The notes under the pieces are model-generated. The model made no database searches. It had not been told where the DNA came from and saw nothing but the letters and a program-made list of their open reading frames with translations. Of a DNA stretch of 64,000 bases, positions 1-64,000 are shown piece after piece. Positions within the stretch are counted from its first letter, which is position 1, and every line of letters begins with the position of its first letter. This DNA is from Candidatus Ryanbacteria bacterium CG10_big_fil_rev_8_21_14_0_10_43_42 (GTDB taxonomy: Bacteria; Patescibacteriota; Minisyncoccia; Ryanbacterales; 2-02-FULL-48-12), in the NCBI GenBank assembly GCA_002793915.1, contig PFEF01000005.1, positions 7,571 to 71,570 on the forward strand, written 5' to 3'. A program made the position numbers and the translations under genes.

Positions 1-125
1 AAACGTTTGCGCGGAAGCAAGAAAGGGAGCTGTCAGTAAAGAAAGAGGGGAAAGATATTTAAGTAATGTTGTCATTATGCTCTTTGAATATTAATTAATA
101 ATACGAAAAGTTCGACCTGTATTGG

Positions 126-485
126 TTACTGATTTGGTCCCAAGGGAATATCGGTAAAGCTGTCAGCCCCTTGTCCAAAGATAAAATCGAGAATAAGGTT
201 TACGAATCCCCAAACGGCAACCATAACGGCAAGAAAGATAATGCCCCACACAATCATCCCGCGGGCTTCTTTTCGTTTTTCTTCATCGCCACTTGCCAGG
301 ATGTAGCGCACAATACCCAAAAGGAAGAGGAATGTGGCAAGAAGAATAAGGAAACTTATCAGGATGTTGATAATATCGGAAGCGTCTGCAAGGAGATCTT
401 CAATATTCACATTTACCTGCGCAAGGGCGATAAAAGGAAAAAGAAGAGATCCTGCCGCAATGCCGTAACGTAAACGATGTATCAT
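126..485 (-). CDS. small membrane protein, VirB2/TrbC-pilin-like paralog P1 (signal peptide + 2 TM)
   Basis: 119 aa. N-terminal signal peptide ends ...ALA|Q. Core motif LLATxxFxxGIVRYIxAxGDxxxxxEARxxIVWGIIFLAVMVAVWGFV is shared with the five upstream paralogs. Confidence 0.6.
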   Translation of the reverse strand: MIHRLRYGIAAGSLLFPFIALAQVNVNIEDLLADASDIINILISFLILLATFLFLLGIVRYILASGDEEKRKEARGMIVWGIIFLAVMVAVWGFVNLILDFIFGQGADSFTDIPLGPNQ

Positions 486-693
486 GACAAGAAAATTATA
501 TTAATAATGTCTGCCCGCGGATAAAGCAGGCAACCTGCTTGTTTGAGTAAGAATTGCATGTATGGTGCATACAATAATGACCTTTGAAAAGTACATATAA
601 ATGTATCGTAATAGTATCATGAGCCAAATAGTGTCTACAATACGCAAGAAAGGAATGTTGGGGATAGTTTTCTCCAGTGAAAATTTTCGTTCA

Positions 694-1089
694 TTACGGA
701 AGGGCGCCTTTATCAAGGCGCGGGCCGGGAGGAATTACATCATTATTATTAATGGCATTTGGGTCATCGAATACAAAGTTAAGAAGAAGCGCAACAAATC
801 CCCAGATGGCAACCATCACAGCAAGAAAGATAATACCCCATACGATAAACTTTCGTGCTTCGGCAATTTGGTCTTGGTCTCCATGTGCCGATATGTACCG
901 CACGATGCCCCACATAAATACCGCCGTTGCTAGAAGTACAAAAAAAACGATACTGGCATTGATAAAATCAGCAACGTCAACGAGAACGTCCCCAATATCA
1001 ATGTTACCCTGGGCTGATGCAAAAAACGGCAGGGATAATATGCTGTACATAACGGCTATGGGTGAGATGTATGCGTAGTGTTTGAACAT
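694..1089 (-). CDS. pilin-like small membrane protein paralog P2
   Basis: 131 aa. Signal peptide ends ...ASA|Q. Two TM helices flank a GIVRYISAHGD...EARKFIVWGIIFLAVMVAIWGF core. Confidence 0.6.
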   Translation of the reverse strand: MFKHYAYISPIAVMYSILSLPFFASAQGNIDIGDVLVDVADFINASIVFFVLLATAVFMWGIVRYISAHGDQDQIAEARKFIVWGIIFLAVMVAIWGFVALLLNFVFDDPNAINNNDVIPPGPRLDKGALP

Positions 1090-1122
1090 AATGATAATTA
1101 TGAATAAAGGACAGTACTTATA

Positions 1123-1518
1123 TTAGGGTAGTCTGTCAATTAATGCGTTCGTATTTCCTTCGGGACCCATTGGTATGGTGGTGAAATCATCTGCTTCTTT
1201 GTTAAAAAAGAAATCGAGCAAGATATTGACGAATCCCCAAACGGCAACCATAACGGCAAGAAGGATAATGCCCCATACGATAAACTTTCGCGCTTCGGTG
1301 CGCTCGTTTTCATCTCCTCCGGCGGCAATATAGCGAACAATACCCCAGAGAAAAAGGAATGTGGCGCCTAAGATGGCGAGGGATATAAGGATGTTGAAAA
1401 GAATGGAAAAAGAATCAAGAACATTGAAAATATCATCTCCCGAAAACTGCGCGAGTACCGCTCCGGGAACGGCAAGAAAAGAAAGGGAAGGCAGGATGTA
1501 GTGTAGAAATGTTTTCAT
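1123..1518 (-). CDS. pilin-like small membrane protein paralog P3
   Basis: 131 aa. Signal peptide ends ...VLA|Q. Same two-TM core (WGIVRYIAAGGDENERTEARKFIVWGIILLAVMVAVWGF). Confidence 0.6.
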   Translation of the reverse strand: MKTFLHYILPSLSFLAVPGAVLAQFSGDDIFNVLDSFSILFNILISLAILGATFLFLWGIVRYIAAGGDENERTEARKFIVWGIILLAVMVAVWGFVNILLDFFFNKEADDFTTIPMGPEGNTNALIDRLP

Positions 1519-1541
1519 GTTTTGTGCGGTGCTGATATTGT

Positions 1542-1838
1542 CTATATGGGCTGTACGATATCTATGGGAATGGTTGGTGCCGGATCAAGGCCTGATCCGA
1601 AAACGAATCCGAAAAGCAGTGCAACAAGTCCCCATACGGCGGTAACGACGGCAAGAGAGACGATGCCCCAGACAATAAATCTTCGTGCTTCAGCGATTTG
1701 GTCTTCATTTCCGCCGGCAGTGAGGTAGCGGACAATACCCCACATAAATACCGCCGTTGCCGTTACCATTAAAAGAGGAATAACGATATTATTTAGAAGA
1801 AGCGCAATATTATGCAGTATGGCATCTATAGTAAGCAT
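1542..1838 (-). CDS. pilin-like small membrane protein paralog P4 (no recognisable signal peptide)
   Basis: 98 aa with the same two-TM core. Its start codon overlaps the P5 stop (TAATG on the minus strand), suggesting translational coupling. Confidence 0.55.
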   Translation of the reverse strand: MLTIDAILHNIALLLNNIVIPLLMVTATAVFMWGIVRYLTAGGNEDQIAEARRFIVWGIVSLAVVTAVWGLVALLFGFVFGSGLDPAPTIPIDIVQPI

Positions 1839-2155
1839 TATAATGCACTGAAGAAGTTAGAAATAACGAGCATGATGGCGCCGGTGCCAAACATAATAAA
1901 CATACCGACAATGCCCCAAATGATATAGCGTTTTCCCGTTGCCTGCGCTTCCTCGCTGTCAGCGCCCGCAATAAACCGGATGAGACCTATAATGAATACT
2001 ACGGTAGCGAGTACAAACAAAAATACAATGGCCGGTAATATGGCCTCATTCCATAGTTTTTTAATGATATCACCAAGCGTAGGGCTTGCCGGAATCTGTG
2101 CATGCGCCGAAGGGATGCCAAATAATAATTCCATGTAGGAAAGAATAATACTCAT
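1838..2155 (-). CDS. pilin-like small membrane protein paralog P5
   Basis: 105 aa. Signal peptide ends ...AHA|Q. Two-TM core with GxxxxGKRYIIWGIVG. Its start overlaps the P6 stop (ATGA). Confidence 0.6.
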   Translation of the reverse strand: MSIILSYMELLFGIPSAHAQIPASPTLGDIIKKLWNEAILPAIVFLFVLATVVFIIGLIRFIAGADSEEAQATGKRYIIWGIVGMFIMFGTGAIMLVISNFFSAL

Positions 2156-2589
2156 GGTACGCTAAGATTTTTAGCAAAGTTTACGATGGCCGTTGCGATA
2201 GCAAAGGCACCGATAACAATGACACCGCCGATAAGTGCCCAATAGAAAGTTGTTTTTGCCTGTTGGAGTTTTTGTTCATTTCCGCCGGACGTAACAAACA
2301 AGAACCCGGCGTAAATAAGAAAAATGGCAACGAGAGGAATGCCTATAGCAATAACGGCATTTGCGATTGCTTGTACGAGTTCGCCGAATGTTTTTGCGGC
2401 GATGGGATTGCTAATACCAAGCCCTCCGGTGGGTCCGGCAGGTGGCGGCGGTGTGGGTGTGGGTGAAGGAGGTGGTGGAGGAGGTGGTGGAAGTGATTGC
2501 GTATTCCCTGATAAGGGCAGGGTGAGTGCAAACAGGGCGAGAAGCATTGCGCGCTTTTTTGCAAAACGGATTACGGATGAAATAGTCAT
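2152..2589 (-). CDS. pilin-like small membrane protein paralog P6 with poly-Pro/Thr linker
   Basis: 145 aa: signal peptide, P8-SPTPTPPPP linker, then TM-SGGNEQKLQQAKTTFYWALIGGVIVIGAFAIA (canonical VirB2/TrbC-like layout). It is the first gene of the minus-strand array. Confidence 0.6.
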   Translation of the reverse strand: MTISSVIRFAKKRAMLLALFALTLPLSGNTQSLPPPPPPPPSPTPTPPPPAGPTGGLGISNPIAAKTFGELVQAIANAVIAIGIPLVAIFLIYAGFLFVTSGGNEQKLQQAKTTFYWALIGGVIVIGAFAIATAIVNFAKNLSVP

Positions 2590-2707
2590 GTAATTATAAT
2601 ACTACAGAAAAAGAAACTGCTATAGAGGATTATCCACAGAACAGAGAAAGTATAGCGGAATTCTATAGTATAATGAAAAGCATTATAAGATATTAACTAT
2701 TGTAACC

Positions 2708-5143
2708 ATGATACGCGCGCGCTTTTCCTTTATGCACATACTTTTTTCTGTCGTATTTGGCGTGGGAGGTATGCTGGCGTTATTTTTTACATTCACGTAT
2801 GCACAGTCATCAGCGTGTCATCTTTTGAATTCAAGCAATCCGGTTCCGCAGGGATATGGTGCCGCATATAATTCATTTTCAACAGGAAGAGAGCTTATTG
2901 CCGAGACGTTCTGTGACAATAATACCGTATCTGTTGTGGTAGGACAAAATGAAGATCAAAGTACGGTGGCGGTATGGAAACAGGGGTGGAAATGGAACGG
3001 ATCGTCGTGGTCGGAGATAACACTTTCCGGAACGCCGTTCACGGAAGATAGTAACTGGATTTTAGGAACGGGGCGCGTATTTATTCCGAGCAGTTCTTTT
3101 TCGGAAGGAGTACATGCGGTGGCGGTATTCGCCTGTGTTCTTGAGGGGGGTAATTGGCAATGCGGGTGTCGCGATAACTCTTGCGGTACCAGTAATTGGA
3201 TGCTTCAGCAATTTGCTGTTTCCTCAACACTTCCTCCGTCACCGAGCGGATGTATAGGCGCACCGCAGGGAGTGTGCGATGCGTACGATAACGGAACGGC
3301 AACGGGTACATACTGCAAAGACGGAAATACCCGTACCGTAACGGGGGATCCGGATTATGTATTTTGGGCCGCAAACAACACTATTTACCATCGTCTTTCC
3401 GCGCATGTCTTTATTGAGGTGTCTACGGGAGAATGGGATGCCGGACAAGCGGTATGCGAATCGGTGGAAAGCGCGCTTGATGTTGGCGGCGGCGGACAGT
3501 CATGTATAGGCGCACCGCAAGGAGTGTGCGATGCGTATTTAAATGAAACGGCCACCGGTACATACTGCAAAAATGGCATAATGAGTACCGTAACAGGGAC
3601 GCCCGAATATGTATATTGGGGTGCAAATAATACTATTTATCACCGCATGGCACACAATGTATTTGCCGATGTTCCCCAAGCAGATTGGGACGTATACGAG
3701 ACAGCATGTCAGGCAGGTACGACGCCAAACGGGTGCACGGGCGCGCCACAAGGAGTATGTACGGCATATATTAATGAATCGGCAACGGGCACGTATTGCA
3801 ATGACGGCGTGGAAAGTACCGTGACGGGAGATCCGGATTATGTATATTGGGGTGGGAACGATACCATTTATCATCGTCTTTACGATAGGGTTTTTAATAC
3901 GATTTCAAAAAGCGAATGGGACGGCACGAAAGCTATTTGTGCGGCGGAAGAATCGATTGCCAACTCGATAGTGCAGTGTAAGGGCGCGCCTCAAGGAGTG
4001 TGTGATGCGTATACAAACGGCATAGCAACGGGTACATACTGTAAAGACGGAAATACCCGTACCGTAACGGGAGATCCGGATTATGTATTTTGGGCGGGGA
4101 ATAATACTATTTATTATCGTCTGGGGACTGGTTCATTCGTACCGATTTCAGAGGCGGACTGGAATGCCGGACAGGCGGCATGCGGGAATGAATCGGTGCC
4201 ACGGTGCATAGGCGCGCCTCAAGGAGTGTGTGATGCGTATACAAATGGTACAGCAACAGGCACGTATTGTACGGATGCAAGTACCCGTACCGTAACGGGA
4301 GATCCGGATTATGTATTTTGGGGTGGGAACGATACTATTTACTACCGGCTTGCCGAAGGAGTATTCATACCCGTACCGCGTTCCGAATGGGATGCCGGGC
4401 AGAGTGCCTGTGAGGCAATGGAAAGCCAGCTTTCTTTGGGTACCGCATGCGTAGGCGCTCCGCAGGAATTGTGTACAGCATACAATAATGGAACGGCAAC
4501 GGGTAATTATTGTGCGCATGGCATAATGAGTACGGTTGCGGGAGACCCTGATTATGCATACTGGGGTCCTACCGATACTATTTATTACCGTCTTGCTCAT
4601 AACGTTTTTGTTCCGGTGGCGCGCAATGAATGGGACGCATATGAACAAGCATGCCTTCTTGGTATTAATAATGAAAACAGATGTGAGGGAGCATCAAGTT
4701 TTGTGTGTGACACCTATAAGGAGGGTATCGCTACAGGAACATATTGTCGGTATGGTGCGGAAAGTACCGTAACGGGAGATCCGGATTATGTATATGACGG
4801 TTTTTCCGACACTATTCACTATCGTTTGTGGGATGGTGTGTTTGAAACAGTGTTGAGTCCTAGTTGGGCGGCGGGACAAGCGGTATGTGCGTTGGAAGAG
4901 TCGGTGCGGAATACCTATACAACATGTACGGGCGCGCCGCAAGGGGTATGTAATGCGTATAATAACGGAACGGCAACGGGTACATACTGCAAAGACGGAA
5001 ATACCCGTACCGTAACGGGGGATCCGGATTATGTATTTTGGGGCGGGAACGATACCATTTACTACCGGCTTGATAAAGGATCTTTTGCGGAAATACCCCG
5101 TGCTACCTGGGATGCATTTCAAACACAATGCGATAGTATGTAA
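2708..5143 (+). CDS. secreted repeat protein: N-terminal signal/TM + 8 tandem ~80-aa four-cysteine repeats
   Basis: 811 aa. Repeat consensus C-x-GAPQGVCDAY-N-TATGTYC-DG-RTVTGDPDYVFWGGNDTIYYRL...W-D-Q-C. Repeats 1, 4 and 8 share a ~67-nt identical DNA stretch. Confidence 0.8.
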   Translation: MIRARFSFMHILFSVVFGVGGMLALFFTFTYAQSSACHLLNSSNPVPQGYGAAYNSFSTGRELIAETFCDNNTVSVVVGQNEDQSTVAVWKQGWKWNGSSWSEITLSGTPFTEDSNWILGTGRVFIPSSSFSEGVHAVAVFACVLEGGNWQCGCRDNSCGTSNWMLQQFAVSSTLPPSPSGCIGAPQGVCDAYDNGTATGTYCKDGNTRTVTGDPDYVFWAANNTIYHRLSAHVFIEVSTGEWDAGQAVCESVESALDVGGGGQSCIGAPQGVCDAYLNETATGTYCKNGIMSTVTGTPEYVYWGANNTIYHRMAHNVFADVPQADWDVYETACQAGTTPNGCTGAPQGVCTAYINESATGTYCNDGVESTVTGDPDYVYWGGNDTIYHRLYDRVFNTISKSEWDGTKAICAAEESIANSIVQCKGAPQGVCDAYTNGIATGTYCKDGNTRTVTGDPDYVFWAGNNTIYYRLGTGSFVPISEADWNAGQAACGNESVPRCIGAPQGVCDAYTNGTATGTYCTDASTRTVTGDPDYVFWGGNDTIYYRLAEGVFIPVPRSEWDAGQSACEAMESQLSLGTACVGAPQELCTAYNNGTATGNYCAHGIMSTVAGDPDYAYWGPTDTIYYRLAHNVFVPVARNEWDAYEQACLLGINNENRCEGASSFVCDTYKEGIATGTYCRYGAESTVTGDPDYVYDGFSDTIHYRLWDGVFETVLSPSWAAGQAVCALEESVRNTYTTCTGAPQGVCNAYNNGTATGTYCKDGNTRTVTGDPDYVFWGGNDTIYYRLDKGSFAEIPRATWDAFQTQCDSM

Positions 5144-5164
5144 TTGCACATAATACAGACAAAA

Positions 5165-5193
5165 ATCCGTTATTTATATAACGGATTTTTGTT
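5165..5193. terminator. bidirectional Rho-independent terminator between convergent genes
   Basis: 8-bp stem atccgtta/taacggat with loop tttata. T-runs follow on both strands. Confidence 0.6.
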
Positions 5194-5215
5194 TAGGCAC
5201 CATTTATGGTGTGTC

Positions 5216-5776
5216 TCAAAGGGGAGTTCCGGTGGGACAAAAACTTAATCCCAGTTCTTTGCCGATGTATTTATCATTGACGCTTTGTGGGACACGGACG
5301 GAAATTTTTAATGTACATGCCTGTTGTGGTGTAATATCCAGAAGCATAAGCAGGTCACGTTCCATTTCAGCACGTACAAAAGGGATATTGGAGCCGTTGT
5401 TTATGCTTACGGTAAAGCTTGTATCCGGCGGGTAATACAAAAGCGTATACGAAGTTTGTTCGTCGTGGAGAAATACAATATGTTCTTCGGTGATTATGAT
5501 CGTGGGATCCGTATAAAAATTATGTACGGACATTGGCTCACCGGACCAGTCGTTAACGGTGAACGTATCTCCCGTAGGTAAGGGGGGTGCGGTAATATTT
5601 CCGTCCCCGGTATTCGATCCCGGTATTGTTCCGGGAACGGGAAGCCCGTTTTGACCGGGATTAATTATGACGTCCGGAGGCGTCACGGATGTACGAAAAA
5701 AGAACGCGTATATACCGAAACCAGTAATACTGACTACGACTATAACTATAACAATAAGTAAATGGCGAATATTCAT
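5216..5776 (-). CDS. hypothetical membrane-anchored protein
   Basis: 186 aa with an N-terminal TM helix (LLIVIVIVVVSITGFGIYAFFF) and a Pro/Gly-rich segment. No recognisable domain. Confidence 0.5.
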   Translation of the reverse strand: MNIRHLLIVIVIVVVSITGFGIYAFFFRTSVTPPDVIINPGQNGLPVPGTIPGSNTGDGNITAPPLPTGDTFTVNDWSGEPMSVHNFYTDPTIIITEEHIVFLHDEQTSYTLLYYPPDTSFTVSINNGSNIPFVRAEMERDLLMLLDITPQQACTLKISVRVPQSVNDKYIGKELGLSFCPTGTPL

Positions 5777-5841
5777 AAATGTACTGTACTATAAATCATG
5801 ATTTTAAAAAATGACGTATAAGTAAATGATAAAAGATGTAA

Positions 5842-7008
5842 TTATAATAGATTACAGTCGCCGGCGGTTGACCAATCTTTCCAGGTATTCCCCGCTTCCG
5901 CATATACCTGACATGCTGCCTTAATGTTTGATTTGGCATTTTTTGCCGCAACAACACAGCTTGTATAGAGGCTTTGGTTTACAATGACATACTTGCCTCC
6001 GCTCAACTGAAATGCGGATGGACAATTGAGTCCTGCCACTGAATGAACAGCTATATTGATTTGAAACAGTCCGATGGAGAAAGGGCAATTATTGGGTGGA
6101 TAAGGCGCGGGGCATCCGCCTCCGGTGGCGCGGTCCACCGTGCTTTCTCTCGTCGGGTTACCCGCGCTTTCAGCGCCACATATCTGCGATGCTTGGTTTG
6201 CCACGGATGCAAAGCATGAGGAAGGAGAAGAAAGAGCGGAGACAGAGCACGGTCCGATGCTTACCGGACTGCATGTTCCCCCTCCCGCCGCCGGACAGTT
6301 ATCTCCCGGATTATTATCTTGGCACGTTGTCCATACTTTGCCGTATGTCGCGTTCTCGGTACATACTTGAGAGCCGCTTGCCGGTCCGCAACCCATAAAA
6401 TTACATGCCTGGGTATCTCCCAAATTTTCCGTACAAATCTCAAAGCATGCTGTGTCCCATATACCGTTTAAACACGCTTGTGTACCAGCACCTCCGGAGG
6501 TGGTTGTGCACGCACGCGTTGGTGTAGCTGTCGGGTCGCATGCTTCCGCGCCTCCTCCCCCTCCTCCGCCGCCCGTAAATGCTGGAACGATACGTGCCTG
6601 ACAGGTAGGAAAATCGTTCCAGGGAAGACCGCCTCCGAAGTTTTTAAATCCGATTGTGGAAAGAAGAGTGCTGATAATAACCCATGCGGCAAATGCAATG
6701 AGAATACCGATAATTGTGTTGTATAGAGCGGCTTTTCCGGTTTCGAGTTGTCCGGGGTTTCCGCGGGATGTAAGAAGGAGTATACCGCCTATAAGAAGGG
6801 ATATAACGGCTACCGGAAGAATAAACTTAAAGAGGATAAAATCGATAATATTCTTGACGAGTACATATAAGTCGCATAAATCGCATGCTTTTGTATCCCC
6901 GCAGGGAACAAGACCGCCACTTTGCGCATGTGCCATGTCACCCAATAATACGCCGCCTAATCCGAAAAGGAGAACAATAATAAAGAGAGTTGTAAGGATG
7001 CGGCGCAT
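5842..7008 (-). CDS. fusion protein: VirB2/TrbC-pilin-like N-domain + poly-Gly + Cys-rich VirB1/IagB-like lytic transglycosylase (SLT) C-domain
   Basis: 388 aa. Signal peptide ends AHA|Q, then two TM helices with SRGNPGQLETGKAALYNTIIG (pilin-like), then G8. The C-terminal domain carries AESAGNP...GLFQIN, matching the catalytic ES and GLMQIN motifs of SLT family 1. Confidence 0.55.
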   Translation of the reverse strand: MRRILTTLFIIVLLFGLGGVLLGDMAHAQSGGLVPCGDTKACDLCDLYVLVKNIIDFILFKFILPVAVISLLIGGILLLTSRGNPGQLETGKAALYNTIIGILIAFAAWVIISTLLSTIGFKNFGGGLPWNDFPTCQARIVPAFTGGGGGGGGAEACDPTATPTRACTTTSGGAGTQACLNGIWDTACFEICTENLGDTQACNFMGCGPASGSQVCTENATYGKVWTTCQDNNPGDNCPAAGGGTCSPVSIGPCSVSALSSPSSCFASVANQASQICGAESAGNPTRESTVDRATGGGCPAPYPPNNCPFSIGLFQINIAVHSVAGLNCPSAFQLSGGKYVIVNQSLYTSCVVAAKNAKSNIKAACQVYAEAGNTWKDWSTAGDCNLL

Positions 7009-7025
7009 AGTTATGGTGTGTATTA

Positions 7026-8336
7026 TTATTTTCTATCGTCGAGTAAGGTTGTAAGGCGTGCATGCGCTTCCGTTGCCGCGGTGTGCGGTTCGCGCCCGGC
7101 CAAAACGGCTTGTATCATATTTGTAAAAATGGTATCGGTTTCTTTTTCATGCGGATCATACCAGGTACGCGCCCGACGCGCCTCTTCATACATAATCGAA
7201 AAAATAGAATTTTCATGTCCGCGAGCAAGTACTGATCTTCGCACCGGCGCCATGCCAAAATTGGCGGCTATAAAGGGCGCTATGTCTTCCGAAGCAAAAA
7301 ATTTAGCAACTTGCCACGCCTCTTCCTGGTTGGTTGATGTTCGGGATACCACGAATCCTTCCGTGCGTCCGTATCCCATACGAAGAGGGGCATCCGTATA
7401 TTGAGGTACTAACGCTACCCCTATATTTACATGCACATTTGCTTTCATAATATCCGTAAGGTCACTGGCACGACCGACAAACATGGCGAGATCTTCGCGT
7501 GCAAAAGCCGATACGGGATTGGAGAATGTGCTATTCCAGCTGTAGGATGTTTTTTCTCTCTTGCCAAAATCCGTATAGAATCGAAGAGCCGATTCCGTAG
7601 GAGAAACATTAATGGAGTTTATGATGCGGCTTTCTCCCAGCGTGACATCTTTTGTTGCCGGATCAACAATAGCAGTGCCTCCCTGTAGAATAAGCAAGCT
7701 CATAATATCTTTTGCGTGTGGGATATTACGCGCAAGACCCATGGCGGATCCTGCACGCGTGATATTATCGCCCCCATTTTTTTTGGTAAGACGGATGCTT
7801 TGAATAAGAAATTCATCCCACGTGGTGGGCGGCAAGGACAGCGCCTCTCCGGCAAATAAATCTTTATTCCAAAATAGCACGAGAGGATCAATGGCGAGAG
7901 GAATGCCGAGGATGAGGCCATTTTGAAAAAATATATCACCGGCGGCTTCAATGTTTGTTTCTTCAAATTCTCTTTGAGTCATGTAAACGGAGGGTACCGG
8001 TGTTATCTTGTCTCGCATACGATGAAGCATGGTGTCGGGAATAAGCCACATATCAGGACCCGTGTCTATAGCAAGAGCGTTGATGAGATCATTTTCGAAT
8101 GTATCCGAACTTTTTTCAACGTAGGAAATTTTAATACTTGAATACTCCCGTTCGAATAAATCAATACTATCTTTCATGACGGAGTACGGATGTATGCCCC
8201 ATATGGTAAGGAATGTTTTTCTATTTGTATTGCGAATACCGGGGATAATACCAAGTAAAATAAGTACCACGACAAAAATAATGGCAATGGTGCCGATATA
8301 AATGGCAAGCTGGAGTTTGCTAGTTTCTTTATTCAT
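7026..8336 (-). CDS. extracellular solute-binding protein (ABC transporter, family 1-like)
   Basis: 436 aa. N-terminal TM anchor; the overall layout is consistent with MalE-type periplasmic binding proteins. Confidence 0.55.
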   Translation of the reverse strand: MNKETSKLQLAIYIGTIAIIFVVVLILLGIIPGIRNTNRKTFLTIWGIHPYSVMKDSIDLFEREYSSIKISYVEKSSDTFENDLINALAIDTGPDMWLIPDTMLHRMRDKITPVPSVYMTQREFEETNIEAAGDIFFQNGLILGIPLAIDPLVLFWNKDLFAGEALSLPPTTWDEFLIQSIRLTKKNGGDNITRAGSAMGLARNIPHAKDIMSLLILQGGTAIVDPATKDVTLGESRIINSINVSPTESALRFYTDFGKREKTSYSWNSTFSNPVSAFAREDLAMFVGRASDLTDIMKANVHVNIGVALVPQYTDAPLRMGYGRTEGFVVSRTSTNQEEAWQVAKFFASEDIAPFIAANFGMAPVRRSVLARGHENSIFSIMYEEARRARTWYDPHEKETDTIFTNMIQAVLAGREPHTAATEAHARLTTLLDDRK

Positions 8337-8344
8337 AGCATTGC

Positions 8345-8887
8345 TTATTTACCGCCATCCGTTTTTTTAAATAACATACCATAGTGATGTGATCCGGCAC
8401 TGAATTCTTTATCAAATACAAATCCTTCCTGTATCAGTAAATGTTCCACTTCCTTGCGGGGAACACGATATGGCAAAGGAGGCCCCGTATCCGATCCGCC
8501 TTCATCCCAATCGATAACGGCAGTATATCCGCGGGGTTTAAGTATGCGCCATGCCTCTTTAATAACAGCATTCTTTTTATCCGTCTGAAACAGTATATTA
8601 GCTATAAGAACAAAATCGATGGCGGTATCGGCAAGGCCGGAACCGCGTGGGCGTTCTACATCGGCACGGATTGATTCAATATGGTGGATACCGGCGGTTT
8701 CCGCTTGAGAGCGTACGGCTTCCAATGCTTCTGTTTGTACGTCAATGGCATATACGATTCCTCCGGGTCCTGTTAATTTTGCAAGCGAGAGCGCCCAGTG
8801 TCCGCCGCCGGTGCCAAAATCGGCAATATGCATGCCGGGCAAAATATTAAATGCTTTTGCAACAACGTCGGGGTGTAAAAATGCCAT
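8345..8887 (-). CDS. class I SAM-dependent methyltransferase
   Basis: 180 aa. Motif I is DFGTGGGHWALSLAK, followed by an acidic motif II (VYAIDV). Confidence 0.7.
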   Translation of the reverse strand: MAFLHPDVVAKAFNILPGMHIADFGTGGGHWALSLAKLTGPGGIVYAIDVQTEALEAVRSQAETAGIHHIESIRADVERPRGSGLADTAIDFVLIANILFQTDKKNAVIKEAWRILKPRGYTAVIDWDEGGSDTGPPLPYRVPRKEVEHLLIQEGFVFDKEFSAGSHHYGMLFKKTDGGK

Positions 8888-9322
8888 ACGGATAGTATAC
8901 CGCAGTACCGGGTAAGTGGTAAGTGGGTTCTATAAAGAATATGTGAATAGATGTATGAGTGTGGGGAAATAAAAACACCCCTATATGGGTGCAAACAAAG
9001 ATAAACGCCCATATATTTTATGGGCGTCTAGATGCGGCAGGAAATGAGGTGGGGGTTATATGGGTGGAGGTCCTCCGCATAAGTAAAATTTTAAGTAAAG
9101 AACTTAAGGGTCAGCCCGTGGCTGGGCCGGTGAGTATTTCATCTGCCCTCCTCTTTAGGTTGATGTTTAGGTTGATGGGTTGATGAGATTAACGGGATAT
9201 TAGCATAAGGCGTATTATGCGTCAAGCCCTTATGTTTTTTACTGTAAGTAACGGCAAGTAAAAAAATATTGTGAAATAATGCTTTTATTCCAATTAAAGT
9301 AATCAATCTTCTAAAAAAGGAA

Positions 9323-11764
9323 TTAGAGAGTGGTGATGGACGCTATTTTATCATTTGTATCCATCTTCATGATGCGTACGCCTTGTGTGGACCTGCCGAG
9401 CGTGGATACGGTGGATAAGGTGGTGCGAATAACCTGTCCGTGCTGGGAGACAGCGATAAGATCTTCTTCATCGGTTGATATAATGCGCGCGGCAACGATA
9501 GGTCCGGTTTTCGCCGTTATGTTCATAGTCTTAATGCCGGATCCGCCGCGTCCTTGTATTTTATATTCTCCGATATTGGTTTTCTTTCCGAATCCGTTTT
9601 CCGCAACTACCAAAAGTTTCTGATTTTTTGCCGTTTTTGCTATTACGTCGGCTCCCACAACGTTATCATCTTTCTTTAGTTTAATACCGCGCACGCCCGC
9701 TGATGTGCGTCCCATGGTGCGCGTATCTCCTTCCTGAAAGCGGATACTCATCCCTCCCTTGGTAACAAGAATAACGTCATCGCTTTTATGCAGTGTATGC
9801 ACCCACCCGAGCGCATCGCCTGCTCCCAGTTTAATGGCAATAATACCGGATCTTCGGACATCGGTAAAAAATTTCGCTTCTATTTTTTTAACGATACCGC
9901 ATCGGGTAATCATAATAAGAGAAAGTTCCGCAATATCTTTTTGGGCTTTTGGTATGGGCAGAATGGAAGTTATCTGCTCGGTGTCGGCAAGCATGAGAAA
10001 ATTGGCTATGGATTTTCCCTTTGACGTGCGTCGTCCTTCGGGAATTTCATAGGAGTGAATCTGATATACTTTGCCCAGGGAGGTAAAGAATAAGAGATTA
10101 TCATGTGTATGCACGGTAAGAAACTGATCCACAACGTCTTCTTCTTTTGTGGCCATGCCGATAGTGCCCTTTCCACCGCGTTTTTGCATACGATACTCCT
10201 GTGGATCAATGCGCTTAATGTAACCGCTTTTTGTAAGGATGATGGCCGCTTCCTCCTCCGGTACCATGTCTTCTATGGAAATGGATTTTGCGGCATGCGC
10301 TATTACGCGCGTGCGGCGCTCTTCGGGGAATGCTTTTTTCAGTTCCTCTGTTTCATTTTTAATGATGGCTAAAATCTTTTTCGGATCCTTTAAGATGCCC
10401 TTTAATTCGGCAATCAAGCGCAGTTTTTCGGCAAGTTCATCTTCTATTTTTTTACGTTCCAGTCCGGCGAGAGTTTGCAGACGCATTTCAAGAATGGCGC
10501 TTGCTTGTATGGTGGTAAGTGTGAAATTATTTATCAGATTTTTATGTGCTTCTTCTTTATCTTTCGATTTTCTGATTGTGGCTATTACCTTATCAATGTG
10601 GTCAAGGGCGATTTTAAGACCCTCCAGAATATGAGCGCGTTCTTCGGCTTTTGTAAGGTCAAAACGCGTGCGCCTTTCAATAACCACTTGCCGGTGCTTT
10701 ATAAATTCTTCCAGTATTGTTTTGAGAGCGAGAACTTGAGGCTGTAGACCATCTATGAGTGCCAGGGTATTTACATGAAATACGCGCTCCAGATCAGTGT
10801 GCTTATAAAGAGCGTTAAGTACTTTTTGCGGAAAAGCGCCGTTTTTAAGGTCGATGGCTATACGCATACCGTCTTTATCAGATTCATCGCGCAGGTCACG
10901 AATACCCTCTATACGTTTTTGATTTACCAGGTCGGCAATTTTTTCCAGAAGCGTCGTTTTATTCACCTGATAGGGGATGGAGTTGATGATGATTTGGAAT
11001 GATCCCTGTTTTGTTTCTGTTATTTCAGCTTCACCCCGTGTGAGAATACCGCCTCTGCCGGTTGCATAGGTTTGTCGGATGTCTTTTTTATTGAAAATAA
11101 TACCTCCCGTAGGAAAGTCGGGACCTTTTACGAATTCCATTAAATCTTCCGTAGTGGCTTGGGGATTTTCTATTAGGTGTATGATGGCATTCGCGAGTTC
11201 CAGCATGTTGTGCGGTGGAATATTTGTTGCCATGCCAACGGCAATACCCAAAGAGCCATTGAGGAGTAATTGCGGTACAACAGTAGGAAGTACGACGGGT
11301 TCTTGTTTGGATCCGTCATAATTCGGACTAAACGGAACGGTATCTTTTTCAATATCGGCAAGCATAAGCTCGGCAATGCGCGCCATACGGCACTCGGTAT
11401 ACCTCATTGCCGCCGCTGAATCTCCATCAATACTGCCAAAATTACCCTGTCCTTCAATGAGCGGATAGCGAAACGAGAAATCTTGCGCCATGCGCACCAA
11501 AGAGTCGTATACGGCGGTATCTCCGTGCGGATGATATTTCCCCAGTACTTCTCCCACAACATTTGCCGATTTTCTGTATTTGGCAGAATGGGTAAGTCCC
11601 AGCTCATGCATGGCGTATAAAATACGGCGGTGTACGGGCTTTAGTCCGTCACGAACATCGGGGAGGGCGCGCATGACAATAACAGACATCGCATAATCCA
11701 AATACGATTCTTTCATTTCGGTGACAATTTCGCGTCCCTCGGTTCGTTCAATAATATCGTCCAT
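9323..11764 (-). CDS. gyrA: DNA gyrase subunit A
   Basis: 813 aa. N-terminus has [28 protein letters not shown], with the active-site Tyr region, plus C-terminal beta-pinwheel repeats. Confidence 0.95.
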
Positions 11765-11790
11765 AAAAAGTAATGGGAAGTATAATTATA

Positions 11791-12042
11791 TTAATCGTAA
11801 AAATGTGTAATGGAATCATGAATCATTTCTCCCAAAAAAGAAAATGGGGAGGAAATATCGGCGGAAAAATCCTTAAACAAAATGGTTGGAGATGATTCTT
11901 TAATGGTAAGAGAATGTCTTGTAACGGCAAGCCACATACCGATAATGCTTGTCATGATCAGAGCAACGCTTATGAAAAGAATGCGTTTTCGTATATGTTT
12001 CGGCTTGTTTTGTACGCGAGCGATAAATGAAAAAAAATCCAT
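11791..12042 (-). CDS. small hypothetical membrane protein
   Basis: 83 aa with a single TM helix (ILFISVALIMTSIIGMWLAV). Lies directly downstream of gyrA. Confidence 0.4.
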   Translation of the reverse strand: MDFFSFIARVQNKPKHIRKRILFISVALIMTSIIGMWLAVTRHSLTIKESSPTILFKDFSADISSPFSFLGEMIHDSITHFYD

Positions 12043-12092
12043 AAGGGTTAACTTGTTTTTATAGTGAAATTGCTCAATGCCGATATGTTCGT

Positions 12093-12704
12093 TTATTTGC
12101 CGCCCTGCAAATAAACGAGCCGCATACCTTCCGTTGGCAGATCCTTTATTTTAAACGTGAACTTTTCCTCCGGCTTGGTTCCTTCTCCGAATTCTTTAAT
12201 AAATGCATCGGGCGCGTCAAGAGGAAGAGAAAGTCCCGGAAGTGCATAATACATAGGAATAATAATACGCGGTTCAATTTGAGTTACAATAGTTGCCGCT
12301 TCCGATGCGGTAATGGAGTTACTTCCTCCGACAGGTACAAAGAGCACATCCGGTGTGCCGATAAAGGCGCGTATTTCATCAGATAGCTTTGCTGTGCCGA
12401 TGGGTCCTAGATGACAAAGGCGCATCCCTTCCCATTCTATTGTATATAATGTGGCAAGTTCGCCCGCCATACCTTCTATGGTAATGCCTTTTACCTCATA
12501 TTCTCCCGGATCAGTTATAAGAAATGGGTTTCCCGTGAGGGTATCCATGGTATTGTGTGCGGCATTTGCTTTGGTGGTAAGAGCCACATCTGCCTGAAAC
12601 CGCGGGGGAGTAAGGCCTGTTTCTTTTGAAAAAGGATCAATCGCAAGAACCGTATCTCCCGATTGAATTTTAAAGCATGTCACGCCATAATAGGTGATTA
12701 TCAT
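12093..12704 (-). CDS. MBL-fold metal-dependent hydrolase (UPF0173-like)
   Basis: 203 aa. Starts MIITYYGVTCFKIQSGDTVLAIDPF, typical of the UlaG/UPF0173 beta-lactamase-fold family. Confidence 0.5.
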   Translation of the reverse strand: MIITYYGVTCFKIQSGDTVLAIDPFSKETGLTPPRFQADVALTTKANAAHNTMDTLTGNPFLITDPGEYEVKGITIEGMAGELATLYTIEWEGMRLCHLGPIGTAKLSDEIRAFIGTPDVLFVPVGGSNSITASEAATIVTQIEPRIIIPMYYALPGLSLPLDAPDAFIKEFGEGTKPEEKFTFKIKDLPTEGMRLVYLQGGK

Positions 12705-12800
12705 TTTCGCATTGTAGCGTTTTATACATGCTTTGGATAGCTTGACAAATTTATAAATACAATATAGAGTATTGTAAAACTCATTGATGAGGAGGGTGTT

Positions 12801-13181
12801 ATGGAAAGGGGTTTTAGGCCTTGGGAAGTGCCGTTTGTGATGTTGGCGGTTTTATACCTTATGTCGGAAGAAGGAGAGCAGGGACTTACTATCCATGAGA
12901 TAATTGACCATGTTTACAGTATAAATGAAGGGAAGCGCAAGCTTTTTTATGGAACGGCACGAAATGCGCTTTTTCGTATGGAGCGCATGCGTTATGTCAA
13001 AATGACATGGGAGTTGAGAAAAACAAAAAGGGGCAACCGTCATATGTGGGAAGTGACCATTCTCCCCGCAGGGATGGATGCCCTCCAGGAAGAACTGAAA
13101 ATGGTTGCTTCCCAGTTTAGCTTTGTCCTTGCTGTACGAAATGTTGATATGTTGAATATTCGCCGCCGTAAAGCGGCATAA
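12801..13181 (+). CDS. PadR-like winged-helix transcriptional regulator (putative)
   Basis: 126 aa. The pattern GLTIHEI...YGTARNALFRMERMRYVKMTWE...RGNRHMWEVTILPAG resembles PadR. Confidence 0.4.
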   Translation: MERGFRPWEVPFVMLAVLYLMSEEGEQGLTIHEIIDHVYSINEGKRKLFYGTARNALFRMERMRYVKMTWELRKTKRGNRHMWEVTILPAGMDALQEELKMVASQFSFVLAVRNVDMLNIRRRKAA

Positions 13182-13183
13182 GG

Positions 13184-13210
13184 GCCGGAACGTATTGCTC
13201 CGGTTTTTTT
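13184..13210 (+). terminator. Rho-independent terminator
   Basis: Hairpin gccgga-N9-tccggt followed by T7. Confidence 0.65.
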
Positions 13211-13253
13211 CTTGCATTTTTTTTAAATCTCCGTATACTGACGGATACATATT

Positions 13254-14513
13254 ATGACTGAAGAACAAGCCCACAACAAGGACACGTCCCTTCATCGAGC
13301 ACCGGAAGGAAGCGAAGAAAACGGCGGTACCGATCAGGCAACAGCTGTTTTGGATGATGCTGAGCACGCCGCTTCCCAGCGCCGGTTTATGGATGCCGTA
13401 TATAAGATTATGCAACCTATTGCTGTGCCTAAAGTCGGCGAGCTCATGGATGGTGTAATAATTGCCCGTAAGGGGCCGTATGTTTATATTGATCTGGGTC
13501 CTTTCGGCACCGGTGTTATTTATGGTCGCGAGTACTATAATGCCCGTGATCTCATAAAGCCGCTCAAAACGGGAGATGCCGTAACTGCAAAGGTGGTGGA
13601 AATAGAAAATGAGGATGGATATGTTGAGCTTTCTCTGCGTGAGGCGGGACGGGATAAAATATGGCAAGAAGCTGAAGACCTCATGAAGAAGAAACAGCCG
13701 GTACCTATGAAGGTATTTGCGGCCAATAAGGGCGGACTTGTTATTTATTGGAACGGCGTACAGGGATTCCTTCCGGTATCACAGCTTACAGCAAAACATT
13801 ATCCGCGTGTGGAAGGGGGTGATAAAGGACGCATTCTTTCCGAGCTTCAGAAATTTGTGGGCGGGTTTATGGACGTAACAATTCTTGATTATGACCCTAA
13901 AGAAGAAAAACTTATCTTCTCGGAGAAAAACGTGGAATCGGATGAACTGAAAGAAACATTATCTCATTATGAGGTGGGACAGGAGATCGAAGGAGAGGTG
14001 ACGGGAGTTGTTGATTTTGGTGTATTTGTGAAAATAGAAGAAGGTCTTGAGGGACTTGCTCATATCTCTGAACTGGATTGGGGGCTTGTTGAAAACCCTT
14101 CCGATCTTTTTTCGGTGGGGGAGAACGTACGCGCTAAAATAATCAGTATTGAAGGCGGTAAAATTTCCCTTTCCATCAAGGCGTTAAAACATGATCCGTG
14201 GCAGGATTTTGCCGGTAAGCACGCGAAGGGTGATATTGTGGAAGGTCATGTTAAAAAGCTTGATAAGTTCGGCGCCTTTATTGAAATTCCCAAATTCTCT
14301 TTGAGTGGTCTGGTGCATATTTCCGAATTTGGTTCCGAAAAAGTTATGAACGAATCTTTGGAGGCGGGAAAAGATTATCATTTTCAAATTTTAAATTTAA
14401 ACCCGGCAGACAGAAAACTATCTCTTAGTTTTGTCAAAGAAGGAGGTGAAGCAAGTACGAAGAAGGTCAAGAAAGAAGAAAAAGAAAAACCTGACACCGA
14501 GAAGGAAGAATAA
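13254..14513 (+). CDS. rpsA: 30S ribosomal protein S1
   Basis: 419 aa with four S1 domains (GxV..G..FGVFV / GAFIEI signatures) and a KE-rich tail. Confidence 0.85.
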   Translation: MTEEQAHNKDTSLHRAPEGSEENGGTDQATAVLDDAEHAASQRRFMDAVYKIMQPIAVPKVGELMDGVIIARKGPYVYIDLGPFGTGVIYGREYYNARDLIKPLKTGDAVTAKVVEIENEDGYVELSLREAGRDKIWQEAEDLMKKKQPVPMKVFAANKGGLVIYWNGVQGFLPVSQLTAKHYPRVEGGDKGRILSELQKFVGGFMDVTILDYDPKEEKLIFSEKNVESDELKETLSHYEVGQEIEGEVTGVVDFGVFVKIEEGLEGLAHISELDWGLVENPSDLFSVGENVRAKIISIEGGKISLSIKALKHDPWQDFAGKHAKGDIVEGHVKKLDKFGAFIEIPKFSLSGLVHISEFGSEKVMNESLEAGKDYHFQILNLNPADRKLSLSFVKEGGEASTKKVKKEEKEKPDTEKEE

Positions 14514-14537
14514 CGAAATAAAAACAAAAAGCAAAAA

Positions 14538-14571
14538 ACAGCAGTTATCTTTAACAGCTGCTGTTTTTTTG
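14538..14571 (+). terminator. Rho-independent terminator after rpsA
   Basis: Stem acagcag/ctgctgt followed by T7. Confidence 0.7.
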
Positions 14572-14581
14572 GGAGGCATGT

Positions 14582-14857
14582 ATGAATCGAGCGGAAGAGA
14601 AAGAGTTATTTGAATATGCGGTGGTGCGCTTCATTAAAAAGGCATCCCCCGTCGATATGCGCATTTTGTCTTGTATGATCAAAGAAGTATCGCTCAAGCA
14701 TAATCATGAATGCATCATATGGGCGTGGCAAGAGAAGTGTGGCAAACTTAATATAAAAAACGATTACGGCGTTACGGAAAAGGTGCGTGATGAACAACGC
14801 CGCTATTATAGCTGTCCGCAGGAATGTTGCATCGCGTTTCTTCGCTTCATAAGATAA
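14582..14857 (+). CDS. hypothetical protein
   Basis: 91 aa ORF, no recognisable motif. It sits between the terminator and the convergent mfd. Confidence 0.35.
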   Translation: MNRAEEKELFEYAVVRFIKKASPVDMRILSCMIKEVSLKHNHECIIWAWQEKCGKLNIKNDYGVTEKVRDEQRRYYSCPQECCIAFLRFIR

Positions 14858-14859
14858 TC

Positions 14860-16935
14860 TTATGAAGTTTTTTTATGCTGTAGCTCTTCCACCGCTTCCG
14901 CTAGCATTTGGCAGTAAAGATTCATACCAATCTGATTTACATGTCCGGATTGATTGCGTCCGAGTATGTTTCCCGCGCCACGAATATCTAAATCACGCAT
15001 GGCTATGTCCTGCCCGGCGCCAAGATATTGTGTACGAAACAAGGCATCCAGACGCATAGAGGCCTTTTCTTTGAGATGTTTCGCCTGATAAAGAAAGTAG
15101 GCGTATGACTGCACGGAACTGCGCCCGATGCGTCCGCGAAGTTGATGCGCTTGGGAAAGTCCGATACGAGAGGCGTCTTCCACAATAAGTGTGTTCGCGT
15201 TTGAGATATCAATGCCGTTTTCAATAATGGTGGTGGCAAGAAGAATATCCGTTTTATGGTCGCGAAAGTCATGGATGGTGGAAATAATATCATCTTCTTT
15301 CATGCGTCCGTGTATGGTGCCGATACGGGCACGGGGAATCAGTTTTTGCAGAAACTCTTTTGTAGGACTTAATGTGCGAATACGGTTTGATAAAAAATAT
15401 ACTTGTCCTCCACGCTCCAGTTCCGCTTCAAGTGCCTGTGCAACGGTACGTTTTCCAAAAGGAAGGATGAATGTTTTTGGCGCTATGCGATCCGGCGGAG
15501 GCGTATGAATAGAGCTCATGGTGCGCAGGGATGAAAGGGCGAAATGGAGCGTGCGTGGTATGGGCGTTGCCGAAAGAGACAATACGTCCGTTCCCTCTCG
15601 CTTATTCTTCAGCTGTTCTTTTTGTTTCACGCCGAAGCGTTGTTCCTCATCTATAATAAGAAGACCTAATTGTCTGAACTCTATATCTTTTGAAAGGAGG
15701 CGGTGCGTACCTATAACAATATCAACCGTACCTGCTTGCAAGCGGCGCACAATATCACCCTGTTCTTTTTTCCCTTCTACACGGCTTAATCGTTCCACAC
15801 AAACGGGGAATTCTGCAAAACGGCCGGAAAATGTTTCAAAATGTTGTTCGGCAAGAATGGTTGTGGGAGCTATTATAGCAACTTGCCTCTTGTTGAGAAC
15901 TGAACGAAATGCGGCACGGAGTGCTACCTCTGTTTTTCCAAAACCGACATCCGCCAAAAGAAGATGATCCATGGGATGAGGAGATGCCATTTCCGAAAGA
16001 ATACTCTCAATGGCGCGTATCTGATCGGGTGTTTCTATGTGTTCGAATCCGGCGGCGAGTTCTGCCTCCATAAGAGGAGTTGCGAGAGCGGGTGTTCGTT
16101 CGGCAAGCTCACGAGTTGCATACAAGGTAAGAAGATCTCGCGCGAATGCGATAATATCTTCCCGGACTTTTTTCTTTGTGCTGTACCATGTCGATCCTCC
16201 CAGGCGATGTATGGCTGGTGTACGGAATCCAACATAGGGGGTTATTTTTTTTATCATATCCTCCGGCACTAATAGTATATCCGGAGGCGCATTTGCTCCC
16301 TTTGGTCGCGCATATTCGATTTGAAGATACGACGCATGCGCATTATTCGCGGGTATTTCCGGCGTCACGGAAGGATTTATCGGCACGGCACTCTTTTTTG
16401 TATTTTCTGGCGGCGGTATTGGGGCGACAGGTTTACTATCTCTTTGGATAATTCCCTTAAAAATTCCTACGCCATGATCCACATGCACAACAAAATCACC
16501 GGGGCGAAGAGATCCCAATGAGCATTTCTCAAGAAGTTTCTTTTGTGATGCGTCAAGTTCCGCTACGGGTACCGGCGGCGGTATGGCTTCAATTTCTTCC
16601 ACCGTATTTCCCAAAAAATCTATACGGTACGGTGTTTTCGTATTAATGGGAAATATGCGCACCTCACCTCCCATAACCGTACACTCACCAGGATATGTAA
16701 GCATATGTACTTTTTCGTAGCCAAGATCGTTTATAGTGCGGAGAAATTCGGATATTTTAAGGGGGGTATTTTTTGTGATAAGAGTCGTATGTGTGCGCCA
16801 GAAAGGGTTTAATGTGCGCGCATGCCGTATGGCTTTGGTATTTTTTCCAAACCAAACAACGGACTTTTCCAAAAGATGGGGGTGTAGTCCGGCTATAAGA
16901 AGTTCCTGTAATTTATCTGCCTTTTTCGGTGGCAC
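14860..16935 (-). CDS. mfd: transcription-repair coupling factor Mfd, compact form lacking the N-terminal UvrB-homology module
   Basis: 691 aa. Present: VRIFPINTKTPYRIDFLGNTVEEIE (D3-like), RNAP-interacting motif VHVDHGVGIFKGI, SF2 helicase motifs (GFGKTEVA, DEEQRFGV, LSATPIPRTL, QLRGRIGRS) and the TRG motif DIRGAGNILG. Confidence 0.85.
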   Translation of the reverse strand: MPPKKADKLQELLIAGLHPHLLEKSVVWFGKNTKAIRHARTLNPFWRTHTTLITKNTPLKISEFLRTINDLGYEKVHMLTYPGECTVMGGEVRIFPINTKTPYRIDFLGNTVEEIEAIPPPVPVAELDASQKKLLEKCSLGSLRPGDFVVHVDHGVGIFKGIIQRDSKPVAPIPPPENTKKSAVPINPSVTPEIPANNAHASYLQIEYARPKGANAPPDILLVPEDMIKKITPYVGFRTPAIHRLGGSTWYSTKKKVREDIIAFARDLLTLYATRELAERTPALATPLMEAELAAGFEHIETPDQIRAIESILSEMASPHPMDHLLLADVGFGKTEVALRAAFRSVLNKRQVAIIAPTTILAEQHFETFSGRFAEFPVCVERLSRVEGKKEQGDIVRRLQAGTVDIVIGTHRLLSKDIEFRQLGLLIIDEEQRFGVKQKEQLKNKREGTDVLSLSATPIPRTLHFALSSLRTMSSIHTPPPDRIAPKTFILPFGKRTVAQALEAELERGGQVYFLSNRIRTLSPTKEFLQKLIPRARIGTIHGRMKEDDIISTIHDFRDHKTDILLATTIIENGIDISNANTLIVEDASRIGLSQAHQLRGRIGRSSVQSYAYFLYQAKHLKEKASMRLDALFRTQYLGAGQDIAMRDLDIRGAGNILGRNQSGHVNQIGMNLYCQMLAEAVEELQHKKTS

Positions 16936-17104
16936 ATTGTTTTATATACTATAGAAATAAATAGCAAACAAGGGGGGTACTGTGGAACTGAAAAAAAACA
17001 TCCCTACGCGGTCTTTTGAAGCATGGGCGGAGGGTAGTAGTATTATCGGTTTGGTTGCTTTCAGGTTCGTGCTCCTTGGTATTATAGGCATTGCCGTTGT
17101 CGCG

Positions 17105-17725
17105 TTATTTTTCTGAATGCACGGCATTCATTGCCTTTGAGAGTCCGTAACAGAGCACCGCTTCCACGGCAGAAGCGGCTTTTTTTACCCCCTTTTTCAG
17201 CACCGTTTTTTCTGCGGGAGACAAAGGGCCTGTCACTATCTTATGAACAATTGCTTTGCTTTGTGATTTTTTAATGTCGCTTGCTTTTGCAATACCAATG
17301 CGTATGCGCGTAAATTCCTTTGTTTTAAGGGAACGTACAATGGATTCAATCCCTTTGTGTCCGGCGGTACCGCGATTAAACATTATTTTTACGGTTCCGA
17401 GAGGCAGATCCAAATCATCGTGCACCACAATAACACGTTCTGTGATTTGTTTTTTAGACGGAATTTTAAGCGCCGTTGTTGTACGCCCGGAATTATTCAT
17501 AAATGTTTCGGGAAGTAAGAGGAGTACGGGTTTTTTTGCAATATACCCCTCTGAAACAAGTGCTTGTAGTTTTTTTTCTTCTTTGAACGAAGAGAAATTA
17601 TTATCATGTGCTAAAAGTTCCAGTGCCGCCCGCCCGGCATTATGCCGTGTGTCTGCGTATTCCGCTCCCGGGTTGCCGAGCCCCAAAATATATATTGGTT
17701 TTTTGTTCATGTATTCATTATGCAC
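17105..17725 (-). CDS. pth: peptidyl-tRNA hydrolase
   Basis: 206 aa. IYILGLGNPGAEYADTRHNAGRAALELLA is the canonical Pth N-terminus. Confidence 0.9.
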   Translation of the reverse strand: MHNEYMNKKPIYILGLGNPGAEYADTRHNAGRAALELLAHDNNFSSFKEEKKLQALVSEGYIAKKPVLLLLPETFMNNSGRTTTALKIPSKKQITERVIVVHDDLDLPLGTVKIMFNRGTAGHKGIESIVRSLKTKEFTRIRIGIAKASDIKKSQSKAIVHKIVTGPLSPAEKTVLKKGVKKAASAVEAVLCYGLSKAMNAVHSEK

Positions 17726-17775
17726 GACCGGTACTCATTTTAACAATAAAGCGAATCCTTGATTTTTACTGAAAT

Positions 17776-18429
17776 ATGGGGTATTATTGTCTTTATAGAA
17801 TAAAAAATATGCAAGAAACACAGGAAAAAAAATCAACACATAAAGAAGATGAAGATATAGCGATTACAAAAAACGAGACGAAAGACAAGCACCGATCTTT
17901 TAAGGAAGAAGTTTTTGATCTCTTTAAAGTTATCGTTATTTCTCTCGTTATCGTACTTCCCATTCGGTTGTATGTAGCTCAACCCTTTATTGTACGCGGC
18001 GCTTCTATGGAGCCAAATTTCTCAAATGGGGAATATCTCATCGTTGATGAAATTTCTTATCGCTTACATGAGCCGAGGCGCGGGGACGTTATCGTGTTTC
18101 GATATCCGGAAGATCCTTCGCAATTTTTTATAAAACGCATTATTGGCCTTCCGGAAGATACGGTAATCATTAAAAGTGGGACGGTTACCATTCAAAATGA
18201 TAATTATCCTAATGGATTATCTCTCGATGAAACATATATCCCTTCGGAAACACGCACCGTACCGGACGGAGAAATCACGGTGGGCAAGGATGAATATTTC
18301 GTATTGGGAGATAATCGTGAATTTAGTTCCGATTCCCGAAGATGGGGAATGCTTAACGAGGAATTTCTTGTGGGACGCGCATGGCTTCGGCTGTGGCCCC
18401 TTCTTAATATTGGGGTAATCGGAGAGTAA
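17776..18429 (+). CDS. lepB: signal peptidase I
   Basis: 217 aa. Boxes present: VRGASMEPNF (catalytic Ser), GDNREFSSDSRRWG (box E) and the catalytic Lys region. The start may instead be at 17809. Confidence 0.85.
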   Translation: MGYYCLYRIKNMQETQEKKSTHKEDEDIAITKNETKDKHRSFKEEVFDLFKVIVISLVIVLPIRLYVAQPFIVRGASMEPNFSNGEYLIVDEISYRLHEPRRGDVIVFRYPEDPSQFFIKRIIGLPEDTVIIKSGTVTIQNDNYPNGLSLDETYIPSETRTVPDGEITVGKDEYFVLGDNREFSSDSRRWGMLNEEFLVGRAWLRLWPLLNIGVIGE

Positions 18430-18468
18430 GGTGTTAGTAATGTTATAAGTTTAATTGAGTATACCAGT

Positions 18469-19809
18469 ATGCCGGCAAAAAGAATTCCAAAAGAACAGAT
18501 ACAAACTCCCAAAGGAACACGGGATATTCTGGCTCAAGATGCGCCTTATTTTGAGCGCGTTATTCAGGTAGCAGAAGAGATTACGCGTTTTTACGGTTTT
18601 ATGCTTATTCAGACACCGCATTTTGAAAAAACAGAAATCTTTGAACGCACACTTGGCGAAGCGAGTGATATTGTCGAAAAGGAAATGTATAATTTTCGCA
18701 CGCGGGGCGGAGATCATCTTACTTTGCGCCCGGAAGCAACGGCGGGTATTGCGCGGGCGTACATTCAGCATGGCATGGGATCGTGGCCGCAACCGGTAAA
18801 GATTTATACGCACGGATCTTTTTTTCGGCATGAGCGTCCTCAACGAGGCCGCTTTCGGGAACTAAGACAATTTGACTGGGAGATATTAGGGGAAGATGAT
18901 CCTATTACTGATTCCCTTGTTATTCGTATCATGTATACGGTTCTTGTTGAGCTCGGGTTTAAAAATATCGCTGTTCAGATTAACAGCATCGGGGACACCG
19001 AATCACGCGCAGTATACAGAAAAGAGCTTGTTGCTTTTTATCGGAAAAATGTAAATACTCTTTGCAAAGACTGTAAGCGTCGTTTGAAGGAAAATCCTCT
19101 TCGTTTGCTTGATTGCAAGGAGCATACCTGCATCGAACTTCGGGAAGATGCGCCGCAAATAATTAAATATCTGGGAGATGCGTCCAAAAAACGTTTTAAA
19201 TGCCTGCTCGAATTTTTGGAGGAAGGAGATATTTCTTATTTTATCAATCCGTATTTGGTGCGCGGATTGGATTATTATACCGATACGGTATTTGAGATAT
19301 TTGTTAATTGCGAGGATGCATCCGGTATTATGGAACAGGAAAATACAGATGGGAATAAGCCGACGCCGCTCGCACTTGGAGGGGGTGGCCGATATGATGG
19401 CCTTATGAAAATATTGGGAGGAAAACCCACGCCGGGAGTGGGTGCCGCATTGGGTATTGATCGGATAGTAATGGAAATGAAAGAACAGGGACTTAAAGCC
19501 GCCGAAGAAGTTCGTCCGCATGTGTTTCTCGTGCAGTTAGGACCTTCCGCAAAGCGTAAATCATTCGGACTCATGGAAGAATTTCGTAAGGCGCATATCC
19601 CTATAATGGAATCGGTGGGAAAAGATTCTATTAAAAGTCAGCTTAAAATTGCGGATAAGGTGGAGGCGGATTACACGCTTATTTTGGGGCAAAAAGAAGC
19701 ATTGGATGGCACGGTCATTGTGCGTGAAATGACTACGGGCGTTCAGGAGACGGTACGGATGGCGGACGTGGTACAGAATGTTAAAGACAAGCTAAAAAAG
19801 AAGCGCTAG
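18469..19809 (+). CDS. hisS: histidine--tRNA ligase
   Basis: 446 aa with class II aaRS motifs. GGGGRYDGL motif 3 and the C-terminal anticodon-binding domain are present. Confidence 0.9.
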   Translation: MPAKRIPKEQIQTPKGTRDILAQDAPYFERVIQVAEEITRFYGFMLIQTPHFEKTEIFERTLGEASDIVEKEMYNFRTRGGDHLTLRPEATAGIARAYIQHGMGSWPQPVKIYTHGSFFRHERPQRGRFRELRQFDWEILGEDDPITDSLVIRIMYTVLVELGFKNIAVQINSIGDTESRAVYRKELVAFYRKNVNTLCKDCKRRLKENPLRLLDCKEHTCIELREDAPQIIKYLGDASKKRFKCLLEFLEEGDISYFINPYLVRGLDYYTDTVFEIFVNCEDASGIMEQENTDGNKPTPLALGGGGRYDGLMKILGGKPTPGVGAALGIDRIVMEMKEQGLKAAEEVRPHVFLVQLGPSAKRKSFGLMEEFRKAHIPIMESVGKDSIKSQLKIADKVEADYTLILGQKEALDGTVIVREMTTGVQETVRMADVVQNVKDKLKKKR

Positions 19810-19855
19810 GGTTTCCTAACTCAATCAGTGCCTTTTGTGGTACAACATACATTTT

Positions 19856-20179
19856 ATGGAAGATTGTATATTTTGCAAAATAACCAAAAAGGAAGCGCCG
19901 GCGGAAATACTGACCGAAACGGATAATTTGGTGGTATTTAAGGATATTAAACCATCAGCGCCGGTGCACCTCTTGATTGTTCCCAAAAAACATGTAGTAT
20001 CAATTGCAGAGCTGAAGGCAGAAGATCGTGGCCTTGTTACCGATATGATATATATGGGAAAGGATATGGCGGTAAAAGAGGCTCTTTCCGGGTATCGCTT
20101 ATCGTTTAATGTGGGGCGCGGAGGAGGTCAGCTCGTGGATCATCTTCATCTGCATTTGTTGGGAGGATGGAATCAATAG
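19856..20179 (+). CDS. HIT-family (histidine triad) protein
   Basis: MEDCIFCKI start and HLHLHLLGG triad. The ORF track starts at TTG 19835, but ATG 19856 fits the family N-terminus. Confidence 0.8.
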   Translation: MEDCIFCKITKKEAPAEILTETDNLVVFKDIKPSAPVHLLIVPKKHVVSIAELKAEDRGLVTDMIYMGKDMAVKEALSGYRLSFNVGRGGGQLVDHLHLHLLGGWNQ

Positions 20180-20212
20180 TACTCCTACCTAAAATAATAA
20201 TAATATAGAGAT

Positions 20213-20431
20213 ATGCCATTATTTGTACATAAAAAGCAAAAGGAGTCGGTAGGCGCGTTCTTGCGTCGTTTTTCGCGTGTCGTGCAACACAGCAAAGTTC
20301 TTGTGCGCGTGCGAAATAATCAATTTAGAAAGCGTCCTTTAACGGAGCGGCTTGAGAAATATAACGCCATTCGTCGTGCGGAGAAGCATGTAAAAATGGA
20401 GAAATTACGCAAACTGGGTAAGGTAGAGTAG
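20213..20431 (+). CDS. rpsU: 30S ribosomal protein S21
   Basis: 72 aa basic protein. VLVRVRNNQFRKRPLTERLEKYNAIRRAEK matches the S21 pattern. Confidence 0.75.
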   Translation: MPLFVHKKQKESVGAFLRRFSRVVQHSKVLVRVRNNQFRKRPLTERLEKYNAIRRAEKHVKMEKLRKLGKVE

Positions 20432-20438
20432 AGAACAT

Positions 20439-20894
20439 ATGTCGAAAAAGCAAATAGAAGAACATCTCATGCAGGCCATGAAAGAAGGGAACGACGAAAA
20501 GCGTTCCATCTTACGTATGGTTCTTTCCACGATCCGTAATGCGGAAATTGAAAAGGGTAAAAAGGATGAAGGTCTTTCTCCCGATGAAATGATTCAGCTT
20601 TTGCGTACTGAAGTAAAGAAGCGAAAAGAAGCGGCGGCTGAGTTTTTAAAGGGAAACCGTTCCGATCTTGCCGAAAAAGAAGAACGTGAAGCCGCTATGC
20701 TTACGGTATATTTGCCCCCGGAGCTTACCGATGATGAGCTTATCGCTATTATACGGAAAGCCATTACGGAAACGGATGCTACGTCGGAAAAGGATTTTGG
20801 GGTGGTTATGAAAACAACCATGACGCTTGCAAAAGGGCGTGTGGGGGGAGATCGGGTATCTATTGCGGTAAGAGAAGAGCTTAAGAAATTGTAA
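20439..20894 (+). CDS. yqeY: GatB/YqeY domain protein
   Basis: 151 aa. Shows the ...LRMVLSTIRNAEIEKGK...LAEKEEREAAMLTVYLP...DFGVVMK pattern of the YqeY family. The rpsU-yqeY linkage is conserved. Confidence 0.7.
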   Translation: MSKKQIEEHLMQAMKEGNDEKRSILRMVLSTIRNAEIEKGKKDEGLSPDEMIQLLRTEVKKRKEAAAEFLKGNRSDLAEKEEREAAMLTVYLPPELTDDELIAIIRKAITETDATSEKDFGVVMKTTMTLAKGRVGGDRVSIAVREELKKL

Positions 20895-20906
20895 GCTAGA
20901 ACATTT

Positions 20907-21329
20907 GTGGTGTCTCGAAAAAAAATCAGCACATTAGCTATTACAAATACTACGTCATACCGCATCCCGCGCAAACTTTTGCAGGATGCCTTTTCTCTTG
21001 CGGCTAAAAAGCATATCATGGAGGTAAGTCTTGTATTTTTATCGAATGCAAAGATGCGTACTCTAAATGCAACGTATCGGGGGAAGGATTATTCTCCGAA
21101 TGTTCTTGCTTTTCCGCTTGATGAACATGGCGGAGAAATTTGTATAAATCCCATGGTGGCGAAACGGGAAGCTAAAGAATGTGGATGCACGTTACGTATG
21201 CGTTTTGTGCAATTATTTGTCCATGGTCTTTTGCATCTACAAGGGAAAGATCATCAAAATACAAAAGACGCCGAGGAAATGGAACGGGAAGAAGACAGTA
21301 TCGTGCGGAGTGTAATACCTACTGTATGA
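20907..21329 (+). CDS. ybeY: rRNA maturation RNase YbeY
   Basis: 140 aa with the HGLLHLQGKDH zinc-binding motif. Confidence 0.8.
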   Translation: MVSRKKISTLAITNTTSYRIPRKLLQDAFSLAAKKHIMEVSLVFLSNAKMRTLNATYRGKDYSPNVLAFPLDEHGGEICINPMVAKREAKECGCTLRMRFVQLFVHGLLHLQGKDHQNTKDAEEMEREEDSIVRSVIPTV

Positions 21330-21395
21330 GAAGTTTCCGGAAATGGAGTTTCTTAAAAAGCCCCTGTTCTATTACATAAATCTTAACCAAAAAGG

Positions 21396-22625
21396 ATGGG
21401 AAGAAATAATATAACGGTAGGGCTTGATGTGGGCTCATCCACTATTCGTATTGCGGCTATGGCACCGGACACAAACGAAGGTGCTTCTTTGTTGGGATAC
21501 GGCGTTTCTCGCGCGCTTGGTGTGCGCCGGGGAATTGTTATTGATGTAGCGGATGCAACAAAAAGCATTTCTGAAGCGCGTACGGAAGCGGAGCGTATTA
21601 TTGGCATGCCTATTACGCATGCGTATGTTTCGTTTGGCGGACCGGGGCTTATGGTATATTCCGCCCGCGGAACGGTTGCGGTTTCCCGTGCCGACGGAGA
21701 AATTAGTGAACATGATATTGACCGTGTTCAACAGGCAGCTCACGCCGAGTTGCCACAGCTTTCGAATAGGGAGATTTTACACGAAGTCGTTTTAACATAT
21801 GCCGTAGATAGGGAGGTTGATATTAAAAATCCGGTGGGCATGATTGGTAATCGCTTGGAAGCGCAAATGCTTTTTATAACGGCATTTACACCGCATCTAA
21901 AGAATTTATTACGCAGTGTAGAGGCCGCCGGTATTACGGTGGATGATGTTGTGGCGGCTCCTCTGGCATCCTCTCGTGCGATATTATCCAAGCACCAGAG
22001 AGAAATTGGCGTTTTGCATATGGATATAGGGGGCGCTACGGCATCACTGGCGGTGTTTGAAGAGGGATCGCTCCTTTCGGCAAGTATTTTCCCCTTGGGA
22101 TGCGATCATATCACTAATGATATCGCTATAGGGTTTCAAATTCCGCTTGATGCCGCGGAGCATATGAAGATCATGCATGGTACGCTTCTTTCCGAGGCGG
22201 AATCGAAAAAAGACGTAGTACGCCTGGCAGATTTCATGCCGGAATCGGAAGCATTTGTTTCGCGGAAAGATCTTGCCGATATTATGGCCGCTCGTGCCGC
22301 TGATATTTTTGAAATGACGGAAAAGCATTTGAAGAAAATTGGACGCTCCGGCTTACTGCCTTCGGGCGTAGTGCTTACGGGAGGGGGAGCGAGTATGCAT
22401 GGCGTTGTTGATTTCGCTCGCAGAGAACTTAAGCTTCCGGCGGAGATCGGTATGATTCAGGCGGTTGCCGCACCGGAGCATATTCTTATTGATCCGGCTT
22501 GGACGGTGGCGATAGGACTTTGTTTATGGGCCGGAGAAAGTAATACGGGGCGTTCATTTGGTGCGTTTTCAATGCCAAAGGTGGGAGCATATATTATGCG
22601 CGTTATTCGTCCGCTTATTCCGTAA
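21396..22625 (+). CDS. ftsA: cell division protein FtsA
   Basis: 409 aa actin-like ATPase. ITVGLDVGSSTIRIA phosphate-1 motif. Lies directly upstream of ftsZ. Confidence 0.9.
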   Translation: MGRNNITVGLDVGSSTIRIAAMAPDTNEGASLLGYGVSRALGVRRGIVIDVADATKSISEARTEAERIIGMPITHAYVSFGGPGLMVYSARGTVAVSRADGEISEHDIDRVQQAAHAELPQLSNREILHEVVLTYAVDREVDIKNPVGMIGNRLEAQMLFITAFTPHLKNLLRSVEAAGITVDDVVAAPLASSRAILSKHQREIGVLHMDIGGATASLAVFEEGSLLSASIFPLGCDHITNDIAIGFQIPLDAAEHMKIMHGTLLSEAESKKDVVRLADFMPESEAFVSRKDLADIMAARAADIFEMTEKHLKKIGRSGLLPSGVVLTGGGASMHGVVDFARRELKLPAEIGMIQAVAAPEHILIDPAWTVAIGLCLWAGESNTGRSFGAFSMPKVGAYIMRVIRPLIP

Positions 22626-22780
22626 ACGTATTTTATCCCCACTCTATCCACAAGAAATACCCATATGTGTTCTTTAGAGCACATATCTTTTGTTATTAGC
22701 GCAAGATTGACGGCGCTTCATGAGGGCATTAGGATAGACATACACAGGTACGCCGAATTATAGTAATTTTTCATTGTATT

Positions 22781-23956
22781 ATGCCAAGTATTAAACCAGA
22801 CGTAGAAGCATTTGCCCGTATTAAACTTGTCGGTGTGGGGGGAGCCGGAGGAAATGCGGTAAATCATATGATTCGTCTCAAAGTACAGGGGACGGATTTT
22901 ATTGCCATCAATACCGATGCGCAGGATCTTCATCATAATCTTGCTCCCAAAAAAATTCACATAGGAAAAAATCTTACAAAAGGATTAGGTGCCGGCATGA
23001 ATCCCGAGCTGGGACGACAAGCGGCCGAAGAAACAATTGAAGAAATTAAGGATGCTCTTAAGGGAGCGGATATGGTTGTTGTTGTTGCGGGTTTGGGTGG
23101 CGGCACCGGCACCGGAGCGGCTCCGGTTGTCGCCGAAGCGGCGCGTCAGCAAGGAGCACTTACTATTTCGGTGGCAACAAAACCGTTTTCATTTGAGGGC
23201 GCACAACGCATGCGTATTGCTGATGGCGGTATGGAAAAACTTAAAGATGCCGTGGATGCCATGGTTATGATTCCAAATGATCGTTTACTCGCCGTGATTG
23301 AAAAAGGAACATCGTTCAAAGAGGCGTTTATCGTATGTGACGAAGTGGTGCGTCAAGCTGTTCAGGGAATTTCCGATCTCATTACTATGCCGGGTATCGT
23401 AAATGTGGACTTTGCAGATGTAAAAGCGGTTATGCAGGACGCCGGATCGGCGCTTATGGGTATCGGAAAAGGAACGGGAGAAACGCGTTCTACGGATGCG
23501 GCAAAGCAGGCAATTAATTCGCCCCTTCTCGATATCGCCATTGATGGTGCGCGCGGCGTTCTCTTTGCTATTCATGGTGGAGCAGATATGTCCATGTGGG
23601 AAATTCAAGAAGCCGCCCGCGTTATTACGGAATCTATTGATAAAGATGCAAAAGTTATATTCGGCGCCGTGGAAGATACGCGTCTTAAGAAGGGTGAGAT
23701 GCGAGTTACCGTTATTGCTTCGGGATTTCCGGCCGATGCACGCATTGGCATGGGGCAACCTTCGGGAGTTCCAATAGCATCGGTGGCGGACACGTCTTCC
23801 ACGGAACGAAAACGTTCACCTTCGGGAGAAACGGTGATTAGTGTTACAAAATCAAATCCGGCACGTACCCAACCGGCAAAAAATGAAAACGAAGAAGACG
23901 AGGAGAAGGAAGATAATGAGTGGGATGTTCCGGCATTCTTTCGCCGCCGAAGGTGA
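22781..23956 (+). CDS. ftsZ: cell division protein FtsZ
   Basis: 391 aa. Carries the tubulin signature [14 protein letters not shown] and [16 protein letters not shown], plus an acidic C-terminal tail. Confidence 0.95.
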
Positions 23957-24022
23957 GGTTGGCAAAGAGTTATATATAGATTTTGAATTCTCGTGATATC
24001 ATGAGTAATCGCAAAAAGAAAA

Positions 24023-24048
24023 ACACTCGTGGAAACACGAGTGTTTTG
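24023..24048 (+). terminator. Rho-independent terminator after ftsZ
   Basis: 9-bp stem acactcgtg/cacgagtgt with a GAAA loop, followed by TTTT. Confidence 0.75.
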
Positions 24049-24227
24049 ATAGGAGCGCGCGTCATTTTAGTTAGATGGCGGCAAGTTTAACAGCAGTAAC
24101 AGGGCTAAAATAATAAAAAATACACCAAAAACATAAAGGAGACACAGTCCCACTTTGGTTGTTGTGCTTATCCGCATTAAGAACCTCCTATGACTCTTTA
24201 TATATTAAAATACATTGTCGAGCAATC

Positions 24228-24253
24228 AAAAAACCCGCCGGTAAGGCGGGCTT
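24228..24253 (-). terminator. Rho-independent terminator of rnpB (minus strand)
   Basis: On the minus strand: aagcccgcc-ttacc-ggcgggtttttt. Confidence 0.7.
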
Positions 24254-24261
24254 AATGACGT

Positions 24262-24698
24262 GCGTATATCTATAAGCCGGGTTCTGTACCAATTTTATAC
24301 AGAATATAAAATTGGCGATGATCATCTATCTAGTCGTACAATTACTTGTACGATCAAGCTCCTTCCTTACATTAAGTAATGCAAGGCACAGGATTGCACC
24401 GGATAAGTGTTTTTCACCCGATATTGTTGCCAATGCCGGCTGTGAGCTCTTACCTCACCTCTTTTCACCCTTACCCGGCACATATTTGATATGCGAATAC
24501 ATACCAAATATGTGCCGGGCGGTATAGTTTCTGTGACACTATCTCGTTCCGCATAATGCGGAAGGCGGCCGTTAGCCGCTATCACTCCTTCGACATTGCG
24601 TCAAAGCGGTGCCCGGACTTTCCTCCCGACATATATCTATTTCTAATAGATATGTATCTAAGAAATAGATATACACCCGGCGATCATCCGATATACAA
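24262..24698 (-). ncRNA. rnpB: RNase P RNA, bacterial type A
   Basis: The reverse complement contains GGGAGGAAAGUCCGGGC (P4), ACAGAAACU..ACCGCC, GGGUAAGGGUGAAA.GGUG.GGUAAGAGC.CAC and ACAGAACCCGGCUUAU. P1 pairing is GUAUAUC..CCGGG/CCCGG..GAUAUAC. ORFs 24312..24527(+) and 24367..24585(-) are spurious. Confidence 0.85.
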
Positions 24699-24820
24699 CG
24701 CATATTATACAACCTTAATAAATATAAGTCAATAATGCTCTTACTTGCTTGGATGAGCGGTATGCATCTATAATGAAGTGTACGTTGTGTGATATCAGGA
24801 TAAGTTAATTAATAGGAATT

Positions 24821-27301
24821 ATGGAACCACCATTAACAAAAACATCTTTTCGGAGTGAAAATGTTTCCGGGGAATGGGAAGAAGAAGCAGGATCAATAGC
24901 GATACATGGAAATACTGTTTTCGAAGAAGATGAACAGCTAAAAACATCTTCATCCGACGAATCAGAGGAGGATTCTGTATGGACGCGCATTACTCGCTGG
25001 GTAGTGTATCTAATAGCGTTGTTAGCGCCGCTTTGGTTTTTGCCGACGACGGTAACACCGCTTGAAACCAATAAGCTTTTCCTTGTTTCCTTTCTTGTTA
25101 TTATCGGATTCATCGCATGGTTGGGTCGTGCCATTTATGCGGGAAACGTTCGCATACCCCGCAGTCGTTTGCTCCTTGCTTTGCTTGTGTGGCTAGGTAT
25201 ATATCTCCTTGCTTCTGTTTTTTCTGGAAGTCCGGATACAAGTTTTTGGGATCCGACGGCACGTTCATTTTTCAGCCTTTTGATATTTTCACTAATAACA
25301 TTTCTCACCGCTGTTAGTTTGGAAGCAAAAGATATCCGCCGAGTATACGGCTTTCTTCTTATAGCTGGTACGATAGTTGCGGTATTTACTCTTTTTCGTA
25401 CGGTGTTTAACCTTAATTTTCTCCCCTGGACATTTGCGGGCGGGCGTACATTTAATCTTATCGGATCATGGAATGCGCTCGGTATCTTTTTCGGATTTTT
25501 ACTGGTGACGGTGGCGCCTCTCTTGGAAGGCAGTCTTCCGCGCATTACAAAAGCATTTTTGGGTATACTTGCGGCGGGATCATTATTGTTAGCGGCTCTA
25601 GTTAATTTTTCTTATGTATGGATTGGTATCGGCTTTATATCCATTATGTTTCTTGCGTATTATTTGTCTCGTTCCGTCAGTAGAAAAGCAATCGGTATGC
25701 CGCTTATTCTTCTTCTTATATCCGTTTTATTTTTTCTTTCCCGCAATCAGATTGGCGCGTTTGTAACGGCTCTTAACGCACCTCTTGATGTAACGCCGTC
25801 ATTTTCCACCACGTTGCATCTTACGGGAGAGGTGTTAAAAAAATCACCCGTTTTCGGACTGGGACCAAATACATTTGGTCAGGCATGGGATTTATATAAA
25901 GATCCAAACATTAACAATACTGTTTTCTGGAGTCTTCGTTTTGAAACGGGGTCAGCTTCTGCGACAACTCTTCTTGCCATGACAGGCGTACTGGGCGGTA
26001 TCGGATTTCTTGTGTTTATAGGACTGATTATATGGTATGGCCTTATGTTGTTGGGAAGGTTTCCTGATGAGGAAGGACCAATTAAGAAATCCATTGTGAT
26101 AGGAACTTTTTTGGGAACCGCCTTCCTGCTGTATGCATGGTTTGTGTATCCGCTTAATAGCGCGCTTTCCATACTTACATTCTTGTCTATCGGACTTTTG
26201 ATTGCCGAGGGGCGCATTATCGGCTTGGTTAAAGAGCGGAAATTTTCCATTGTAGCTGATTCTTCCAAAGGGTTTATCGCCGCTCTTCTCATAATTTTCT
26301 TTATGGTGTTTGGTGTTGTCGGTGTTTATATTACCGGACAAAAATATGTAGCATCGGTGTTTTATGGTCAGGGTATTTCGCGTCTTAATGAAGATGGAGC
26401 TGTTAATGCCGCAGAAGATTCATTTCGGCGCGCTGTTACGTTTGATGCAAATCGTGATGAATATTTGCGCGCGCTTGCTCAAACATCATTTATAAAATTA
26501 CAACGCAGTGTGCAAAATGCCGAAAATCTTCCCGCCGAAGATGTTCAGAATACATTTCAGCTTGCCCTCTCCAATGCTATATCGAGCGCTCTTGCCGCTA
26601 CACATGCAAATGGCGGGGATTCGGTGAATTGGCGGCTTCTCGGACAAATCTATGAAGTTGTCATTCCGTTCGTAGACGGAGCATCGGAAGCATCCATTAA
26701 TGCATATAAGGAGGCTATTGACCGTGCGCCATTAAATCCATCGCTCCGTGATGATGTTGCCCGCGTATATCTGATTATGGGGGATCAGGTTCAGGCACGG
26801 GAATCATTGCAAAAAGCCATTGAGCTTAAAGGGGACTACGCAACGGCTCATTTCCGGCTTGCACAGATTGCGTCCATTAAAGGAAATACGGAAGACGCAA
26901 TTCAGAATACCGAACGAGCAGCTCTTTCGGCTCCGAATGATATCGGTATTCTGTTTCAATTGGGGCTCCTGTATTATCAGGAAGACCGTTTTTCCGATGC
27001 CCGGCAGATTTTGGAACGCGCAGTACGTTTAAGTACTAACTTTTCCAATGCACGTTATTTCCTTGGTCTCACGTATGCCGCATTAGGAGAGGATGTCAGT
27101 GCTATAGAGCAGTTTACGCGTATCGCGGAGCTTAATCCGGATAATAGGGAAGTTAAACAGATTTTAGCGAATTTGGAAGCAGGACGAAATCCTCTTTCGG
27201 GTATTTCGCCTCCCGGACCTGCTCCTCTTGAGCGGGAACAGCCTCCGGTGGAAGAAGAAATTACGGAAGAGCCGTCGGATGAAGTCATAAACGAAGAATA
27301 G
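24821..27301 (+). CDS. O-antigen ligase (Wzy_C)-like polytopic membrane protein with C-terminal TPR repeats
   Basis: 826 aa. The first ~480 aa hold at least 10 TM helices. The C-terminal ~300 aa hold TPR-like repeats (AHFRLAQIASIKGNTEDAI; ARYFLGLTYAALGED). Confidence 0.6.
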   Translation: MEPPLTKTSFRSENVSGEWEEEAGSIAIHGNTVFEEDEQLKTSSSDESEEDSVWTRITRWVVYLIALLAPLWFLPTTVTPLETNKLFLVSFLVIIGFIAWLGRAIYAGNVRIPRSRLLLALLVWLGIYLLASVFSGSPDTSFWDPTARSFFSLLIFSLITFLTAVSLEAKDIRRVYGFLLIAGTIVAVFTLFRTVFNLNFLPWTFAGGRTFNLIGSWNALGIFFGFLLVTVAPLLEGSLPRITKAFLGILAAGSLLLAALVNFSYVWIGIGFISIMFLAYYLSRSVSRKAIGMPLILLLISVLFFLSRNQIGAFVTALNAPLDVTPSFSTTLHLTGEVLKKSPVFGLGPNTFGQAWDLYKDPNINNTVFWSLRFETGSASATTLLAMTGVLGGIGFLVFIGLIIWYGLMLLGRFPDEEGPIKKSIVIGTFLGTAFLLYAWFVYPLNSALSILTFLSIGLLIAEGRIIGLVKERKFSIVADSSKGFIAALLIIFFMVFGVVGVYITGQKYVASVFYGQGISRLNEDGAVNAAEDSFRRAVTFDANRDEYLRALAQTSFIKLQRSVQNAENLPAEDVQNTFQLALSNAISSALAATHANGGDSVNWRLLGQIYEVVIPFVDGASEASINAYKEAIDRAPLNPSLRDDVARVYLIMGDQVQARESLQKAIELKGDYATAHFRLAQIASIKGNTEDAIQNTERAALSAPNDIGILFQLGLLYYQEDRFSDARQILERAVRLSTNFSNARYFLGLTYAALGEDVSAIEQFTRIAELNPDNREVKQILANLEAGRNPLSGISPPGPAPLEREQPPVEEEITEEPSDEVINEE

Positions 27302-27374
27302 CAATATAATGAAAATAAAGCGGTTACGATTAAGTCCGGTAAAGACGGTGTCGTTGTGACCGTTTTTATGTAAC

Positions 27375-29051
27375 ATGAGACGAGTTCTGGAGTTGTTCCA
27401 TAGAGAATTAAAAGGAGTACATCAAGCTGCCGTGCTTCTTGCGGGAGCAACAATCGTAAGTAGTCTTTTAGGGCTTTTGCGTGATCGTTTTTTGGCGTCC
27501 ACCTTTGGTGCCGGTGCCGAGCTTGATATTTATTATGCGGCATTTCGCATTCCTGATTTTCTCTACACGGTTTCCATTTTATTTATAGCGTCTACGGCAA
27601 TTATTCCCGTATTTCTTGATGTTCTTGTAAAAAACGAAGAACGTGCCAGGGAAATTATTCATGCGCTTTTGACAATTTTTCTGTTATTTATGGGGGTGGT
27701 ACTAGGGATCGTATATCTGGCGCTTCCGAATATATTGCCCTTTCTTGTTCCGGGATTTGGCGGCGAAGACAGTGCGCGTGCCGTTGAGGTATCGCGTATT
27801 TTACTTCTTTCTCCTCTATTTCTTGGTCTTTCGCATCTTCTCTCAAGCGTTACGCAGACATTTAAGAGGTTTTTTATATATGCCTTAAGTCCGCTCTTTT
27901 ATAACATGGGTATTATAGGGGGAATTATATTTCTAGTGCCTCGTTTTGGCTTGTCGGGACTTGCAGTGGGTGTTGTTGTGGGGGCGTTTTTACATATGGC
28001 TATTCAACTACCAAGCATTATACGGCTGGGATTTCCTCTCGGCTTTACATTTGTATTTCCGCGGGAAATAAAAGATATTCTTATGATTTCTTTTCCGCGT
28101 ACTATCGGTCTTGTTGCTATGCAACTCACGTTTATAGCCATTACCGCCATAGCATCCACTATTGGTGTGGGGTCTATTGCAGTATTTAATCTCTCTTATA
28201 ACTTGCAGTCCATTCCGCTTTCCGTTATCGGTCTTTCTTACAGTATTGCGGCATTTCCCACCATGGCGGAGCTTGTCATAAAAAAAGACCGAAAAGTATT
28301 TTTCGACCATTTGGGCATGGCGGCGCGGCATATTATGTTCTGGACCATGCCGCTTTCCATTTTATTTTTGGTGTTGCGTGCGCACATTGTCCGCATTATC
28401 CTGGGCGCCGGAGCATTTGGGTGGGTGGATACGCGCCTTACGGCAGCAAGTCTCGCATTATTTTCTTTTGGTATTGTGGCACAGAGTTTAGTTGCGTTAT
28501 TTGTACGATCATTTTATGCGCTAGGGCGTACAACAGCTCCGGTGGTTCTTAATGTATTTTCTATGGGACTCACCGTTGTTTTTGCATTCGTCTTTGTTTC
28601 CCTTTTGAATACAGGATCAATGTTTGCCGATATATTTTCACGTATCCTTCGCGTAGAAGGTGTTCCTAATATTTCCATGCTGGGACTTCCTTTTGCGTTT
28701 GCATTAGGGAGTATTATAAATGCTGTGTTGTTGGGAATAGGTCTTTCGCGTATTGATTCATTGTTTCGAAATTGCCGTATTCTTGTTTCTTTGGGGGAAA
28801 TTATGGTTTCAAGCGCATTATTGGGAATTACATCCTATATAGTTCTTCATGTTTCGGCAAATTGGTTTAATCAGGAAACATTTCTGGGTATATTCCTGCA
28901 AGGAATATGTGCCGGTCTTGCGGGAATAGGTATGTTTCTATTATTTCTTAGAATAAGAAATAATAAAGAATTCAAAGAAGTATACGTGGCCCTCACACGA
29001 AAGTTTTGGAAAGAAAACGATGCTTTTGCGCCGGAGCAAGACAGGATCTAA
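27375..29051 (+). CDS. murJ: lipid II flippase MurJ
   Basis: 558 aa with 14 TM helices. N-terminus is AVLLAGATIVSSLLGLLRDRFLASTFGAGAELDIYYAAFRIPDF. Confidence 0.85.
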   Translation: MRRVLELFHRELKGVHQAAVLLAGATIVSSLLGLLRDRFLASTFGAGAELDIYYAAFRIPDFLYTVSILFIASTAIIPVFLDVLVKNEERAREIIHALLTIFLLFMGVVLGIVYLALPNILPFLVPGFGGEDSARAVEVSRILLLSPLFLGLSHLLSSVTQTFKRFFIYALSPLFYNMGIIGGIIFLVPRFGLSGLAVGVVVGAFLHMAIQLPSIIRLGFPLGFTFVFPREIKDILMISFPRTIGLVAMQLTFIAITAIASTIGVGSIAVFNLSYNLQSIPLSVIGLSYSIAAFPTMAELVIKKDRKVFFDHLGMAARHIMFWTMPLSILFLVLRAHIVRIILGAGAFGWVDTRLTAASLALFSFGIVAQSLVALFVRSFYALGRTTAPVVLNVFSMGLTVVFAFVFVSLLNTGSMFADIFSRILRVEGVPNISMLGLPFAFALGSIINAVLLGIGLSRIDSLFRNCRILVSLGEIMVSSALLGITSYIVLHVSANWFNQETFLGIFLQGICAGLAGIGMFLLFLRIRNNKEFKEVYVALTRKFWKENDAFAPEQDRI

Positions 29052-29425
29052 TATAAAATATATGTTATAGAGGAACTTATGCACAGGAATATGGAAACAA
29101 GCAAGGAGTATATGGTATAATATAGGTCATATGGGAAACATGTATACTAATCAAAAAAGCACAACATCTCGCTCTGAAGAACGGCCGCATAAATATGGTC
29201 CTTCCGTTATCCATCTCATCGCTATCGGCGGCATTCTTCTTATAATGATAGCGACCATTTTTGCAATGCAGTCATAGGGTGTGTTGCAAGGAGGAAATAA
29301 AAAAACCACGCTTATAGGTGTGTTTTTTTTATGGAATAATCGTATGGTAATATTCTTTTTTTAGAATCTTTTTCTGTAAGCATAATTTTGACAAAAGGCT
29401 TGCCGCGTAGCACAATGGATACGCT

Positions 29426-31255
29426 ATGAATACATCACCAGACCGCATACGTAATTTTGTAATTGTTGCTCATATTGATCACGGAAAGTCCACGTTGGCT
29501 GATCGTTTCTTGGAGGTGACCGCCACCGTTGAAGACAGGAAGATGAAACCTCAACTTTTAGATCAGATGGATCTGGAGCGTGAGCGGGGCATTACTATTA
29601 AAATGCAGCCGGTTCGCATGCTCTATACCCTCCATGAAGTTCCGTATACTCTTAATTTAATAGATACACCCGGACATATAGATTTTTCGTATGAAGTATC
29701 GCGCGCGCTTGCCGCAGTGGAAGGTGCCATTTTGTTGGTGGATGCAACGCAGGGTGTGCAGGCGCAAACGCTTACCAATCTTTATATTGCTATGGATCAG
29801 AATCTTACGATCATTCCCGTTTTGAACAAAATAGATATGAAGGAGGCGAACATAAAAGAATCGGAAGATGAGCTTATACAGCTTTTAGGGGTTGAGCGGG
29901 AAGATATTATGAAAGTTTCGGGAAAAACCGGAGAGGGTGTAAAAGATCTGCTGGAAGAGGTTATAAAAAAAGTTCCACCGCCTGCGGTTTCCGGAAATAC
30001 TTCCCTGACACGCGCCCTTATATTCGACTCGGCATACGAAAGTCATAAGGGAATTATTGCATTTGTGCGTGTTATGGAGGGGTGTATTGCGCGCGGAGAT
30101 AAGGCTCATTTTCTCGCAACGGATGCTTCGGCGGACGTAAAAGAAGTAGGAATTCTTCTTCCGGAACACACATCCTCCCATTCCTTGGAAGAGGGTGAGA
30201 TCGGGTATATTGTAACAGGAATTAAAAATCCGTCCGATGTGCGTATCGGAGACACTGTCTCGGTACAGCATACGAAGCAGATAATGAAGGTAGAACAGCT
30301 TCCCGGCTATCGGGAATCGCGTCCGATGATTTGGGCAAGTTTTTACCCCGAATCTCAAGATGACTTTGATATGCTGGAAGAGGCACTGGGTCGTTTGCAG
30401 TTAAATGATGCCGCGCTTACATTTGAAACGGAATCATCTTCCAGTATGGGACGCAGTTTTAAATGCGGATTTCTCGGTATGCTTCATTTAGAGATAGTAA
30501 CGGAACGCTTAAAAAGGGAATTTAATGTTCCCGTTATAACAACAAGTCCATCGGTGGCATATGAAGTAACGCGAAATGACGGCAGTACGGAAATTATTTC
30601 TTCTCCGGTAAAGTTTCCACCCAAGGATCAAATTATGCATGTACGTGAACCATGGTTCTCCGTGGATATTATTGTTCCGGAAGCATATCTTGGTAATATT
30701 TTAAAACTTATTGATGCTCACGAAGGATCAGTCCTTTCCACCAAGCCGTTCGGACAGGGAGAGAATAGCGGGGATTCAGGACGGCTTATAGTGGCATCGG
30801 AAATACCGCTTCGGGAAATTGTTTCGGATTTTTTTGATACGCTAAAAAGCGTAAGTTCTGGATATGCCTCCATGCATTACGAAGATGCCGGCATGCGTCC
30901 GGCGGATGTGGAGCGCATGGATATTCATGTAGCGGGTGACAGTGTTCCGGCGCTCTCGCGTATTCTTTCCCGAAAAAAAGCTCCATATGCGGCCCGTGAA
31001 GCCGTGAAGTCATTAAAAGAAATACTGCCCCGCCAGTTGTTTCAGGTAAAAGTCCAAGCTCTTCTGGAGGGACGCATTATAGCATCGGAAACAATATCCG
31101 CCCTCAAAAAAGACGTTACCGGCTATCTTTACGGAGGGGATAGGACACGCAAAATGAAGCTTTGGAAAAAACAGAAGGAGGGAAAGAAGAAATTAAAGGA
31201 GATGGGACGAGTTACCATTCCTCCGGAAGTTTATCTTAAAATGATGAAAAAATAA
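29426..31255 (+). CDS. lepA: translation elongation factor 4
   Basis: 609 aa. IRNFVIVAHIDHGKSTLADR G1 motif, DTPGHIDF, NKIDM, and the LepA-specific C-terminal domain. Confidence 0.95.
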   Translation: MNTSPDRIRNFVIVAHIDHGKSTLADRFLEVTATVEDRKMKPQLLDQMDLERERGITIKMQPVRMLYTLHEVPYTLNLIDTPGHIDFSYEVSRALAAVEGAILLVDATQGVQAQTLTNLYIAMDQNLTIIPVLNKIDMKEANIKESEDELIQLLGVEREDIMKVSGKTGEGVKDLLEEVIKKVPPPAVSGNTSLTRALIFDSAYESHKGIIAFVRVMEGCIARGDKAHFLATDASADVKEVGILLPEHTSSHSLEEGEIGYIVTGIKNPSDVRIGDTVSVQHTKQIMKVEQLPGYRESRPMIWASFYPESQDDFDMLEEALGRLQLNDAALTFETESSSSMGRSFKCGFLGMLHLEIVTERLKREFNVPVITTSPSVAYEVTRNDGSTEIISSPVKFPPKDQIMHVREPWFSVDIIVPEAYLGNILKLIDAHEGSVLSTKPFGQGENSGDSGRLIVASEIPLREIVSDFFDTLKSVSSGYASMHYEDAGMRPADVERMDIHVAGDSVPALSRILSRKKAPYAAREAVKSLKEILPRQLFQVKVQALLEGRIIASETISALKKDVTGYLYGGDRTRKMKLWKKQKEGKKKLKEMGRVTIPPEVYLKMMKK

Positions 31256-31508
31256 CCACTATCCGAAATATTCGGAAGCGAGATTTCCGCCGTCCACTCG
31301 AAGCCGGAGAATATCGAGAGGTTTTTCCTTTTATGGTATCCTGGTATTAGCCAAGTTATCAGAAAAAAAGAGAAGGACCGAAAGAGAAAATAATCATGCT
31401 AAGAGCAATGAGGATACTAAAGATAACCCACATGCTCTTAAGAACTTGTTTTGATTTTCGTGACCGCATATATACAAGTATAAAGAATTAGAAAACAATA
31501 AGGAAGTC

Positions 31509-31895
31509 ATGAGAAATTTTCAAGAAAAACGACAATGGCGCGACATTTTATCTTCCCGGTTTATTATTATACCGCTCTTTTTACTTCTTATTATTGGAGG
31601 CGTTTCCAGTTTTCGCGCCCTTATGCAGGGATGGGAAGCTCAAAGTGCACGTAAAGAAACGGAAGTGCGCATTCAGGAGCTTGAAGAAGAGCGGCGCCAG
31701 CTATCATCCGAACTGGAAGAGTTTAAGAGCGGGCGCGCTATAGAGCGCGAAGCACGGCAAAAATTGAATTTACGTAAACCTGGTGAAGAAGTCATTATTA
31801 TTGTAGATGGCGAAGATAAGGAAGATAGTCCTGTTTTGGAGAAAAAGGGAATCGGCGCCCGTGTGGCCGATTTTTTCAGGCAGTGGAGAGAATAA
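31509..31895 (+). CDS. ftsB: septum formation initiator family protein (FtsB/DivIC-like)
   Basis: 128 aa: one TM helix, a coiled coil, then the EREARQKLNLRKPGEEVII signature. Confidence 0.6.
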   Translation: MRNFQEKRQWRDILSSRFIIIPLFLLLIIGGVSSFRALMQGWEAQSARKETEVRIQELEEERRQLSSELEEFKSGRAIEREARQKLNLRKPGEEVIIIVDGEDKEDSPVLEKKGIGARVADFFRQWRE

Positions 31896-31941
31896 GAAGT
31901 TTTTGCTATGCTGTAATTATTATTATGAATACTTATATTAT

Positions 31942-32508
31942 ATGAAACGATCCGCTGGTGTTATTCTTGTTATTGTGGCCATTTTTGGTCTGGGGCTATT
32001 TTTTACGGGACTCTATCCGGTGGCACGCATAAACGAGGATATTGTTCTGCGTCGTACGTTTAGTGAACGCGCAAAAGCGCTTATACAGTTTGAAAACAGA
32101 ACGCGCTCACGCATAAACGGAGCAGAACTTACGGAGGATGAACAGCGGGAATTGGAGCGTGTTGTTCTTGAAAATCTTATTATAAACACGGTTCTCACGC
32201 AATACATTAGACATAATTTTACCGAAACAGATCTTTTTATTGAAGCGGAACTGCGAGTGGAAGAAGCGCTTTCATCGGCCGATGCCGATGTATTACCGCG
32301 TGCTACAAGCGAGCTGTATGGATGGAGTGTTGATGAGTTTAAAAAGAATGTACTTTTTCCACAGGCGCTCATGACCGTTCTTGAAGAGCGGGTTTCTGTG
32401 GATAATTCCAATTTTAAGGAATTTGTACGGGAACAGCTTGTGTATAGTGACGTTTCCCTTTATCTTATTCCGTGGAAATGGCAAAACGGCGAGGTGGTGG
32501 AAAGATAA
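31942..32508 (+). CDS. hypothetical membrane-anchored protein
   Basis: 188 aa from ATG 31942 (MKRSAGVILVIVAIFG...). The ORF-track start at 31807 overlaps ftsB and is rejected. Weak SurA-N-like character. Confidence 0.45.
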   Translation: MKRSAGVILVIVAIFGLGLFFTGLYPVARINEDIVLRRTFSERAKALIQFENRTRSRINGAELTEDEQRELERVVLENLIINTVLTQYIRHNFTETDLFIEAELRVEEALSSADADVLPRATSELYGWSVDEFKKNVLFPQALMTVLEERVSVDNSNFKEFVREQLVYSDVSLYLIPWKWQNGEVVER

Positions 32509-32611
32509 ATTCGCAAGAAACCATACATTATATGGGTGGTACGCATATTCACGGAATAGGCGGACACCGTTTAGTAACGGAGTGTAATCGTGCGTAATAT
32601 AAGCGCTACCG

Positions 32612-32682
32612 GCGAGTGTGGTATAACGGCATTACGTAAGCTTCCCAAGCTTGAAACGAGGGTTCGACTCCCTTCACTCGCT
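32612..32682 (+). tRNA. tRNA-Gly (anticodon CCC)
   Basis: Manual fold: acceptor GCGAGTG/CACTCGC, D-loop with GG, anticodon loop TTCCCAA, T-arm GAGGG-TTCGACT-CCCTT, discriminator U. CCA is not encoded. Confidence 0.7.
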
Positions 32683-32737
32683 CATTCGGTTATACTCCCC
32701 GCAAGAAACCTGCCGGTGCGTTAATGAAAAAAGGACG

Positions 32738-33058
32738 TTACGGTTCCAATAATAATCGCTTTTCGAAGCTTCCACGTTCTTCAATTATTTTGTTTTTCAC
32801 CGCATTAACATCTTCCTGTGAAAACCCTTTTATGCTTCGCATAATATCGGTAATTTCGTAGAGGTATGCAAGTCGTGTTTTAATAAATTCCGCATTATCC
32901 GGCTCCTCCGTCATTTCTTGTATTTCTTCAATAAGTTTTCGTCGAAGCCACTCAAAGTATTCTGTATCATCTTCCAGAACGCGTGTTTTAAGTTTCGTGC
33001 CTTCGGCCGCAAATTTTTCGGGCATCTTGTCCCGAATCAGTTTTTTAAATATTTTCAT
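32738..33058 (-). CDS. hypothetical protein (MazG-like NTP pyrophosphohydrolase fold?)
   Basis: 106 aa acidic helical protein. EEIQEMTEEPDNAEFIKTRLAYLYEITDIM loosely resembles the MazG/HisE fold. Confidence 0.35.
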   Translation of the reverse strand: MKIFKKLIRDKMPEKFAAEGTKLKTRVLEDDTEYFEWLRRKLIEEIQEMTEEPDNAEFIKTRLAYLYEITDIMRSIKGFSQEDVNAVKNKIIEERGSFEKRLLLEP

Positions 33059-33151
33059 ACAGATAGTATACTATACTCTGTACTTTTTATGCCACCGTTT
33101 TTTTGTCATTGAAAAACATGAATTACCATGCTATTTTTGTACATACGTCAT

Positions 33152-33227
33152 GCCACCTTAGCTCAGCTGGTAGAGCGGTTCCTTCGTAAGGAAATGGTCC
33201 GCGGTTCGAATCCGCGAGGTGGCTCCA
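33152..33227 (+). tRNA. tRNA-Thr (anticodon CGT), CCA encoded
   Basis: GCCACCTTAGCTCAGCTGGTAGAGCG..., anticodon loop TTCGTAA, T-arm CGCGG-TTCGAAT-CCGCG, acceptor AGGTGGC-T-CCA. The final A is the A of the prfB ATG. Confidence 0.85.
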
Positions 33228-34309
33228 TGAACGATCTAAAAGAACGTCTTGTGCAGATAATGGAATCCGTTTCCCACTGGCAGGCGGGAAATATTGACAT
33301 TGCAGGAAAAAAGGAAGAAATCATTCGATTAGAGCACGAGGCAACTCTGCCGGCATTCTGGGATAATTCAGAGCATGCGGCCGAGGTGACAACTCGCATG
33401 GCTGACCTAAAGGAAGAAATAGAAATATGGGACGCATTATTCGGCGAAGCAAAAGAACTGGAAGAACTATTGGCGGTTGCCGGTGCGGATGAATCCCTGT
33501 ATGAGGAACTTACGGAAAAAATAACGGTTCTTGAAAAAAAATTAAAGGATGCCGAAATGACCCTTTTATTTGCAGGAACATATGCCCGCAAGGGTGCTAC
33601 CGTATCTATCTATGCGGGTGCGGGCGGACAGGATGCGGAAGATTGGGTGCGTCTTCTTCTTCGAATGTATCAAAAGTATGCAGAAGATAACGGATGGTCC
33701 GTAACGGAACTGCATCGGCATGAAAATGAAATGGGCGGTATTAAAAACATAACGTTTGAAATTGCGGGGAAAAACGCATACGGATATTTAAAAGGAGAGC
33801 AGGGCGTACATCGTTTGGTGCGTATTTCTCCGTTTAATGCCGATAAAAAACGACATACGTCATTTGCGTATGTAGAGATATTCCCCGACATTGATGATGC
33901 GCCTGATGTTCATATAAACGAGGATGACATCGAATACGACTTTACACGTTCCGGCGGCAAGGGCGGACAAAACGTTAACAAGCGCGAAACGGCCGTGCGG
34001 CTTACGCATAAGCCGACCGGCATTGCGGTGCGCGTGGAAACACAGCGTTCACAGGGACAAAACAAAGAACGCGCACTCAAACTTCTTCGGGCAAAACTGT
34101 ATCAGTTGCGGGAAGCATCACATAAAAAAACAATAGAAGAATTAAAAGGCGCAAAAATAGCTATAGAATGGGGGAGTCAAATTCGTTCGTATGTATTTCA
34201 TCCGTATCAGATGGTAAAGGATCATCGCACGGGCGTGGAGACGTCCCAAGTTGATGATGTCCTTGAGGGAGGGCTGGATGATTTCATTGCGGCGGAAATT
34301 CGGTTATAA
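33227..34309 (+). CDS. prfB: peptide chain release factor 2 (uninterrupted, no programmed frameshift)
   Basis: 360 aa with SPF tripeptide (RISPFNA) and GGQ motif ([11 protein letters not shown]). The ORF-track extension to 33128 reads through tRNA-Thr and is rejected. Confidence 0.9.
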
Positions 34310-34321
34310 TAGAAATCACAT

Positions 34322-35005
34322 ATGATATTTTTTGATAACGTATCACGGATCTATTCAGGAAATGCGATAGCGCTCGAAGGAGTAACTCTCACCATCGAGC
34401 CGGAAGAGTTTGTTTCTATCGTGGGACAGTCAGGAGCGGGAAAGAGTACGCTTCTTCGTCTCTTACTCGCAGAAGAGAGTCCTTCTTCGGGAAAAGTTTT
34501 TTTTGATTCTCTGGCATTAGATGAGCTAAGCCAAAAACAGCTCACGCCCATACGCCGTCGCATTGGTACGGTGTTTCAGGATTTTCGTCTGCTACCGCAT
34601 AAGACCGCATATGAAAACATTGCCTTTGCAATGGAGGCGGCCGGTCAGCCGGATGATGCAATTCATTCCGATGTTCCGCAGGTACTGGAACTTGTGGGTC
34701 TTCTCGATAAAGTGGAAAACTTTCCGCATGAGCTTTCCGGGGGAGAAAAACAGCGCGTTGCTATAGCGCGCGCCATTATAAACCGGCCGGATGTGGTTAT
34801 CGCAGACGAGCCCACGGGAAATCTTGATCCGCTTAATACTTGGGAAATAATTAAACTGCTTGCAAAAATAAACGAGTTGGGAACAATCGTTCTTTTAGCC
34901 ACGCATAATCGTGATATTATTAACGCATTAGGAAAACGGGTCATCACGCTTGAAAAAGGGCATGTCGTTCGGGATGAAAAAAGAGGCCGTTACGTACTTA
35001 AATAA
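34322..35005 (+). CDS. ftsE: cell division ATP-binding protein FtsE
   Basis: 227 aa. Walker A GQSGAGKST, ABC signature LSGGEKQRVAIARA, Walker B VVIADEPTGNLD. ftsX is adjacent. Confidence 0.85.
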   Translation: MIFFDNVSRIYSGNAIALEGVTLTIEPEEFVSIVGQSGAGKSTLLRLLLAEESPSSGKVFFDSLALDELSQKQLTPIRRRIGTVFQDFRLLPHKTAYENIAFAMEAAGQPDDAIHSDVPQVLELVGLLDKVENFPHELSGGEKQRVAIARAIINRPDVVIADEPTGNLDPLNTWEIIKLLAKINELGTIVLLATHNRDIINALGKRVITLEKGHVVRDEKRGRYVLK

Positions 35006-35013
35006 CGCATACT

Positions 35014-35922
35014 ATGTTTATAACAATCAAGCGCATCACCAAAGGAGGTATTATAAATTTTTGGCGCAATGGCTGGATATCATTTGCCACCGTTTTGGTT
35101 ATGGTCATAACTCTTTTTGTAGTGGGAGGTCTTTTTTTGGGGAGTGTTGTTCTTTCATCGGTACTTGATTCTCTGGAGGATAAAGTTGATATCACAGTAT
35201 ATTTTGCCCAGGAAGCGCCGGAGGGGGATGTTGTTGCTGTGCGGGATGCACTTCTTACGCTTGGCGAAGTAGAGGACGCGCAGTATATTTCCCGCGAGGA
35301 AGCATTATTAAGTTTCCAGGAACGGCACAAGGAAAATACTCTTATTACGCAGTCGCTTGCCGAACTGGGTGAAAACCCCCTCGGTGCCAGTATAACCATT
35401 CGTGCCACCGATCCGTCGCATTATGAGGCAATTAGTAATTTTCTGGAGGCGAATGTTCTCTCTAGTATTCTCGATAAAGTAAACTTCCGGCAAAACGAGC
35501 TTGTTATCAATCGGCTTACTAATATTCTTGATGTATCGCGTCGCGTAGGCATTGGTGCCGGGATTATTCTGGGATTTGTCGCGTTTATCGTTGCGTTTAA
35601 TACCATACGCATGGCAATTTACACGAGCCGCGAAGAAATAAAAGTAATGAAGCTTGTGGGTGCTTCTAATTGGTACACGCGCGGTCCGTTTTTAGTAGAA
35701 GGCTTTCTCCACGGTCTCTTTGCGAGCATTATTACGATACTGGTATTTTTCCCCATTACGTTCTGGGTGGGACCGCGCGCGGAAGCGTTTTTCGGCGGTC
35801 CTGATTTGTTCATATACTACACAACCCATATCATACAATTATTCCTCCTCCTTTTCTTTGTGGGCATTATGATAGGCATCCTCTCAAGTTCCTTTGCCAT
35901 TCGCCGGTATTTACGGGCGTAA
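35014..35922 (+). CDS. ftsX: cell division permease FtsX
   Basis: 302 aa. N-terminal TM helix, periplasmic domain, then three C-terminal TM helices. Confidence 0.8.
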   Translation: MFITIKRITKGGIINFWRNGWISFATVLVMVITLFVVGGLFLGSVVLSSVLDSLEDKVDITVYFAQEAPEGDVVAVRDALLTLGEVEDAQYISREEALLSFQERHKENTLITQSLAELGENPLGASITIRATDPSHYEAISNFLEANVLSSILDKVNFRQNELVINRLTNILDVSRRVGIGAGIILGFVAFIVAFNTIRMAIYTSREEIKVMKLVGASNWYTRGPFLVEGFLHGLFASIITILVFFPITFWVGPRAEAFFGGPDLFIYYTTHIIQLFLLLFFVGIMIGILSSSFAIRRYLRA

Positions 35923-36140
35923 AACGGAGAGCCTCGATCTACACTTGCTTTTTTTATGCGCTTTTGATACCCTTAAAAAAGATCCTCTCTTTACCTGCCG
36001 TAAGCGGACAGGGTCATAAGCAATTCTCTCCTCCTGAATTAAGCTGGCCTTGTCCGCTCCCTCTTCATTTTTCTCTGCCCTTCGGGGCTTTTCTTTTTGG
36101 TTGATTAATCATCTTTCATACGTTACATTATGAGTACCTA

Positions 36141-36214
36141 TTGCCGGATAGTGAAATGGTATCACGATTGGTTCTGGTCCAATTATTCTAGGTTCGAGTC
36201 CTAGTCCGGCAGCC
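36141..36214 (+). tRNA. tRNA-Gln (anticodon CTG), CCA encoded
   Basis: U1-A72 acceptor TGCCGGA/TCCGGCA, anticodon loop TTCTGGT, T-arm CTAGG-TTCGAGT-CCTAG. The antisense ORF 36109..36354 is spurious. Confidence 0.85.
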
Positions 36215-36321
36215 AGTTCGTGCGTAGTGTTTATGCTCAAGGAGCGTAGCGATCTCGTGCGCTCAAGGTGCGTTGTAGGCAACTTGTTATAAAAATATGG
36301 CGGTTGCGATAAAATAAAACT

Positions 36322-36942
36322 ATGAATAAAAAAACTAACATTCTGTGCATCCATGGAGGGATGACGTTTAAAAATAAGAAAGATTATCTAAGTTTCTTAA
36401 GGAATAGGAAGATATCGATTGATAAGAAGGTAAAGTGGTCGGGCAAGTATTTAGATGAGAAGCTAGGGCGAAATTTCCAGATCATTAGGCCAAGGATGCC
36501 GTTACAAGACAATGCTATGTACGAAGATTGGAAAATTCACTTTGAAAGACACCTTCCATTTTTGAAAGGGAAATTTATTCTCATTGGAGAATCACTCGGT
36601 GGTGTCTTCTTGGCTAAATGGCTATCAGAAAATAAATTACCTAAGAAAGCAGTTTCTGCATTCTTAGTATGTCCTCCTTTTGATAATGATCTGATTGGAG
36701 AAGATTTAGTTGGAGGTTTTAATCTATCTAAAGACCTGTCTAAACTCACTCACAACGCTAAAAATATTTATCTGATGTTCTCAAAGGATGATGATTGTGT
36801 CCCTGTGTCTCATGCTGATAAATATAGCAAGAAGCTACCCGATGCGAATATCATTATTTACAAAAGCAAGAACGGACACTTCAATATCTCCAGCTTTCCT
36901 GAAATTGTGAGATATATAAAGGATGACGTTCGTAAAAGGTAA
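36322..36942 (+). CDS. alpha/beta-fold serine hydrolase (RBBP9/YdeN-like), AT-rich
   Basis: 206 aa. ILCIHGG...ILIGESLGGVF nucleophile elbow (GxSxG), a late His (NGHFNI). GC is about 30-35%, versus about 45% for neighbouring genes. Confidence 0.6.
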   Translation: MNKKTNILCIHGGMTFKNKKDYLSFLRNRKISIDKKVKWSGKYLDEKLGRNFQIIRPRMPLQDNAMYEDWKIHFERHLPFLKGKFILIGESLGGVFLAKWLSENKLPKKAVSAFLVCPPFDNDLIGEDLVGGFNLSKDLSKLTHNAKNIYLMFSKDDDCVPVSHADKYSKKLPDANIIIYKSKNGHFNISSFPEIVRYIKDDVRKR

Positions 36943-37072
36943 GGTGTCTTGCCCGAGTGTTTGTTAACGTGCTCGAAGAGCGTCGAATTGGTAAAATAAA
37001 ATAGTTGAAAATAACCTTGCGGGGCTTGATCGACCACGGTTCTAGCTCGACTCGGCCAGCCCAAATTTTGCC

Positions 37073-37138
37073 CAAATCTTCGATTTGGATGCAAAACTTT
37101 AGGGCACTGGAGCTCCACAGAGCTTAGCGCATACATTA
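37073..37138 (+). repeat. 66-bp direct repeat, copy 1
   Basis: caaatcttcgatttggatgcaaaactttagggcactggagctccacagagcttagcgcatacatta. Differs from copy 2 at one position (c/t). Confidence 0.85.
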
Positions 37139-37263
37139 TAAAGAAACGCAGCGACTATACGATTTTGTTTACTTATAACCGAAAGGAGTTAGAAAACAAG
37201 AAGTGCCCTCGTGGTAAAAACTTCAGGTGCCAAAGCCCGCGCACGGGCGTGGTACATACCTGT

Positions 37264-37329
37264 CAAATCTTCGATTTGGATGCAAAACTTTAGGGCACTG
37301 GAGCTCCACAGAGCTTAGTGCATACATTA
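37264..37329 (+). repeat. 66-bp direct repeat, copy 2 (flanked by ggtgccaaagcccg...tacctg boxes at 37226-37262 and 37330-37360)
   Basis: 65/66 identity with copy 1. Flanking ~30-bp boxes are themselves repeated. Confidence 0.85.
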
Positions 37330-37383
37330 GGGTGCCAAAGCCCGTCGCGGCATACCTGTTGAGTGCAGTATCCAGAAAGAAAA

Positions 37384-37410
37384 ACCCACCCGCGAGGGTG
37401 GTTTTTCTTT
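37384..37410 (+). terminator. strong Rho-independent terminator closing the repeat region
   Basis: cccacccgcgagggtgg followed by TTTTTCTTTCTT. Confidence 0.7.
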
Positions 37411-37438
37411 CTTCCAAAATCAGCTATAATTTTAATTA

Positions 37439-37861
37439 ATGAAAACTGTTTCGCCGATTTCAAAGTACCTCCTTCTATTCGCTGTTCTGGCGTTCTTTCT
37501 TGTCAGTTTTTTTGGGTTGGGACATACAAACATGGCAACAGGTCCGGATGGACAAATGTCCTCAAGTAACTGCTTCATGCCCGGCATGACGGCATCGCTC
37601 TGTCAAATGAATCCATTTGAGCATATCGCCACGTGGCAGAGTATGTTCACTGCGATACCGAGTCAGAGTGATTTTGTCTTGCTTCTTTTTGCTTTACTCG
37701 CGCTTAGTGCTTTTTTCATTCGGTCATATCAGAGTATGGCCCCACCTCAAGCACTCGTCTTGTTACAACCAGTATTTGCATACTACAAACGGCGCATGCC
37801 AATAATGCATTCACTTCAAGAAGCATTCTCAAACGGCATTCTCCACCCAAAGATTTTCTAA
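37439..37861 (+). CDS. hypothetical membrane protein (Cys/Met-rich loop)
   Basis: 140 aa with two TM helices. Loop sequence SSSNCFMPGMTASLCQMNPFEH. First gene of the Dsb-containing operon. Confidence 0.5.
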   Translation: MKTVSPISKYLLLFAVLAFFLVSFFGLGHTNMATGPDGQMSSSNCFMPGMTASLCQMNPFEHIATWQSMFTAIPSQSDFVLLLFALLALSAFFIRSYQSMAPPQALVLLQPVFAYYKRRMPIMHSLQEAFSNGILHPKIF

Positions 37862-37936
37862 ATACAGCTGCTCTCGTTAGCAAAAAGCAAAGCGGTTTTT
37901 TGCCGTTTATTAATCCTTAATCATACTCAATTAATT

Positions 37937-38659
37937 ATGGAAGAATCATCAAAAACAAATATATTATCAATCCCCATAGCAATTGTCATTGCCGGAGTAC
38001 TCATTGCCGGAGCTGTTTACATGGGCACTAGTAATAAGGCGGGCATTGCAGAAAACCGGCAGCCGCAAGTTGCTGAACAACAGCAATCAGGAAATCTCGA
38101 TCAGATGGCTCCCATTACAAGCGAGGACCATATTCGCGGCAATCCGAATGCCCAAGTTATAATCGTCGAGTATTCCGATTACGAATGCCCGTTCTGTAAA
38201 GGATTCCATTTGACTATGCAGAGAATTGTTGATGAGTATGGCGACAAAGTTGCATGGGTCTATCGGCACTTTCCGCTCGATTCCATTCACTCAAAAGCGC
38301 GCTCGGAAGCGTTGGCGGCAGAGTGTGCCGCAGAGCTTGGCGGTAACGATGCTTTCTGGAAGTTTACTGATCGCTTCTTCGAGCTGACGCCGTCAAATAA
38401 TCAAACAGACACGGCTACCGTACTGCCGCAAATCGCGCGTGAGATTGGACTTAACGAACCACAGTTTGCTTCATGTCTCACAAGTGGAAGGTACGATGAC
38501 CACATTCAAGCAAATCTCGATAACGGTATTGCAACCGGCGGAAACGGTACTCCATGGAGTATTGTTGTTACAAAGAGTGGTAAAAAATACCCGCTCTCGG
38601 GCGCACAGCCGTACGCATCAGTGAAGCAGTTCATTGATCTTGCGCTCCAAGAGAAATAA
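37937..38659 (+). CDS. DsbA-family thiol:disulfide oxidoreductase (membrane-anchored)
   Basis: 240 aa. N-terminal TM helix; thioredoxin fold with CPFC active site (YSDYECPFCKGFH) and an inserted helical domain. Confidence 0.75.
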   Translation: MEESSKTNILSIPIAIVIAGVLIAGAVYMGTSNKAGIAENRQPQVAEQQQSGNLDQMAPITSEDHIRGNPNAQVIIVEYSDYECPFCKGFHLTMQRIVDEYGDKVAWVYRHFPLDSIHSKARSEALAAECAAELGGNDAFWKFTDRFFELTPSNNQTDTATVLPQIAREIGLNEPQFASCLTSGRYDDHIQANLDNGIATGGNGTPWSIVVTKSGKKYPLSGAQPYASVKQFIDLALQEK

Positions 38660-38661
38660 CT

Positions 38662-39222
38662 ATGAGCACCCATCTGCACAACATCAAACAAGCGTTTACG
38701 GAGGTGTTCGCACATACTTCCTACATCGCGCTCGCAAGCGTACTTACGCTTTTTGCGTTTGTGTTTGCAGTGTGGTTCCCGAATCTCGGACTCATCATTG
38801 ACGTATTCACCACTTCAAGTGCTCCGATAGTAGCAAAACTTAAACTCATAATGAGCTTACTTGGCGGTATCGGTACCAACTTTAGTGTGCTTTCTGCAGG
38901 ATACACAATTGCTATTGCCATTCTCTTCGGAATACTTGTCGCGATGATTGTCTATCTTATAAGGAAGAGACAAGCACAACTTGGAGGTGGCACTCTTGCT
39001 ACGGGACTTGGTGGCGTGTTCAGTGGCATCCTTGGTGTTGGATGTGCAGCTTGTGGATCCTTCCTCCTCATGACAATACTTGCTTCATTCGGAGCGACGG
39101 GTGCAATAGCGCTTCTACCACTCAAAGGAGGAGAGTTCGGTGTTGTGAGTGTCGGATTACTTGTTATATCACTTGCGATCACCGCCAGGAAAATTACTGA
39201 ACCATTAACATGCGAATCATAA
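38662..39222 (+). CDS. polytopic membrane protein with membrane-embedded CxxC (candidate DsbB/VKOR-analogous DsbA partner)
   Basis: 186 aa with 4-5 TM helices. GVGCAACGSFLL places a CxxC at a TM boundary. Starts 2 nt after the dsbA-like stop. Confidence 0.5.
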   Translation: MSTHLHNIKQAFTEVFAHTSYIALASVLTLFAFVFAVWFPNLGLIIDVFTTSSAPIVAKLKLIMSLLGGIGTNFSVLSAGYTIAIAILFGILVAMIVYLIRKRQAQLGGGTLATGLGGVFSGILGVGCAACGSFLLMTILASFGATGAIALLPLKGGEFGVVSVGLLVISLAITARKITEPLTCES

Positions 39223-39224
39223 CT

Positions 39225-39821
39225 ATGAACAAACAAACGATATTCGCTGGAACCATAGTTTTCTTGTTTATCGCGGGGGTATTCATTCTCGGAGATTCTC
39301 CTAGCGGACAAGACGAACATGGCATCAGCGGGGTTACGAAAACAGCACTTGCCGCGAAGTTCGAGGATTTATCACAAAACGGCAACTCATCTTGTTCGGG
39401 AGGATTCAAGGAATCCATAGCCGCCATGCCGTCCGAGGCACATCTCAAAGGGTCGTGCTGTTCGCCCATGAGCCTGCATCGCTACTCCGAACAAGTGGAA
39501 GGCCTGGAAAAATTCAAATCAGTTCCGGGGCAAGACATCAATCTCATTCCGAACAATCCATACGACATTGAAGTAGGACTCGCCCAAGAGTTCATCGGCT
39601 ACTACGACCTCATCCTGACGCCGGAAGAACAAGCGGCATACGACTACGCGATGCTGAACTCAAACGAAAGAGGTCCGTGCTGTTGCCAATGTTGGCGCTG
39701 GTATGTGTACGGAGGCTTGGGTAAGTACCTTATTCAAAATCACGGCTTTACTGGCGAGCAGTTGACTGAACTCTGGAATCTCTCTGACGGCTGCGGTGGA
39801 GATAGTGAGCATCGCCACTAA
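39225..39821 (+). CDS. secreted cysteine-rich protein
   Basis: 198 aa from ATG 39225. Signal/TM, then 10 Cys including CSGG, GSCCSP and GPCCCQCWRW. Confidence 0.5.
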   Translation: MNKQTIFAGTIVFLFIAGVFILGDSPSGQDEHGISGVTKTALAAKFEDLSQNGNSSCSGGFKESIAAMPSEAHLKGSCCSPMSLHRYSEQVEGLEKFKSVPGQDINLIPNNPYDIEVGLAQEFIGYYDLILTPEEQAAYDYAMLNSNERGPCCCQCWRWYVYGGLGKYLIQNHGFTGEQLTELWNLSDGCGGDSEHRH

Positions 39822-39840
39822 TACAAACTAAACAACCATT

Positions 39841-40296
39841 ATGAAAAATATACTTATCATCAGCGGTATCGCCATACTGCTTCTTGCCGGAGGGGTATGG
39901 TGGTCAAAGTCGCTCCAATCAAGCGATCCAAATGTTATCTCAACACGTGGCGTGCACTGGCATCCAGAACTGACCATCTACGTGAACGGCGAGAAGCAAG
40001 ATATTCCCCCAAACATCGGCATAGGGACGCAGTATGCATCCATGCCGACCTTCGACCAAAGCATGCGCATGACCGCTATGCACACGCACGAACCGGACGG
40101 TATCATCCATCTTGAGTTTCCCGGTCGTGTGACGCTAGAAGACACGACACTCGGCAACTTCTTCGCTATATGGGGCAAGGACATGATGAAGGACTTCGGA
40201 ACACTCACAAGCATGACCGTGAACGGAAAAGAAGCAAACGAGTTCGAGGCGTATGAAATGAAGGATGGTGATAAAATTGAGTTGAGGTACGAATAA
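39841..40296 (+). CDS. secreted Met/His-rich protein (possible periplasmic copper-binding protein)
   Basis: 151 aa with signal anchor. HWHPE...MRMTAMHTHEPDGIIHLE resembles CopC/PcoC-type Met/His motifs, but no firm family assignment. Confidence 0.4.
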   Translation: MKNILIISGIAILLLAGGVWWSKSLQSSDPNVISTRGVHWHPELTIYVNGEKQDIPPNIGIGTQYASMPTFDQSMRMTAMHTHEPDGIIHLEFPGRVTLEDTTLGNFFAIWGKDMMKDFGTLTSMTVNGKEANEFEAYEMKDGDKIELRYE

Positions 40297-40476
40297 ATCC
40301 ATGATCAAGATTCTTAATGAAAACAACGCAACGTTCTATTAGTGTGAAATCTGCGTCTATCGGTACAAAGAAAAAGAGTGGACGGAGAAATGCGAAGTGT
40401 GGCTTAAAGAGCACCACAGCTGCAATCTTGATATAACTTCTCACGCTTAAGAAAATAAATAATTTACACTCAACAA

Positions 40477-40512
40477 AAAAACCACCCTCGCATGTGGTTT
40501 TTTTGTTGATGA
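40477..40512 (+). terminator. Rho-independent terminator
   Basis: aaaaaccaccctcgcatgtggtttttttg. Confidence 0.6.
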
Positions 40513-40652
40513 TTTTCTTATGCCATCGTCACCATCTTTTCTGTTTTCATGCCGAGCTATGTATGTGGCAGTGCCGCTCTCAACTCAAATCATAAATACA
40601 GTATAATGTTCCTCTATCCTTTTTATGGAGGTAATATGGTATACAGTATTAT

Positions 40653-41204
40653 ATGAGAAAGACATTTTCAATTATTATCATCATACTAGTCGTTGCCGGT
40701 TTTGGCGTAGCGTGGAAGGTTACGAAAAAAGAGGCGGCGATACCTGATTCGATCGTAACAAATTTTGAAGAATGTGTGGCGGCGGGTAATTTGGTTATGG
40801 AGTCATATCCCCGCAGGTGCCGGAATGCAGGAGAAACATACACCGAACATATAGGTAACGAGCTTGAAAAAGCGGATCTCATCCGTATTAATTCGCCGCG
40901 CCCCAATCAGAGTATTGAAAGCCCTCTTACCATTATAGGAGAAGCACGGGGCAGTTGGTTTTTTGAAGCAAGTTTTCCTGTATTTCTTACCGACTGGGAT
41001 GGTCGCATAATTGCCCAAGGAATTGCCACGGCCGAGGGAGAGTGGATGACAACGGACTTCGTACCGTTTAAGGCCGTACTTGTGTTTACGGTGGATGAGA
41101 ATGTCTACAGCACCAGAGGAACTCTTATTCTTCAAAAGGACAATCCTTCCGGACTACCCGAGCATGATGATGCACTTGAAATTCCGGTAGTGTTTGTAAA
41201 ATAA
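40653..41204 (+). CDS. secreted protein with Gmad2 (GerM-like immunoglobulin-like) domain
   Basis: 183 aa. N-terminal TM; C-terminal I.SP.PNQSIESPLTIIGEARGSWFFEASFPV..DWDGRII..G.ATAEGEWMT.DFVPF matches the Gmad2 pattern. Confidence 0.55.
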   Translation: MRKTFSIIIIILVVAGFGVAWKVTKKEAAIPDSIVTNFEECVAAGNLVMESYPRRCRNAGETYTEHIGNELEKADLIRINSPRPNQSIESPLTIIGEARGSWFFEASFPVFLTDWDGRIIAQGIATAEGEWMTTDFVPFKAVLVFTVDENVYSTRGTLILQKDNPSGLPEHDDALEIPVVFVK

Positions 41205-41253
41205 TAAATATCTCACGGTTGGGTGACGGGTTTGTATATCGTCTACTCGTAAG

Positions 41254-42171
41254 ATGTTAACCTATACATATATGAAAAAAATAATCTTATTCTTTGTTTT
41301 AGCAGGAATAGTTTTTGGCGGATGGTATGTTTATACGCATATAGCAAGTCCGGAGACTGTAATGAGTGTTTCGGATCCTCTTAACGCAACCTACGTTATT
41401 GCCGGAGAATCATTTACGTTAGTTGATGGATTGGCGGAAAAGGAGATTGCGCCCGGATCCGCTTCAAAGAAAGTAGTGCGGTATTTTGGCAATGAGCTTT
41501 ATAAAGATCTCAATGATGATGGCAGGGAAGATGTTGTTTTTCTGCTTACGCAAGAAACAGGAGGTTCGGGCGTATTCTTTTATGCAGTTGCGGCACTTAA
41601 TATGGAAACCGGTTATGTTGGATCGGAAGGGATATTTCTGGGCGACCGTATTGCCCCACAAACAACCGAACCGGGTACCGGAAAAATTGTGATTATTAAT
41701 TATGCGGATCGTGCGCCCGGTGAAGCATTTGCCGTTCAACCGTCTTATGCCAAAAGTTTATATATACTGCTTGATCCGAACACCATGCAGTTTGGCGAGG
41801 TTGTTCAGCAATTCGAAGGTGAAGCCGATCCGTCCCGTATGACGCTTGATATGAATGTATGGACATGGATTAAGACGGTCTATAATAATGACACGGAGTT
41901 GGTACCGCGTAATCCAGAAGCGTTTACCATCAGTTTTGCAAACGGCGAGTTTTCTGCCACAACGGATTGCAACGCCATGATTGGACAGTATAAAGTCGAA
42001 GGCGATACAATCACATTTGGGGACATTGCTTCGACAAAAAAGTTTTGTGAAGAATCTCAAGAGCAGGAATTTGCTTCCATGCTTAGGGATACGGGATCGT
42101 TTTTCTTTACAAGCAAGGGCGAACTTATCTTTAATCTCGTTTTTGACGGTGGTTCCGTTTTGTTTCGGTAA
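41254..42171 (+). CDS. secreted protein with C-terminal META/HslJ-like domain
   Basis: 305 aa with signal anchor. C-terminal W.W.......L.......F...F..G.FSATTDCN...G.Y.V.GD.ITFG.IASTKKFC...QE..F...L....F....G.L matches the META pattern. Confidence 0.5.
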   Translation: MLTYTYMKKIILFFVLAGIVFGGWYVYTHIASPETVMSVSDPLNATYVIAGESFTLVDGLAEKEIAPGSASKKVVRYFGNELYKDLNDDGREDVVFLLTQETGGSGVFFYAVAALNMETGYVGSEGIFLGDRIAPQTTEPGTGKIVIINYADRAPGEAFAVQPSYAKSLYILLDPNTMQFGEVVQQFEGEADPSRMTLDMNVWTWIKTVYNNDTELVPRNPEAFTISFANGEFSATTDCNAMIGQYKVEGDTITFGDIASTKKFCEESQEQEFASMLRDTGSFFFTSKGELIFNLVFDGGSVLFR

Positions 42172-42285
42172 GATATCTTGCAATCTTTTTTGTCGATCCG
42201 ATTGTCGGCACGGCACTACAATTACCGGACATCTCCCTTTAATGAAGAAGATGTATTATCGGGTATAAGCTAACCTAGTAACAAT

Positions 42286-42672
42286 ATGAAAGGATATATC
42301 ATTAACATTGAAAAATCTACAAAAGATAATACCGATTATCGGCGAGTTTTATATACGGCAAAACACAGTCAGCTTGTTATTATGAATATACGCCCGGGCG
42401 AGGAAATCGAGGAGGAAGTGCATGATCTTGATCAGTTTATACGCTTTGAGGCGGGGGAAGGTGTGGTGATACTCGACGGCGTTGAGCATAATGTAAAAGC
42501 GGATGATGCCGTTATAATTCCGGAAGGCACGCGTCATACAGTTGTAAATACGGGTTCTGTTGACCTTAAGCTTTATACAGTATATTCTCCTCCGGAACAC
42601 AAGGATAGTGTTCTGCAGAAAACGAAAGCAGATGAGCATGAAGAACATTTTGATGGCGTAACAACAGAATAG
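42286..42672 (+). CDS. cupin domain protein
   Basis: 128 aa. The stretch G..EEEVHDLDQF..FEAGEGVVILDGVEHNVKADDAVIIPEGTRH.V.N.G spans cupin motifs 1 and 2. Confidence 0.7.
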   Translation: MKGYIINIEKSTKDNTDYRRVLYTAKHSQLVIMNIRPGEEIEEEVHDLDQFIRFEAGEGVVILDGVEHNVKADDAVIIPEGTRHTVVNTGSVDLKLYTVYSPPEHKDSVLQKTKADEHEEHFDGVTTE

Positions 42673-42722
42673 GGCTGTTATTGGCAAACGGTAATGCGTA
42701 AGAGGGAGGTTGTTTCTGAATG

Positions 42723-43295
42723 CTACCGCTTCCGATGGTGAATCAGCATCCAATTTTTTGCGAAATATACGAAGCATACGCCGGCGGAGAGAATCAGCAA
42801 ATAGGTAAGCATGATTACCGTATATGAATACGGAACGTCTCGGAGAGTCCCCAATATAATGGCAAATGTCCACGAAACAGCCGAAACAACGCCGCTTGAG
42901 AGAAGAAATACGCGATGTCGAATAAATTCATCAGAAGAAGGAAGATGATGGTTTAAGTGCCGAAATAAGCGGGGCAAATGGCTTTTATGGAATATAACGC
43001 CGTTTATGACGATAAGAAGAACGATAGTCATTTTAGAGAGAAACTTGGAAGAAGAAAGATACATTTCCATATCAAGAAAAAATAGACCGGCACCGGAAAG
43101 GATAAGAAAGATGAGCCCGATAATAACCATGGAACTTCCCAGGGTAAGAAACCCCAGTTCCGTTTTTGATATGCGTTCATCACGCACGGATTTAAAAAAC
43201 ATGGCATCCGACGTAAAAGCGCCTCCCGCGCCGATAGCAACGCCGAACAAATGAGTAATAAGGAATACTGTTTTTAGATCAATAAAATCGAACAT
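42723..43295 (-). CDS. hypothetical polytopic membrane protein
   Basis: 190 aa with 5 predicted TM helices. No recognised motif. Confidence 0.5.
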   Translation of the reverse strand: MFDFIDLKTVFLITHLFGVAIGAGGAFTSDAMFFKSVRDERISKTELGFLTLGSSMVIIGLIFLILSGAGLFFLDMEMYLSSSKFLSKMTIVLLIVINGVIFHKSHLPRLFRHLNHHLPSSDEFIRHRVFLLSSGVVSAVSWTFAIILGTLRDVPYSYTVIMLTYLLILSAGVCFVYFAKNWMLIHHRKR

Positions 43296-43377
43296 AAATC
43301 TATAATAAACAGGGTGCGGCGGTTTGGAAAGGCATGATTATTTGATTTTATTCGGCATGCGAGGGAGTATTAAGGAT

Positions 43378-43821
43378 ATGAAACAGACAGGATTTTTTTA
43401 TATTCTTATTTTCGTATCACTCGCTCTGCATGTAGTATGGGAATCGTTGCATGTGGAATTGTATACTGGCTACGAACATATAACCGGACTGCCTATCGTA
43501 TTGTACGCGTCCTTAGGAGACGTACTATACACCTTTCTTGCGCTTGGCGTGGTGGCACTGTTTAGGGATTTGCCGCGGGCGCTTTTTTCGATGCACCCGC
43601 GCGATTATATCGGCCTTGCCGTTCTCGGATTTTTCATAAGTGTTTTTGTGGAATATAAGGCGTTTTTCTTCATGCGGTGGGAGTATACGGACGCCATGCC
43701 GATTATTCCTTTTTTGGGAATAGGGCTTTCACCGGTTCTCCAAATGACAATTCTCCTCCCGCTTTCGGTGTGGATTTCTTGGTACATATATGGCCTATGC
43801 ATAAAAAGATTACCCACTTGA
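43378..43821 (+). CDS. hypothetical polytopic membrane protein
   Basis: 147 aa from ATG 43378 (RBS aaggat). Four TM helices. The ORF-track start at 43324 is TTG. Confidence 0.45.
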   Translation: MKQTGFFYILIFVSLALHVVWESLHVELYTGYEHITGLPIVLYASLGDVLYTFLALGVVALFRDLPRALFSMHPRDYIGLAVLGFFISVFVEYKAFFFMRWEYTDAMPIIPFLGIGLSPVLQMTILLPLSVWISWYIYGLCIKRLPT

Positions 43822-43965
43822 TTATAGGTTGGTTTTTGTTTGTAATTTCTATATGTTTTAGGTGGTTGCTATGTTTAAGGGGATGTGGTTATGAGGGATG
43901 AAAGGGGTACTGGAAGATATCTTTTTCCTCCTGTATACTGGCTTCATAAACAGTAGCTGTCATAC

Positions 43966-45921
43966 ATGAACCATATCGACAAAGAAGATTTTGACGAATC
44001 AGTGTCTCCCGGAGACGATTTTTTTCAGTATGTAAACGGCGGATGGTTGGAGAGTACAGAAATACCTCCCGCGGAAAGTACATGGGGTACGTTTTATATT
44101 CTTCGCGACCAGAGCAATGCTCAACTAAGAGAGATTGCGGAAGATTTGCTGGAGGATAACAATAGGGAAAAGGGGAGTAATGAGCAAAAAATCCGTGATT
44201 TTTATAAAACGGGAATGGATATGAGTACGCGAAATGAGCATGGTATAAAAGCCATTCAAGAAGAGCTGTATAGAACGAATGTTGATACGAAAGAAGATGT
44301 TATTCAGACACTCGCCCGTTTCCATACTCTGGGTATCGGTGCTTTGTGGATGCCCTATATAGAATCGGATGATAAAAATGTGGATGTTATGATTTTTCGC
44401 CTGCATCAGGCGGGTATCGGACTTCCGGACAGAGAGTACTATCTTGCAAAAGACAGTGAGCGGGAACAAATTCGGCAGAAGTATGTATCTCACATAGTGC
44501 GCATATTTTTGCTTATTGGTAAAAATGAAGAAGAAGCCCGAAAGGGCGCGGATAGTGTTTATGCTATTGAGCATGCGCTTGCTGAAGTATCCATGACGCG
44601 TACCAAGCTTCGGGATATAGCGGCACAGCACAATAAAATGACGCGTGAGAATCTTGCAATATCGTATCCCGCTATTCCGTGGGCGGCATATTTTTCTGCC
44701 GTTAATCTTCCGGATACGGAGCAGGAAATTATTGTAGATCAGCCGGAATTTTTCACAGCGATAGAAAAACTATTACAAACGCTATCATTCGAAGACTGGC
44801 GTTTATATCTTACGTGGTGTCTTGTTCACGCCGCCGCTCCTTTTTTAAGTGAAGAATTCATTAATGAAAACTTTGCATTTTACGGACGTGTGCTTGGTGG
44901 TGCAAAAGAGTTGCGTCCGCTCTGGAAACGCGTAATTACGGTGCTTGATGGCGTATTGGGAGAATGTATTGGTCAGGAGTATGTAAAACGTTATTTCAGC
45001 AAAACAGCAAAGGAGCGTATTAATGAATTGGTTGATAATCTCATTCTTGCCTATGAGGATCGTATTAAAAATCTTTCATGGATGGGTGAAGAAACAAAAC
45101 AAAAAGCGATTGAAAAATTACACGCTATTGAAAGAAAATTGGGCTATCCTGATACATGGCGGGATTATTCTGCGCTTTCCATAGGAAGCGATTCATATAT
45201 AAAAAACTATTTTCGGGCAATGGTGTTTGAATGGAATCGGATGATTGCCAAATTAGGCCGTCCGGTGGATCGTACGGAATGGCATATATCTCCGGCAACC
45301 GTTAATGCTTATTACAACCCGCTCTACAATGAGATTTTGTTTCCTGCCGCCATCTTACAGCCCCCGTTTTTTCATGAGCGCGCTGATGATGCTCTTAACT
45401 ATGGCGCAATTGGTTCGGTAATCGGACACGAACTCACACATGGATTCGATGATCAAGGAAGTCAATTTGACGCAAAAGGAAATCGAAAGAACTGGTGGAA
45501 TGAGGAGGATAAGAGAAAGTTTGAAGAAAAAGCCGGCATGTTGGTCGAGCAATATAATGCGTACGAAGTACTCCCGGGAAAATATATAAACGGCGAACTT
45601 ACATTAGGGGAAAATATTGCCGATTTAGGCGGTCTTACCATTGCTTATGATGCGTTTCAAAAATCACAGAAAGGAAGGGAATTTCTTCAGATAGATGACA
45701 TGACACCAGATGCACGGTTTTTTGCCAGTTTTGCCATTGGAGAGCGCGGTAAGATGCGCGATGAGCTTGCGGCACAGATGCTTATTGTCGATCCGCACTC
45801 ACCGGCGAAAGCGCGGGTAAATAATATTGTTTCCAATATGGATGAATTTTATAATGTTTTTCGTGTTACGGAGCAAGATAAACTTTATCGTTTACCGGAA
45901 AAACGGGCAAAAATTTGGTAA
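43966..45921 (+). CDS. M13-family zinc metallopeptidase (PepO/neprilysin-like)
   Basis: 651 aa. Carries VIGHELTHGFDDQG (HExxH), N-AYY substrate motif, ENIAD and GE third-ligand region. Confidence 0.85.
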   Translation: MNHIDKEDFDESVSPGDDFFQYVNGGWLESTEIPPAESTWGTFYILRDQSNAQLREIAEDLLEDNNREKGSNEQKIRDFYKTGMDMSTRNEHGIKAIQEELYRTNVDTKEDVIQTLARFHTLGIGALWMPYIESDDKNVDVMIFRLHQAGIGLPDREYYLAKDSEREQIRQKYVSHIVRIFLLIGKNEEEARKGADSVYAIEHALAEVSMTRTKLRDIAAQHNKMTRENLAISYPAIPWAAYFSAVNLPDTEQEIIVDQPEFFTAIEKLLQTLSFEDWRLYLTWCLVHAAAPFLSEEFINENFAFYGRVLGGAKELRPLWKRVITVLDGVLGECIGQEYVKRYFSKTAKERINELVDNLILAYEDRIKNLSWMGEETKQKAIEKLHAIERKLGYPDTWRDYSALSIGSDSYIKNYFRAMVFEWNRMIAKLGRPVDRTEWHISPATVNAYYNPLYNEILFPAAILQPPFFHERADDALNYGAIGSVIGHELTHGFDDQGSQFDAKGNRKNWWNEEDKRKFEEKAGMLVEQYNAYEVLPGKYINGELTLGENIADLGGLTIAYDAFQKSQKGREFLQIDDMTPDARFFASFAIGERGKMRDELAAQMLIVDPHSPAKARVNNIVSNMDEFYNVFRVTEQDKLYRLPEKRAKIW

Positions 45922-45928
45922 GGCATTA

Positions 45929-46561
45929 TTACATTTTTGGTTTTTTTATCACCTGGACAACTTTTCCGTTTATAAGAAAATTGTCATCGGGATGAATATA
46001 GATGGGAGGGAAGTCTTTTGTGGAATCGGAAACAAGAACAATCTGTTTATTTTCCGCGTCCCAATAATAGCGTTTGATATTTGCGGTATCATCGATTATG
46101 GAAAGCACAACATCACCATTCTGGGGGACGATGGCATCCGGATCTATAATAAGATAATCTCCGTCCTCAATATTTTTTTCGGCAATAGAAGCCTTGTTCA
46201 TGGAAGGACCACTCGCCTTAATGGCAAAGATGTTTTTTTTGCGGCCCAAAATTGCAGAAGATATTTTTAAATATCCCTCAATATTTTCGTCTGCAAATAT
46301 TGTTGCGGGACCGCAGTTGGCGGCTCCCACAATAGGTACAGAAACAAGAGGAGAGTTATGAATACGTCCGCGGGATACTTTCTCGATGGACTTTTTGTGC
46401 GTATCTATTTTAAGGAGACCTTTTTTCTCTAGCTGGGATAAATGATGTTTTACTTTTTGGGGATACTTTTCGCCAATATGAGATCCAATTTCTCGAAGCG
46501 TCATACCGCTAATATTTTTTTCATTTACAAGAGTAAGAATTTTTTCTTGAAGAATATGCAT
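45929..46561 (-). CDS. lexA: LexA-family repressor (wHTH + S24 peptidase)
   Basis: 210 aa. N-terminal winged helix; C-terminal S24 domain with AIKASGPSMNKASI (Ser nucleophile) and a later Lys (GKVV). Confidence 0.7.
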   Translation of the reverse strand: MHILQEKILTLVNEKNISGMTLREIGSHIGEKYPQKVKHHLSQLEKKGLLKIDTHKKSIEKVSRGRIHNSPLVSVPIVGAANCGPATIFADENIEGYLKISSAILGRKKNIFAIKASGPSMNKASIAEKNIEDGDYLIIDPDAIVPQNGDVVLSIIDDTANIKRYYWDAENKQIVLVSDSTKDFPPIYIHPDDNFLINGKVVQVIKKPKM

Positions 46562-47099
46562 GGCATACAGGTTAATAAATAAGTAAAAGTCATAACAATA
46601 CTTGTAGAATACGCCGAAGAGGGTGGTATGTCAAAAAGTTATCCACATCTTTAGAAAACTAGAATTGTTGACAAGCTGTACGGATAGAAACTATCATAAG
46701 AATATTATTAAATAAAAAGGCAAGGGATGTGTTGATGTACAGCATTTTATAGATTATGTACTGCTAATGCATACCGTCTTTCAAACACCATGAATAAAAT
46801 TACATCGGTGCGACTCGTTAAAGGAGAATTAAAAAAGGTCAATCAAATTATCGATTACAAAATTCTTCACGGATTTTCTTACCATAAAGAGGCGCAGTAT
46901 CATAAGTCGCTCTTGAATCGCCTGAATAGTCTTACGCGCCATGGGTGGATGGGAAATCCGTTTACAAGCTTTACATAACATCATATGGATACGGCACTTT
47001 ATTCTATGCAAGAAACATGTGAGATTCTCGGACGAGTTTATTCAACACCGGAAAAAATAGCAAAGATACATAAAAATTACAAAAATAAAAAGGGGAATT

Positions 47100-47480
47100 A
47101 TGAAAATAACACTTTGCGGATCATTAGGCGTAATGGACACTATTATGGCCATAGGGAAGGAGCTCAAACAATATGGCCACACCGTTTTCTTTCCCACCCA
47201 AGATAATAGGCAGGAAAATAACAGCGTGCAGAGAAAAACTTATATAAGTAAGCATATGAATAAAATAAAAAACTCTGATGCAATCTTTGTGGCGAATGTT
47301 GCAAAAAATGGTGAAAAGAATTACATTGGCGCACATACATTTATGGAAATGGGATACGCACATTATTTGGGAAAGAAAATATTCACCCTCAACGATCTTC
47401 CCGATCAGTCATATATAAAGGATGAGATTATGGTAATGAATAGCATGACTGTAGGAGGTGATTTTTCAAAACTTGTATAA
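47100..47480 (+). CDS. hypothetical protein (nucleoside 2-deoxyribosyltransferase-like fold?), AT-rich
   Basis: 126 aa. Starts MKITLCGSLGVMDTIMAIGKELKQYGHTVFFP. RBS aaagggga. GC is below 40%. Confidence 0.4.
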   Translation: MKITLCGSLGVMDTIMAIGKELKQYGHTVFFPTQDNRQENNSVQRKTYISKHMNKIKNSDAIFVANVAKNGEKNYIGAHTFMEMGYAHYLGKKIFTLNDLPDQSYIKDEIMVMNSMTVGGDFSKLV

Positions 47481-47492
47481 AATTAGTATCGC

Positions 47493-48119
47493 ATGAATAT
47501 AAAAAAGAACGGTATAACAAACGCAAATTCACATACACGTCGTTGTGCGTGGATAAAAGGAGACACCCTTATGACAGCATATCATGATGCTGAATGGGGT
47601 GTTTCTTTACATGATGATAAAAAATTATTTGAATTTCTTATCCTCGAATCTTTTCAGGCAGGATTAAGCTGGAAAACCATTTTATATAAACGAGATAATT
47701 TTAGAAAAGCATTTGATAATTTTGATATTAAAAAAATTTCATTGTATGACGATAGAAAAATACATACGCTTCTTAATGACCGCGGGATTATTCGTAATCG
47801 TCTGAAAATATGCGCCGCAATAAAAAATGCCCGTTTAATTATTAATATAAAAGAAACATACGGTAGTTTTGATGCGTATATATGGAACTGTGTTCCGGGA
47901 CTTCCACTGCAGAATGCATGGAAGCATGTAAGTAATATTCCTGCGCGCACAAAAGAATCCGATTTTATGAGTATATGTTTAAAAAAGTATGGATTTCAGT
48001 TTATTGGCTCGACCACGTGTTATGCTTTTATGCAGGCAATCGGAATGGTAAATGATCATACAATTGACTGTTTTAGGTATAAAGAGGTATGCGAGTCACG
48101 TTCTGTGTCTAATAAATAA
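47493..48119 (+). CDS. tag: DNA-3-methyladenine glycosylase I
   Basis: 208 aa. RRCAW...YHDAEWGV...LFEFLILESFQAGLSW.TIL.KR.NFRKAF and the C-terminal CYAFMQA..MVNDH..DCF zinc site. Very AT-rich. Confidence 0.85.
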   Translation: MNIKKNGITNANSHTRRCAWIKGDTLMTAYHDAEWGVSLHDDKKLFEFLILESFQAGLSWKTILYKRDNFRKAFDNFDIKKISLYDDRKIHTLLNDRGIIRNRLKICAAIKNARLIINIKETYGSFDAYIWNCVPGLPLQNAWKHVSNIPARTKESDFMSICLKKYGFQFIGSTTCYAFMQAIGMVNDHTIDCFRYKEVCESRSVSNK

Positions 48120-48203
48120 GGATATATGTATTTGTGTATCGTTATTTGGTATCATGATGGTGTAGATGTGGCGGGGTATATTATTAGAAATTAGAAGATT
48201 ATT

Positions 48204-48581
48204 ATGGATGCAAAAAAGAAAATTCTCCTTATTGACGATGACATGGCAATGGGGAAAACACTCAGTGATTATCTGGGGAAAATAGGATACGAGGTACATT
48301 CGGCACTTGACGGGGAAAAGGGTTTTGCAGAGGCAAAGGATTGGATGCCGGATATTATTCTTCTCGATATGATCATGCCTGTTATGAATGGCATGGAGAC
48401 GTTAAAAGCGTTACGGGAAGATCCGCAAACAGAGAAACTTCCGGTGATTATACTTACGAACGTGGAAATGCCGGAAGAGGTTTCCGAGGTTATGCAGATG
48501 GGAAGCGTTTACTACTTAATAAAAGCGAATTATAGTATGGAGGATATTGAGAAGAAGATTAAAAGTGTTCTTGCTGAATAA
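48204..48581 (+). CDS. orphan response-regulator receiver domain protein (CheY-like)
   Basis: 125 aa. ILLIDDD, phospho-acceptor D in IILLDMIMP, T and K positions. No output domain and no adjacent kinase. Confidence 0.75.
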   Translation: MDAKKKILLIDDDMAMGKTLSDYLGKIGYEVHSALDGEKGFAEAKDWMPDIILLDMIMPVMNGMETLKALREDPQTEKLPVIILTNVEMPEEVSEVMQMGSVYYLIKANYSMEDIEKKIKSVLAE

Positions 48582-48629
48582 GATACGGGTAAACGATGGT
48601 ATATATAATTAACGGAACAATTACAGAAT

Positions 48630-49343
48630 ATGTTTGACGTATCTCTTTTTGTGGCGTTTGGTGCCGGTATTGTGTCGTTTCTTTCCCCTTGCGTGCTTCC
48701 CATTGTACCGGGATTTTTGGCTTATTTGGCAGGTTCTTCACTCGACACAGCGGATACAACTGGGCGCCGTGAAATTTTTATAAACAGCATATTTTTTGTT
48801 TTGGGGTTTTCCGTTATATTTGCTGTTTTAGGGGTAATACTAAATGGTTTTTTGCAGGCGGCAGCATATACACTGCAGGAATGGCTTTCCCGTGTAGGAG
48901 GTGCTGTTATTATTATGTTCGGCCTTTACCTTACCGGTCTTATATCCTTACCATTTCTTGAAAAATCTCATACAGTACGCGTAACAAAAACATTTCAATC
49001 GCGCTATGTAACATCCTTTGTATTTGGAACAGCATTTGCTGTAGGGTGGACACCCTGTGTAGGAGCGGCATTGGGAGTTATTCTCGGTCTAGCGGCGACT
49101 AACCCGGGAACGGCACTGTATCTTTTGTTTTCTTATGCGTTAGGGTTGGGATTGCCGTTTTTGTTGGTAGGATTTTTTGCGGCGCAAGCGGCAGGTGTTA
49201 TAAATCGGTATGCGGAAAAATTGCATTATATAACAGTTGTATTCGGCGGTATTCTTATTATTCTTGGTATTTTGGTATTTACACAGAGTCTTTCCCAGAT
49301 AGCCAATTTTGAACTTTTAAATAGATGGCTTTTACGGGAATAG
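48630..49343 (+). CDS. ccdA: cytochrome c-type biogenesis / thiol-disulfide transporter CcdA (DsbD core)
   Basis: 237 aa with 6 TM helices. LSPCVLPIVPGFLAY, plus a second Cys in GWTPCVGAALG. Confidence 0.85.
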   Translation: MFDVSLFVAFGAGIVSFLSPCVLPIVPGFLAYLAGSSLDTADTTGRREIFINSIFFVLGFSVIFAVLGVILNGFLQAAAYTLQEWLSRVGGAVIIMFGLYLTGLISLPFLEKSHTVRVTKTFQSRYVTSFVFGTAFAVGWTPCVGAALGVILGLAATNPGTALYLLFSYALGLGLPFLLVGFFAAQAAGVINRYAEKLHYITVVFGGILIILGILVFTQSLSQIANFELLNRWLLRE

Positions 49344-49374
49344 AAGTCATATATTATAAAAAATCGATAGATTC

Positions 49375-50514
49375 ATGAAACGAAAAAGCATTATAAGTAT
49401 ATTGGTTGTGGGCGCTATTATGGGCGTCATTATATTTTTGGAGTCTGGTAAAGTTGATATGGTAAAAATTCAGGATGGTCTGGGCGATCTTAATATATCA
49501 TTATTTGGCACGGACGATGATTCCTCACAGGACCGTATTCAGAAAAAACAGGAACAATATGAATTTGCAAAAGAAATTTCTACGCCTGACGGATTTATAA
49601 ATACGGATGGCAGTACAATTGAAGAGCTTATAGGAGAGAAAATTATCCTGGTTGATTTTTGGACCTATTCCTGTATTAATTGTCAGCGTACAATTCCTTA
49701 TCTTAACTCATGGCATGAAAAATATGCCGACGAAGGATTGGTCATTCTCGGTATTCATACGCCGGAATTTGAATTCGAAAAAGAATATGCAAATGTAAAA
49801 CGTGCGGTAGAACAATTTGGTATTATGTATCCGGTCATTCTTGATAATGATTTTTCTACCTGGCAATCGTACAAAAACCGCTACTGGCCGCGAAAATATC
49901 TTATTGATATAGATGGCTTTATTGTATACGATCACATTGGAGAAGGTGGATACAATGAGACGGAAGAAAAGATAGTAGAACTCTTAAATGAGCGGCGGGG
50001 CGTATTGGGAGAACAGGGGAATGTTTCCATAAATACCGCCTCTCCCGTAGGCGTTGAAAGCATTACGGACGTTCGCACACCGGAGACATATTTGGGTGCA
50101 AAACGGGTGGAATATTTGGCAAACCTCCCGTCGGAAAAATGCATAAGCATGTCATGTACGTATGAGGTCCGAGGGGAGATAGAACAAAATACATTTCAGC
50201 TACAGGGCGTATGGCAATTACGTCCCGAGGAATCTACGCTTATTTCCGGAGAAGGATCTTTATTTCTTCATTTCTTTGCCGGCAAGGTAAATGTGGTGGC
50301 GGGATCTGAAACTCCTGTTGAGGCCGAATTATATCTCGATGGAAAACGCGTTGAGGATGAATTTGCCGGTGCGCATGTAAAAAATGGATCTGTCATATTC
50401 CAAAATCACGATCTTTATAATCTTATCGATCTTAAGGGAGATGCCGGTGCTCATATTCTTGAAATCCGCGTGAAAAAATCAGGACTTTCCGCGTTTGCTT
50501 TTACGTTTGGATAA
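49375..50514 (+). CDS. TlpA/ResA-like thioredoxin-fold protein with C-terminal extension
   Basis: 379 aa. TM anchor, then ILVDFWTYSCINCQRTIP (CxxC) ...YPV..D.....W..Y....WP..YLID..G, then a ~150-aa extra domain. Confidence 0.7.
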   Translation: MKRKSIISILVVGAIMGVIIFLESGKVDMVKIQDGLGDLNISLFGTDDDSSQDRIQKKQEQYEFAKEISTPDGFINTDGSTIEELIGEKIILVDFWTYSCINCQRTIPYLNSWHEKYADEGLVILGIHTPEFEFEKEYANVKRAVEQFGIMYPVILDNDFSTWQSYKNRYWPRKYLIDIDGFIVYDHIGEGGYNETEEKIVELLNERRGVLGEQGNVSINTASPVGVESITDVRTPETYLGAKRVEYLANLPSEKCISMSCTYEVRGEIEQNTFQLQGVWQLRPEESTLISGEGSLFLHFFAGKVNVVAGSETPVEAELYLDGKRVEDEFAGAHVKNGSVIFQNHDLYNLIDLKGDAGAHILEIRVKKSGLSAFAFTFG

Positions 50515-50524
50515 GCCGTATATT

Positions 50525-51295
50525 ATGAAATTAGTATCTTGGAATGTAAATGGTCTTCGAGCCGTGCATAAACGGGAAGAATTTTTGCCGTTTTTAAGCG
50601 CGATAAAACCGAACATACTCTGTTTGCAGGAAACAAAGGCGCATCCTGATCAATTGCCAAAGGAGCTCACGGAAATTCCCGGGTATTATGCTTACTTTGC
50701 ATCTTCTGAGGTAAAAAAAGGATATAGCGGAGTAGCTTTATATACAAAACGAGAGCCAAAACGTATAAATACAAAGTTGGGAATTTCCAAATTTGACGAA
50801 GAAGGACGTATGATAGAAGTGGAATATGACGACTTTATGTTGTTCACGGTATATTTTCCGAATGGCGGCCAGGGTTCGCACCGGATCGAATACAAACTTG
50901 AGTTCTATGATGCATTTCTTTCATACATAGAAAAATTACGGAAGAAAGGGAAAAATATTATTTTCTGTGGGGATGTAAATACGGCGCATGAAGCAATTGA
51001 TTTGGCGCGCCCGAAAGAAAACGAAAAAAATACCGGCTTTCTGCCAGAGGAACGCGCCTGGTTGGATGAGCTTGCGGCGCAGGGATACATTGATACATAT
51101 CGGCATTTTAATCCGGAAAAGACGGGGGCGTACACGTATTGGGATATGAAAACATTTGCTCGCGACCGCAATGTTGGCTGGCGGATCGATTATTTTTTTA
51201 CCCATGCCACCTATATGAAGAATGTAAAAAAAGCAGATATCCTCGCAAATATCTACGGCTCGGACCACTGTCCGGTGACATTAGAGCTTATATAA
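50525..51295 (+). CDS. xth: exodeoxyribonuclease III
   Basis: 256 aa. [27 protein letters not shown]. Confidence 0.9.
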
Positions 51296-51410
51296 TTATT
51301 TTTTCTTTGTCATACATTTAAAAAGATATAATTTTGCATGTTATGGTGTTGGGGAGGTGATTTTTTGGAATCGCCTTTTTTATTTTCCTCATACGCGATA
51401 TATTTTATAT

Positions 51411-51893
51411 ATGAAAAATAATTTAAAAATAGCCACTTTCGGCGCGGGATGCTTTTGGGGTGTGGAGGCGGCATTTCGGAAAATAAAAGGTATAGAGGAT
51501 ACGGCTGTGGGATATATGGGCGGGAAGACGGAAAATCCGACATATGAGGATGTGTGCGGCAACACAACGGGACATGCCGAGGTGGTGCAAATAGAGTATG
51601 ATCCGGAGATTGTTTCTTATAAAGAGCTCTTGGACGTATTTTGGAAGATTCATAACCCCACAACGATGAATCGCCAGGGACCGGATATCGGTTCGCAGTA
51701 TCGATCGGTCATCTTTTTTCATACGCCGGAACAGGAAGCTATGGCGTGCGCATCAAAGCATGCACTTAGCGAATCTCATGCGTATGACGATCCGGTTGTA
51801 ACGGAGGTTGTGCCTGCGGACGTATTTTATAGGGCAGAGGAATACCATCAGCGTTATTTTGAAAAAAATGGCGGAGGAACGTGCCATATATAA
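51411..51893 (+). CDS. msrA: peptide methionine sulfoxide reductase MsrA
   Basis: 160 aa from ATG 51411. [15 protein letters not shown] catalytic Cys motif. HQRYFEKN is also present. Confidence 0.9.
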
Positions 51894-51974
51894 TATGTTC
51901 CATAATGGAGTGAAAATCCGGCCTTCCCGGTTTTTTTTATGCAGTTTTTTGGATAAATAGAGTATAGTAAATAT

Positions 51975-52712
51975 ATGAAAGGAAGTATTATTTTTGGCAT
52001 AAGTATAATTTTTTTATTTACGGGAATAAAAGGTGTTCAATTCTATAAACGGTTTCGCATTAGTAAAGATCTTGTTCAGAGCGCGAAGCCGTTTTCTTAT
52101 ACAAATCCTCTTTCTTTTAAAAAAATACTGATAGTAGGTGATAGTACGGCTGTGGGCGTGGGAGTATCCGCACCTGAACAATCCATTGCCGGAAGGATCC
52201 ATAAAGATTACCCGGAAATTTCCATAGAAAATATGGCTGTAAGCGGGCAAAGACTTTCCGATACATATGCTATTTTAAAGACCGTCACCGCTTCGTATGA
52301 CCTTATTCTCATACAGAGCGGTGCTAATGATATTTTATTTTTTACCGGTAGGGAGGATACTTTTCGTAAAGCGCGTCTTATGGTTATGGAAGCGAAAAAA
52401 CACACACAAACGGTTGTTTGGCTCACGTCTGGTAATATCGGTCTGGCACCTCTTTTCCCCCGGCCAATAGGTTGGTTGTATGAAATGCGTTCTCGAAACT
52501 TTTTGCGCGAATTTCAAATAATTGCTGACGATACAGATGTTTTATTTGTTGATGTGTATACGACAAAAGAACATGATGTATTCGGTAGGGATGTGGAAAG
52601 ATATTATGCGGCGGATACCCTGCATCTTTCCGGTGAAGGGTATGCCGTGTGGTATAATAGCATCATAGAAACATTGCGGGAATCAAACACTTTGCATGTT
52701 CTTGGGGAATAA
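51975..52712 (+). CDS. SGNH/GDSL-family hydrolase
   Basis: 245 aa. N-terminal TM; KILIVGDSTAVGVG (GDS block I), GAND block III, and a DxxH-like region near the C-terminus. Confidence 0.7.
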   Translation: MKGSIIFGISIIFLFTGIKGVQFYKRFRISKDLVQSAKPFSYTNPLSFKKILIVGDSTAVGVGVSAPEQSIAGRIHKDYPEISIENMAVSGQRLSDTYAILKTVTASYDLILIQSGANDILFFTGREDTFRKARLMVMEAKKHTQTVVWLTSGNIGLAPLFPRPIGWLYEMRSRNFLREFQIIADDTDVLFVDVYTTKEHDVFGRDVERYYAADTLHLSGEGYAVWYNSIIETLRESNTLHVLGE

Positions 52713-52735
52713 GTAGTTATAAGGCAATAACACAT

Positions 52736-53116
52736 ATGAGTATGTATCTTTTCGCTCGATGGTTTATAAATGCATTCGCCATTATGGCGGTGGCATACCT
52801 TCTTCCGGGCATTGAAATTTCGGGGATCTATATAGGACTTATAGTGTCTCTTATAATAGGTCTTTTAAATGCAGTAATACGTCCTATACTGGTTCTTCTT
52901 ACTCTCCCTATAACCATTATAACGTTGGGATTTTTTATATTGGTCATAAACGGACTTCTTTTTTGGCTTACAGCAAGTTTCATAGATGGTTTTACTGTTC
53001 ATGGATTTGTCCCTGCTGTTATAGGCTCACTACTTTTATCGGTCATTAGTTGGATGGGCAATAGAATTCTATTAGACATAAAGGACGATGGTAAAAAAGA
53101 CAATAAAATGTACTAA
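52736..53116 (+). CDS. 4-TM 'phage holin family IV'-like membrane protein (PF04020-like)
   Basis: 126 aa. W.INA.AI..VA.LLPGI.I.G....L.V.L.IGLLNAV.RP.L..LTLP.TIITLG.F.LVINGL.FWL.A matches the family pattern. Confidence 0.55.
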   Translation: MSMYLFARWFINAFAIMAVAYLLPGIEISGIYIGLIVSLIIGLLNAVIRPILVLLTLPITIITLGFFILVINGLLFWLTASFIDGFTVHGFVPAVIGSLLLSVISWMGNRILLDIKDDGKKDNKMY

Positions 53117-53175
53117 AGTGTCTTTATAAGTCTTATAGATTTGACATTCGGACATGAGTCTCCTAGATTGGAATT

Positions 53176-53892
53176 ATGTCCGATATACAACAACGTTCTC
53201 TTTCTGAATTTTCTCTATCGCTCACATCCGCTCTTTATCGTGTTACTGATTTGTTAGCGGAAGAAGAACCTCTTCGCGAAGCACTTCGCAGGCATGGAAT
53301 GCATATTCTTGAACTCGCGTCAGCCATTGAGACAATTGAGGAGTTTGGTAAAAAATTAAAATCTATCGAATATATCTTACAATCTATATCTTCCATGAAA
53401 AACGCCCTCGCTGTAGCAAAAGAGGGAGGATATGTATCGAGAATAAATTTTACCGTACTTTTTGATGAATACGGACGATTGGAAACATATATAACCAAAC
53501 TTCGCATGCCCTTTTTACAAATGACTACAGGAGCCGAGAACACTGATATATCGGACAATATATTAAAGGACATAAAAGACAAATTTAATAAGGAACAATC
53601 TTCCGCTTCCGATCAGTATGGCAAAGATGAACCGTCTTACGAATCCTCCAAGCATACGCGTAAGAATTCCCGTGTTCCGTCGTCATCTATTAACGAACGG
53701 CATGAACGCATATTATTGTTTTTGCGGGAACAGGGATCGTGGATGAGTGTTTCGGATATAGCGGTACTTTATGGAGAAGGTGTGAGCGCAAAAACCATTC
53801 AGCGTGACCTTAATGATCTTCTTTCTCGGGGATTAATCATAGCTGAAGGGGAGCGAAGATGGCGTCGATATGCTATTATCCGGGAAACATAA
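53176..53892 (+). CDS. hypothetical protein with C-terminal winged-helix (DeoR-like) DNA-binding domain
   Basis: 238 aa. The C-terminal ~60 aa, ERILLFLREQGSWMSVSDIAVLYGEGVSAKTIQRDLNDLLSRGLI, are HTH-like. Confidence 0.45.
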   Translation: MSDIQQRSLSEFSLSLTSALYRVTDLLAEEEPLREALRRHGMHILELASAIETIEEFGKKLKSIEYILQSISSMKNALAVAKEGGYVSRINFTVLFDEYGRLETYITKLRMPFLQMTTGAENTDISDNILKDIKDKFNKEQSSASDQYGKDEPSYESSKHTRKNSRVPSSSINERHERILLFLREQGSWMSVSDIAVLYGEGVSAKTIQRDLNDLLSRGLIIAEGERRWRRYAIIRET

Positions 53893-54417
53893 TAGGGAGT
53901 CTGTATAAGCTAATGTGGCATTGACGAAAGGGGCGATATTTCGTATACTGTACAGGATCCGCGAATTGTTTCTTGACTTGTCTTATCCACAGTTTTTAGG
54001 GCAAGTTCCTTTGGAAATAGAGGAAATTATTCTTATAATGGGTGTACCTTTCGCGTAAGCGATGTTGCGGTGAGCGGAATGTAGCGCTTTTTGTTTCTTT
54101 ACTATCCGTCTATACAATATATTAGCTTGAATGATGGTGGCATATTTTCACTTGAAATATATGTACATGTCGGTATCATTCAGGTCGATATGTTAGTCCG
54201 GAGAATGTAATCCGGTTCTGCAAGACTGAACATTAACAAATGAATAGTGAGCAAAAAGACGGCACAGAAATGTGTGAAGTTTTTTCATTTGTTATTCGAC
54301 AGAGTTATTTCACAAGTCGATTACATTATTAGTTCGGATGTGCGTGTTGTGCGTATGGTCGGTATGTGCAACATATTACACACATCCAAAAAAACATTAC
54401 TATTAGATTTTAAGCAT

Positions 54418-57400
54418 ATGAGTAGATATCAGAAGATGGTGCGAAAAGCCACTTCCGTATTTGTGAGCTTGACGACGACTATCTGGCTTGCCGGATTCGG
54501 TACACTTGTACCTTTTGCCGCTAACGCGCAATCGGTAGCGGATTTGCAGGCGCAGATTAACGCTCTCTTGGCGCAGATTACGGCGCTTCAAGCGCAGTTA
54601 GCAGCTGGCGGCGGATCAGTTTCCACCGGCGCTGTATCGTGTAACTTTACACGAAGTCTTACAATCGGAGTGCAGGGCGAAGATGTTCGTTGCTTACAGC
54701 AATACCTTAATGGCGCAGGCCACACGCTTGCTTCCAGCGGCGCTGGATCACCGGGAAGCGAGACCACATACTTCGGTCCCATTACCCGCGCGGCAGTATC
54801 AAGTTGGCAGGCGGCAAATGGCGTGAGTCCAACGGCAGGATATTTCGGTCCTATTTCGATGGCGAAATATAATGCGTTAATTGCGGCCATTCCTCCGGTA
54901 ACGGGTGGTGGTACCGGAACAGGCACGGGCACCGGAACAGGCACGGGCACAGGTACTACCGGAACGGGTATTACGGTAGGATCAGCATCCCAGCCGGCGG
55001 CAACGCTTGCGGTACAAAATGCTATCCACGTTCCATTTACCTCGTTTACCTTAACGGCATCGTCCGACGGTAACGTATTGGTAGATTCCATAACGGTGGA
55101 ACGAACGGGCTTGGCAAATGATGCCGCGTTTGCAGGAGTGGTTCTCTTAGATGAGAACATGATGCAAATTACGCAGAATCCAAAAACATTTAATTCTAAT
55201 CATCAGGCAATCTTGACCGATGATTTCACGGTTCCCGCCGGACAGACCAAGCGGTTTTATCTCGCAGGTAATATGGCGGCAAGTCTTACGGCATACGCAG
55301 GACAGGTGGCAAACCTTCGCTTGGTAGCGGTAAATTCAACCGCGCAGGTGAATGGCGCACTTCCTATAGAAGGAACGGGACACACTATCAACGCTTCCCT
55401 TTCCGTAGGTTCGGTAACGCTTACCCGCGGTACGAACGATCCAAATACGGGCGTTACGAAAGAAGTGGGAACAACGGGCTATACGTTTTCTTCCATAAAG
55501 GCAACAGCCGGATCCGCGGAAGATATGCTGGTCAAGTCCATTCGATGGAACCAGTCCGGATCAGCCTCCAAGGATGATTTGGAAAACGTTATAGTAGTTG
55601 ATACAAAAACAGGAAATGAATATACGCCGACGGTTTCTTCCGATGGCAAATACTACTCTGCCGATTTTGGTAGCGGTATTTCTATCAAGAAGGGAGAAAA
55701 TACGGAAGTATATATCAAGGGAGACATTAAGTCGGGTTCCGGTCGTACGGTAGACTTCGACTTATACCGCTATGATGACTTTGTATTCGAAGGTAAGACC
55801 TTTGGTTACAAGATTAAACCATCTTCAACCGAAACATCGGCTGACAACGATGACGACTCCGAATTCCAGGATTCACAACCACGTTATGATGCAAGTCAGG
55901 TTGAAATCGGCACGGGAAGTCTTCGCGTTGAGAAATCAAATGACGTGCAGGCAAGTAACGTTGCAAACGGTGCCGACGGCGTAGAACTTGGTTCGTTCAA
56001 GTTTGATGTAGACGGCGAGGCAATTAGCTTCACGCAGTGGGTTCTTACGATCGCAACAACCGATGCCGACAGTGGTGGTGAGAACAGTGTTCTTACCAAC
56101 ATCACGGTATACGACTCAAACGGTAATGCTGTAGCTGGCCCTACTGATCCAAATTCAGCAGGAAGCGCAGTAACCATTACCGATTCCATAACGGTACCGG
56201 TGGGTGATAATATCTACACGGTGCGCGGTGACTTAAATAACAACTGGCAAAACAACGATACGATTATTGTTTCCTTTACCCCATCTAGCGCATTATCGCA
56301 GGTAACGGGTGATACAACAGGAAACACTATCACTCCAACGCCTTCCACGGCTGTTTCGGCAAACGTGCAGACAATTAAGGCGGGAGGTCTTGTTGTAACG
56401 CCTTCAACTTCGCTCGCAAGCCAGACCCTTATCGAAGGATCAAATGGCGTTGAGCTCGGACGATTCGTTCTTGATGGAACCGCTTCCGGTGAAGACATTA
56501 AGATTACGGTCGTGAAGATTCTTGGTGATGTAACAGGTGCAGACATCAACGATTTCGTAAGTTTGCAATTGTTTGACGGCACAACGGCTTTGAACACCGG
56601 TTCAAATGTTCTCCAGCCGGCGGCAACTGCGGATGGCACCGACCTCGTCCTCTCCTTCACACTTGATTCTCCGGGACTTATTATTCCAAAGGGAAGCACA
56701 AAGATTATTTCCCTGAAGGGTAATATTACCACCGCGGCAAACGATGGCGATCAGGCCAAATTTGACTTCTCGGCAAGCGTTTCCGATGGTGACTGGGGTA
56801 CATCCGGTGTAGATTCCGGGCAGGATATTGTCGAAACCTTCTCAACGGCGGCAGGTGCAACAATCACCACGCAATCAGGTGGCGGTTGGAGCGTTTCAGC
56901 GGCACCTTCCAAGCCAACAGAGAAATGGGTAACGGCGGGAGCAACGGGTGTAACATTGAACGTACTTCGTTTCAACTCAACGTCTGAAGAATTTGCTCTT
57001 ACCGATCTTCGCTTACAGATCGACACAACGGGTTCATCTACGGGTGCCGACTTCACGAAGATCTATCTCTATGATGGAAGTACGCTCTTGCAGTCCAAGA
57101 CACCTGCCTTTACGAATGGCGTAGAAGACTTTACTTTCCCAACAACGGGAACAGGGGCCTTTGTTATTCCGAAAGATGATTTCAACGAGCTTACTATCAA
57201 GGCTGATCTCGCAACCATTGGCGCATCCCAGCCAGGTACGGCAGGACAGCTTGTGGGTGTTGATTACGATGGTGCTAATTCAACAAAGAATAAGGCACAG
57301 GGTAAGGCATCCGGAACAAGTAAGCATTCCAGTACGGCATCTGACGTAACCGGAAACGGTGTTGTCTACTTCCGTTCGGTACCAACCATTGAACGGGTAA

Positions 57401-58053
57401 GTCTTCCACAAACAACGCTTACATCTGGTAATCATGTGCTTTATCGGTTCAAGATAACGGCAGACCCAGCATATGATGTTGCATTGCATAAAGTAGCCTT
57501 TAGTGTTGCAACAACCGGTCCGGCAACTATGGCTTTCTCCGGTTCTCCAGCAAACTTCACGCTTTGGAACACAACTGATAACAAGAGAGTATCAGCGGCG
57601 ACAGGTACAACAAATGCGATCTATGACGACATTAACTACTACAATGCAAACAGTCAGTTAATTGTTCGTATTCTCGCAGATACCACCGATTATTCCAGCG
57701 CATGGGTAACTATTCCGGCAGGTCAGACACATACCTTTGATCTTCGCGCGGATATTATCAGTGATGGTTCTGGTGATTCGGTGTCTACGAAACTCCTTGG
57801 TGATGATGCGCGGGACCCAAGACTTTCGTTAACGGGATCGGCTGCCGTTACCATGCAGACTGTTGCTGCGATAGACGATGGTCATAATGCGGGTGGAACC
57901 TCGAACGTTGCTTCCAGTTCCAACTTCATATGGTCAGACTTCTCTACTGACGCAACGACGACGCATGCTATAACCACGCATGACTGGATGAACGGCTTCA
58001 AAGTGCCGGGACTCCTCTCAACGGGTCTTGACTCATCGACATTGTCGAACTAG
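54418..58053 (+). CDS. large cell-surface protein (signal anchor, coiled coil, PG_binding_1-like domain, (GT)n linker, ~1000-aa Ser/Thr/Gly-rich beta region)
   Basis: 1212 aa from ATG 54418. SVADLQAQINALLAQITALQAQL coiled coil; CLQQYLN...YFGPITRAAVSSWQAANGV PG-binding-like; GTGTGTGTGTGTGTTGTG linker; no Cys thereafter. Confidence 0.7.
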   Translation: MSRYQKMVRKATSVFVSLTTTIWLAGFGTLVPFAANAQSVADLQAQINALLAQITALQAQLAAGGGSVSTGAVSCNFTRSLTIGVQGEDVRCLQQYLNGAGHTLASSGAGSPGSETTYFGPITRAAVSSWQAANGVSPTAGYFGPISMAKYNALIAAIPPVTGGGTGTGTGTGTGTGTGTTGTGITVGSASQPAATLAVQNAIHVPFTSFTLTASSDGNVLVDSITVERTGLANDAAFAGVVLLDENMMQITQNPKTFNSNHQAILTDDFTVPAGQTKRFYLAGNMAASLTAYAGQVANLRLVAVNSTAQVNGALPIEGTGHTINASLSVGSVTLTRGTNDPNTGVTKEVGTTGYTFSSIKATAGSAEDMLVKSIRWNQSGSASKDDLENVIVVDTKTGNEYTPTVSSDGKYYSADFGSGISIKKGENTEVYIKGDIKSGSGRTVDFDLYRYDDFVFEGKTFGYKIKPSSTETSADNDDDSEFQDSQPRYDASQVEIGTGSLRVEKSNDVQASNVANGADGVELGSFKFDVDGEAISFTQWVLTIATTDADSGGENSVLTNITVYDSNGNAVAGPTDPNSAGSAVTITDSITVPVGDNIYTVRGDLNNNWQNNDTIIVSFTPSSALSQVTGDTTGNTITPTPSTAVSANVQTIKAGGLVVTPSTSLASQTLIEGSNGVELGRFVLDGTASGEDIKITVVKILGDVTGADINDFVSLQLFDGTTALNTGSNVLQPAATADGTDLVLSFTLDSPGLIIPKGSTKIISLKGNITTAANDGDQAKFDFSASVSDGDWGTSGVDSGQDIVETFSTAAGATITTQSGGGWSVSAAPSKPTEKWVTAGATGVTLNVLRFNSTSEEFALTDLRLQIDTTGSSTGADFTKIYLYDGSTLLQSKTPAFTNGVEDFTFPTTGTGAFVIPKDDFNELTIKADLATIGASQPGTAGQLVGVDYDGANSTKNKAQGKASGTSKHSSTASDVTGNGVVYFRSVPTIERVSLPQTTLTSGNHVLYRFKITADPAYDVALHKVAFSVATTGPATMAFSGSPANFTLWNTTDNKRVSAATGTTNAIYDDINYYNANSQLIVRILADTTDYSSAWVTIPAGQTHTFDLRADIISDGSGDSVSTKLLGDDARDPRLSLTGSAAVTMQTVAAIDDGHNAGGTSNVASSSNFIWSDFSTDATTTHAITTHDWMNGFKVPGLLSTGLDSSTLSN

Positions 58054-58134
58054 TAGTCCCTCGATTTTACTCGGGATAAATCCTGAATCGGTCGAAGAAA
58101 AAAGTCCTAGATCCTTGTGCTAGGCAAGGTAAAA

Positions 58135-58166
58135 CCCCCTCCCGTATTGGGAGGGGGTTTTCGTTT
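58135..58166 (+). terminator. strong Rho-independent terminator
   Basis: 9-bp GC stem ccccctccc-gtatt-gggaggggg followed by TTTTCGTTT. Confidence 0.8.
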
Positions 58167-58219
58167 ATTTGGGTTTATTCATACTTTCTAATTTGTTTTT
58201 CTCGTGCTACTATATCCGC

Positions 58220-58948
58220 ATGAAAACAGAAATTAAAATTATTGGGGGCATTATTATTGCAGGACTTTTCGTCTGGGGCGGTATATTCTTTCTGGGAAAT
58301 AAAAACGCGGAAGTACCTGCTAATGGGGATGGTATATCGATGGAACTGCCACCCAAGCCATCCGGATATGATATTTTAAACAAGAATGACGTCATTATAG
58401 CAGAGATTCCGGAAGACAGGCGAGTGCAGTACGAAGATGAATTCGAAGAAACGCTTCAAACGATAACAGAACACCCTGATTCGTTCCTCGCATGGATGAA
58501 CTTGGCAACCATCAAGAATGCATTTGGGGATTATGAGGGTGCGGAAAAAGTATGGCTCTATGCAACCGAAATTTCGCCTAATCAGGGGAGATCTTTGGTG
58601 AACTTAGGTGATTTATACTGGAATAAGCTTAAGAATTATCCGCGCGCCGAATGGGCATATATAGAAGCAATTGATCGGGATCCGGTAAACGCGCGGGCAT
58701 ATCGTGATTTGGCCTCTTTGTACCAATTTTCCTATACGGAAAAAAAGGATATGGCCATTAATATACTACTGTTGGGAATAGAAAATAGTCCTGATAATGA
58801 GGTTGAATTTTTAGCGCTGGCAGGTCTTTGGGCTTGGGAAAATGGCGATATTACGGACGCTATAGGGTACTACGAGCGTTATTTGGAGTTAAATCCGGAT
58901 GACAATGTTGCGCGCGCGGATCTTGTAAAACTGCGGTCGTTGCGTTAA
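58220..58948 (+). CDS. TPR-repeat protein with N-terminal TM anchor
   Basis: 243 aa from ATG 58220. At least 4 TPR-like repeats (WMNLATIKNAFGDYEGAEKVW; YRDLASLYQF...). Confidence 0.6.
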   Translation: MKTEIKIIGGIIIAGLFVWGGIFFLGNKNAEVPANGDGISMELPPKPSGYDILNKNDVIIAEIPEDRRVQYEDEFEETLQTITEHPDSFLAWMNLATIKNAFGDYEGAEKVWLYATEISPNQGRSLVNLGDLYWNKLKNYPRAEWAYIEAIDRDPVNARAYRDLASLYQFSYTEKKDMAINILLLGIENSPDNEVEFLALAGLWAWENGDITDAIGYYERYLELNPDDNVARADLVKLRSLR

Positions 58949-58978
58949 AAATTTCTAACAATCGGAAGTATAAAAAAT

Positions 58979-59008
58979 CTGTGTACCACTTATACACAGG
59001 TTTTTTTT
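58979..59008 (+). terminator. Rho-independent terminator
   Basis: ctgtgta-ccactta-tacacag followed by T8. Confidence 0.7.
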
Positions 59009-59060
59009 GACAACTATATACCTATATGGTCTAAGAGTATACCATAAAGTGTATTACTAG

Positions 59061-59828
59061 ATGAAATTAAAATATATGGAGAATGTATATATGCTTTTCT
59101 CGTGGAAGGACATACGGGTGGGATTAGTGGCATTTTTAGTGGCAGCAGTTTTCTTTGTCGCTATAAGTGTTTGGGCTACAACAATTGGCACTAATATTGA
59201 CGCAACGGGCACGCTCGGAGCGGCTACAAGTACGCCATGGGGCACGCTTGCCGTTGAACAGCGGGCTGATCAAGGTGAGCTAAAACCGGTATTTGTTGTA
59301 GGGGATTCCGGCACAAGTTCGCCGGCTATATTTGTATCGCAAAAAGGGGTGGTGAGTTTTGGTTCGTCGACACCAACAGCTACACTCCTTAATTTAGGAG
59401 ATGTGGCCATTGGGCGTAATGGATCAACGAATGATGTATATATTTCCGGCGGATTAGGTGTTGGGAATGCTACTACTACGGATGGAAATCTTGAAGTAAA
59501 CGGTCGGACGCTTACCGCGACTTTAGCAGTGGGTACCGGCAATGGTAATGTGGTAGACAGAATGGTGCATGGCACCTGTACGGTTAATCCGCCGAGTTTA
59601 TCTGCCGGAGATACGGGACATGCCGCTTGTACGGATGCCACAGGCGTTACGGCAAGTGACCGTGTTCTTACCGGCGTGGAAGGTTCTGCATGGCTTGATG
59701 ATGTGGTTATTACGGCGGCATCATCAACGGCGGCAGATACGATCAATTTTGTGTTCAAAAATACATCCACAACAACAATTCGTGATATCGCAAGTGGGGT
59801 TCATATTTATTACTTCGGCACACAATAA
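59061..59828 (+). CDS. hypothetical secreted Gly/Thr-rich protein with N-terminal TM anchor
   Basis: 255 aa. No recognised domain. Confidence 0.5.
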   Translation: MKLKYMENVYMLFSWKDIRVGLVAFLVAAVFFVAISVWATTIGTNIDATGTLGAATSTPWGTLAVEQRADQGELKPVFVVGDSGTSSPAIFVSQKGVVSFGSSTPTATLLNLGDVAIGRNGSTNDVYISGGLGVGNATTTDGNLEVNGRTLTATLAVGTGNGNVVDRMVHGTCTVNPPSLSAGDTGHAACTDATGVTASDRVLTGVEGSAWLDDVVITAASSTAADTINFVFKNTSTTTIRDIASGVHIYYFGTQ

Positions 59829-59840
59829 TATACAACAAGT

Positions 59841-61142
59841 ATGATAATACAAGTACGTAATACTTTTGTTGGCACGCAAATTACGTGGTGGCTGGGGGCA
59901 GTGTTTTTAGTAGCGACTCTTTTTGGGGCGCGGTGGGCCGATGCGATAACAACAAGTCAGGACGTTACGCTTCAAGCCGCAACCGGCGGGGATGTTACCA
60001 TGATTTCGGGATCGTCATTCGATACGCTTACCACCAGTGGAAATTTCTTCACCTTTACATTATCAGGTGCACAATCTGTTACATTGCGTGATAGCGACAA
60101 ACATATAATGAAAACGAATGTGAGCGACCTAACGTTTACATGTAATGAGGGCAACTCCGAGCTTGTGATTTCAGCGTCAGATGCGGCAAGTATTCAGGTT
60201 TCAATAGAAGGGTTTTCCTGTGGAGGCGGTCCTGGAGGGGGTGGTTCCGGCGGCGGAAGTTCTTCCGGCAGCAGTTCATCTTCTACTACAGATACAACAT
60301 CTACCGCAACAACAGAAACAGCAGATGATTCCACAACAACTGTGGCGGATACTACAACAACAGACGATAGCCGATTAAGCGGTACGGGAACAGCAGCTGC
60401 ACTCGAAGCGGCCGGCTCTGACTCATCGCCGATAACTACTAGCAATAATATTTCAACGGCAGGCAGGTTTCCTGATATTCTTAAGCTTTCACGCGGACTT
60501 GATATAGGTTCTGAAGGGAATGATGTACGTTCTTTACAGGAAGCGCTTGCCAGTATGCCGGATTTGTATCCGGAAGGGATAGTATCGGGATATTACGGCT
60601 CTCTTACCCGAGCGGCAATAGCGGCGTTTCAGATGAAATATGGCGTTGTTAGTTCCGCCAATGATGCGGGGTATGGATACGTAGGACCAATGACGCGCGC
60701 AAAGCTGATAGAAGTATTCGGAGGGAGCGGTAGTGTCACTAGCGGCTCTATTACCTCTACCGGGCCGGTACTCAACTCATCATTTACGTTTACACGGGAG
60801 CTCCAGTTGGGGGACGAAAATAATGATGTTTTGCAATTACAAACATTTCTTGCGGGCGATGCATCTCTTTATCCGGAAGGGATAGTGTCAGGATACTATG
60901 GTTCACTTACCCAAGCGGCAGTGCGCCGGTTCCAGGCAAAGTACGGCATTAGCCAAGTGGGGCGTGTCGGACCGCAGACAATGGCAAAATTGAACGAGGT
61001 TATGGGATCGTCAGGAAACGCGCCCTCCACTACTAATGGGAGCACGGACGATACGGCGGAGGCGGCCGCACTAAAGAGTCAGATAGAACAACTGCAGGAC
61101 ATGATCGGCTCTCTAAACGCACAACTAGGAACAGATCAATAG
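59841..61142 (+). CDS. secreted protein with two PG_binding_1-like domains and C-terminal coiled coil
   Basis: 433 aa. Two copies of GNDVRSLQEALA...YPEGIVSGYYGSLTRAAIAAFQMKYG. G/S/T low-complexity linker. C-terminal EAAALKSQIEQLQDMIGSLNAQL. Confidence 0.65.
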   Translation: MIIQVRNTFVGTQITWWLGAVFLVATLFGARWADAITTSQDVTLQAATGGDVTMISGSSFDTLTTSGNFFTFTLSGAQSVTLRDSDKHIMKTNVSDLTFTCNEGNSELVISASDAASIQVSIEGFSCGGGPGGGGSGGGSSSGSSSSSTTDTTSTATTETADDSTTTVADTTTTDDSRLSGTGTAAALEAAGSDSSPITTSNNISTAGRFPDILKLSRGLDIGSEGNDVRSLQEALASMPDLYPEGIVSGYYGSLTRAAIAAFQMKYGVVSSANDAGYGYVGPMTRAKLIEVFGGSGSVTSGSITSTGPVLNSSFTFTRELQLGDENNDVLQLQTFLAGDASLYPEGIVSGYYGSLTQAAVRRFQAKYGISQVGRVGPQTMAKLNEVMGSSGNAPSTTNGSTDDTAEAAALKSQIEQLQDMIGSLNAQLGTDQ

Positions 61143-61154
61143 AATATACGAGAA

Positions 61155-61185
61155 AAACCCCTGCTTTAAAAAGTGGGGTTTTTTG
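61155..61185 (+). terminator. Rho-independent terminator
   Basis: aaccccN13ggggtt followed by TTTTTTG. Confidence 0.55.
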
Positions 61186-61270
61186 TGTAGAATAATACTT
61201 TCCTATATTTGAGAACGTGATATACTGTTTTTAGAGGGGGGTTAGTAATATAAGACTAATCTCTTTTTTT

Positions 61271-62803
61271 ATGTCTCGATTTGTAATTTCTCTCATAATT
61301 TTTGCATTCCCAGCACTTGTTTCGGCAGATGTTTTTATAAATGAAATCGCTTGGATGGGAAATGGGAACTCGGCAAATGATGAATTTATTGAACTTTATA
61401 ATAATGGTGGAAATACGGTTAATCTTGAAGGATGGTCTCTTGTCGCGGGTGACGGTTCTCCTAATATAGTGCTTTCAGGAACTATTTCTGCAAAGGGATA
61501 TTTTTTATTGGAAAGATCCGACGACGATTCCGTTCCCGGTACTTCGGCAGATATTATATACGCGGGCGCTCTTGGGAATAGCGGCGAACATCTCACGCTC
61601 ATGAACTCAAGCGGTGTTTCTATCGATGCGCTTTCCTATGGAGACGGATGGCCGGCGGGGGACAATACAACAAAGGAAACCATGCAACGCACATCGTCCG
61701 GTGCATGGATAACGGCGGTCCCCACTCCGCGGACGGCGAATATCGTTACCACCGAAGAGAGTAAAGAAGAAACAACGGAACAGAATAATATGTCTTATGA
61801 TGCATCCAATGAATCCGGTAATACAGCATACATTCCCCCCGAAAAATTACCGCACATTACTGTTTATGCGGGGAAGGATAGAACTGTAATTGCGGGAGAA
61901 AGAATATTATTTGACGGATCGGCATTTGGTCTCGAGGGTGAGCATCTTGAAAATGCCCGGTATGTGTGGAGTTTTGGAGATGCGCAGGTGCGTGAGGGAA
62001 AAAAAGTTCCCTATGAATATATGCATCCGGGGTCATATATAGTTCGTCTTACCGTTTCTTCGGGTAAGTTTAGTGCGATAGATGATATGCGTATTACGGT
62101 TGTTGCCGGGGAAATTGCATTAAGTGAAATAAAACCCGGCGCGGATGGGTGGATTGAGATTGTTAATAATGAGTCGAGGGATGTGCATTTGGGGGGATGG
62201 ATACTGAAAACACGTTCATCGCCGGCAACAACGTTTATTCTTCCCTCCGGCATGCTTATTGCAGGGAATAGCCATATTGTATTACTAAATACAACAACGC
62301 ATCTTTCTTTTACGGAGGCGGGTGGATTGGTTACGGCATCCTATCCGAATGGTACAATATTTGACAGCATATCATATGCCATGTACGTTCCGCCCGATAA
62401 GAGTATTTCAAAAGACAATACGTTCATAATGCTTACCAATCCAACGCCGGGTAGGGTAAATGGCATTGATGGCACGGAACAAGACATGAAGATTAGGGAG
62501 GAAAATACGGGAGCCATAAAGTCTAAGGAAAAAAACGAAGAGAAAAATATACAAAGTGTAGAAAACATAAAACAAAACGAGGAGAACAAGAAAATAACAT
62601 CAGAAAAGGAAAATACACAGAGTGAAGAGTTTCGTCCATTATCAGCAACGGTATATGATAGCGGAGGAAGCGGCGGCCCTTTATCCGTTACGTTTCGCTC
62701 CTTACTTATTAGTATGGGAATCGGTGTGGGCGTAGCTATTCTTGCTTTGATTGCGAAGAAACGGCTTCATCCTGATATAACGCGGTTGTCCGGTCAAGCA
62801 TAG
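61271..62803 (+). CDS. lamin-tail-domain (LTD) protein with C-terminal TM anchor
   Basis: 510 aa. Two LTD-like segments (DVFINEIAWMGNGNSANDEFIELYNNGGNTVNLEGWSL; IALSEIKPGADGWIEIVNNESRDVHLGGWIL) and a C-terminal hydrophobic anchor. Its 3' end overlaps the convergent GT4 gene by 68 nt. Confidence 0.6.
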   Translation: MSRFVISLIIFAFPALVSADVFINEIAWMGNGNSANDEFIELYNNGGNTVNLEGWSLVAGDGSPNIVLSGTISAKGYFLLERSDDDSVPGTSADIIYAGALGNSGEHLTLMNSSGVSIDALSYGDGWPAGDNTTKETMQRTSSGAWITAVPTPRTANIVTTEESKEETTEQNNMSYDASNESGNTAYIPPEKLPHITVYAGKDRTVIAGERILFDGSAFGLEGEHLENARYVWSFGDAQVREGKKVPYEYMHPGSYIVRLTVSSGKFSAIDDMRITVVAGEIALSEIKPGADGWIEIVNNESRDVHLGGWILKTRSSPATTFILPSGMLIAGNSHIVLLNTTTHLSFTEAGGLVTASYPNGTIFDSISYAMYVPPDKSISKDNTFIMLTNPTPGRVNGIDGTEQDMKIREENTGAIKSKEKNEEKNIQSVENIKQNEENKKITSEKENTQSEEFRPLSATVYDSGGSGGPLSVTFRSLLISMGIGVGVAILALIAKKRLHPDITRLSGQA

Positions 62804-63914
62804 TATTAAATGAAAACATGTCGCAAACATGCGCATGTAATGTTTTTGCCAAATGTATGCGTAAATCGGGACGCGAGAGAAGGCGTATAAGGGCAAAGGA
62901 AAGATCGGTGGAAGATGCCGGATCTACCAAGAGGCCATGAGTTTCGTGTTCAATAATATCGGGTATCCCGCCGACACGAGACGCAATAACCGGTATTTCT
63001 GCAAGTCCCGCTTCGAGGATGGTATAAGGAAGGCCCTCCTTAAGGGAAGGAAGGACAAATATATCAAATGCTTTCAAGTAGGGTGCGGCGGGAGAGAGGG
63101 AAATAAATAAAACAGACTCTTCTACGCCGAAATCTTTGCTTTTTTTTCTTAAATCCTCCTCATCCTCACCCCAACCTATGAGCACCAATTTTGTTTCCGG
63201 AAATTTTTGAAGAATGTCTCTGTACGCCCGCAGTAGGTATAAGATACCTTTATTTGCCGTCCATTCGGCAATACAGCCAATAACCAAAACGGAAGGATCT
63301 ACGCCGAGTTTTTGGCGGACTTGCTCTCTGGACATAAATTCAGGGGGAATAATACCATTTTGTATAAGCGTAACTTTTTGGGCGGGAGCAATGTTATACG
63401 AAAGTGTTGCCGCTTTATCTTTTTGGGAAATAACGATAAGAACATCCTGAAACCGTGCCGTAAGGCGGCTTGCGAGGCGCCGCAGAAAAAGATCCCACGC
63501 GGGACGATGTTCTAAAAATGCCCAACCATGTACGGTAAATAGTGTTTTTGGCCGGTTCCCCGTAAGAAGTCGGTAGATGAAAACGGCAACTCCCGTAAGA
63601 CCGCCGGCTTTTGAACTGTTTGCATGTACGACGTGAGGGTGAAATTCATATAAAATGGAGAGAAGTTCAAAAAGAGCCCCTATTTCTTTGAAGGGATTTA
63701 CGGATTTCTGAAAATTCTCCACATCAAACGTGGAAATATTGGCGTCTTCGAGTCTTTTGGCAAGATCGCCCGTTCCTCCCAGGGCAACTGCTACATCATA
63801 TGTTTCTATGTCTGCATGAGTCGCGAGATCATATACATATTTACCTGCGCCGCCCCATACCGATTTTGTTATAACGTAAAGAACGCGTATTCTTTTGTGA
63901 GGGTTGTCTTCCAT
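62736..63914 (-). CDS. GT4-family (GT-B) glycosyltransferase
   Basis: 392 aa. E..PYTILEAGLAEIPVIASRVGGIPDII is the EX7E motif region. N-terminal GT4_N-like domain. Confidence 0.8.
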   Translation of the reverse strand: MEDNPHKRIRVLYVITKSVWGGAGKYVYDLATHADIETYDVAVALGGTGDLAKRLEDANISTFDVENFQKSVNPFKEIGALFELLSILYEFHPHVVHANSSKAGGLTGVAVFIYRLLTGNRPKTLFTVHGWAFLEHRPAWDLFLRRLASRLTARFQDVLIVISQKDKAATLSYNIAPAQKVTLIQNGIIPPEFMSREQVRQKLGVDPSVLVIGCIAEWTANKGILYLLRAYRDILQKFPETKLVLIGWGEDEEDLRKKSKDFGVEESVLFISLSPAAPYLKAFDIFVLPSLKEGLPYTILEAGLAEIPVIASRVGGIPDIIEHETHGLLVDPASSTDLSFALIRLLSRPDLRIHLAKTLHAHVCDMFSFNTMLDRTTALYQDEAVSSQSKQE

Positions 63915-64000
63915 AAATAAATGGTATACTAATCATATCATACACACTTTAGGATAAGGATGGAAAAAAGCAAAAAAGGTATTATTATATTTTCAACGGC

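What the first reader, a model, noticed from the sequence alone, without database searches (positions are those of the whole stretch)
126..2589. Six-gene array of highly diverged VirB2/TrbC-pilin-like paralogs with conserved AxA|Q processing site
Six consecutive minus-strand genes (98-145 aa) share one layout: a signal peptide ending A-x-A followed by Gln, two TM helices, and a GD/GG-containing connector. VirB2 (T-pilin) and TrbC conjugative pilins are cleaved after Ala to expose an N-terminal Gln. The six paralogs have diverged strongly except in the TM core. P6/P5 and P5/P4 overlap by ATGA and TAATG, consistent with translational coupling. P4 lacks a signal peptide. P6 carries a P8-SPTPTPPPP spacer. 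No VirB4, VirB11 or VirD4 ATPase gene is present in this window, so the pilins are not visibly part of a T4SS. This looks like a lineage-specific surface-filament or pilin repertoire, possibly used for antigenic or functional diversification.
Basis: partly seen in the sequence, partly recalled or inferred. Interest (0 to 1): 0.7.

Follow-up and report, generated by a model that had tools for sequence, protein, structure and literature searches.

The report
Patescibacterial VirB2-like pilin gene array
This is a tandem array of small VirB2-like "type IV secretion pilin" genes (Pfam PF18895) in an ultra-small Candidatus Ryanbacteria (Patescibacteria) genome; such arrays were already described in 2018-2025, so it is a real but largely ordinary example of a known kind.

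Summary
The six minus-strand genes are real paralogs. All six match Pfam PF18895 (T4SS_pilin): four above the curated threshold, two just below it. The array is larger than reported. Two more paralogs lie beyond the left window edge, and a ninth pilin domain is fused to a lysozyme-like domain at 5842-7008. The source is Ca. Ryanbacteria CG10_big_fil_rev_8_21_14_0_10_43_42 (locus tags COU90_015xx).

VirB2 homology is supported only through a chain of profile comparisons. The position-1 paralog class aligns full-length to genuine VirB2 (hhalign 94%, AxA|Q in register). All classes align to each other at 94-99.8%.

The kind is published: 441 arrays of 2-11 divergent pilin genes in 383 Patescibacteria assemblies, and an essential array in S. 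epibionticum.

What I add:
- In 66 of 66 related Paceibacteria loci with the relevant DNA, the array follows a membrane-anchored solute-binding protein and a methyltransferase beside gyrA. No VirB4 lies within 10 kb.
- The paralogs fall into conserved classes, which points to a multi-component assembly. Only the six "core" copies look like a lineage-specific expansion.

No T4SS ATPase is in the window. A published table lists VirB4 elsewhere in this genome; I could not verify that.

Verdict: new member of a known kind, low to moderate interest.

The parts
1..74 (-). First 25 codons of a seventh tandem pilin gene (126 aa, core class C, COU90_01510). It runs off the left window edge, and an eighth pilin gene (128 aa) follows on the native contig.
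   Evidence: L001 10411-10791 and 10869-11255. PF18895 is precomputed for both. The 126-aa protein is 63% identical to P1.
126..485 (-). P1, 119 aa, core-class (C) VirB2-like pilin. Signal peptide ends ALA|Q, followed by two TM helices and an IPLGPNQ tail.
   Evidence: PF18895 35.9 bits, E 7.7e-9. AF2 model with pLDDT 79 shows signal helix 2-20, helix 28-63, loop, helix 68-103. NF045849 33.3 bits.
694..1089 (-). P2, 131 aa, core-class pilin paralog, ASA|Q.
   Evidence: PF18895 25.0 bits, just below the gathering score of 26.6. It is 48-53% identical to P4, P3, P1 and G.
1123..1518 (-). P3, 131 aa, core-class pilin paralog, VLA|Q.
   Evidence: PF18895 35.4 bits.
1542..1838 (-). P4, 98 aa, core-class pilin paralog without a signal peptide. 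Its start overlaps the P5 stop codon (TAATG).
   Evidence: PF18895 36.3 bits; sequence. Signal-less core copies also occur in other loci.
1838..2155 (-). P5, 105 aa, class D paralog. This short class is single-copy in 63 of 64 related loci and is usually the last gene of the array. AHA|Q is present, but the signal peptide is doubtful.
   Evidence: PF18895 23.8 bits. Best hits fall on the terminal position in 47 of 66 loci. Community analysis. hhalign class C vs class D 99.4%.
2152..2589 (-). P6, 145 aa, class A2 paralog (position 2 in other genomes). Basic signal peptide, GNT|Q, poly-proline spacer, then the pilin hairpin. Its stop codon overlaps the P5 start (ATGA).
   Evidence: PF18895 33.3 bits and PF04956 17.8 bits. 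Best hit is position 2 in 50 of 66 loci. hhalign A1 vs A2 99.8%.
2708..5143 (+). 811-aa secreted repeat protein (about eight Cys-containing repeats of about 85 aa, leader TYA|Q) inserted on the opposite strand. It is probably a passenger and not a conserved part of the locus.
   Evidence: It is absent from this position in all but one related locus. Its length is 803 aa in one metagenome and 811 aa in another.
5216..5776 (-). 186-aa single-pass membrane protein of unknown family. It sits between the position-1 pilin and the rest of the array in a subset of genomes.
   Evidence: No Pfam or NCBIfam match. Homologues occupy the same position in 7 loci. A hairpin terminator-like site follows at 5192-5159.
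5842..7008 (-). N388 (COU90_01555), class A1 pilin. AHA|Q leader, VPCG...C..C motif and VirB2-like hairpin, fused through a Gly-rich linker and a Cys-rich beta domain to a C-terminal lysozyme / lytic-transglycosylase-like domain.
7026..8336 (-). 436-aa membrane-anchored solute-binding protein (SBP_bac_1/8, MalE-like), encoded immediately upstream of the first pilin gene. A conserved partner.
   Evidence: PF13416 73.7 bits and PF01547 71.9 bits. It lies upstream of the first pilin on the same strand in 66 of 66 loci, with a median gap of 7 bp.
8345..8887 (-). 180-aa class I SAM-dependent methyltransferase, conserved upstream of the SBP and between it and gyrA.
   Evidence: Found in 62 loci, with a median gap of 15 bp to the SBP gene.
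17776..18429 (+). Signal peptidase I (LepB). A housekeeping gene and the inferred enzyme that would cut the AxA|Q leaders.
   Evidence: PF10502 152 bits. Its role in this locus is inference only.

Best explanation
**What the locus encodes**

It encodes the pilin-like subunits (Pfam PF18895, distant VirB2/TrbC relatives) of the chromosomal type IV secretion-like apparatus typical of Patescibacteria.

**Shown**
- There are nine pilin-domain genes: N388, P6, P5, then six core copies (P4, P3, P2, P1, plus two beyond the window edge).
- Each has a helix-loop-helix hairpin.
- Eight of the nine have a signal-like N-terminus followed by Gln.
- N388 also carries a lysozyme-like domain.
- The genes sit in an operon-like unit behind a membrane-anchored solute-binding protein and a methyltransferase. 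This arrangement is conserved across Paceibacteria.

**Inferred**
- Precursors are inserted by Sec/YidC with both termini outside and the charged loop in the cytoplasm.
- Signal peptidase I cuts after A-x-A, exposing Gln. The Gln may become pyroglutamate or be joined head-to-tail as in the T-pilin.
- A VirB4-type machine encoded elsewhere in the genome extracts the hairpins from the membrane and polymerises them.
- The multi-copy core class forms the bulk of the filament, and its variable termini sit on the outer surface.
- The conserved low-copy classes (A1, A2, D) act as specialised subunits, for example initiator, base or tip.
- The lysozyme domain of A1 does the VirB1-like job of opening peptidoglycan.
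- By analogy with Southlakia epibionticum, where such pilins are essential, the structure is a host-contact fibre or conduit for the epibiotic lifestyle.
For: - **Family:** PF18895 hits all six genes and all 95 aligned relatives.
- **VirB2 homology:** class A1 against seven genuine VirB2/TrbC proteins gives hhalign 94.4%, E 8.7e-8, full length, with the AxA|Q sites in register. Inter-class hhalign probabilities are 94-99.8%.
- **Other conjugative pilin-like families:** NF045849, the Mycoplasma ICE pilin-like conjugal transfer protein, matches P1 at E 2.9e-8 and P6 at E 1.2e-7.
- **Leader site:** in 90 family members, position -1 is Ala in 88, +1 is Gln in 72, and -3 is A/V/T in 86. A|Q is invariant in genuine VirB2. 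It is absent from the other secreted proteins of the window, apart from N388 and the 811-aa repeat protein of this same locus.
- **Fold:** the AF2 model is a hairpin with pLDDT 79. The T-pilus VirB2 (8exh) and the archaeal conjugation pilin (8dfu) appear among the top Foldseek hits, though not at significant levels.
- **Surface pattern:** among the core copies the termini are 26-32% identical and the helices and loop 52-61%. This is the pattern expected for a VirB2-type pilus with exposed termini.
- **Conserved classes and order** across about 70 species.
- **Lysozyme-like domain on N388**.
- **Literature:** arrays of 2-11 pilins in 383 assemblies; VirB4 listed as present in this assembly (PMC12102498). 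Pilins are essential in S. epibionticum (PMC10633639). A review proposes a pilus conduit (PMC12857230).
Against: - No filament made of these proteins has ever been seen.
- The six genes of the finding have no direct significant profile match to PF04956 or to genuine VirB2: hhalign 3-26%, and no PDB sequence or Foldseek match. A two-helix hairpin is a generic fold.
- No VirB4, VirB6 or VirD4 lies in the 64-kb window, in the roughly 4 kb seen beyond its left edge, in the 10 kb beyond its right edge, or within 10 kb of any of about 80 related arrays. The link to a T4SS machine therefore rests on a published table that I could not verify.
- The constant neighbour is a solute-binding protein, which is not a known T4SS part.
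- P4 and most class D proteins lack a signal peptide.
Confidence: 0.6

Rival explanations
1. The hairpins are not filament subunits. They stay in the cytoplasmic membrane as a hetero-oligomeric ring or channel that works with the co-encoded membrane-anchored solute-binding protein. This would be an uptake or sensing device that does not need VirB4 and has merely been named "pilin" by remote homology.
For: - The SBP gene lies directly upstream on the same strand in 66 of 66 loci, with a median gap of 7 bp.
- No T4SS ATPase lies within 10 kb in any locus.
- Fixed classes with fixed order and near-fixed copy number resemble a stoichiometric complex.
- The loop and TM helices are the most conserved parts.
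- Some members lack signal peptides.
Against: - There is homology to VirB2 and to ICE pilin-like proteins.
- In Saccharimonadia the homologous arrays sit inside the T4SS cluster and are essential together with it (PMC10633639, PMC12857230).
- The conserved AxA|Q leader is the same as in the T-pilin.
- The lysozyme fusion fits an envelope-spanning structure.
- No ABC permease or ATPase genes are adjacent to the SBP.
Confidence: 0.2
2. The array is chiefly a variation repertoire: interchangeable VirB2 paralogs expressed alternately to vary surface antigenicity or host-strain range, as proposed for the Bartonella and Anaplasma virB2 arrays.
For: - There are six core-class copies at 30-63% identity, and their divergence is concentrated in the exposed termini.
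- Core-class copy number varies from 1 to 6 between species, with lineage-specific clusters.
- PMC12102498 suggests adaptation to different host strains.
Against: - N388, P6 and P5 belong to ancient classes kept at fixed positions across about 70 species, so they are not interchangeable.
- Tight spacing and overlapping stop/start codons argue for co-expression, not alternation.
- The promoter scan returned fewer promoter-like sites in 1-8400 than expected by chance, so it gives no support for per-gene promoters. The repeat search was for direct repeats only and found no recombination-type repeats; invertible elements were not looked for.
- The proteins are identical across several metagenome samples.
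Confidence: 0.12
3. The small two-TM proteins are holin-like or immunity-like membrane proteins that control the adjacent lysozyme-domain protein, forming a lysis or cell-wall remodelling cassette.
For: - A lysozyme-like domain is encoded in the locus.
- Small hairpin membrane proteins with charged loops resemble class II holins.
Against: - In most species the position-1 paralog has no lysozyme domain, being only 125-150 aa.
- The locus sits in conserved housekeeping synteny, not in a prophage.
- There are no holin family hits, whereas there are significant pilin-family hits.
- Cleavable Sec leaders are atypical for holins.
Confidence: 0.03

Closest known systems
VirB2-like pilin arrays of Patescibacteria (PF18895 T4SS_pilin): the 'Sec-secreted array' of Nanosynbacter lyticus TM7x, the essential pilin series of Southlakia epibionticum ML1, and the 441 arrays surveyed by Quinonero-Coronel et al. 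2025
   Same: - The Pfam family is the same.
- Both are tandem arrays of 2-11 small, signal-peptide-bearing, two-helix proteins.
- Identity within an array is low: published average 25% and maximum 54%; here 16-63%.
- Both occur in monoderm, host-dependent ultra-small bacteria.
- This very assembly (GCA_002793915.1) was in the surveyed dataset.
   Different: - Here the array is not in a virB4 cluster. It lies behind a solute-binding protein and a methyltransferase next to gyrA, an arrangement I found throughout Paceibacteria and did not see described in the papers I read.
- With nine pilin domains it is at the upper end of the range seen in my sample of relatives (3-8 per locus).
- One copy is fused to a lysozyme-like domain.
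VirB2 / TrbC conjugative pilins of Gram-negative MPF-T systems (PF04956; T-pilin, RP4 TrbC)
   Same: - Size is about 100-145 aa.
- The long leader is cut after A-x-A to expose Gln; this motif is invariant in the seven genuine sequences examined.
- Both have a helix-loop-helix hairpin.
- There is full-length profile homology for the position-1 class (94%).
   Different: - The six genes of the finding fall below the PF04956 threshold and show no direct significant profile match.
- Genuine virB2 is a single gene flanked by virB1 and virB3. Here there are many copies with no VirB neighbours.
- The organism is a monoderm.
- Cyclisation and lipid-containing pilus assembly are untested.
Tandem virB2 paralogs of Bartonella and Anaplasma
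   Same: Several divergent VirB2 paralogs lie side by side, and surface variation has been proposed as their purpose (cited in PMC12102498).
   Different: - Those are diderm intracellular pathogens of animals.
- Here most of the diversity is ancient and position-specific. This argues for distinct structural roles and against antigenic variation as the main purpose.
Mbov_0395 family pilin-like conjugal transfer protein of Mycoplasma ICEs (NCBIfam NF045849)
   Same: - It is a small two-helix protein of a monoderm conjugation system.
- It is the only other significant family match: P1 E 2.9e-8, P6 E 1.2e-7, P5 E 2.4e-5.
- This fits the reported MPF-FATA ancestry of patescibacterial VirB4.
   Different: - Scores (24-33 bits) are below the curated cut-off of 40.
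- In Mycoplasma it is a single gene inside a mobile element. Here it is a chromosomal multi-copy array.
Archaeal Ced/Ted DNA-import pilins (CedA1, TedC)
   Same: They are VirB2-like helical hairpin pilins of a non-conjugative T4SS relative. The A. pernix pilin 8dfu appears among the Foldseek hits (TM 0.52-0.63 on the target).
   Different: The matches are not significant (E about 4), and no sequence similarity was detected.

Membership tests
PF18895 T4SS_pilin (patescibacterial VirB2-like pilins) | Match to the Pfam model at or above the gathering score (26.6 bits) | tested here: met
   P1 35.9, P3 35.4, P4 36.3, P6 33.3 and N388 28.6 bits. P2 (25.0) and P5 (23.8) are just below, but P2 is tied in by 48-53% identity to P4, P3, P1 and G and P5 by the class-level profile comparisons (hhalign 94-99%). 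All 95 aligned relatives match.
PF18895 T4SS_pilin (patescibacterial VirB2-like pilins) | Small protein with an N-terminal leader and two hydrophobic helices joined by a short polar loop | tested here: met
   Hydropathy scan and AF2 model of P1 with helices 28-63 and 68-103. P4 lacks the leader and that of P5 is doubtful.
Patescibacterial VirB2 arrays (Quinonero-Coronel 2025) | Two or more pilin genes in tandem, or separated by one non-pilin gene, in a Patescibacteria genome, with low mutual identity | tested here: met
   Eight tandem genes plus one upstream copy. Identity is 16-63%. The organism is Ca. Ryanbacteria, class Paceibacteria.
Patescibacterial T4SS gene cluster | Pilin genes located near virB4 (within 20 CDS), together with VirB3/PrgI, VirB6 and TrsD | tested here: not met
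   No such gene is in the 64-kb window, in the roughly 4 kb seen to the left or the 10 kb to the right, or within 10 kb of any related array.
Patescibacterial T4SS gene cluster | A VirB4 ATPase somewhere in the same genome | not testable with these tools
   Table S1 of PMC12102498 lists GCA_002793915.1 as VirB4 'Yes'. The per-protein table is truncated in the held copy, and I had no way to scan the rest of the genome.
TrbC/VirB2 conjugative pilins (PF04956) | Match to PF04956 at or above the gathering score (27.9 bits) | tested here: not met
   The best scores are N388 19.0 bits (E 0.0017), P6 17.8 (E 0.0039) and P5 10.4. Four of 95 relatives reach E <= 0.01.
TrbC/VirB2 conjugative pilins (PF04956) | Profile-profile homology to genuine VirB2/TrbC sequences | tested here: inconclusive
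   Class A1 (N388 type): 94.4%, E 8.7e-8, 109 columns. Class A2 (P6): 26%. Classes C and D: 3-17%. The six genes are linked only transitively.
TrbC/VirB2 conjugative pilins (PF04956) | Leader peptide ending A-x-A with Gln as the first mature residue | tested here: met
   The motif is invariant in seven genuine VirB2/TrbC proteins. It is present in P1, P2 and P5, with VLA|Q in P3 and GNT|Q in P6, and in 72 of 90 relatives. Actual cleavage was not tested.
TrbC/VirB2 conjugative pilins (PF04956) | Structural match to a solved conjugative pilin | tested here: inconclusive
   Foldseek against the PDB gives no hit with E < 0.5. 8exh (T-pilus) ranks 3rd and 8dfu 17th for N388; 8dfu ranks 28th for P1. 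A hairpin fold is not discriminating.
TrbC/VirB2 conjugative pilins (PF04956) | Polymerises into an extracellular, lipid-containing pilus; head-to-tail cyclisation in the T-pilin and TrbC | not testable with these tools
   This needs microscopy and mass spectrometry.
Type IV pilins (T4P / T2SS pseudopilins) | Class III leader cut by prepilin peptidase (G|F/M-x-x-x-E) followed by a single N-terminal hydrophobic helix | tested here: not met
   None of the nine sequences has the motif. All have two TM helices and an SPase I-type site.
Mycoplasma ICE pilin-like protein (NF045849) | Score at or above the curated cut-off (40 bits) | tested here: not met
   P1 33.3, P6 31.3 and P5 23.9 bits. The E-values are significant but the scores are below the cut-off.
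Antigenic-variation VirB2 arrays (Bartonella/Anaplasma type) | Paralogs are recent, interchangeable duplicates that vary at exposed positions | tested here: inconclusive
   This is consistent for the six core copies. It does not hold for N388, P6 and P5, which are ancient position-specific classes.

The most novel reading that the evidence does not exclude
In Paceibacteria the pilin array is a self-contained, conserved operon beside gyrA: methyltransferase, membrane-anchored solute-binding protein, two "A" pilins (one sometimes carrying a lysozyme domain), a variable number of core pilins, and one short "D" pilin. It is physically uncoupled from virB4. Under this reading it builds a heteromeric hairpin-protein fibre or channel whose dedicated partner is the solute-binding protein. 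That would make it a nutrient-capture conduit from the host, not a secretion pilus. The shared N-terminal Gln and the conserved IPxGPxQ tail would mark a T-pilin-like cyclisation or other maturation step.
Probability: 0.15. Interest if true: 0.65.

Novelty: new member of a known kind. Interest (0 to 1): 0.3.

Why it matters
Patescibacteria are a large part of bacterial diversity and depend on host cells. Their T4SS-like system, with its unusual pilin arrays, is essential in the one species tested, and its function is unknown. This locus adds no new kind of element. It does show three things:
- In the large class Paceibacteria, the pilins travel with a solute-binding protein and a methyltransferase, not with the ATPase.
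- The "divergent paralogs" fall into conserved classes with fixed order.
- One class can carry the wall-cutting enzyme.

These observations turn the vague idea of "pilin diversification" into testable hypotheses about a multi-component structure and about nutrient uptake.

Tried and rejected
- **PDB sequence search** with the family profile: no conjugative pilin, best E 0.25.
- **Foldseek against the PDB** with both models: nothing significant.
- **hhalign of the core-class alignment against genuine VirB2:** only a 22-column match at the cleavage site, probability 17%. Splitting the family into classes was needed to obtain the 94% link.
- **Promoter and terminator scan of 1-8400:** counts at or below shuffle expectation. 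Only the hairpin at 5192-5159 is noteworthy.
- **Independent confirmation of VirB4 in this genome** failed. Table S3 of PMC12102498 is truncated in both held versions. The 524-kb NCBI contig was not returned by the contig look-ups. This assembly was not among the 80 loci kept from the genome collection scan. Walking beyond the window is limited to 10 kb.
- **Type IV pilin reading:** rejected, because there is no prepilin-peptidase motif.
- **Holin/endolysin cassette:** rejected (see rival explanations).
- **DNA-level repeats:** they only reflect the conserved helix-coding segments at 66-73% identity. They give no sign of recent gene conversion.

Full report
**1. Checking the observation**

The six minus-strand ORFs exist exactly where stated: 126-485, 694-1089, 1123-1518, 1542-1838, 1838-2155 and 2152-2589 (98-145 aa).
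- Each has two strongly hydrophobic segments joined by a short G-(D/N)-E-rich loop.
- The ATGA and TAATG overlaps and the proline spacer of P6 are in the sequence.
- All six match Pfam PF18895 "T4SS_pilin". P1, P3, P4 and P6 score 33-36 bits against a gathering score of 26.6. P2 (25.0) and P5 (23.8) fall just under it.

Three corrections are needed.
- **The array is cut by the window edge.** Bases 74-1 begin a seventh gene (126 aa), and an eighth (128 aa) follows on the native contig. After that come ordinary genes: CYTH, undecaprenyl-diphosphate synthase and acylphosphatase.
- **There is a ninth pilin domain.** It forms the N-terminus of the 388-aa protein at 5842-7008.
- **A-x-A|Q is not universal.** P1, P2 and P5 have it, P3 has VLA|Q, P6 has GNT|Q and P4 has no leader. 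The leader of P5 is doubtful, because it has no basic residue and its orthologue in another Ryanbacteria genome has only about 13 residues there. What is conserved is Gln at +1.

**2. Source organism and surroundings**

[quoted passage not shown] This organism belongs to class Paceibacteria, assembly GCA_002793915.1, 904 kb.

The rest of the window is housekeeping: gyrA, mfd, pth, lepB, hisS, ftsA/Z, murJ, lepA, a release factor, ftsEX, an M13 peptidase, lexA and glycosyltransferases. None of the ORFs scanned against Pfam (every ORF of 300 aa or more and most of those of 150-300 aa) is a VirB4, VirB11 or VirD4. The 10 kb to the right of the window also lacks them.

**3. Family and homology**

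*Family profile.* A profile of the window paralogs retrieves hundreds of 95-150-aa proteins. Nearly all are pre-annotated with PF18895, and those that carry an organism name come from Parcubacteria-group MAGs. An exhaustive HMMER search finds 40,908 representatives of 50%-identity clusters at E <= 1e-3, so this is a very large family.

*Direct evidence for VirB2 relatedness of the six genes is weak.*
- PF04956 is sub-threshold, with P6 best at 17.8 bits.
- No PDB sequence hit was found.
- Foldseek gives nothing significant for a confident AF2 hairpin model (pLDDT 79).
- hhalign of the core-class alignment against seven genuine VirB2/TrbC proteins fetched from plasmids aligns only the cleavage site, at 17% probability.

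*Splitting the family into classes resolves this.* I split the Paceibacteria family by similarity and repeated hhalign.
- The position-1 class (N388 type) aligns to VirB2 over 109 of 117 columns, at 94.4% probability and E 8.7e-8. The A-x-A|Q sites and both helices are in register.
- The classes align to each other at 94-99.8%.
- So the six genes are VirB2 superfamily members by transitive homology.

*Independent support.*
- NCBIfam NF045849, the "Mbov_0395 family pilin-like conjugal transfer protein" of Mycoplasma ICEs, matches P1 (E 2.9e-8), P6 and P5 below its cut-off.
- The A|Q site is invariant in the genuine VirB2 set. It is present in 72 of 90 family members, with Ala at -1 in 88 of 90.
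- A|Q is not a general habit of this organism's secreted proteins.

**4. Comparative anatomy**

One scan of the species-representative genome collection returned 80 loci. Every record whose title names a lineage is a Patescibacteria MAG, apart from one 2.4-kb contig binned as Ignavibacteriaceae.
- An HMM built from the family finds 3-8 pilin ORFs per locus, mostly 4-6, always in tandem on one strand.
- Upstream synteny is striking. A homologue of the window's 436-aa membrane-anchored solute-binding protein (SBP_bac_1/8) precedes the first pilin on the same strand in 66 of 66 loci that contain the region, with a median gap of 7 bp.
- A homologue of the 180-aa SAM methyltransferase precedes the SBP in 62 loci, with a median gap of 15 bp. 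gyrA is found before that in 57 loci and a Lactamase_B_3 protein in 46.
- Downstream genes vary and are housekeeping (IF-2, RbfA, DUF4446, Band_7).
- None of the conserved flanking gene clusters within 10 kb of these arrays is a T4SS ATPase.

*Paralog classes* (best-hit mapping and community clustering).

| Class | Window members | Behaviour in related loci |
|---|---|---|
| A | N388, P6 | Positions 1 and 2 (66 and 53 loci); two copies per locus in 52 of 71 |
| D | P5 | About 90 aa, mostly leaderless; single-copy in 63 of 64 loci; last gene in 44 of 58 |
| C (core) | P4, P3, P2, P1 and the two off-window genes | Copy number varies from 1 to 6; forms lineage-specific clusters |

The window therefore reads: A1 (N388), a 186-aa membrane protein, an inserted 811-aa repeat protein on the other strand, A2 (P6), D (P5), then six class C copies. 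Among the six core copies, pairwise identity is 52-61% in the helices and loop but only 26-32% in the mature N-terminal segment and the C-tail.

**5. The fused enzyme**

**6. What is already known**

- McLean et al. (bioRxiv 10.1101/258137) described arrays of 4-6 small signal-peptide proteins related to VirB2 in Saccharibacteria.
- Wang et al. 2023 (PMC10633639) showed that a series of predicted pilins inside the T4SS cluster is essential in Southlakia epibionticum.
- Quinonero-Coronel et al. 2025 (PMC12102498) searched 3,035 genomes with PF04956 and PF18895. They found pilins in 1,948 VirB4-containing assemblies, near virB4 in only 1,135 of them. They counted 441 arrays of 2-11 genes with a mean identity of 25%. 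They suggested host-range adaptation by analogy with Bartonella and Anaplasma.
- Their Table S1 lists this very assembly as VirB4-positive.
- A 2025 review proposes that the pilins form a pilus-like conduit (PMC12857230).

**7. Mechanism**

*Best-supported reading (confidence about 0.6).* These are the pilin subunits of the patescibacterial T4SS-like apparatus.
- Shown: family membership, hairpin topology, the conserved leader site, the class structure, the lysozyme domain and the operon context.
- Inferred: Sec/YidC insertion; cleavage by signal peptidase I (a lepB gene is at 17776-18429) to expose Gln; extraction and polymerisation by a distant VirB4 machine; core copies as the major subunit with variable exposed termini; A1, A2 and D as specialised subunits; the lysozyme domain of A1 as the VirB1 equivalent.

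*Main rival (about 0.2).* The hairpins stay in the membrane as a complex working with the SBP. This is suggested by the invariable SBP linkage and by the complete absence of T4SS ATPases nearby.

*Other rivals.* Antigenic or host-range variation (about 0.12) can explain only the core-copy expansion. A holin-type role is unlikely (about 0.03).

**8. Verdict**

The VirB2-like interpretation is right. The "lineage-specific diversification" reading is mostly not supported. The kind is known, which makes this a new member of a known kind.

Three points may be worth following up. I did not find them in the papers I read, but that was not a complete literature survey.
- The conserved methyltransferase, SBP and pilin operon beside gyrA in Paceibacteria.
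- The four position-specific pilin classes.
- The pilin-lysozyme fusion.

Noticed in passing
window 1-74 (minus strand) and L001 10411-11255: The pilin array continues past the left window edge with two more paralogs (126 aa, COU90_01510, and 128 aa). After them come CYTH, a small ORF, undecaprenyl-diphosphate synthase and acylphosphatase.
   Followed up: yes
window 7026-8887 (minus strand): A membrane-anchored MalE-like solute-binding protein and a small SAM methyltransferase precede the pilins. The same order, with gaps of a few bases, is found in essentially every related Paceibacteria locus (66 of 66 for the SBP). No ABC permease or ATPase lies next to the SBP. The methyltransferase has weak, generic similarity to PrmC/HemK glutamine methyltransferases among many others.
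   Followed up: partly
[not shown]
   Followed up: yes
window 2708-5143 (plus strand): An 811-aa secreted protein made of about eight Cys-containing repeats of about 85 aa (consensus GAPQGVCDAY..GTATGTYC...TVTGDPDYV.W..N.TIY.RL). It has no Pfam family and its leader ends TYA|Q like the pilins. It is inserted inside the pilin locus on the opposite strand. Its length differs between metagenome samples (803 vs 811 aa). The only related locus with a homologue (L014, 31% identity) also has it next to a pilin gene.
   Followed up: partly
window 5216-5776 (minus strand): A 186-aa single-pass membrane protein with a Pro/Gly-rich linker and no family match. Homologues sit at the same place (after the position-1 pilin) in 7 related loci, most of which (6 of 7) have a position-1 pilin that carries the long C-terminal extension. 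A strong hairpin follows at 5192-5159.
   Followed up: partly
L009/L010 1-2896 compared with window 9323-11764: In a related Ryanbacteria genome, gyrA is 1,291 aa and contains an intein with a LAGLIDADG endonuclease. The window's gyrA (813 aa) has no intein.
   Followed up: no
proteins P0157-P0255: Many library proteins contain 2-8 consecutive pilin domains in one polypeptide, for example 820 aa with 8 domains. These may be true fusions. They may also be neighbouring array genes merged by gene calling, for instance under an alternative genetic code that reads through UGA.
   Followed up: no
family alignment A2; window P1 residues 104-119: The C-terminal tails of core-class pilins end in a conserved I-P-x-G-P-x-Q/P motif, with two prolines more than 90% conserved. 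This could be a processing or cyclisation signal matching the conserved N-terminal Gln.
   Followed up: partly
window 54247-58053, 59841-61142 and 61271-62803 (plus strand): A cluster of large secreted proteins: a 1,268-aa protein and a 433-aa protein with PG_binding_1 domains, and a 510-aa protein with lamin-tail and PKD domains. They are candidate surface or adhesion proteins of this epibiont-type organism and are followed by a block of GT4 glycosyltransferases.
   Followed up: no

Follow-up and report, generated by a model that had tools for sequence, protein, structure and literature searches.

Attachment to other cells is the way of life of the CPR/Patescibacteria, and of the proteins on their surface only a minority have been characterised. 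It is well established that CPR genomes encode large cysteine-rich extracellular proteins, for which a role in attachment has been proposed; those of Peribacteria average about 1,655 aa, are encoded in a 14-gene cluster and in some cases are weakly similar to the Myxococcus Cys-rich repeats or to FG-GAP (PMC4736985). Patescibacteria also carry VirB2 arrays of 2 to 11 genes, some of them interrupted by non-pilin genes, and no adhesin has been detected for their T4SS (PMC12102498).

The window analysed here is a single stretch of 64,000 nucleotides of Candidatus Ryanbacteria DNA. Its forward strand contains an ORF at 2708..5143 that encodes 811 aa and is a genuine gene; the organism is an uncultured, ultra-small bacterium of the CPR. 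The product is acidic (pI about 4.3), has a size of roughly 83 kDa and consists of two parts, an N-terminal domain and an eight-copy array of a four-cysteine repeat, which profile-profile comparison found to be unrelated to each other. It resembles the Peribacteria Cys-rich proteins in having a signal peptide, a high cysteine content (4.7%), a predicted extracellular location, no functional annotation, a DsbA encoded in the same genome and a proposed part in attachment. Unlike them it is smaller, has no similarity to the Myxococcus repeats or FG-GAP, and combines a repeat type of its own with a distinct N-terminal module.

Deposited records and assembly

The protein is already on deposit from Candidatus Ryanbacteria as PJE64507.1 (UniRef100_A0A2M8KX78), named 'hypothetical protein', and a literature search on its accessions found no paper. 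With the whole protein as query, a word-indexed search of 5.8 billion proteins matched only the protein itself, the best Pfam hits were PIP49_N (E 0.01) and RodZ_C (E 0.094), both below the cut-offs, and NCBIfam and PHROGs returned sub-threshold noise only. The same 811-aa product is present in all four records, including those of NCBI (185-kb contig) and JGI (524-kb contig), although the four may come from one source population. A second, independent ENA assembly is base-for-base identical over 15 kb of DNA around the gene.

The sequence comes from a short-read metagenome assembly, in which tandem repeats are error-prone, and an earlier note on this DNA had itself allowed that the identical stretches within the gene could be artefacts of assembly collapse. 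The agreement of the second assembly speaks against this, as does the length of the longest exact match between repeats, which at 81 nt would fit within an ordinary read and falls below the k = 141 that the contig name 'k141_...' of one assembly suggests. The NCBI and JGI records agree on the product, and an open frame of 2.4 kb with a repeat omega of 0.18 and hundreds of homologues of the N-terminal domain argues for a coding sequence. We therefore consider a collapsed or chimeric repetitive region, or a non-coding ORF, exceedingly unlikely.

The repeat array and its history

Eight head-to-tail repeats of 72 to 84 aa, with 69-aa cores separated by linkers of 7 to 15 aa, occupy the remainder of the protein from residue 182. 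Repeat 1 (3251..3502, aa 182-265; all on the forward strand) pairs the core with a 15-aa linker and is followed by repeats 2 (3503..3733, aa 266-342), 3 (3734..3976, aa 343-423), 4 (3977..4204, aa 424-499), 5 (4205..4447, aa 500-580), 6 (4448..4681, aa 581-658) and 7 (4682..4924, aa 659-739), the last being the most diverged copy. Repeat 8 (4925..5140, aa 740-811) ends with the protein, 3 residues past its fourth cysteine. Invariant positions in the eight copies include C1, C9, C22, C69, W62, Y12, Y21, Y36, R48 and F54, and the earlier description of eight tandem four-Cys copies from about residue 182, with its consensus, is borne out by the mapped starts and the invariant cysteines. An AlphaFold2 model of a single repeat (repeat 5; pLDDT 83.7, from an alignment of 8 rows only) predicts a helix, five strands and a helix, and on this model the repeat would be a 69-aa alpha/beta domain with four cysteines.

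The repeat had been described as lying outside any known domain family, and indeed it has no Pfam, NCBIfam or PHROG match; searched one by one against Pfam at E<=10, the copies gave FG-GAP_3 (0.049) and DUF732 (0.099), in one copy each. Nothing among PDB sequences fell below E 0.16 (phmmer, hmmsearch), and a Foldseek search of BFVD with the repeat model returned no match at E<=0.001. Relatives of the repeat were absent from the best 150 of the 723 matches of an exhaustive phmmer search. Scans with back-translated repeat motifs gave no confirmed relative in GTDB genomes, JGI metagenomes or IMG/VR, and the 69 sites that a scan for the pattern CxGAPQGVC produced were chance occurrences, none of them in a relative. 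Synteny based on GyrA led to best relatives at 58-61% identity (Magasanikbacteria, Falkowbacteria), none of which carried either domain. The repeat alignment found no match in the word-indexed search, which missed its own protein as well; we take this as a quirk of the index and not as evidence. As the libraries searched contain nothing related to it in sequence or fold, the repeat is a candidate lineage-restricted domain and a candidate new fold.

A tract of 81 nt is identical in repeats 1 and 8 (3288..3368 and 4962..5042, both on the forward strand) and comprises 46 consecutive concordant polymorphic sites (permutation p<1e-4). Between these two repeats, same-residue codons are identical at 25/25 positions inside the tract and at 12/22 outside it. 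The earlier note had reported a stretch of about 67 nt as identical in repeats 1, 4 and 8; this holds, at 81 nt, for repeats 1 and 8, while repeat 4 mismatches the tract at 7/81 sites. The pair of coordinates given for it, 3307-3375 and 4971-5039, is shifted by 10 nt; aligned as given, the two stretches agree at only 14/69 positions. The proposed recent homogenisation at the DNA level, by gene conversion or unequal recombination, is thus seen locally, as one conversion tract, and does not extend to the entire array: overall, the repeats are 52-77% identical to one another in DNA, exact shared runs in most pairs measure 7-41 nt, and dS ranges from 0.8 to >3 (saturated) with a median omega of 0.18. 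On these comparisons the repeats diverged long ago as paralogues and have been kept under purifying selection, and the array would have grown by old tandem duplications with occasional short gene-conversion events, one of which, between repeats 1 and 8, is clear.

Since the array is old by the measures of saturated dS and an omega of about 0.18, and all recorded assemblies agree on the sequence of the gene, the earlier expectation of a variable repeat number is unsupported. A contingency-type variable tandem-repeat gene was rejected on the same identity and dS values and on the identical product of the four records, which may all stem from one population. The Gram-positive stalk adhesins (SHIRT-domain SGO_0707, Rib/alpha-like, LapA-type) offer a comparison here, as they share with this protein a signal peptide, a putative binding module at the N-terminus, tandem domains of about 70-80 aa joined by short linkers, and DNA-level conversion between repeats. 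Their repeats, however, are typically near-identical in DNA and vary in number, and they carry LPXTG or another anchor and no cysteines, whereas our protein has diverged repeats with four cysteines each and no such anchor.

Export and the N-terminal domain

The first 32 residues (2708..2803, forward strand) form a Sec-type signal peptide, with the n-region MIRAR, a hydrophobic core and a TYA↓QS site. This is the one hydrophobic segment in the whole protein, its n-region contains arginine, and in other members of the N-domain family the conserved domain begins directly after comparable A-x-A sites. These features agree with the earlier claim of a secreted protein, and Sec export is predicted from them. 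The class III motif (G↓F/M-T-L-x-E) does not occur in the first 40 residues, and together with the Sec-type signal this speaks against a type IV pilin or minor pilin. The protein ends in ...TQCDSM, with neither LPXTG nor a C-terminal hydrophobic window, so that a sortase-anchored (LPXTG) repeat adhesin was likewise rejected. An S-layer protein was considered because the sequence is acidic, Thr-rich and sequon-enriched, but the idea was dropped, since the SLH domain is absent and the cysteine content is atypical. With no LPXTG, C-terminal TM segment or SLH domain as a recognisable anchor, the protein could be released rather than surface-bound.

Its 38 cysteines are even in number, 6 in the N-terminal domain and 32 in the repeats, and every one of their positions is conserved, either across the N-domain family or across the repeats. 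The DsbA-family oxidoreductase noted earlier elsewhere in the window is present as a DsbA-like gene at 37937-38659, whose product has a CPFC motif and is membrane-anchored. The even count, the conservation and the DsbA-like protein together suggest disulfide bonding, with up to 19 bonds.

The earlier note covered the repeats well and left aa 1-181, the signal peptide and a widespread domain, undescribed. The N-terminal domain (aa 33-170; 2804..3217, forward strand) contains six family-conserved cysteines, conserved tryptophans and the motif W-[KQ]-C-G-C-[RS]-D-x-x-C-x4-W-x-L-Q-x-F, and is joined to the repeats by a Ser/Pro-rich linker (AVSSTLPPSPSG; 3218..3250, forward strand); Pro-rich linkers occupy the equivalent place in family members. 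It is predicted as a beta-sandwich (pLDDT 95), as would suit a carbohydrate-binding module (CBM), and its best fold neighbour is a CBM. The exhaustive phmmer search (1.84 billion representatives) returned 723 clusters (E<=1e-3), 406 of them at E<=1e-10, and the best 150 of the 723 matches all align only within aa ~10-200. The N-domain is thus the only part of the protein with homologues and holds most of the functional information. A taxon name is attached to only two family members.

Among 64 family members the partner domains include Beta_helix (12, pectate-lyase-type), NosD (5), GH26, GH16, GH28, apiosidase, polysaccharide lyase, CBM60 and Laminin_G_3, as well as peptidases and MopE-type repeats, so that the domain accompanies carbohydrate-active enzymes as an accessory, in the manner of a CBM. 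The resemblance to CBM-CAZyme proteins (e.g. CBM56; CBM2-like architecture) includes a beta-sandwich of about 140 aa in terminal position, conserved Trp, putative disulfides, a Pro-rich linker and, in the relatives, fusion to GH26, GH16, GH28, polysaccharide lyases and CBM60. Unlike those proteins, the N-domain has no sequence match to the CBM models of Pfam or NCBIfam and does not belong by sequence to a CAZy/Pfam CBM family; some of its partners are peptidases or metal-binding-type repeats, and in the present protein it is joined to repeats that are non-catalytic. The fusion partners of its relatives suggest a glycan-binding or anchoring module, and a putative binding role, either CBM-like on glycans or in envelope attachment, is the most likely one for the domain.

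The polarity of the protein could also be the reverse, with the N-domain fixing it non-covalently to the cell's own envelope, in the way of SLH or cell-wall-binding modules, and the repeats serving as the ligand-binding payload; in relatives the outward payload would be an enzyme. The strictly terminal position of the domain would suit an anchor (among the best 150 matches it lies at the N-terminus after the signal peptide in 124/150 and at the extreme C-terminus in 24/150), as would the great diversity of what it carries, peptidases and MopE-type repeats besides CAZymes, and the adjacent paralogous N-domain genes present on other contigs. CAZyme partners nevertheless dominate, substrate binding fits the CBM-like fold and these partners equally well, and the domain has no similarity to the known wall-binding modules SLH, LysM, PG_binding and CW_binding. 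We regard the reversed arrangement as rather unlikely.

Neighbouring genes and function

As described earlier, the gene and a pilin-like array at 126-2589 point away from each other, with a spacer of 118 nt between them. The array comprises six PF18895 pilin paralogues in the window, with two more to its left (L156), and a pilin-lysozyme fusion gene lies on the other side at 5842-7008. The neighbours are therefore pilin-like as noted, but of the T4SS VirB2/TrbC-like type (PF18895) and not type IV pilins. The 811-aa protein is not itself a VirB2/TrbC-like pilin, as it has no match to PF18895 or PF04956 and one hydrophobic segment against their two TM helices. Genes for virB4, virB6, a coupling protein and other core T4SS components were absent among ORFs of >=120 aa in the 64 kb and from the 3 kb to the left.

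Within the spacer, a -10-like hexamer TATAAT lies at 2669..2674 (forward strand), 33 nt upstream of the ATG, and may act as a promoter element, though a consensus promoter scan did not call it. It had been read as an extended TGnTATAAT at 2665-2673, yet the hexamer is preceded by TAG and hence is not extended. The perfect DnaA box reported at 2630-2638 is present (TTATCCACA). The window holds 4 such boxes against 0.59 expected, scattered and with no dnaA or oriC in view, and regulation of the gene through DnaA was rejected because nothing links this box to it. Downstream, a hairpin with a perfect 17-bp stem, bordered by A and T runs (5157..5194; MFE -27.5 kcal/mol, z = -6.7) is a probable bidirectional terminator for this gene and the convergent gene at 5216-5776.

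This setting invites the proposal that the protein is co-expressed with the VirB2-like array and acts as an adhesin or tip factor of the pilus in host contact. The gene is flanked by the eight PF18895 paralogues and the pilin-lysozyme fusion, the first pilin gene is only 118 nt away, and Patescibacteria VirB2 arrays, for which no adhesin has been found, may be interrupted by non-pilin genes (PMC12102498). The protein also shares with the T4SS adhesins VirB5 and PrgB of Enterococcus pCF10 a predicted extracellular location and, in its gene, a position next to VirB2-like pilins. Unlike these it shows no sequence match to VirB5, PrgB or another adhesin family, has no LPXTG and, among the ORFs scanned, no virB4 cluster nearby, and the assignment as a T4SS-associated adhesin was rejected on these grounds. 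Further evidence points the same way: the Sec signal is an ordinary one and the N-terminus is unlike that of a pilin, six other N-domain family genes have no T4SS_pilin neighbour, and a protein with an orphan repeat cannot be part of the Patescibacteria system in general. The tip protein proposed earlier is not upheld, and we judge a pilus-associated adhesin improbable. A bolder combination, in which a host-contact adhesin of the VirB2 array carries a new disulfide-locked alpha/beta fold in its repeats and an N-domain that founds a new, widespread carbohydrate-binding family, seems highly improbable.

The explanation that we prefer is of a protein exported via Sec by the Candidatus Ryanbacteria cell, acidic and extracellular, and made rigid by its disulfides, which would presumably be the work of the window's own membrane-anchored DsbA. 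Its mature N-terminus would be the 140-aa beta-sandwich that stands at one end or the other in hundreds of further secreted proteins and that, given the polysaccharide-degrading catalytic domains of many relatives, may bind glycans or attach to an envelope. Beyond the Pro/Ser linker, the eight alpha/beta copies, arranged as beads on a string, could provide an extended stalk, a multivalent binding surface or both. The most likely role would be surface attachment, with either the host cell or a matrix of polysaccharide as the target. In all, we infer a Sec-exported, disulfide-stabilised surface attachment protein with a glycan-binding or anchoring N-domain and a repeat array, a reading to which we give about an even chance; the adhesin role in itself is plausible, and the protein a candidate for it.

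Orphan Cys-rich secreted proteins are expected in CPR genomes, and neither the N-domain nor the repeat touches a long-standing open question. The gene cleanly exemplifies a repeat restricted to one lineage, in a possible attachment factor, and the protein is probably a surface attachment protein of a kind that is common yet poorly understood in CPR bacteria. The broader result is the N-domain, whose family has no annotation and spans several hundred sequence clusters or more; its beta-sandwich model is very confident. The systematic fusion of the domain to polysaccharide-degrading enzymes makes it a candidate new carbohydrate-binding or envelope-anchoring module, one that merits definition as a family.

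Architecture of the repeat protein

The repeat gene (2708-5143, plus strand) encodes an 811-aa product with an existing database entry as a Candidatus Ryanbacteria hypothetical protein (PJE64507.1), for which our literature search found no citing paper. The array of Cys-rich repeats reported in the earlier note is real. From residue 182 onward the protein consists of eight head-to-tail units of 72 to 84 aa each, with DNA starts at 3251, 3503, 3734, 3977, 4205, 4448, 4682 and 4925. All eight copies were also recovered independently by a repeat finder at spacings of 228 to 252 nt, and repeats 4 and 5, the most similar pair, were the sole pair picked up by Tandem Repeats Finder. Alignment of the units reproduced the consensus described earlier, with 21 invariant columns that include four Cys (C1, C9, C22 and C69) and W62. 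In each repeat the first and fourth Cys bound a 69-aa core, which is followed by a linker of 7 to 15 aa; the protein ends three residues past the last Cys. The mature protein (83.5 kDa) is acidic, with a pI of 4.25, and the protein contains 38 Cys (6 + 32), every one conserved in position. Sixteen N-x-S/T sequons were counted, compared to 7.8 ± 2.4 in shuffles, at residues 195, 223, 279, 307, 356, 384, 465, 513, 541, 594, 753, 781 and others. Two sequon positions are kept in most repeats (N14-x-T16 and N42-x-T44, with T44 invariant), and the sequons could be structural or glycosylation sites.

The repeat had been described as belonging to no known family, and our searches agree. No match was obtained in Pfam, NCBIfam or PHROGs, using the whole protein or each repeat separately, or among PDB sequences, and motif scans of GTDB genomes, JGI metagenomes and IMG/VR revealed no relative. 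A word index of 5.8 billion proteins also returned no relative; its negative result with the eight-repeat alignment has little weight, as that query missed even the source protein (1018 bits locally against the same profile). The repeat is unrelated to the N-domain of the same protein. The best GyrA relatives of the source genome are only 58-61% identical (Magasanikbacteria and Falkowbacteria). The contig collections searched seem to contain neither the source genome nor its close relatives, which may be why an old array looks unique.

Local homogenisation in an old array

Repeats 1 and 8 have in common an exact run of 81 nt (3288-3368 and 4962-5042), which the earlier note had placed 10 nt out of register and extended to repeat 4. 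Repeat 4 in fact differs at 7 of the 81 positions, and repeat 5 at 16. The run spans 46 consecutive concordant polymorphic sites (permutation p<1e-4, GENECONV-style test), and the two repeats use the same codon at 25 of 25 identical-residue positions inside the tract versus 12 of 22 outside. Codon bias does not account for the run, which is a genuine conversion tract. The proposed gene conversion thus holds for repeats 1 and 8, but not as a description of the array as a whole. Pairwise DNA identity between repeats is only 52-77%, synonymous divergence is saturated (dS 0.8 to >3) and the median dN/dS is 0.18; the array is thus an old one that evolves under purifying selection and has been homogenised only locally. 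These values give no support to the suggestion that repeat number is probably variable, and the locus is less dynamic than the earlier note suggested.

Assembly collapse, a concern raised in the earlier note, is unlikely, and we regard it as extremely improbable that the array is an artefact. Exact matches between repeats never exceed 81 nt, an independent assembly in ENA, on a contig with a k141_... name, shows no difference across 15,143 nt, and the same product occurs in the NCBI record (PJE64507.1, on a 185-kb contig) and in a JGI/ENA contig of 524 kb. Agreement among these records is supportive rather than decisive, since they may share reads.

The N-terminal domain and its family

Residues 1-32, with two Arg, a hydrophobic core and the sequence TYA|QS, form a predicted Sec-type signal peptide, and the rest of the protein has no hydrophobic segment. 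A separate domain (the N-domain) spans residues 33-170; homologues were found for this part of the protein alone. Exhaustive phmmer against 1.84 billion representative proteins returned 723 matches at E<=1e-3 and 406 at E<=1e-10. The best 150 of the 723 all align to residues ~10-200 only, and a local search of residues 182-811 against these 150 found nothing beyond the repeat protein itself. Of the same 150 proteins, 124 carry the domain at the N-terminus and 24 at the very C-terminal end. Six Cys and several Trp are conserved, as is the C-terminal motif W-[KQ]-C-G-C-[RS]-D-x-x-C-x4-W-x-L-Q-x-F, and the domain has no matching model in Pfam or NCBIfam. In the relatives an A-x-A-type cleavage site directly precedes it and a Pro-rich linker comes after it.

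Attached domains were surveyed in 64 family members. They include pectate-lyase-type beta-helix (12), NosD (5) and MopE repeats (6), the glycosidase-type domains GH26, GH16, GH28 and apiosidase, polysaccharide lyase, CBM60, Laminin_G_3, and papain-type and reprolysin-type peptidases. The N-domain is probably an accessory module placed at protein termini, with either a CBM-like or an envelope-anchoring role. Adjacent paralogous N-domain genes occur on two other metagenomic contigs, L150 (482-1330 and 1379-2215) and L154 (2-1381 and 1501-2061), one of which is from another Candidatus Ryanbacteria.

Genomic neighbourhood and proposed role

Left of the repeat gene, and divergent from it, lie six small minus-strand genes (126-485, 694-1089, 1123-1518, 1542-1838, 1838-2155 and 2152-2589). 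These are pilin genes as claimed, though not of type IV pilins: they match PF18895 (T4SS_pilin) and, more weakly, TrbC/VirB2. The full array, on the longer contig L156 (3145-6503), holds eight such genes, which are divergent paralogues, and is bordered by CYTH and prenyltransferase genes. No VirB4, VirB6 or coupling protein was found among the ORFs of at least 120 aa scanned in the window, and no virB4 within 60 kb of the array. The array fits the "VirB2 arrays" of 2-11 genes, sometimes with non-pilin genes interposed, documented in Patescibacteria, a system for which no adhesin has been found (PMC12102498). A functional link to the pilins, with the repeat protein as a pilus-associated adhesin, is therefore conceivable; we consider it decidedly unlikely, as six other N-domain family genes have no pilin neighbour, and the suggestion of a tip protein found no support.

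The 118-nt spacer between the array and the repeat gene does contain the perfect DnaA box noted previously (TTATCCACA, 2630-2638, plus strand). The TATAAT at 2669-2674 is directly preceded by TAG and so is not the extended -10 element claimed. Perfect boxes number four in the 64-kb window (the others at 32397-32405, minus; 46639-46647 and 53983-53991, plus) versus 0.59 expected, and 0 of 100 shuffles reached four. They are scattered, no dnaA was present among the large ORFs scanned in the window, and cumulative GC skew rises steadily along its whole length. In some Patescibacteria, T4SS genes are located close to oriC (PMC12102498).

On the other side, a strong 17-bp hairpin (5157-5194) separates the repeat gene from a convergent gene (5216-5776, minus) for a 186-aa membrane protein with one N-terminal TM helix and no family match. 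This gene is upstream of, and on the same strand as, 5842-7008, whose 388-aa product has a T4SS_pilin-like N-terminus, a very Cys-rich middle and a weakly SLT_3 lysozyme-like C-terminus; a fusion of a pilin module with a VirB1-like wall hydrolase is possible. Genes for a solute-binding protein, a methyltransferase, GyrA and other housekeeping functions follow further right. The window also carries a plus-strand run of large putative envelope or surface protein genes (54247-58053, 59841-61142 and 61271-62803), encoding 1268-aa and 433-aa proteins with PG_binding_1 and a 510-aa protein with Lamin Tail and PKD domains.

The DsbA-family gene mentioned in the earlier note is present at 37937-38659 (plus); it encodes a membrane-anchored, DsbA-like protein with a thioredoxin fold and a CPFC motif. 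The product of the gene directly after it (38662-39222, plus) is a hydrophobic protein of 186 aa that has a CAAC motif and matches no Pfam family; it could be a DsbB/VKOR-type partner.

The repeat protein is a tandem-repeat, Cys-rich secreted CPR protein that combines an unclassified repeat with an unclassified, widespread N-terminal module. Large Cys-rich extracellular proteins are a recognised class in CPR bacteria, with a proposed role in attachment (PMC4736985), and this one fits among them. For this protein we infer export, disulfides, binding and adhesion. The acidic mature protein would be exported by Sec and its 38 Cys probably oxidised by the DsbA-like protein. A Pro/Ser linker would connect a beta-sandwich N-domain, glycan-binding or anchoring, with eight rigid alpha/beta beads, which may serve as a stalk, a multivalent binding surface or both, for attachment. 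We give this reading as a whole an even chance of being correct. The opposite arrangement, with the N-domain as anchor and the repeats as the binding part, is possible, if rather improbable. The most useful outcome is the N-domain family itself, a candidate new CBM or anchor family.

Follow-up and report, generated by a model that had tools for sequence, protein, structure and literature searches.

VirB1 of Agrobacterium and its relatives IagB and IpgF (PF01464, GH23) are separate periplasmic enzymes of lysozyme-superfamily fold, in which a helix ends with a Glu-Ser pair and a G-L-x-Q motif is present. The family-1 lytic transglycosylases carry in addition a third conserved motif of the AYNxG type. 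VirB1 is associated with genes for VirB2-type pilins, and its secreted fragment VirB1* makes contact with VirB2 and VirB5 and promotes formation of the T-pilus, which provides a precedent for a VirB1-VirB2 partnership. In Gram-positive type IV secretion systems (T4SSs), PrgK (pCF10) and TraG (pIP501) have been cited as VirB1 equivalents (PMC12102498). These proteins of single-membrane envelopes combine an N-terminal anchor, a plain TM helix, with an extracytoplasmic lysozyme-like/SLT domain and with CHAP or LytM domains; the anchor keeps the lysozyme-like/SLT domain beside the secretion machine. Wall-cutting enzymes coupled to other machines include FlgJ of Salmonella, in which a rod-cap domain is joined to a muramidase for the flagellum, and the EtgA-EscI pair of the type III secretion injectisome. 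In both cases the carrier is a cap or rod protein and not a pilin, and the FlgJ enzyme belongs to another glycosidase family.

Pilins of the type IV secretion kind would not be expected in bacteria with a single membrane. In the only patescibacterium analyzed genetically, epibiotic growth was found to require them. A 2025 survey of 3,035 Patescibacteria genomes found VirB2-like pilins to be widespread while most pilin-bearing genomes had no detectable VirB1 (PMC12102498). The authors of the survey concluded that pilus biogenesis seems not to need a VirB1 homologue and did not exclude other glycosidases (PMC12102498). In the saccharibacterium Southlakia epibionticum ML1 the T4SS cluster includes an array of PF18895 pilins, and a lysozyme-like/CHAP protein (SEML1_0006) and an M15B-like protein (SEML1_0007) are encoded in the same numbered gene run as pilins SEML1_0014-0019 (PMC10633639, supplement). 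Genes of this cluster were reported to be essential for epibiotic growth (PMC12102498).

The gene analyzed here originates from an ultrasmall groundwater bacterium, Candidatus Ryanbacteria, and encodes a protein in which a VirB2-like pilin module and a lysozyme-like domain are covalently joined. The features of the locus are given below with their positions in the window, by which we mean the whole 64-kb stretch of DNA that was analyzed.

126..2589, minus strand: array of six free VirB2-like pilin paralogues (PF18895 scores above 26.6 bits for four, 23.8-25.0 bits for two)
5216..5776, minus strand: conserved partner gene, 186 aa with an N-terminal membrane anchor; in all 7 genomes examined the fusion is directly followed by a homologue
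5842..7008, minus strand: whole gene for the pilin / lysozyme-like fusion protein, an intact ORF from ATG to stop, 388 aa
5845..6276, minus strand: lysozyme-like domain of the Pfam SLT_3 family, predicted to be catalytic (aa 245-388, 10 Cys)
6055..6072, minus strand: GLFQIN substrate-binding motif, aa 313-318, after the conserved S311 (from the translation)
6166..6171, minus strand: Glu280-Ser281, the proposed catalytic pair, with which helix 267-281 terminates (from the translation and the helix position in the AlphaFold2 (AF2) model)
6277..6549, minus strand: beta spacer domain rich in Cys (10 in aa 154-244; AF2 strands 164-226, pLDDT about 72-91)
6550..6642, minus strand: flexible linker, aa 123-153, with C136 and a G8 run at 146-153 (pLDDT below 50 at residues 124-128 and 137-152)
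6643..6924, minus strand: mature VirB2-like pilin module, aa 29-122 (PF18895 score, AF2 hairpin)
6925..7008, minus strand: signal peptide, aa 1-28, ending AHA|Q (hydrophobic segment, helix 2-30 in the AF2 model; putative cleavage site, placed by the A-x-A motif)
7026..8336, minus strand: membrane-anchored solute-binding-protein-like gene (SBP_bac_8 and SBP_bac_1 matches)

Public annotation describes genes of this type as 'hypothetical' or plain 'TrbC/VirB2 family', and the protein studied here is identical in sequence to NCBI 'hypothetical protein COU90_01555' of Candidatus Ryanbacteria. An earlier note, made from the DNA sequence, had raised the possibility that the fusion is an artifact of an assembly or frameshift error merging two separate genes. 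The identical 388-aa protein was found on independent assemblies from four sources (ENA, JGI, Logan and NCBI), and homologues of 37-46% identity had the same layout over 91-98% of the length. Furthermore, the architecture is common to homologues at 37-57% identity and to more than 100 cluster representatives. Nothing was found in favor of an artifact, the probability of which we consider negligible, and this explanation is refuted by the independent contigs, the identical protein and the recurrent architecture. The pilin-lysozyme fusion is a genuine protein architecture, and one that occurs commonly across its phylum.

The sequence elements listed in the earlier note, which are the AHA|Q signal, the hydrophobic segments, the G8 run, the Cys-rich part and the AESAGNP and GLFQIN motifs, are all present. 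Hydrophobic segments occur at about residues 1-28, 47-84 and 92-122, so the signal peptide is followed by two hydrophobic helices with a short charged loop between them. In the pilin module an N-terminal segment with Cys residues (C36, C42, C45) precedes helix 44-80, which is connected through the loop SRGNPGQLETGK to helix 85-118; SRGNPGQLETGKAALY is at residues 81-96. In the N-terminal part of the AF2 model, helices 2-30, 44-80 and 85-118 were predicted, the arrangement being that of a helical hairpin. The PF18895 (T4SS_pilin) model matched residues 63-115 with 28.6 bits, which is above the Pfam gathering threshold of 26.6, whereas PF04956 (TrbC) stayed below its threshold (19 bits against 27.9). 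The best Foldseek match of the module was VirB2 of the Agrobacterium T-pilus (8exh), with 27% identity and a target-normalised TM-score of 0.60, a match that is not significant (E 0.95). The proposal that the N-terminal part is a VirB2-type pilin module was thus borne out by the PF18895 score and the predicted hairpin, and the gene most likely encodes a specialized paralogue of the Patescibacteria VirB2-like pilin.

None of the 24 Cys residues of the fusion protein falls within a hydrophobic segment. The hairpin is flanked by 4 of them, and the middle and C-terminal domains contain 10 each. These groups, each of even number, are all predicted to face outward, and C136 of the linker is invariant in the close subfamily. 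A C-x-C-x2-C clamp preceding TM1 was tested as a mark of enzyme-carrying pilins, but it occurred in 34 of 128 only and was rejected as a general feature. The spacer region is variable across the family, with PKD domains at this position in some relatives (P0018, P0020).

The catalytic residues proposed for the C-terminal domain are strongly conserved. Among 173 relatives, E280 and S281, which are part of the AESAGNP motif (aa 279-285), were found in 172, G313 and Q316 in all 173, S311 in 170, and D292, a second conserved acidic residue on a neighboring strand, in 161. Since these positions are near-invariant, the resemblance of the motifs to those of lytic transglycosylases is not coincidental. 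In the AF2 model E280 is located at a helix end, like E35 in hen lysozyme. Fold comparison showed a lysozyme-like fold with a c-type lysozyme, not an SLT domain, as the closest structural match. An hhalign alignment with hen lysozyme pairs E280 with E35 and D52-Y-G-I-L-Q with S311-I-G-L-F-Q; this alignment is not significant (probability 1.2%) and was used for residue mapping only. Aligning the domain to a genuine PF01464 domain (P0033) placed ESAGNP on ESAGNP and SIGLFQ on SSGLMQ, again weakly (E 0.005). The lysozyme or lytic-transglycosylase fold expected by the earlier note is therefore supported by the fold comparison together with the conserved Glu-Ser and GLFQ motifs. Relative to c-type (GH22) lysozymes, which have the closest fold, the domain has Ser311 at the position that the non-significant hhalign alignment pairs with Asp52 of hen lysozyme.

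Membership of the VirB1/IagB/IpgF family itself, as claimed in the earlier note, did not hold. The window protein gave no PF01464 match at E ≤ 1, and matches were weak and limited to 5 of 19 relatives (best E 0.0029). The family consensus continues after GLFQIN as ...CPxAF...LYxxCVxAA...N-I-xx-A-C...W..W, in which an AYNxG-type third motif was not seen. PF18896 (SLT_3) was matched by all 19 aligned relatives (best E 4.9e-11), with scores above the threshold of 27 bits in, for instance, P0016 (39.6 bits), P0039 (37.3 bits) and P0050 (33.9 bits). The window protein itself scored below threshold, with 18.3 bits for the full length and 20.7 bits for the isolated domain; it matched the family profile, which includes this protein, with an E-value of 4.7e-46. 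From these sequence comparisons the C-terminal domain is assigned to PF18896, a sister family of PF01464. NCBIfam contained no family matching the fusion protein, and PDB searches returned no meaningful match for the whole protein, for the C-domain profile or for the partner profile.

Compared with VirB1, IagB and IpgF, the fusion thus shares the fold, the Glu-Ser pair at a helix end, the G-L-x-Q motif and, with VirB1, the association with genes for VirB2-type pilins. It differs in that the enzyme is covalently attached to a pilin module, belongs to PF18896 with far more disulfides predicted, and is structurally nearest to c-type lysozyme. The single-membrane setting and the N-terminal anchor with an extracytoplasmic lysozyme-like domain are shared with PrgK and TraG, but anchoring here is by a signal peptide together with a VirB2-like hairpin, and SLT_3 is the sole recognizable enzyme domain. 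As in S. epibionticum there is an array of PF18895 pilins; the wall enzymes of that organism, however, are separate proteins encoded beside virB4/virB6, whereas the fusion has no T4SS core gene within 10 kb.

The gene neighborhood connects the fusion to the partner gene and, in most genomes, to pilins. In all seven genomes the fusion and partner genes either overlap or are separated by 8-65 nt. In five of them (the window/L001, L004, L006, L008 and L011) the fusion is followed by the partner and then by a pilin array; L005 and L007 have the fusion-partner pair as well. Synteny in related genomes, which the earlier note had suggested to examine, is thus conserved for the partner throughout and for the pilin array in five cases. 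Partner homologues are membrane-anchored proteins of about 180 aa, and their alignment revealed two invariant Cys residues and a GLSFC motif in the outer domain. The partner protein had no match in Pfam, NCBIfam or the PDB; it may be an inhibitor or immunity factor, or an assembly factor. The distance of 700 bp given in the earlier note for the pilin array had to be corrected. The nearest pilin gene (2152-2589) is 3,253 bp from the fusion gene, and the partner gene and a gene for a four-Cys repeat protein lie in between. It is the latter gene, ending at 5143, that is 699 bp away. The pilin array extends past the start of the window, with eight pilins on contig L001.

On the other side, the solute-binding-protein-like gene ends 17 nt upstream of the fusion gene, and the same gene is upstream in L004, L006 and L008. 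It is probably co-transcribed with the fusion gene; whether it forms part of the fusion system is uncertain. The surroundings consist of housekeeping genes (gyrA, mfd, hisS, ftsA, ftsZ, murJ) in conserved chromosomal synteny. VirB4, VirB6 and other T4SS core genes were absent from the 64-kb window and from the 10 kb around the fusion in the seven genomes, and consequently the pilin genes alone provide the link to a working secretion machine. A tblastn search against plasmids and phages gave no match to the fusion gene, and thus no sign that it travels on known mobile elements.

The C-terminal SLT_3-type domain is widespread, with 1,291 cluster representatives (about 1,300 clusters at 50% identity). 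Among 122 short representatives, 77 had a PF18895 match and 82 a PF18896 match, and a custom HMM detected the pilin module in 128 of 177 proteins (database matches plus cluster representatives). A search for related loci retrieved only 13, which were found via the pilin-module patterns. The SLT_3 domain also forms the C-terminus of long membrane proteins other than pilins (850-1,190 aa, three TM segments) and is therefore not exclusive to pili. The earlier note had regarded the architecture as unfamiliar; it is indeed unusual for classical T4SSs, but with about 1,300 clusters it is not rare, and both domains were already in Pfam. Literature searches on PF18896, PF18895 and pilin-lysozyme fusions in Patescibacteria yielded no description of the architecture and no paper mentioning PF18896. 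In the literature searched the fusion is thus undescribed, while its component domains have already been modeled in Pfam.

The pilin scaffold also carries other domains. In L009 the same Cys-clamped scaffold is fused to a bona fide PF01464 SLT domain (62-70 bits), and this gene occupies the same ClpB...miaA slot as the SLT_3 fusion of L005. The replacement of SLT_3 by a classical SLT domain on the same scaffold suggests that it is the wall-cutting function that is selected for, whichever domain provides it. In this single case the partner gene is absent. Elsewhere pilin modules are joined to adhesin-like Ig domains, for example Big_5 and TIG in L019, suggesting that the module serves as a display scaffold. 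A third C-terminal domain on the same scaffold, with the pattern H-x2-G-x-K-x-D...H-W-D, was found in L012, L013 and P0017. Its assignment as an M15/LAS-type peptidase was dropped after Pfam and PDB profile searches gave nothing; database matches were only to unannotated small secreted proteins from actinobacteria, Deinococcus and a few eukaryotes.

We tentatively favor a function of the fusion as a pilin-anchored peptidoglycan glycosidase that does the job of VirB1 for the Patescibacteria pilus. The protein would be exported by the Sec system and inserted in the membrane as a two-helix hairpin, which would place the C-terminus outside the cell. The outer part consists of the flexible Gly-rich linker, the disulfide-rich beta spacer and the small disulfide-rich domain of lysozyme fold with intact Glu-Ser and GLFQ motifs, which is predicted to cut the glycan strands of peptidoglycan. 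The pilin tether would keep the enzyme where the neighboring pilin array assembles, and local opening of the cell's own wall would allow the pilus to pass. The fusion would then act as a built-in VirB1, with a role like that of PrgK and TraG, and the membrane-anchored partner of about 180 aa would probably control or assist the enzyme. Against this function count the PF18896 score of the window protein below the Pfam threshold, the lack of nearby T4SS core genes and the occurrence of SLT_3 on non-pilin proteins. The tightly linked membrane-anchored partner, moreover, is equally typical of a toxin-immunity pair.

The coupling of wall opening to pilin insertion that the earlier note had envisaged is plausible from the domain composition, but attack on the wall of a host fits the data about as well and is a serious rival, although we consider it somewhat unlikely. 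The lysozyme domain, displayed on the pilus as part of a minor subunit or on the cell surface, would then serve as a weapon or feeding tool that cuts the host wall, and the partner would confer immunity by shielding the wall of the producer. Cultivated Patescibacteria live as obligate epibionts, and a role in breaching the host envelope has been proposed for their lytic transglycosylases (PMC11665869), which agrees with a host-directed function. The disordered stretch 124-152, the beta domain and the PKD domains of relatives would give the enzyme reach, the tight coupling to the partner in all seven genomes resembles effector-immunity pairs, and the loss of the partner in the one case with a classical SLT domain as well as the Ig-bearing pilin modules point in the same direction. 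However, a pilin extended by 270 aa is a putative pilus subunit only, searches detected no resemblance of the partner to known lysozyme inhibitors, and SLT_3 domains are also found on non-pilin membrane proteins. A broader version, which we regard as doubtful, is that the Patescibacteria VirB2-like pilin is a modular display scaffold. Paralogues with wall-degrading enzymes (SLT_3, classical SLT and perhaps the third domain) or with adhesin-like Ig domains would join or nucleate the pilus. Such an 'armed' conjugative-type pilus would present enzymes at the host surface, with the downstream membrane protein for self-protection.

The occurrence of SLT_3 on other anchors, in the long proteins with three TM segments, would also agree with a general membrane-anchored autolysin in which the hairpin does no more than hold the enzyme in the membrane for remodeling of the cell's own wall during growth and division, independently of any pilus or secretion system. 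The lack of T4SS core genes and the housekeeping surroundings in conserved synteny are in line with this, but most short family members have, as their anchor, a PF18895 pilin module in particular, pilin arrays adjoin the gene in five of seven genomes, and two different lysozyme-superfamily domains are found on the same pilin scaffold, which makes an autolysin distinctly unlikely. A catalytically dead, glycan-binding module that tethers the pilin to the wall, comparable to alpha-lactalbumin and some Rpf-like proteins, is very improbable. It is suggested by the Ser that pairs with the catalytic Asp52 of c-type lysozyme in the non-significant alignment. Lytic transglycosylases and g-type lysozymes, however, work without an equivalent of Asp52, and the general-acid Glu is retained almost throughout the family (172 of 173) together with the neighboring Ser, the whole GLFQ motif and, in 161 relatives, the second acid D292.

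The family is large, with about 1,300 clusters, a near-invariant active site and a conserved partner gene, and its putative enzyme would be a hydrolase or a lytic transglycosylase. The wall-cutting function may hide in a pilin paralogue, within the PF18896 family that is invisible to VirB1 profiles, and the fusion may thereby supply the wall-opening enzyme that Patescibacteria pilus systems seem to be without.

The open reading frame at 5842-7008 on the minus strand encodes a 388-aa protein that is identical to the NCBI entry 'hypothetical protein COU90_01555' of a Candidatus Ryanbacteria metagenome-assembled genome. Ryanbacteria are members of the Candidate Phyla Radiation, or Patescibacteria. 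The gene has ordinary chromosomal surroundings, including gyrA, mfd, hisS, ftsA, ftsZ, murJ, lepA and prfA. All sequence features described in an earlier note were found in the protein: a signal-like N-terminal segment up to AHA (followed by Q), SRGNPGQLETGKAALY between two further hydrophobic helices, a G8 run after these helices, and the motifs AESAGNP and GLFQIN. The 24 cysteines fall in groups of 4, 10 and 10 (all even), none of them within a hydrophobic segment, which is consistent with an extracytoplasmic, disulfide-bonded protein. An assembly artefact was excluded as the origin of the fusion because the same 388-aa protein, without differences, occurs on ENA, JGI, Logan and NCBI assemblies and diverged homologues align over its full length.

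The pilin-like character proposed for the N-terminus was borne out by a match to T4SS_pilin (PF18895) of 28.6 bits against a threshold of 26.6; the TrbC/VirB2 family PF04956 gave a sub-threshold 19 bits. All six small open reading frames at 126-2589 match PF18895 as well, four above threshold and two at 23.8-25.0 bits, and a longer contig of the same genome carries eight consecutive PF18895 pilin genes. One free pilin paralogue (1123-1518, minus strand) also showed a weak, sub-threshold NCBIfam match (22.9 bits vs 40) to the Mbov_0395 family, the pilin-like conjugal transfer proteins of mycoplasma ICEs. The full-length AlphaFold2 model of the fusion (pLDDT 81) runs from a signal helix through a hairpin of two helices (44-80, 85-118) and a linker without order (124-152) to a beta-rich Cys domain (ca. 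160-230) and finally the C-terminal domain. In a Foldseek search of the PDB with the whole model the Agrobacterium T-pilus subunit ranked first, at a non-significant E of 0.95. By the established hairpin topology of VirB2 the C-terminus should lie outside the membrane, which is where a disulfide-rich enzyme would have to sit.

PDB sequence searches with the fusion and with its C-terminal domain gave no match. The fusion scored only sub-threshold against SLT_3 (PF18896, 'lysozyme like domain'; 18-21 bits, threshold 27), and all 19 aligned relatives match this family (best E 4.9e-11), with weak matches to the classical SLT family PF01464 in 5 of the 19. Modeling of residues 240-388 on the relatives' alignment was confident (pLDDT 92.8, pTM 0.86). 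E280 forms the C-terminal end of helix 267-281 in the AlphaFold2 model, the classical position of a general-acid glutamate. A non-significant hhalign alignment with hen lysozyme paired E280 with E35 and S311-I-G-L-F-Q-I-N with D52-Y-G-I-L-Q-I-N; the Asp52 position would thus be taken by Ser, which is what one expects of a lytic transglycosylase or a g-type enzyme. The candidate catalytic glutamate is well conserved: of 173 family members, 172 keep E280 and 172 keep S281, while G313, Q316, C329 and C351 occur in all, S311 in 170 and D292 in 161. With D292 conserved on the adjacent strand, the sequence may allow a hydrolytic mechanism as well as a lytic transglycosylase one. The resemblance of ES...GLFQIN to VirB1/IagB-type enzymes holds at the superfamily level, but the domain does not belong to PF01464; its family is PF18896.

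When 1.84 billion representatives were scanned in full by HMMER with a profile of the C-terminal domain, 1,291 proteins matched at E <= 1e-3, and 972 still matched at E <= 1e-10. Among the best 150 of these 1,291 matches the domain is nearly always at the extreme C-terminus. For the best 122 representatives of <= 520 aa, PF18896 was found in 82 and PF18895 in 77 (E <= 1e-3), and a custom HMM of the pilin module was positive in 128 of 177 proteins from homologue searches and the HMMER representatives. The proteins lacking the pilin module are fragments or have a second architecture of 850-1,190 aa, in which a large N-terminal cytoplasmic region and 2-3 predicted TM segments precede the same C-terminal domain. 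In examples of the latter (P0041, P0043, P0049, P0093 and ca. 20 others) the N-terminal region has no signal peptide, and no Pfam family covers it. The longer second TM segments would read as two helices, three in all, and the C-terminus would then again lie outside. Source labels are exclusively Patescibacteria lineages (Ryanbacteria, Parcubacteria, Paceibacteria, Giovannonibacteria, Minisyncoccia, Magasanikbacteria), and searches of plasmid and phage collections with the fusion found no match.

The immediate neighbors of the fusion gene are:

2708-5143, plus strand: four-Cys repeat gene encoding a secreted 811-aa protein, located between pilin array and partner gene but read in the opposite direction
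5216-5776, minus strand: partner gene encoding a 186-aa membrane-anchored protein, with a homologue right after the fusion in every one of seven genomes
7026-8336, minus strand: solute-binding-protein-like gene with SBP_bac_1/SBP_bac_8 matches, ending 17 nt upstream of the fusion

Synteny was confirmed in related genomes, as the partner directly follows the fusion in all seven genomes examined, with spacing from overlap to 65 nt. The partner proteins (ca. 140-280 aa) share an N-terminal membrane anchor, two invariant cysteines and a GLSFC motif, and gave no match in Pfam, NCBIfam or the PDB. A pilin array comes after the partner in 5 of the 7 genomes; in the window the nearest pilin gene is 3.25 kb from the fusion, not ca. 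700 bp as noted earlier, and 699 bp is the distance to the four-Cys repeat gene. The latter encodes ca. 8-9 repeats of ca. 90 aa with four cysteines each (C.GAPQGVCDAY.NGTATGTYC...), matches no Pfam family and is missing from the corresponding position in the related genomes examined. Four genomes have, upstream of the fusion, a gene for a membrane-anchored solute-binding-protein-like product. Neither an ABC permease nor an ATPase gene lies beside the copy at 7026-8336; its product might bind released wall sugars, or the gene may merely be conserved synteny beside gyrA. VirB4 and VirB6 were not found within 10 kb of the fusion in any of the seven genomes. Elsewhere in the window, a 1,268-aa protein (54247-58053, plus strand) with PG_binding_1 (peptidoglycan-binding) as sole recognisable domain may be another cell-wall-related surface protein.

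Related pilin scaffolds carry other C-terminal domains:

L009, 3946-4974: gene of P0033, pilin module with PF01464 SLT domain
L013, 5974-7005; L012, 2064-3032; and protein P0017: pilin scaffold with a different C-terminal domain
L019, 5824-9882: adhesin-like pilin fusion of 1,353 aa, with T4SS_pilin at the N-terminus and the Ig-like domains Big_5 and TIG after it

In P0032 and P0033 a bona fide PF01464 domain (70 and 62 bits, respectively) sits on the same Cys-clamped scaffold ('GGLVPC..C..C' before TM1, Cys after TM2). The P0033 gene is flanked by clpB and miaA/ahpC, which is the slot of the SLT_3 fusion in another genome (L005), and no partner gene follows it. The presence of two different lysozyme-superfamily domains on one scaffold suggests that pilin-tethered wall cutting is the selected trait. 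In L012, L013 and P0017 this Cys-clamped scaffold ends in a domain of ca. 135 aa with the pattern H-x2-G-x-K-x-D...H-W-D, which also occurs stand-alone in small secreted proteins of Streptomyces, Knoellia, Deinococcus and a few eukaryotes. This domain has no match in Pfam or the PDB, and a guess that it is an M15/LAS-type peptidase found no confirmation there. The L019 metagenome-assembled genome, labelled Gammaproteobacteria, is probably misbinned.

We tentatively propose, at somewhat less than an even chance, that the fusion serves as a built-in VirB1, a peptidoglycan glycosidase anchored through its pilin module. It would cut the glycan of the producer's own wall and open it where the pilin array assembles. 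PrgK and TraG, hydrolases with a membrane anchor in Gram-positive systems, offer a parallel for such a role; conceptual parallels are FlgJ, which combines rod cap and muramidase in one protein, and EtgA, which binds the rod protein EscI. In the main rival reading the enzyme would be directed at the host and presented on the pilus or on the cell surface, and the partner would be an immunity protein. This reading agrees with the close pairing of the fusion and partner genes, with the length of the spacers and with pilin-adhesin fusions such as that of L019, and we regard it as a serious though less likely alternative. An autolysin working independently of the pilus is improbable, and an inactive binding module very improbable.

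Both domains have Pfam models and already appear together in precomputed annotations, so the architecture is not unknown to databases. We found no paper mentioning PF18896, and none of the papers found to mention PF18895 describes the fusion. In recent reviews and surveys of Patescibacteria T4SS, including PMC12102498, pilins and wall hydrolases figure as separate components. In S. epibionticum, the numbered gene run that holds the pilin array (SEML1_0014-0019) also includes separate lysozyme-like and M15B-like proteins (SEML1_0006/0007) (PMC10633639). The novelty would be a VirB2-type pilin that covalently bears a VirB1-type function through a sister lysozyme-like family. VirB1 is undetectable in most Patescibacteria with VirB2-like pilins, and the authors of that survey could not exclude other glycosidases (PMC12102498); a built-in VirB1, if true, would fill this gap. 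This is a large, clean and testable case, with a bearing on pilus building in ultrasmall epibionts and on how they handle cell walls.
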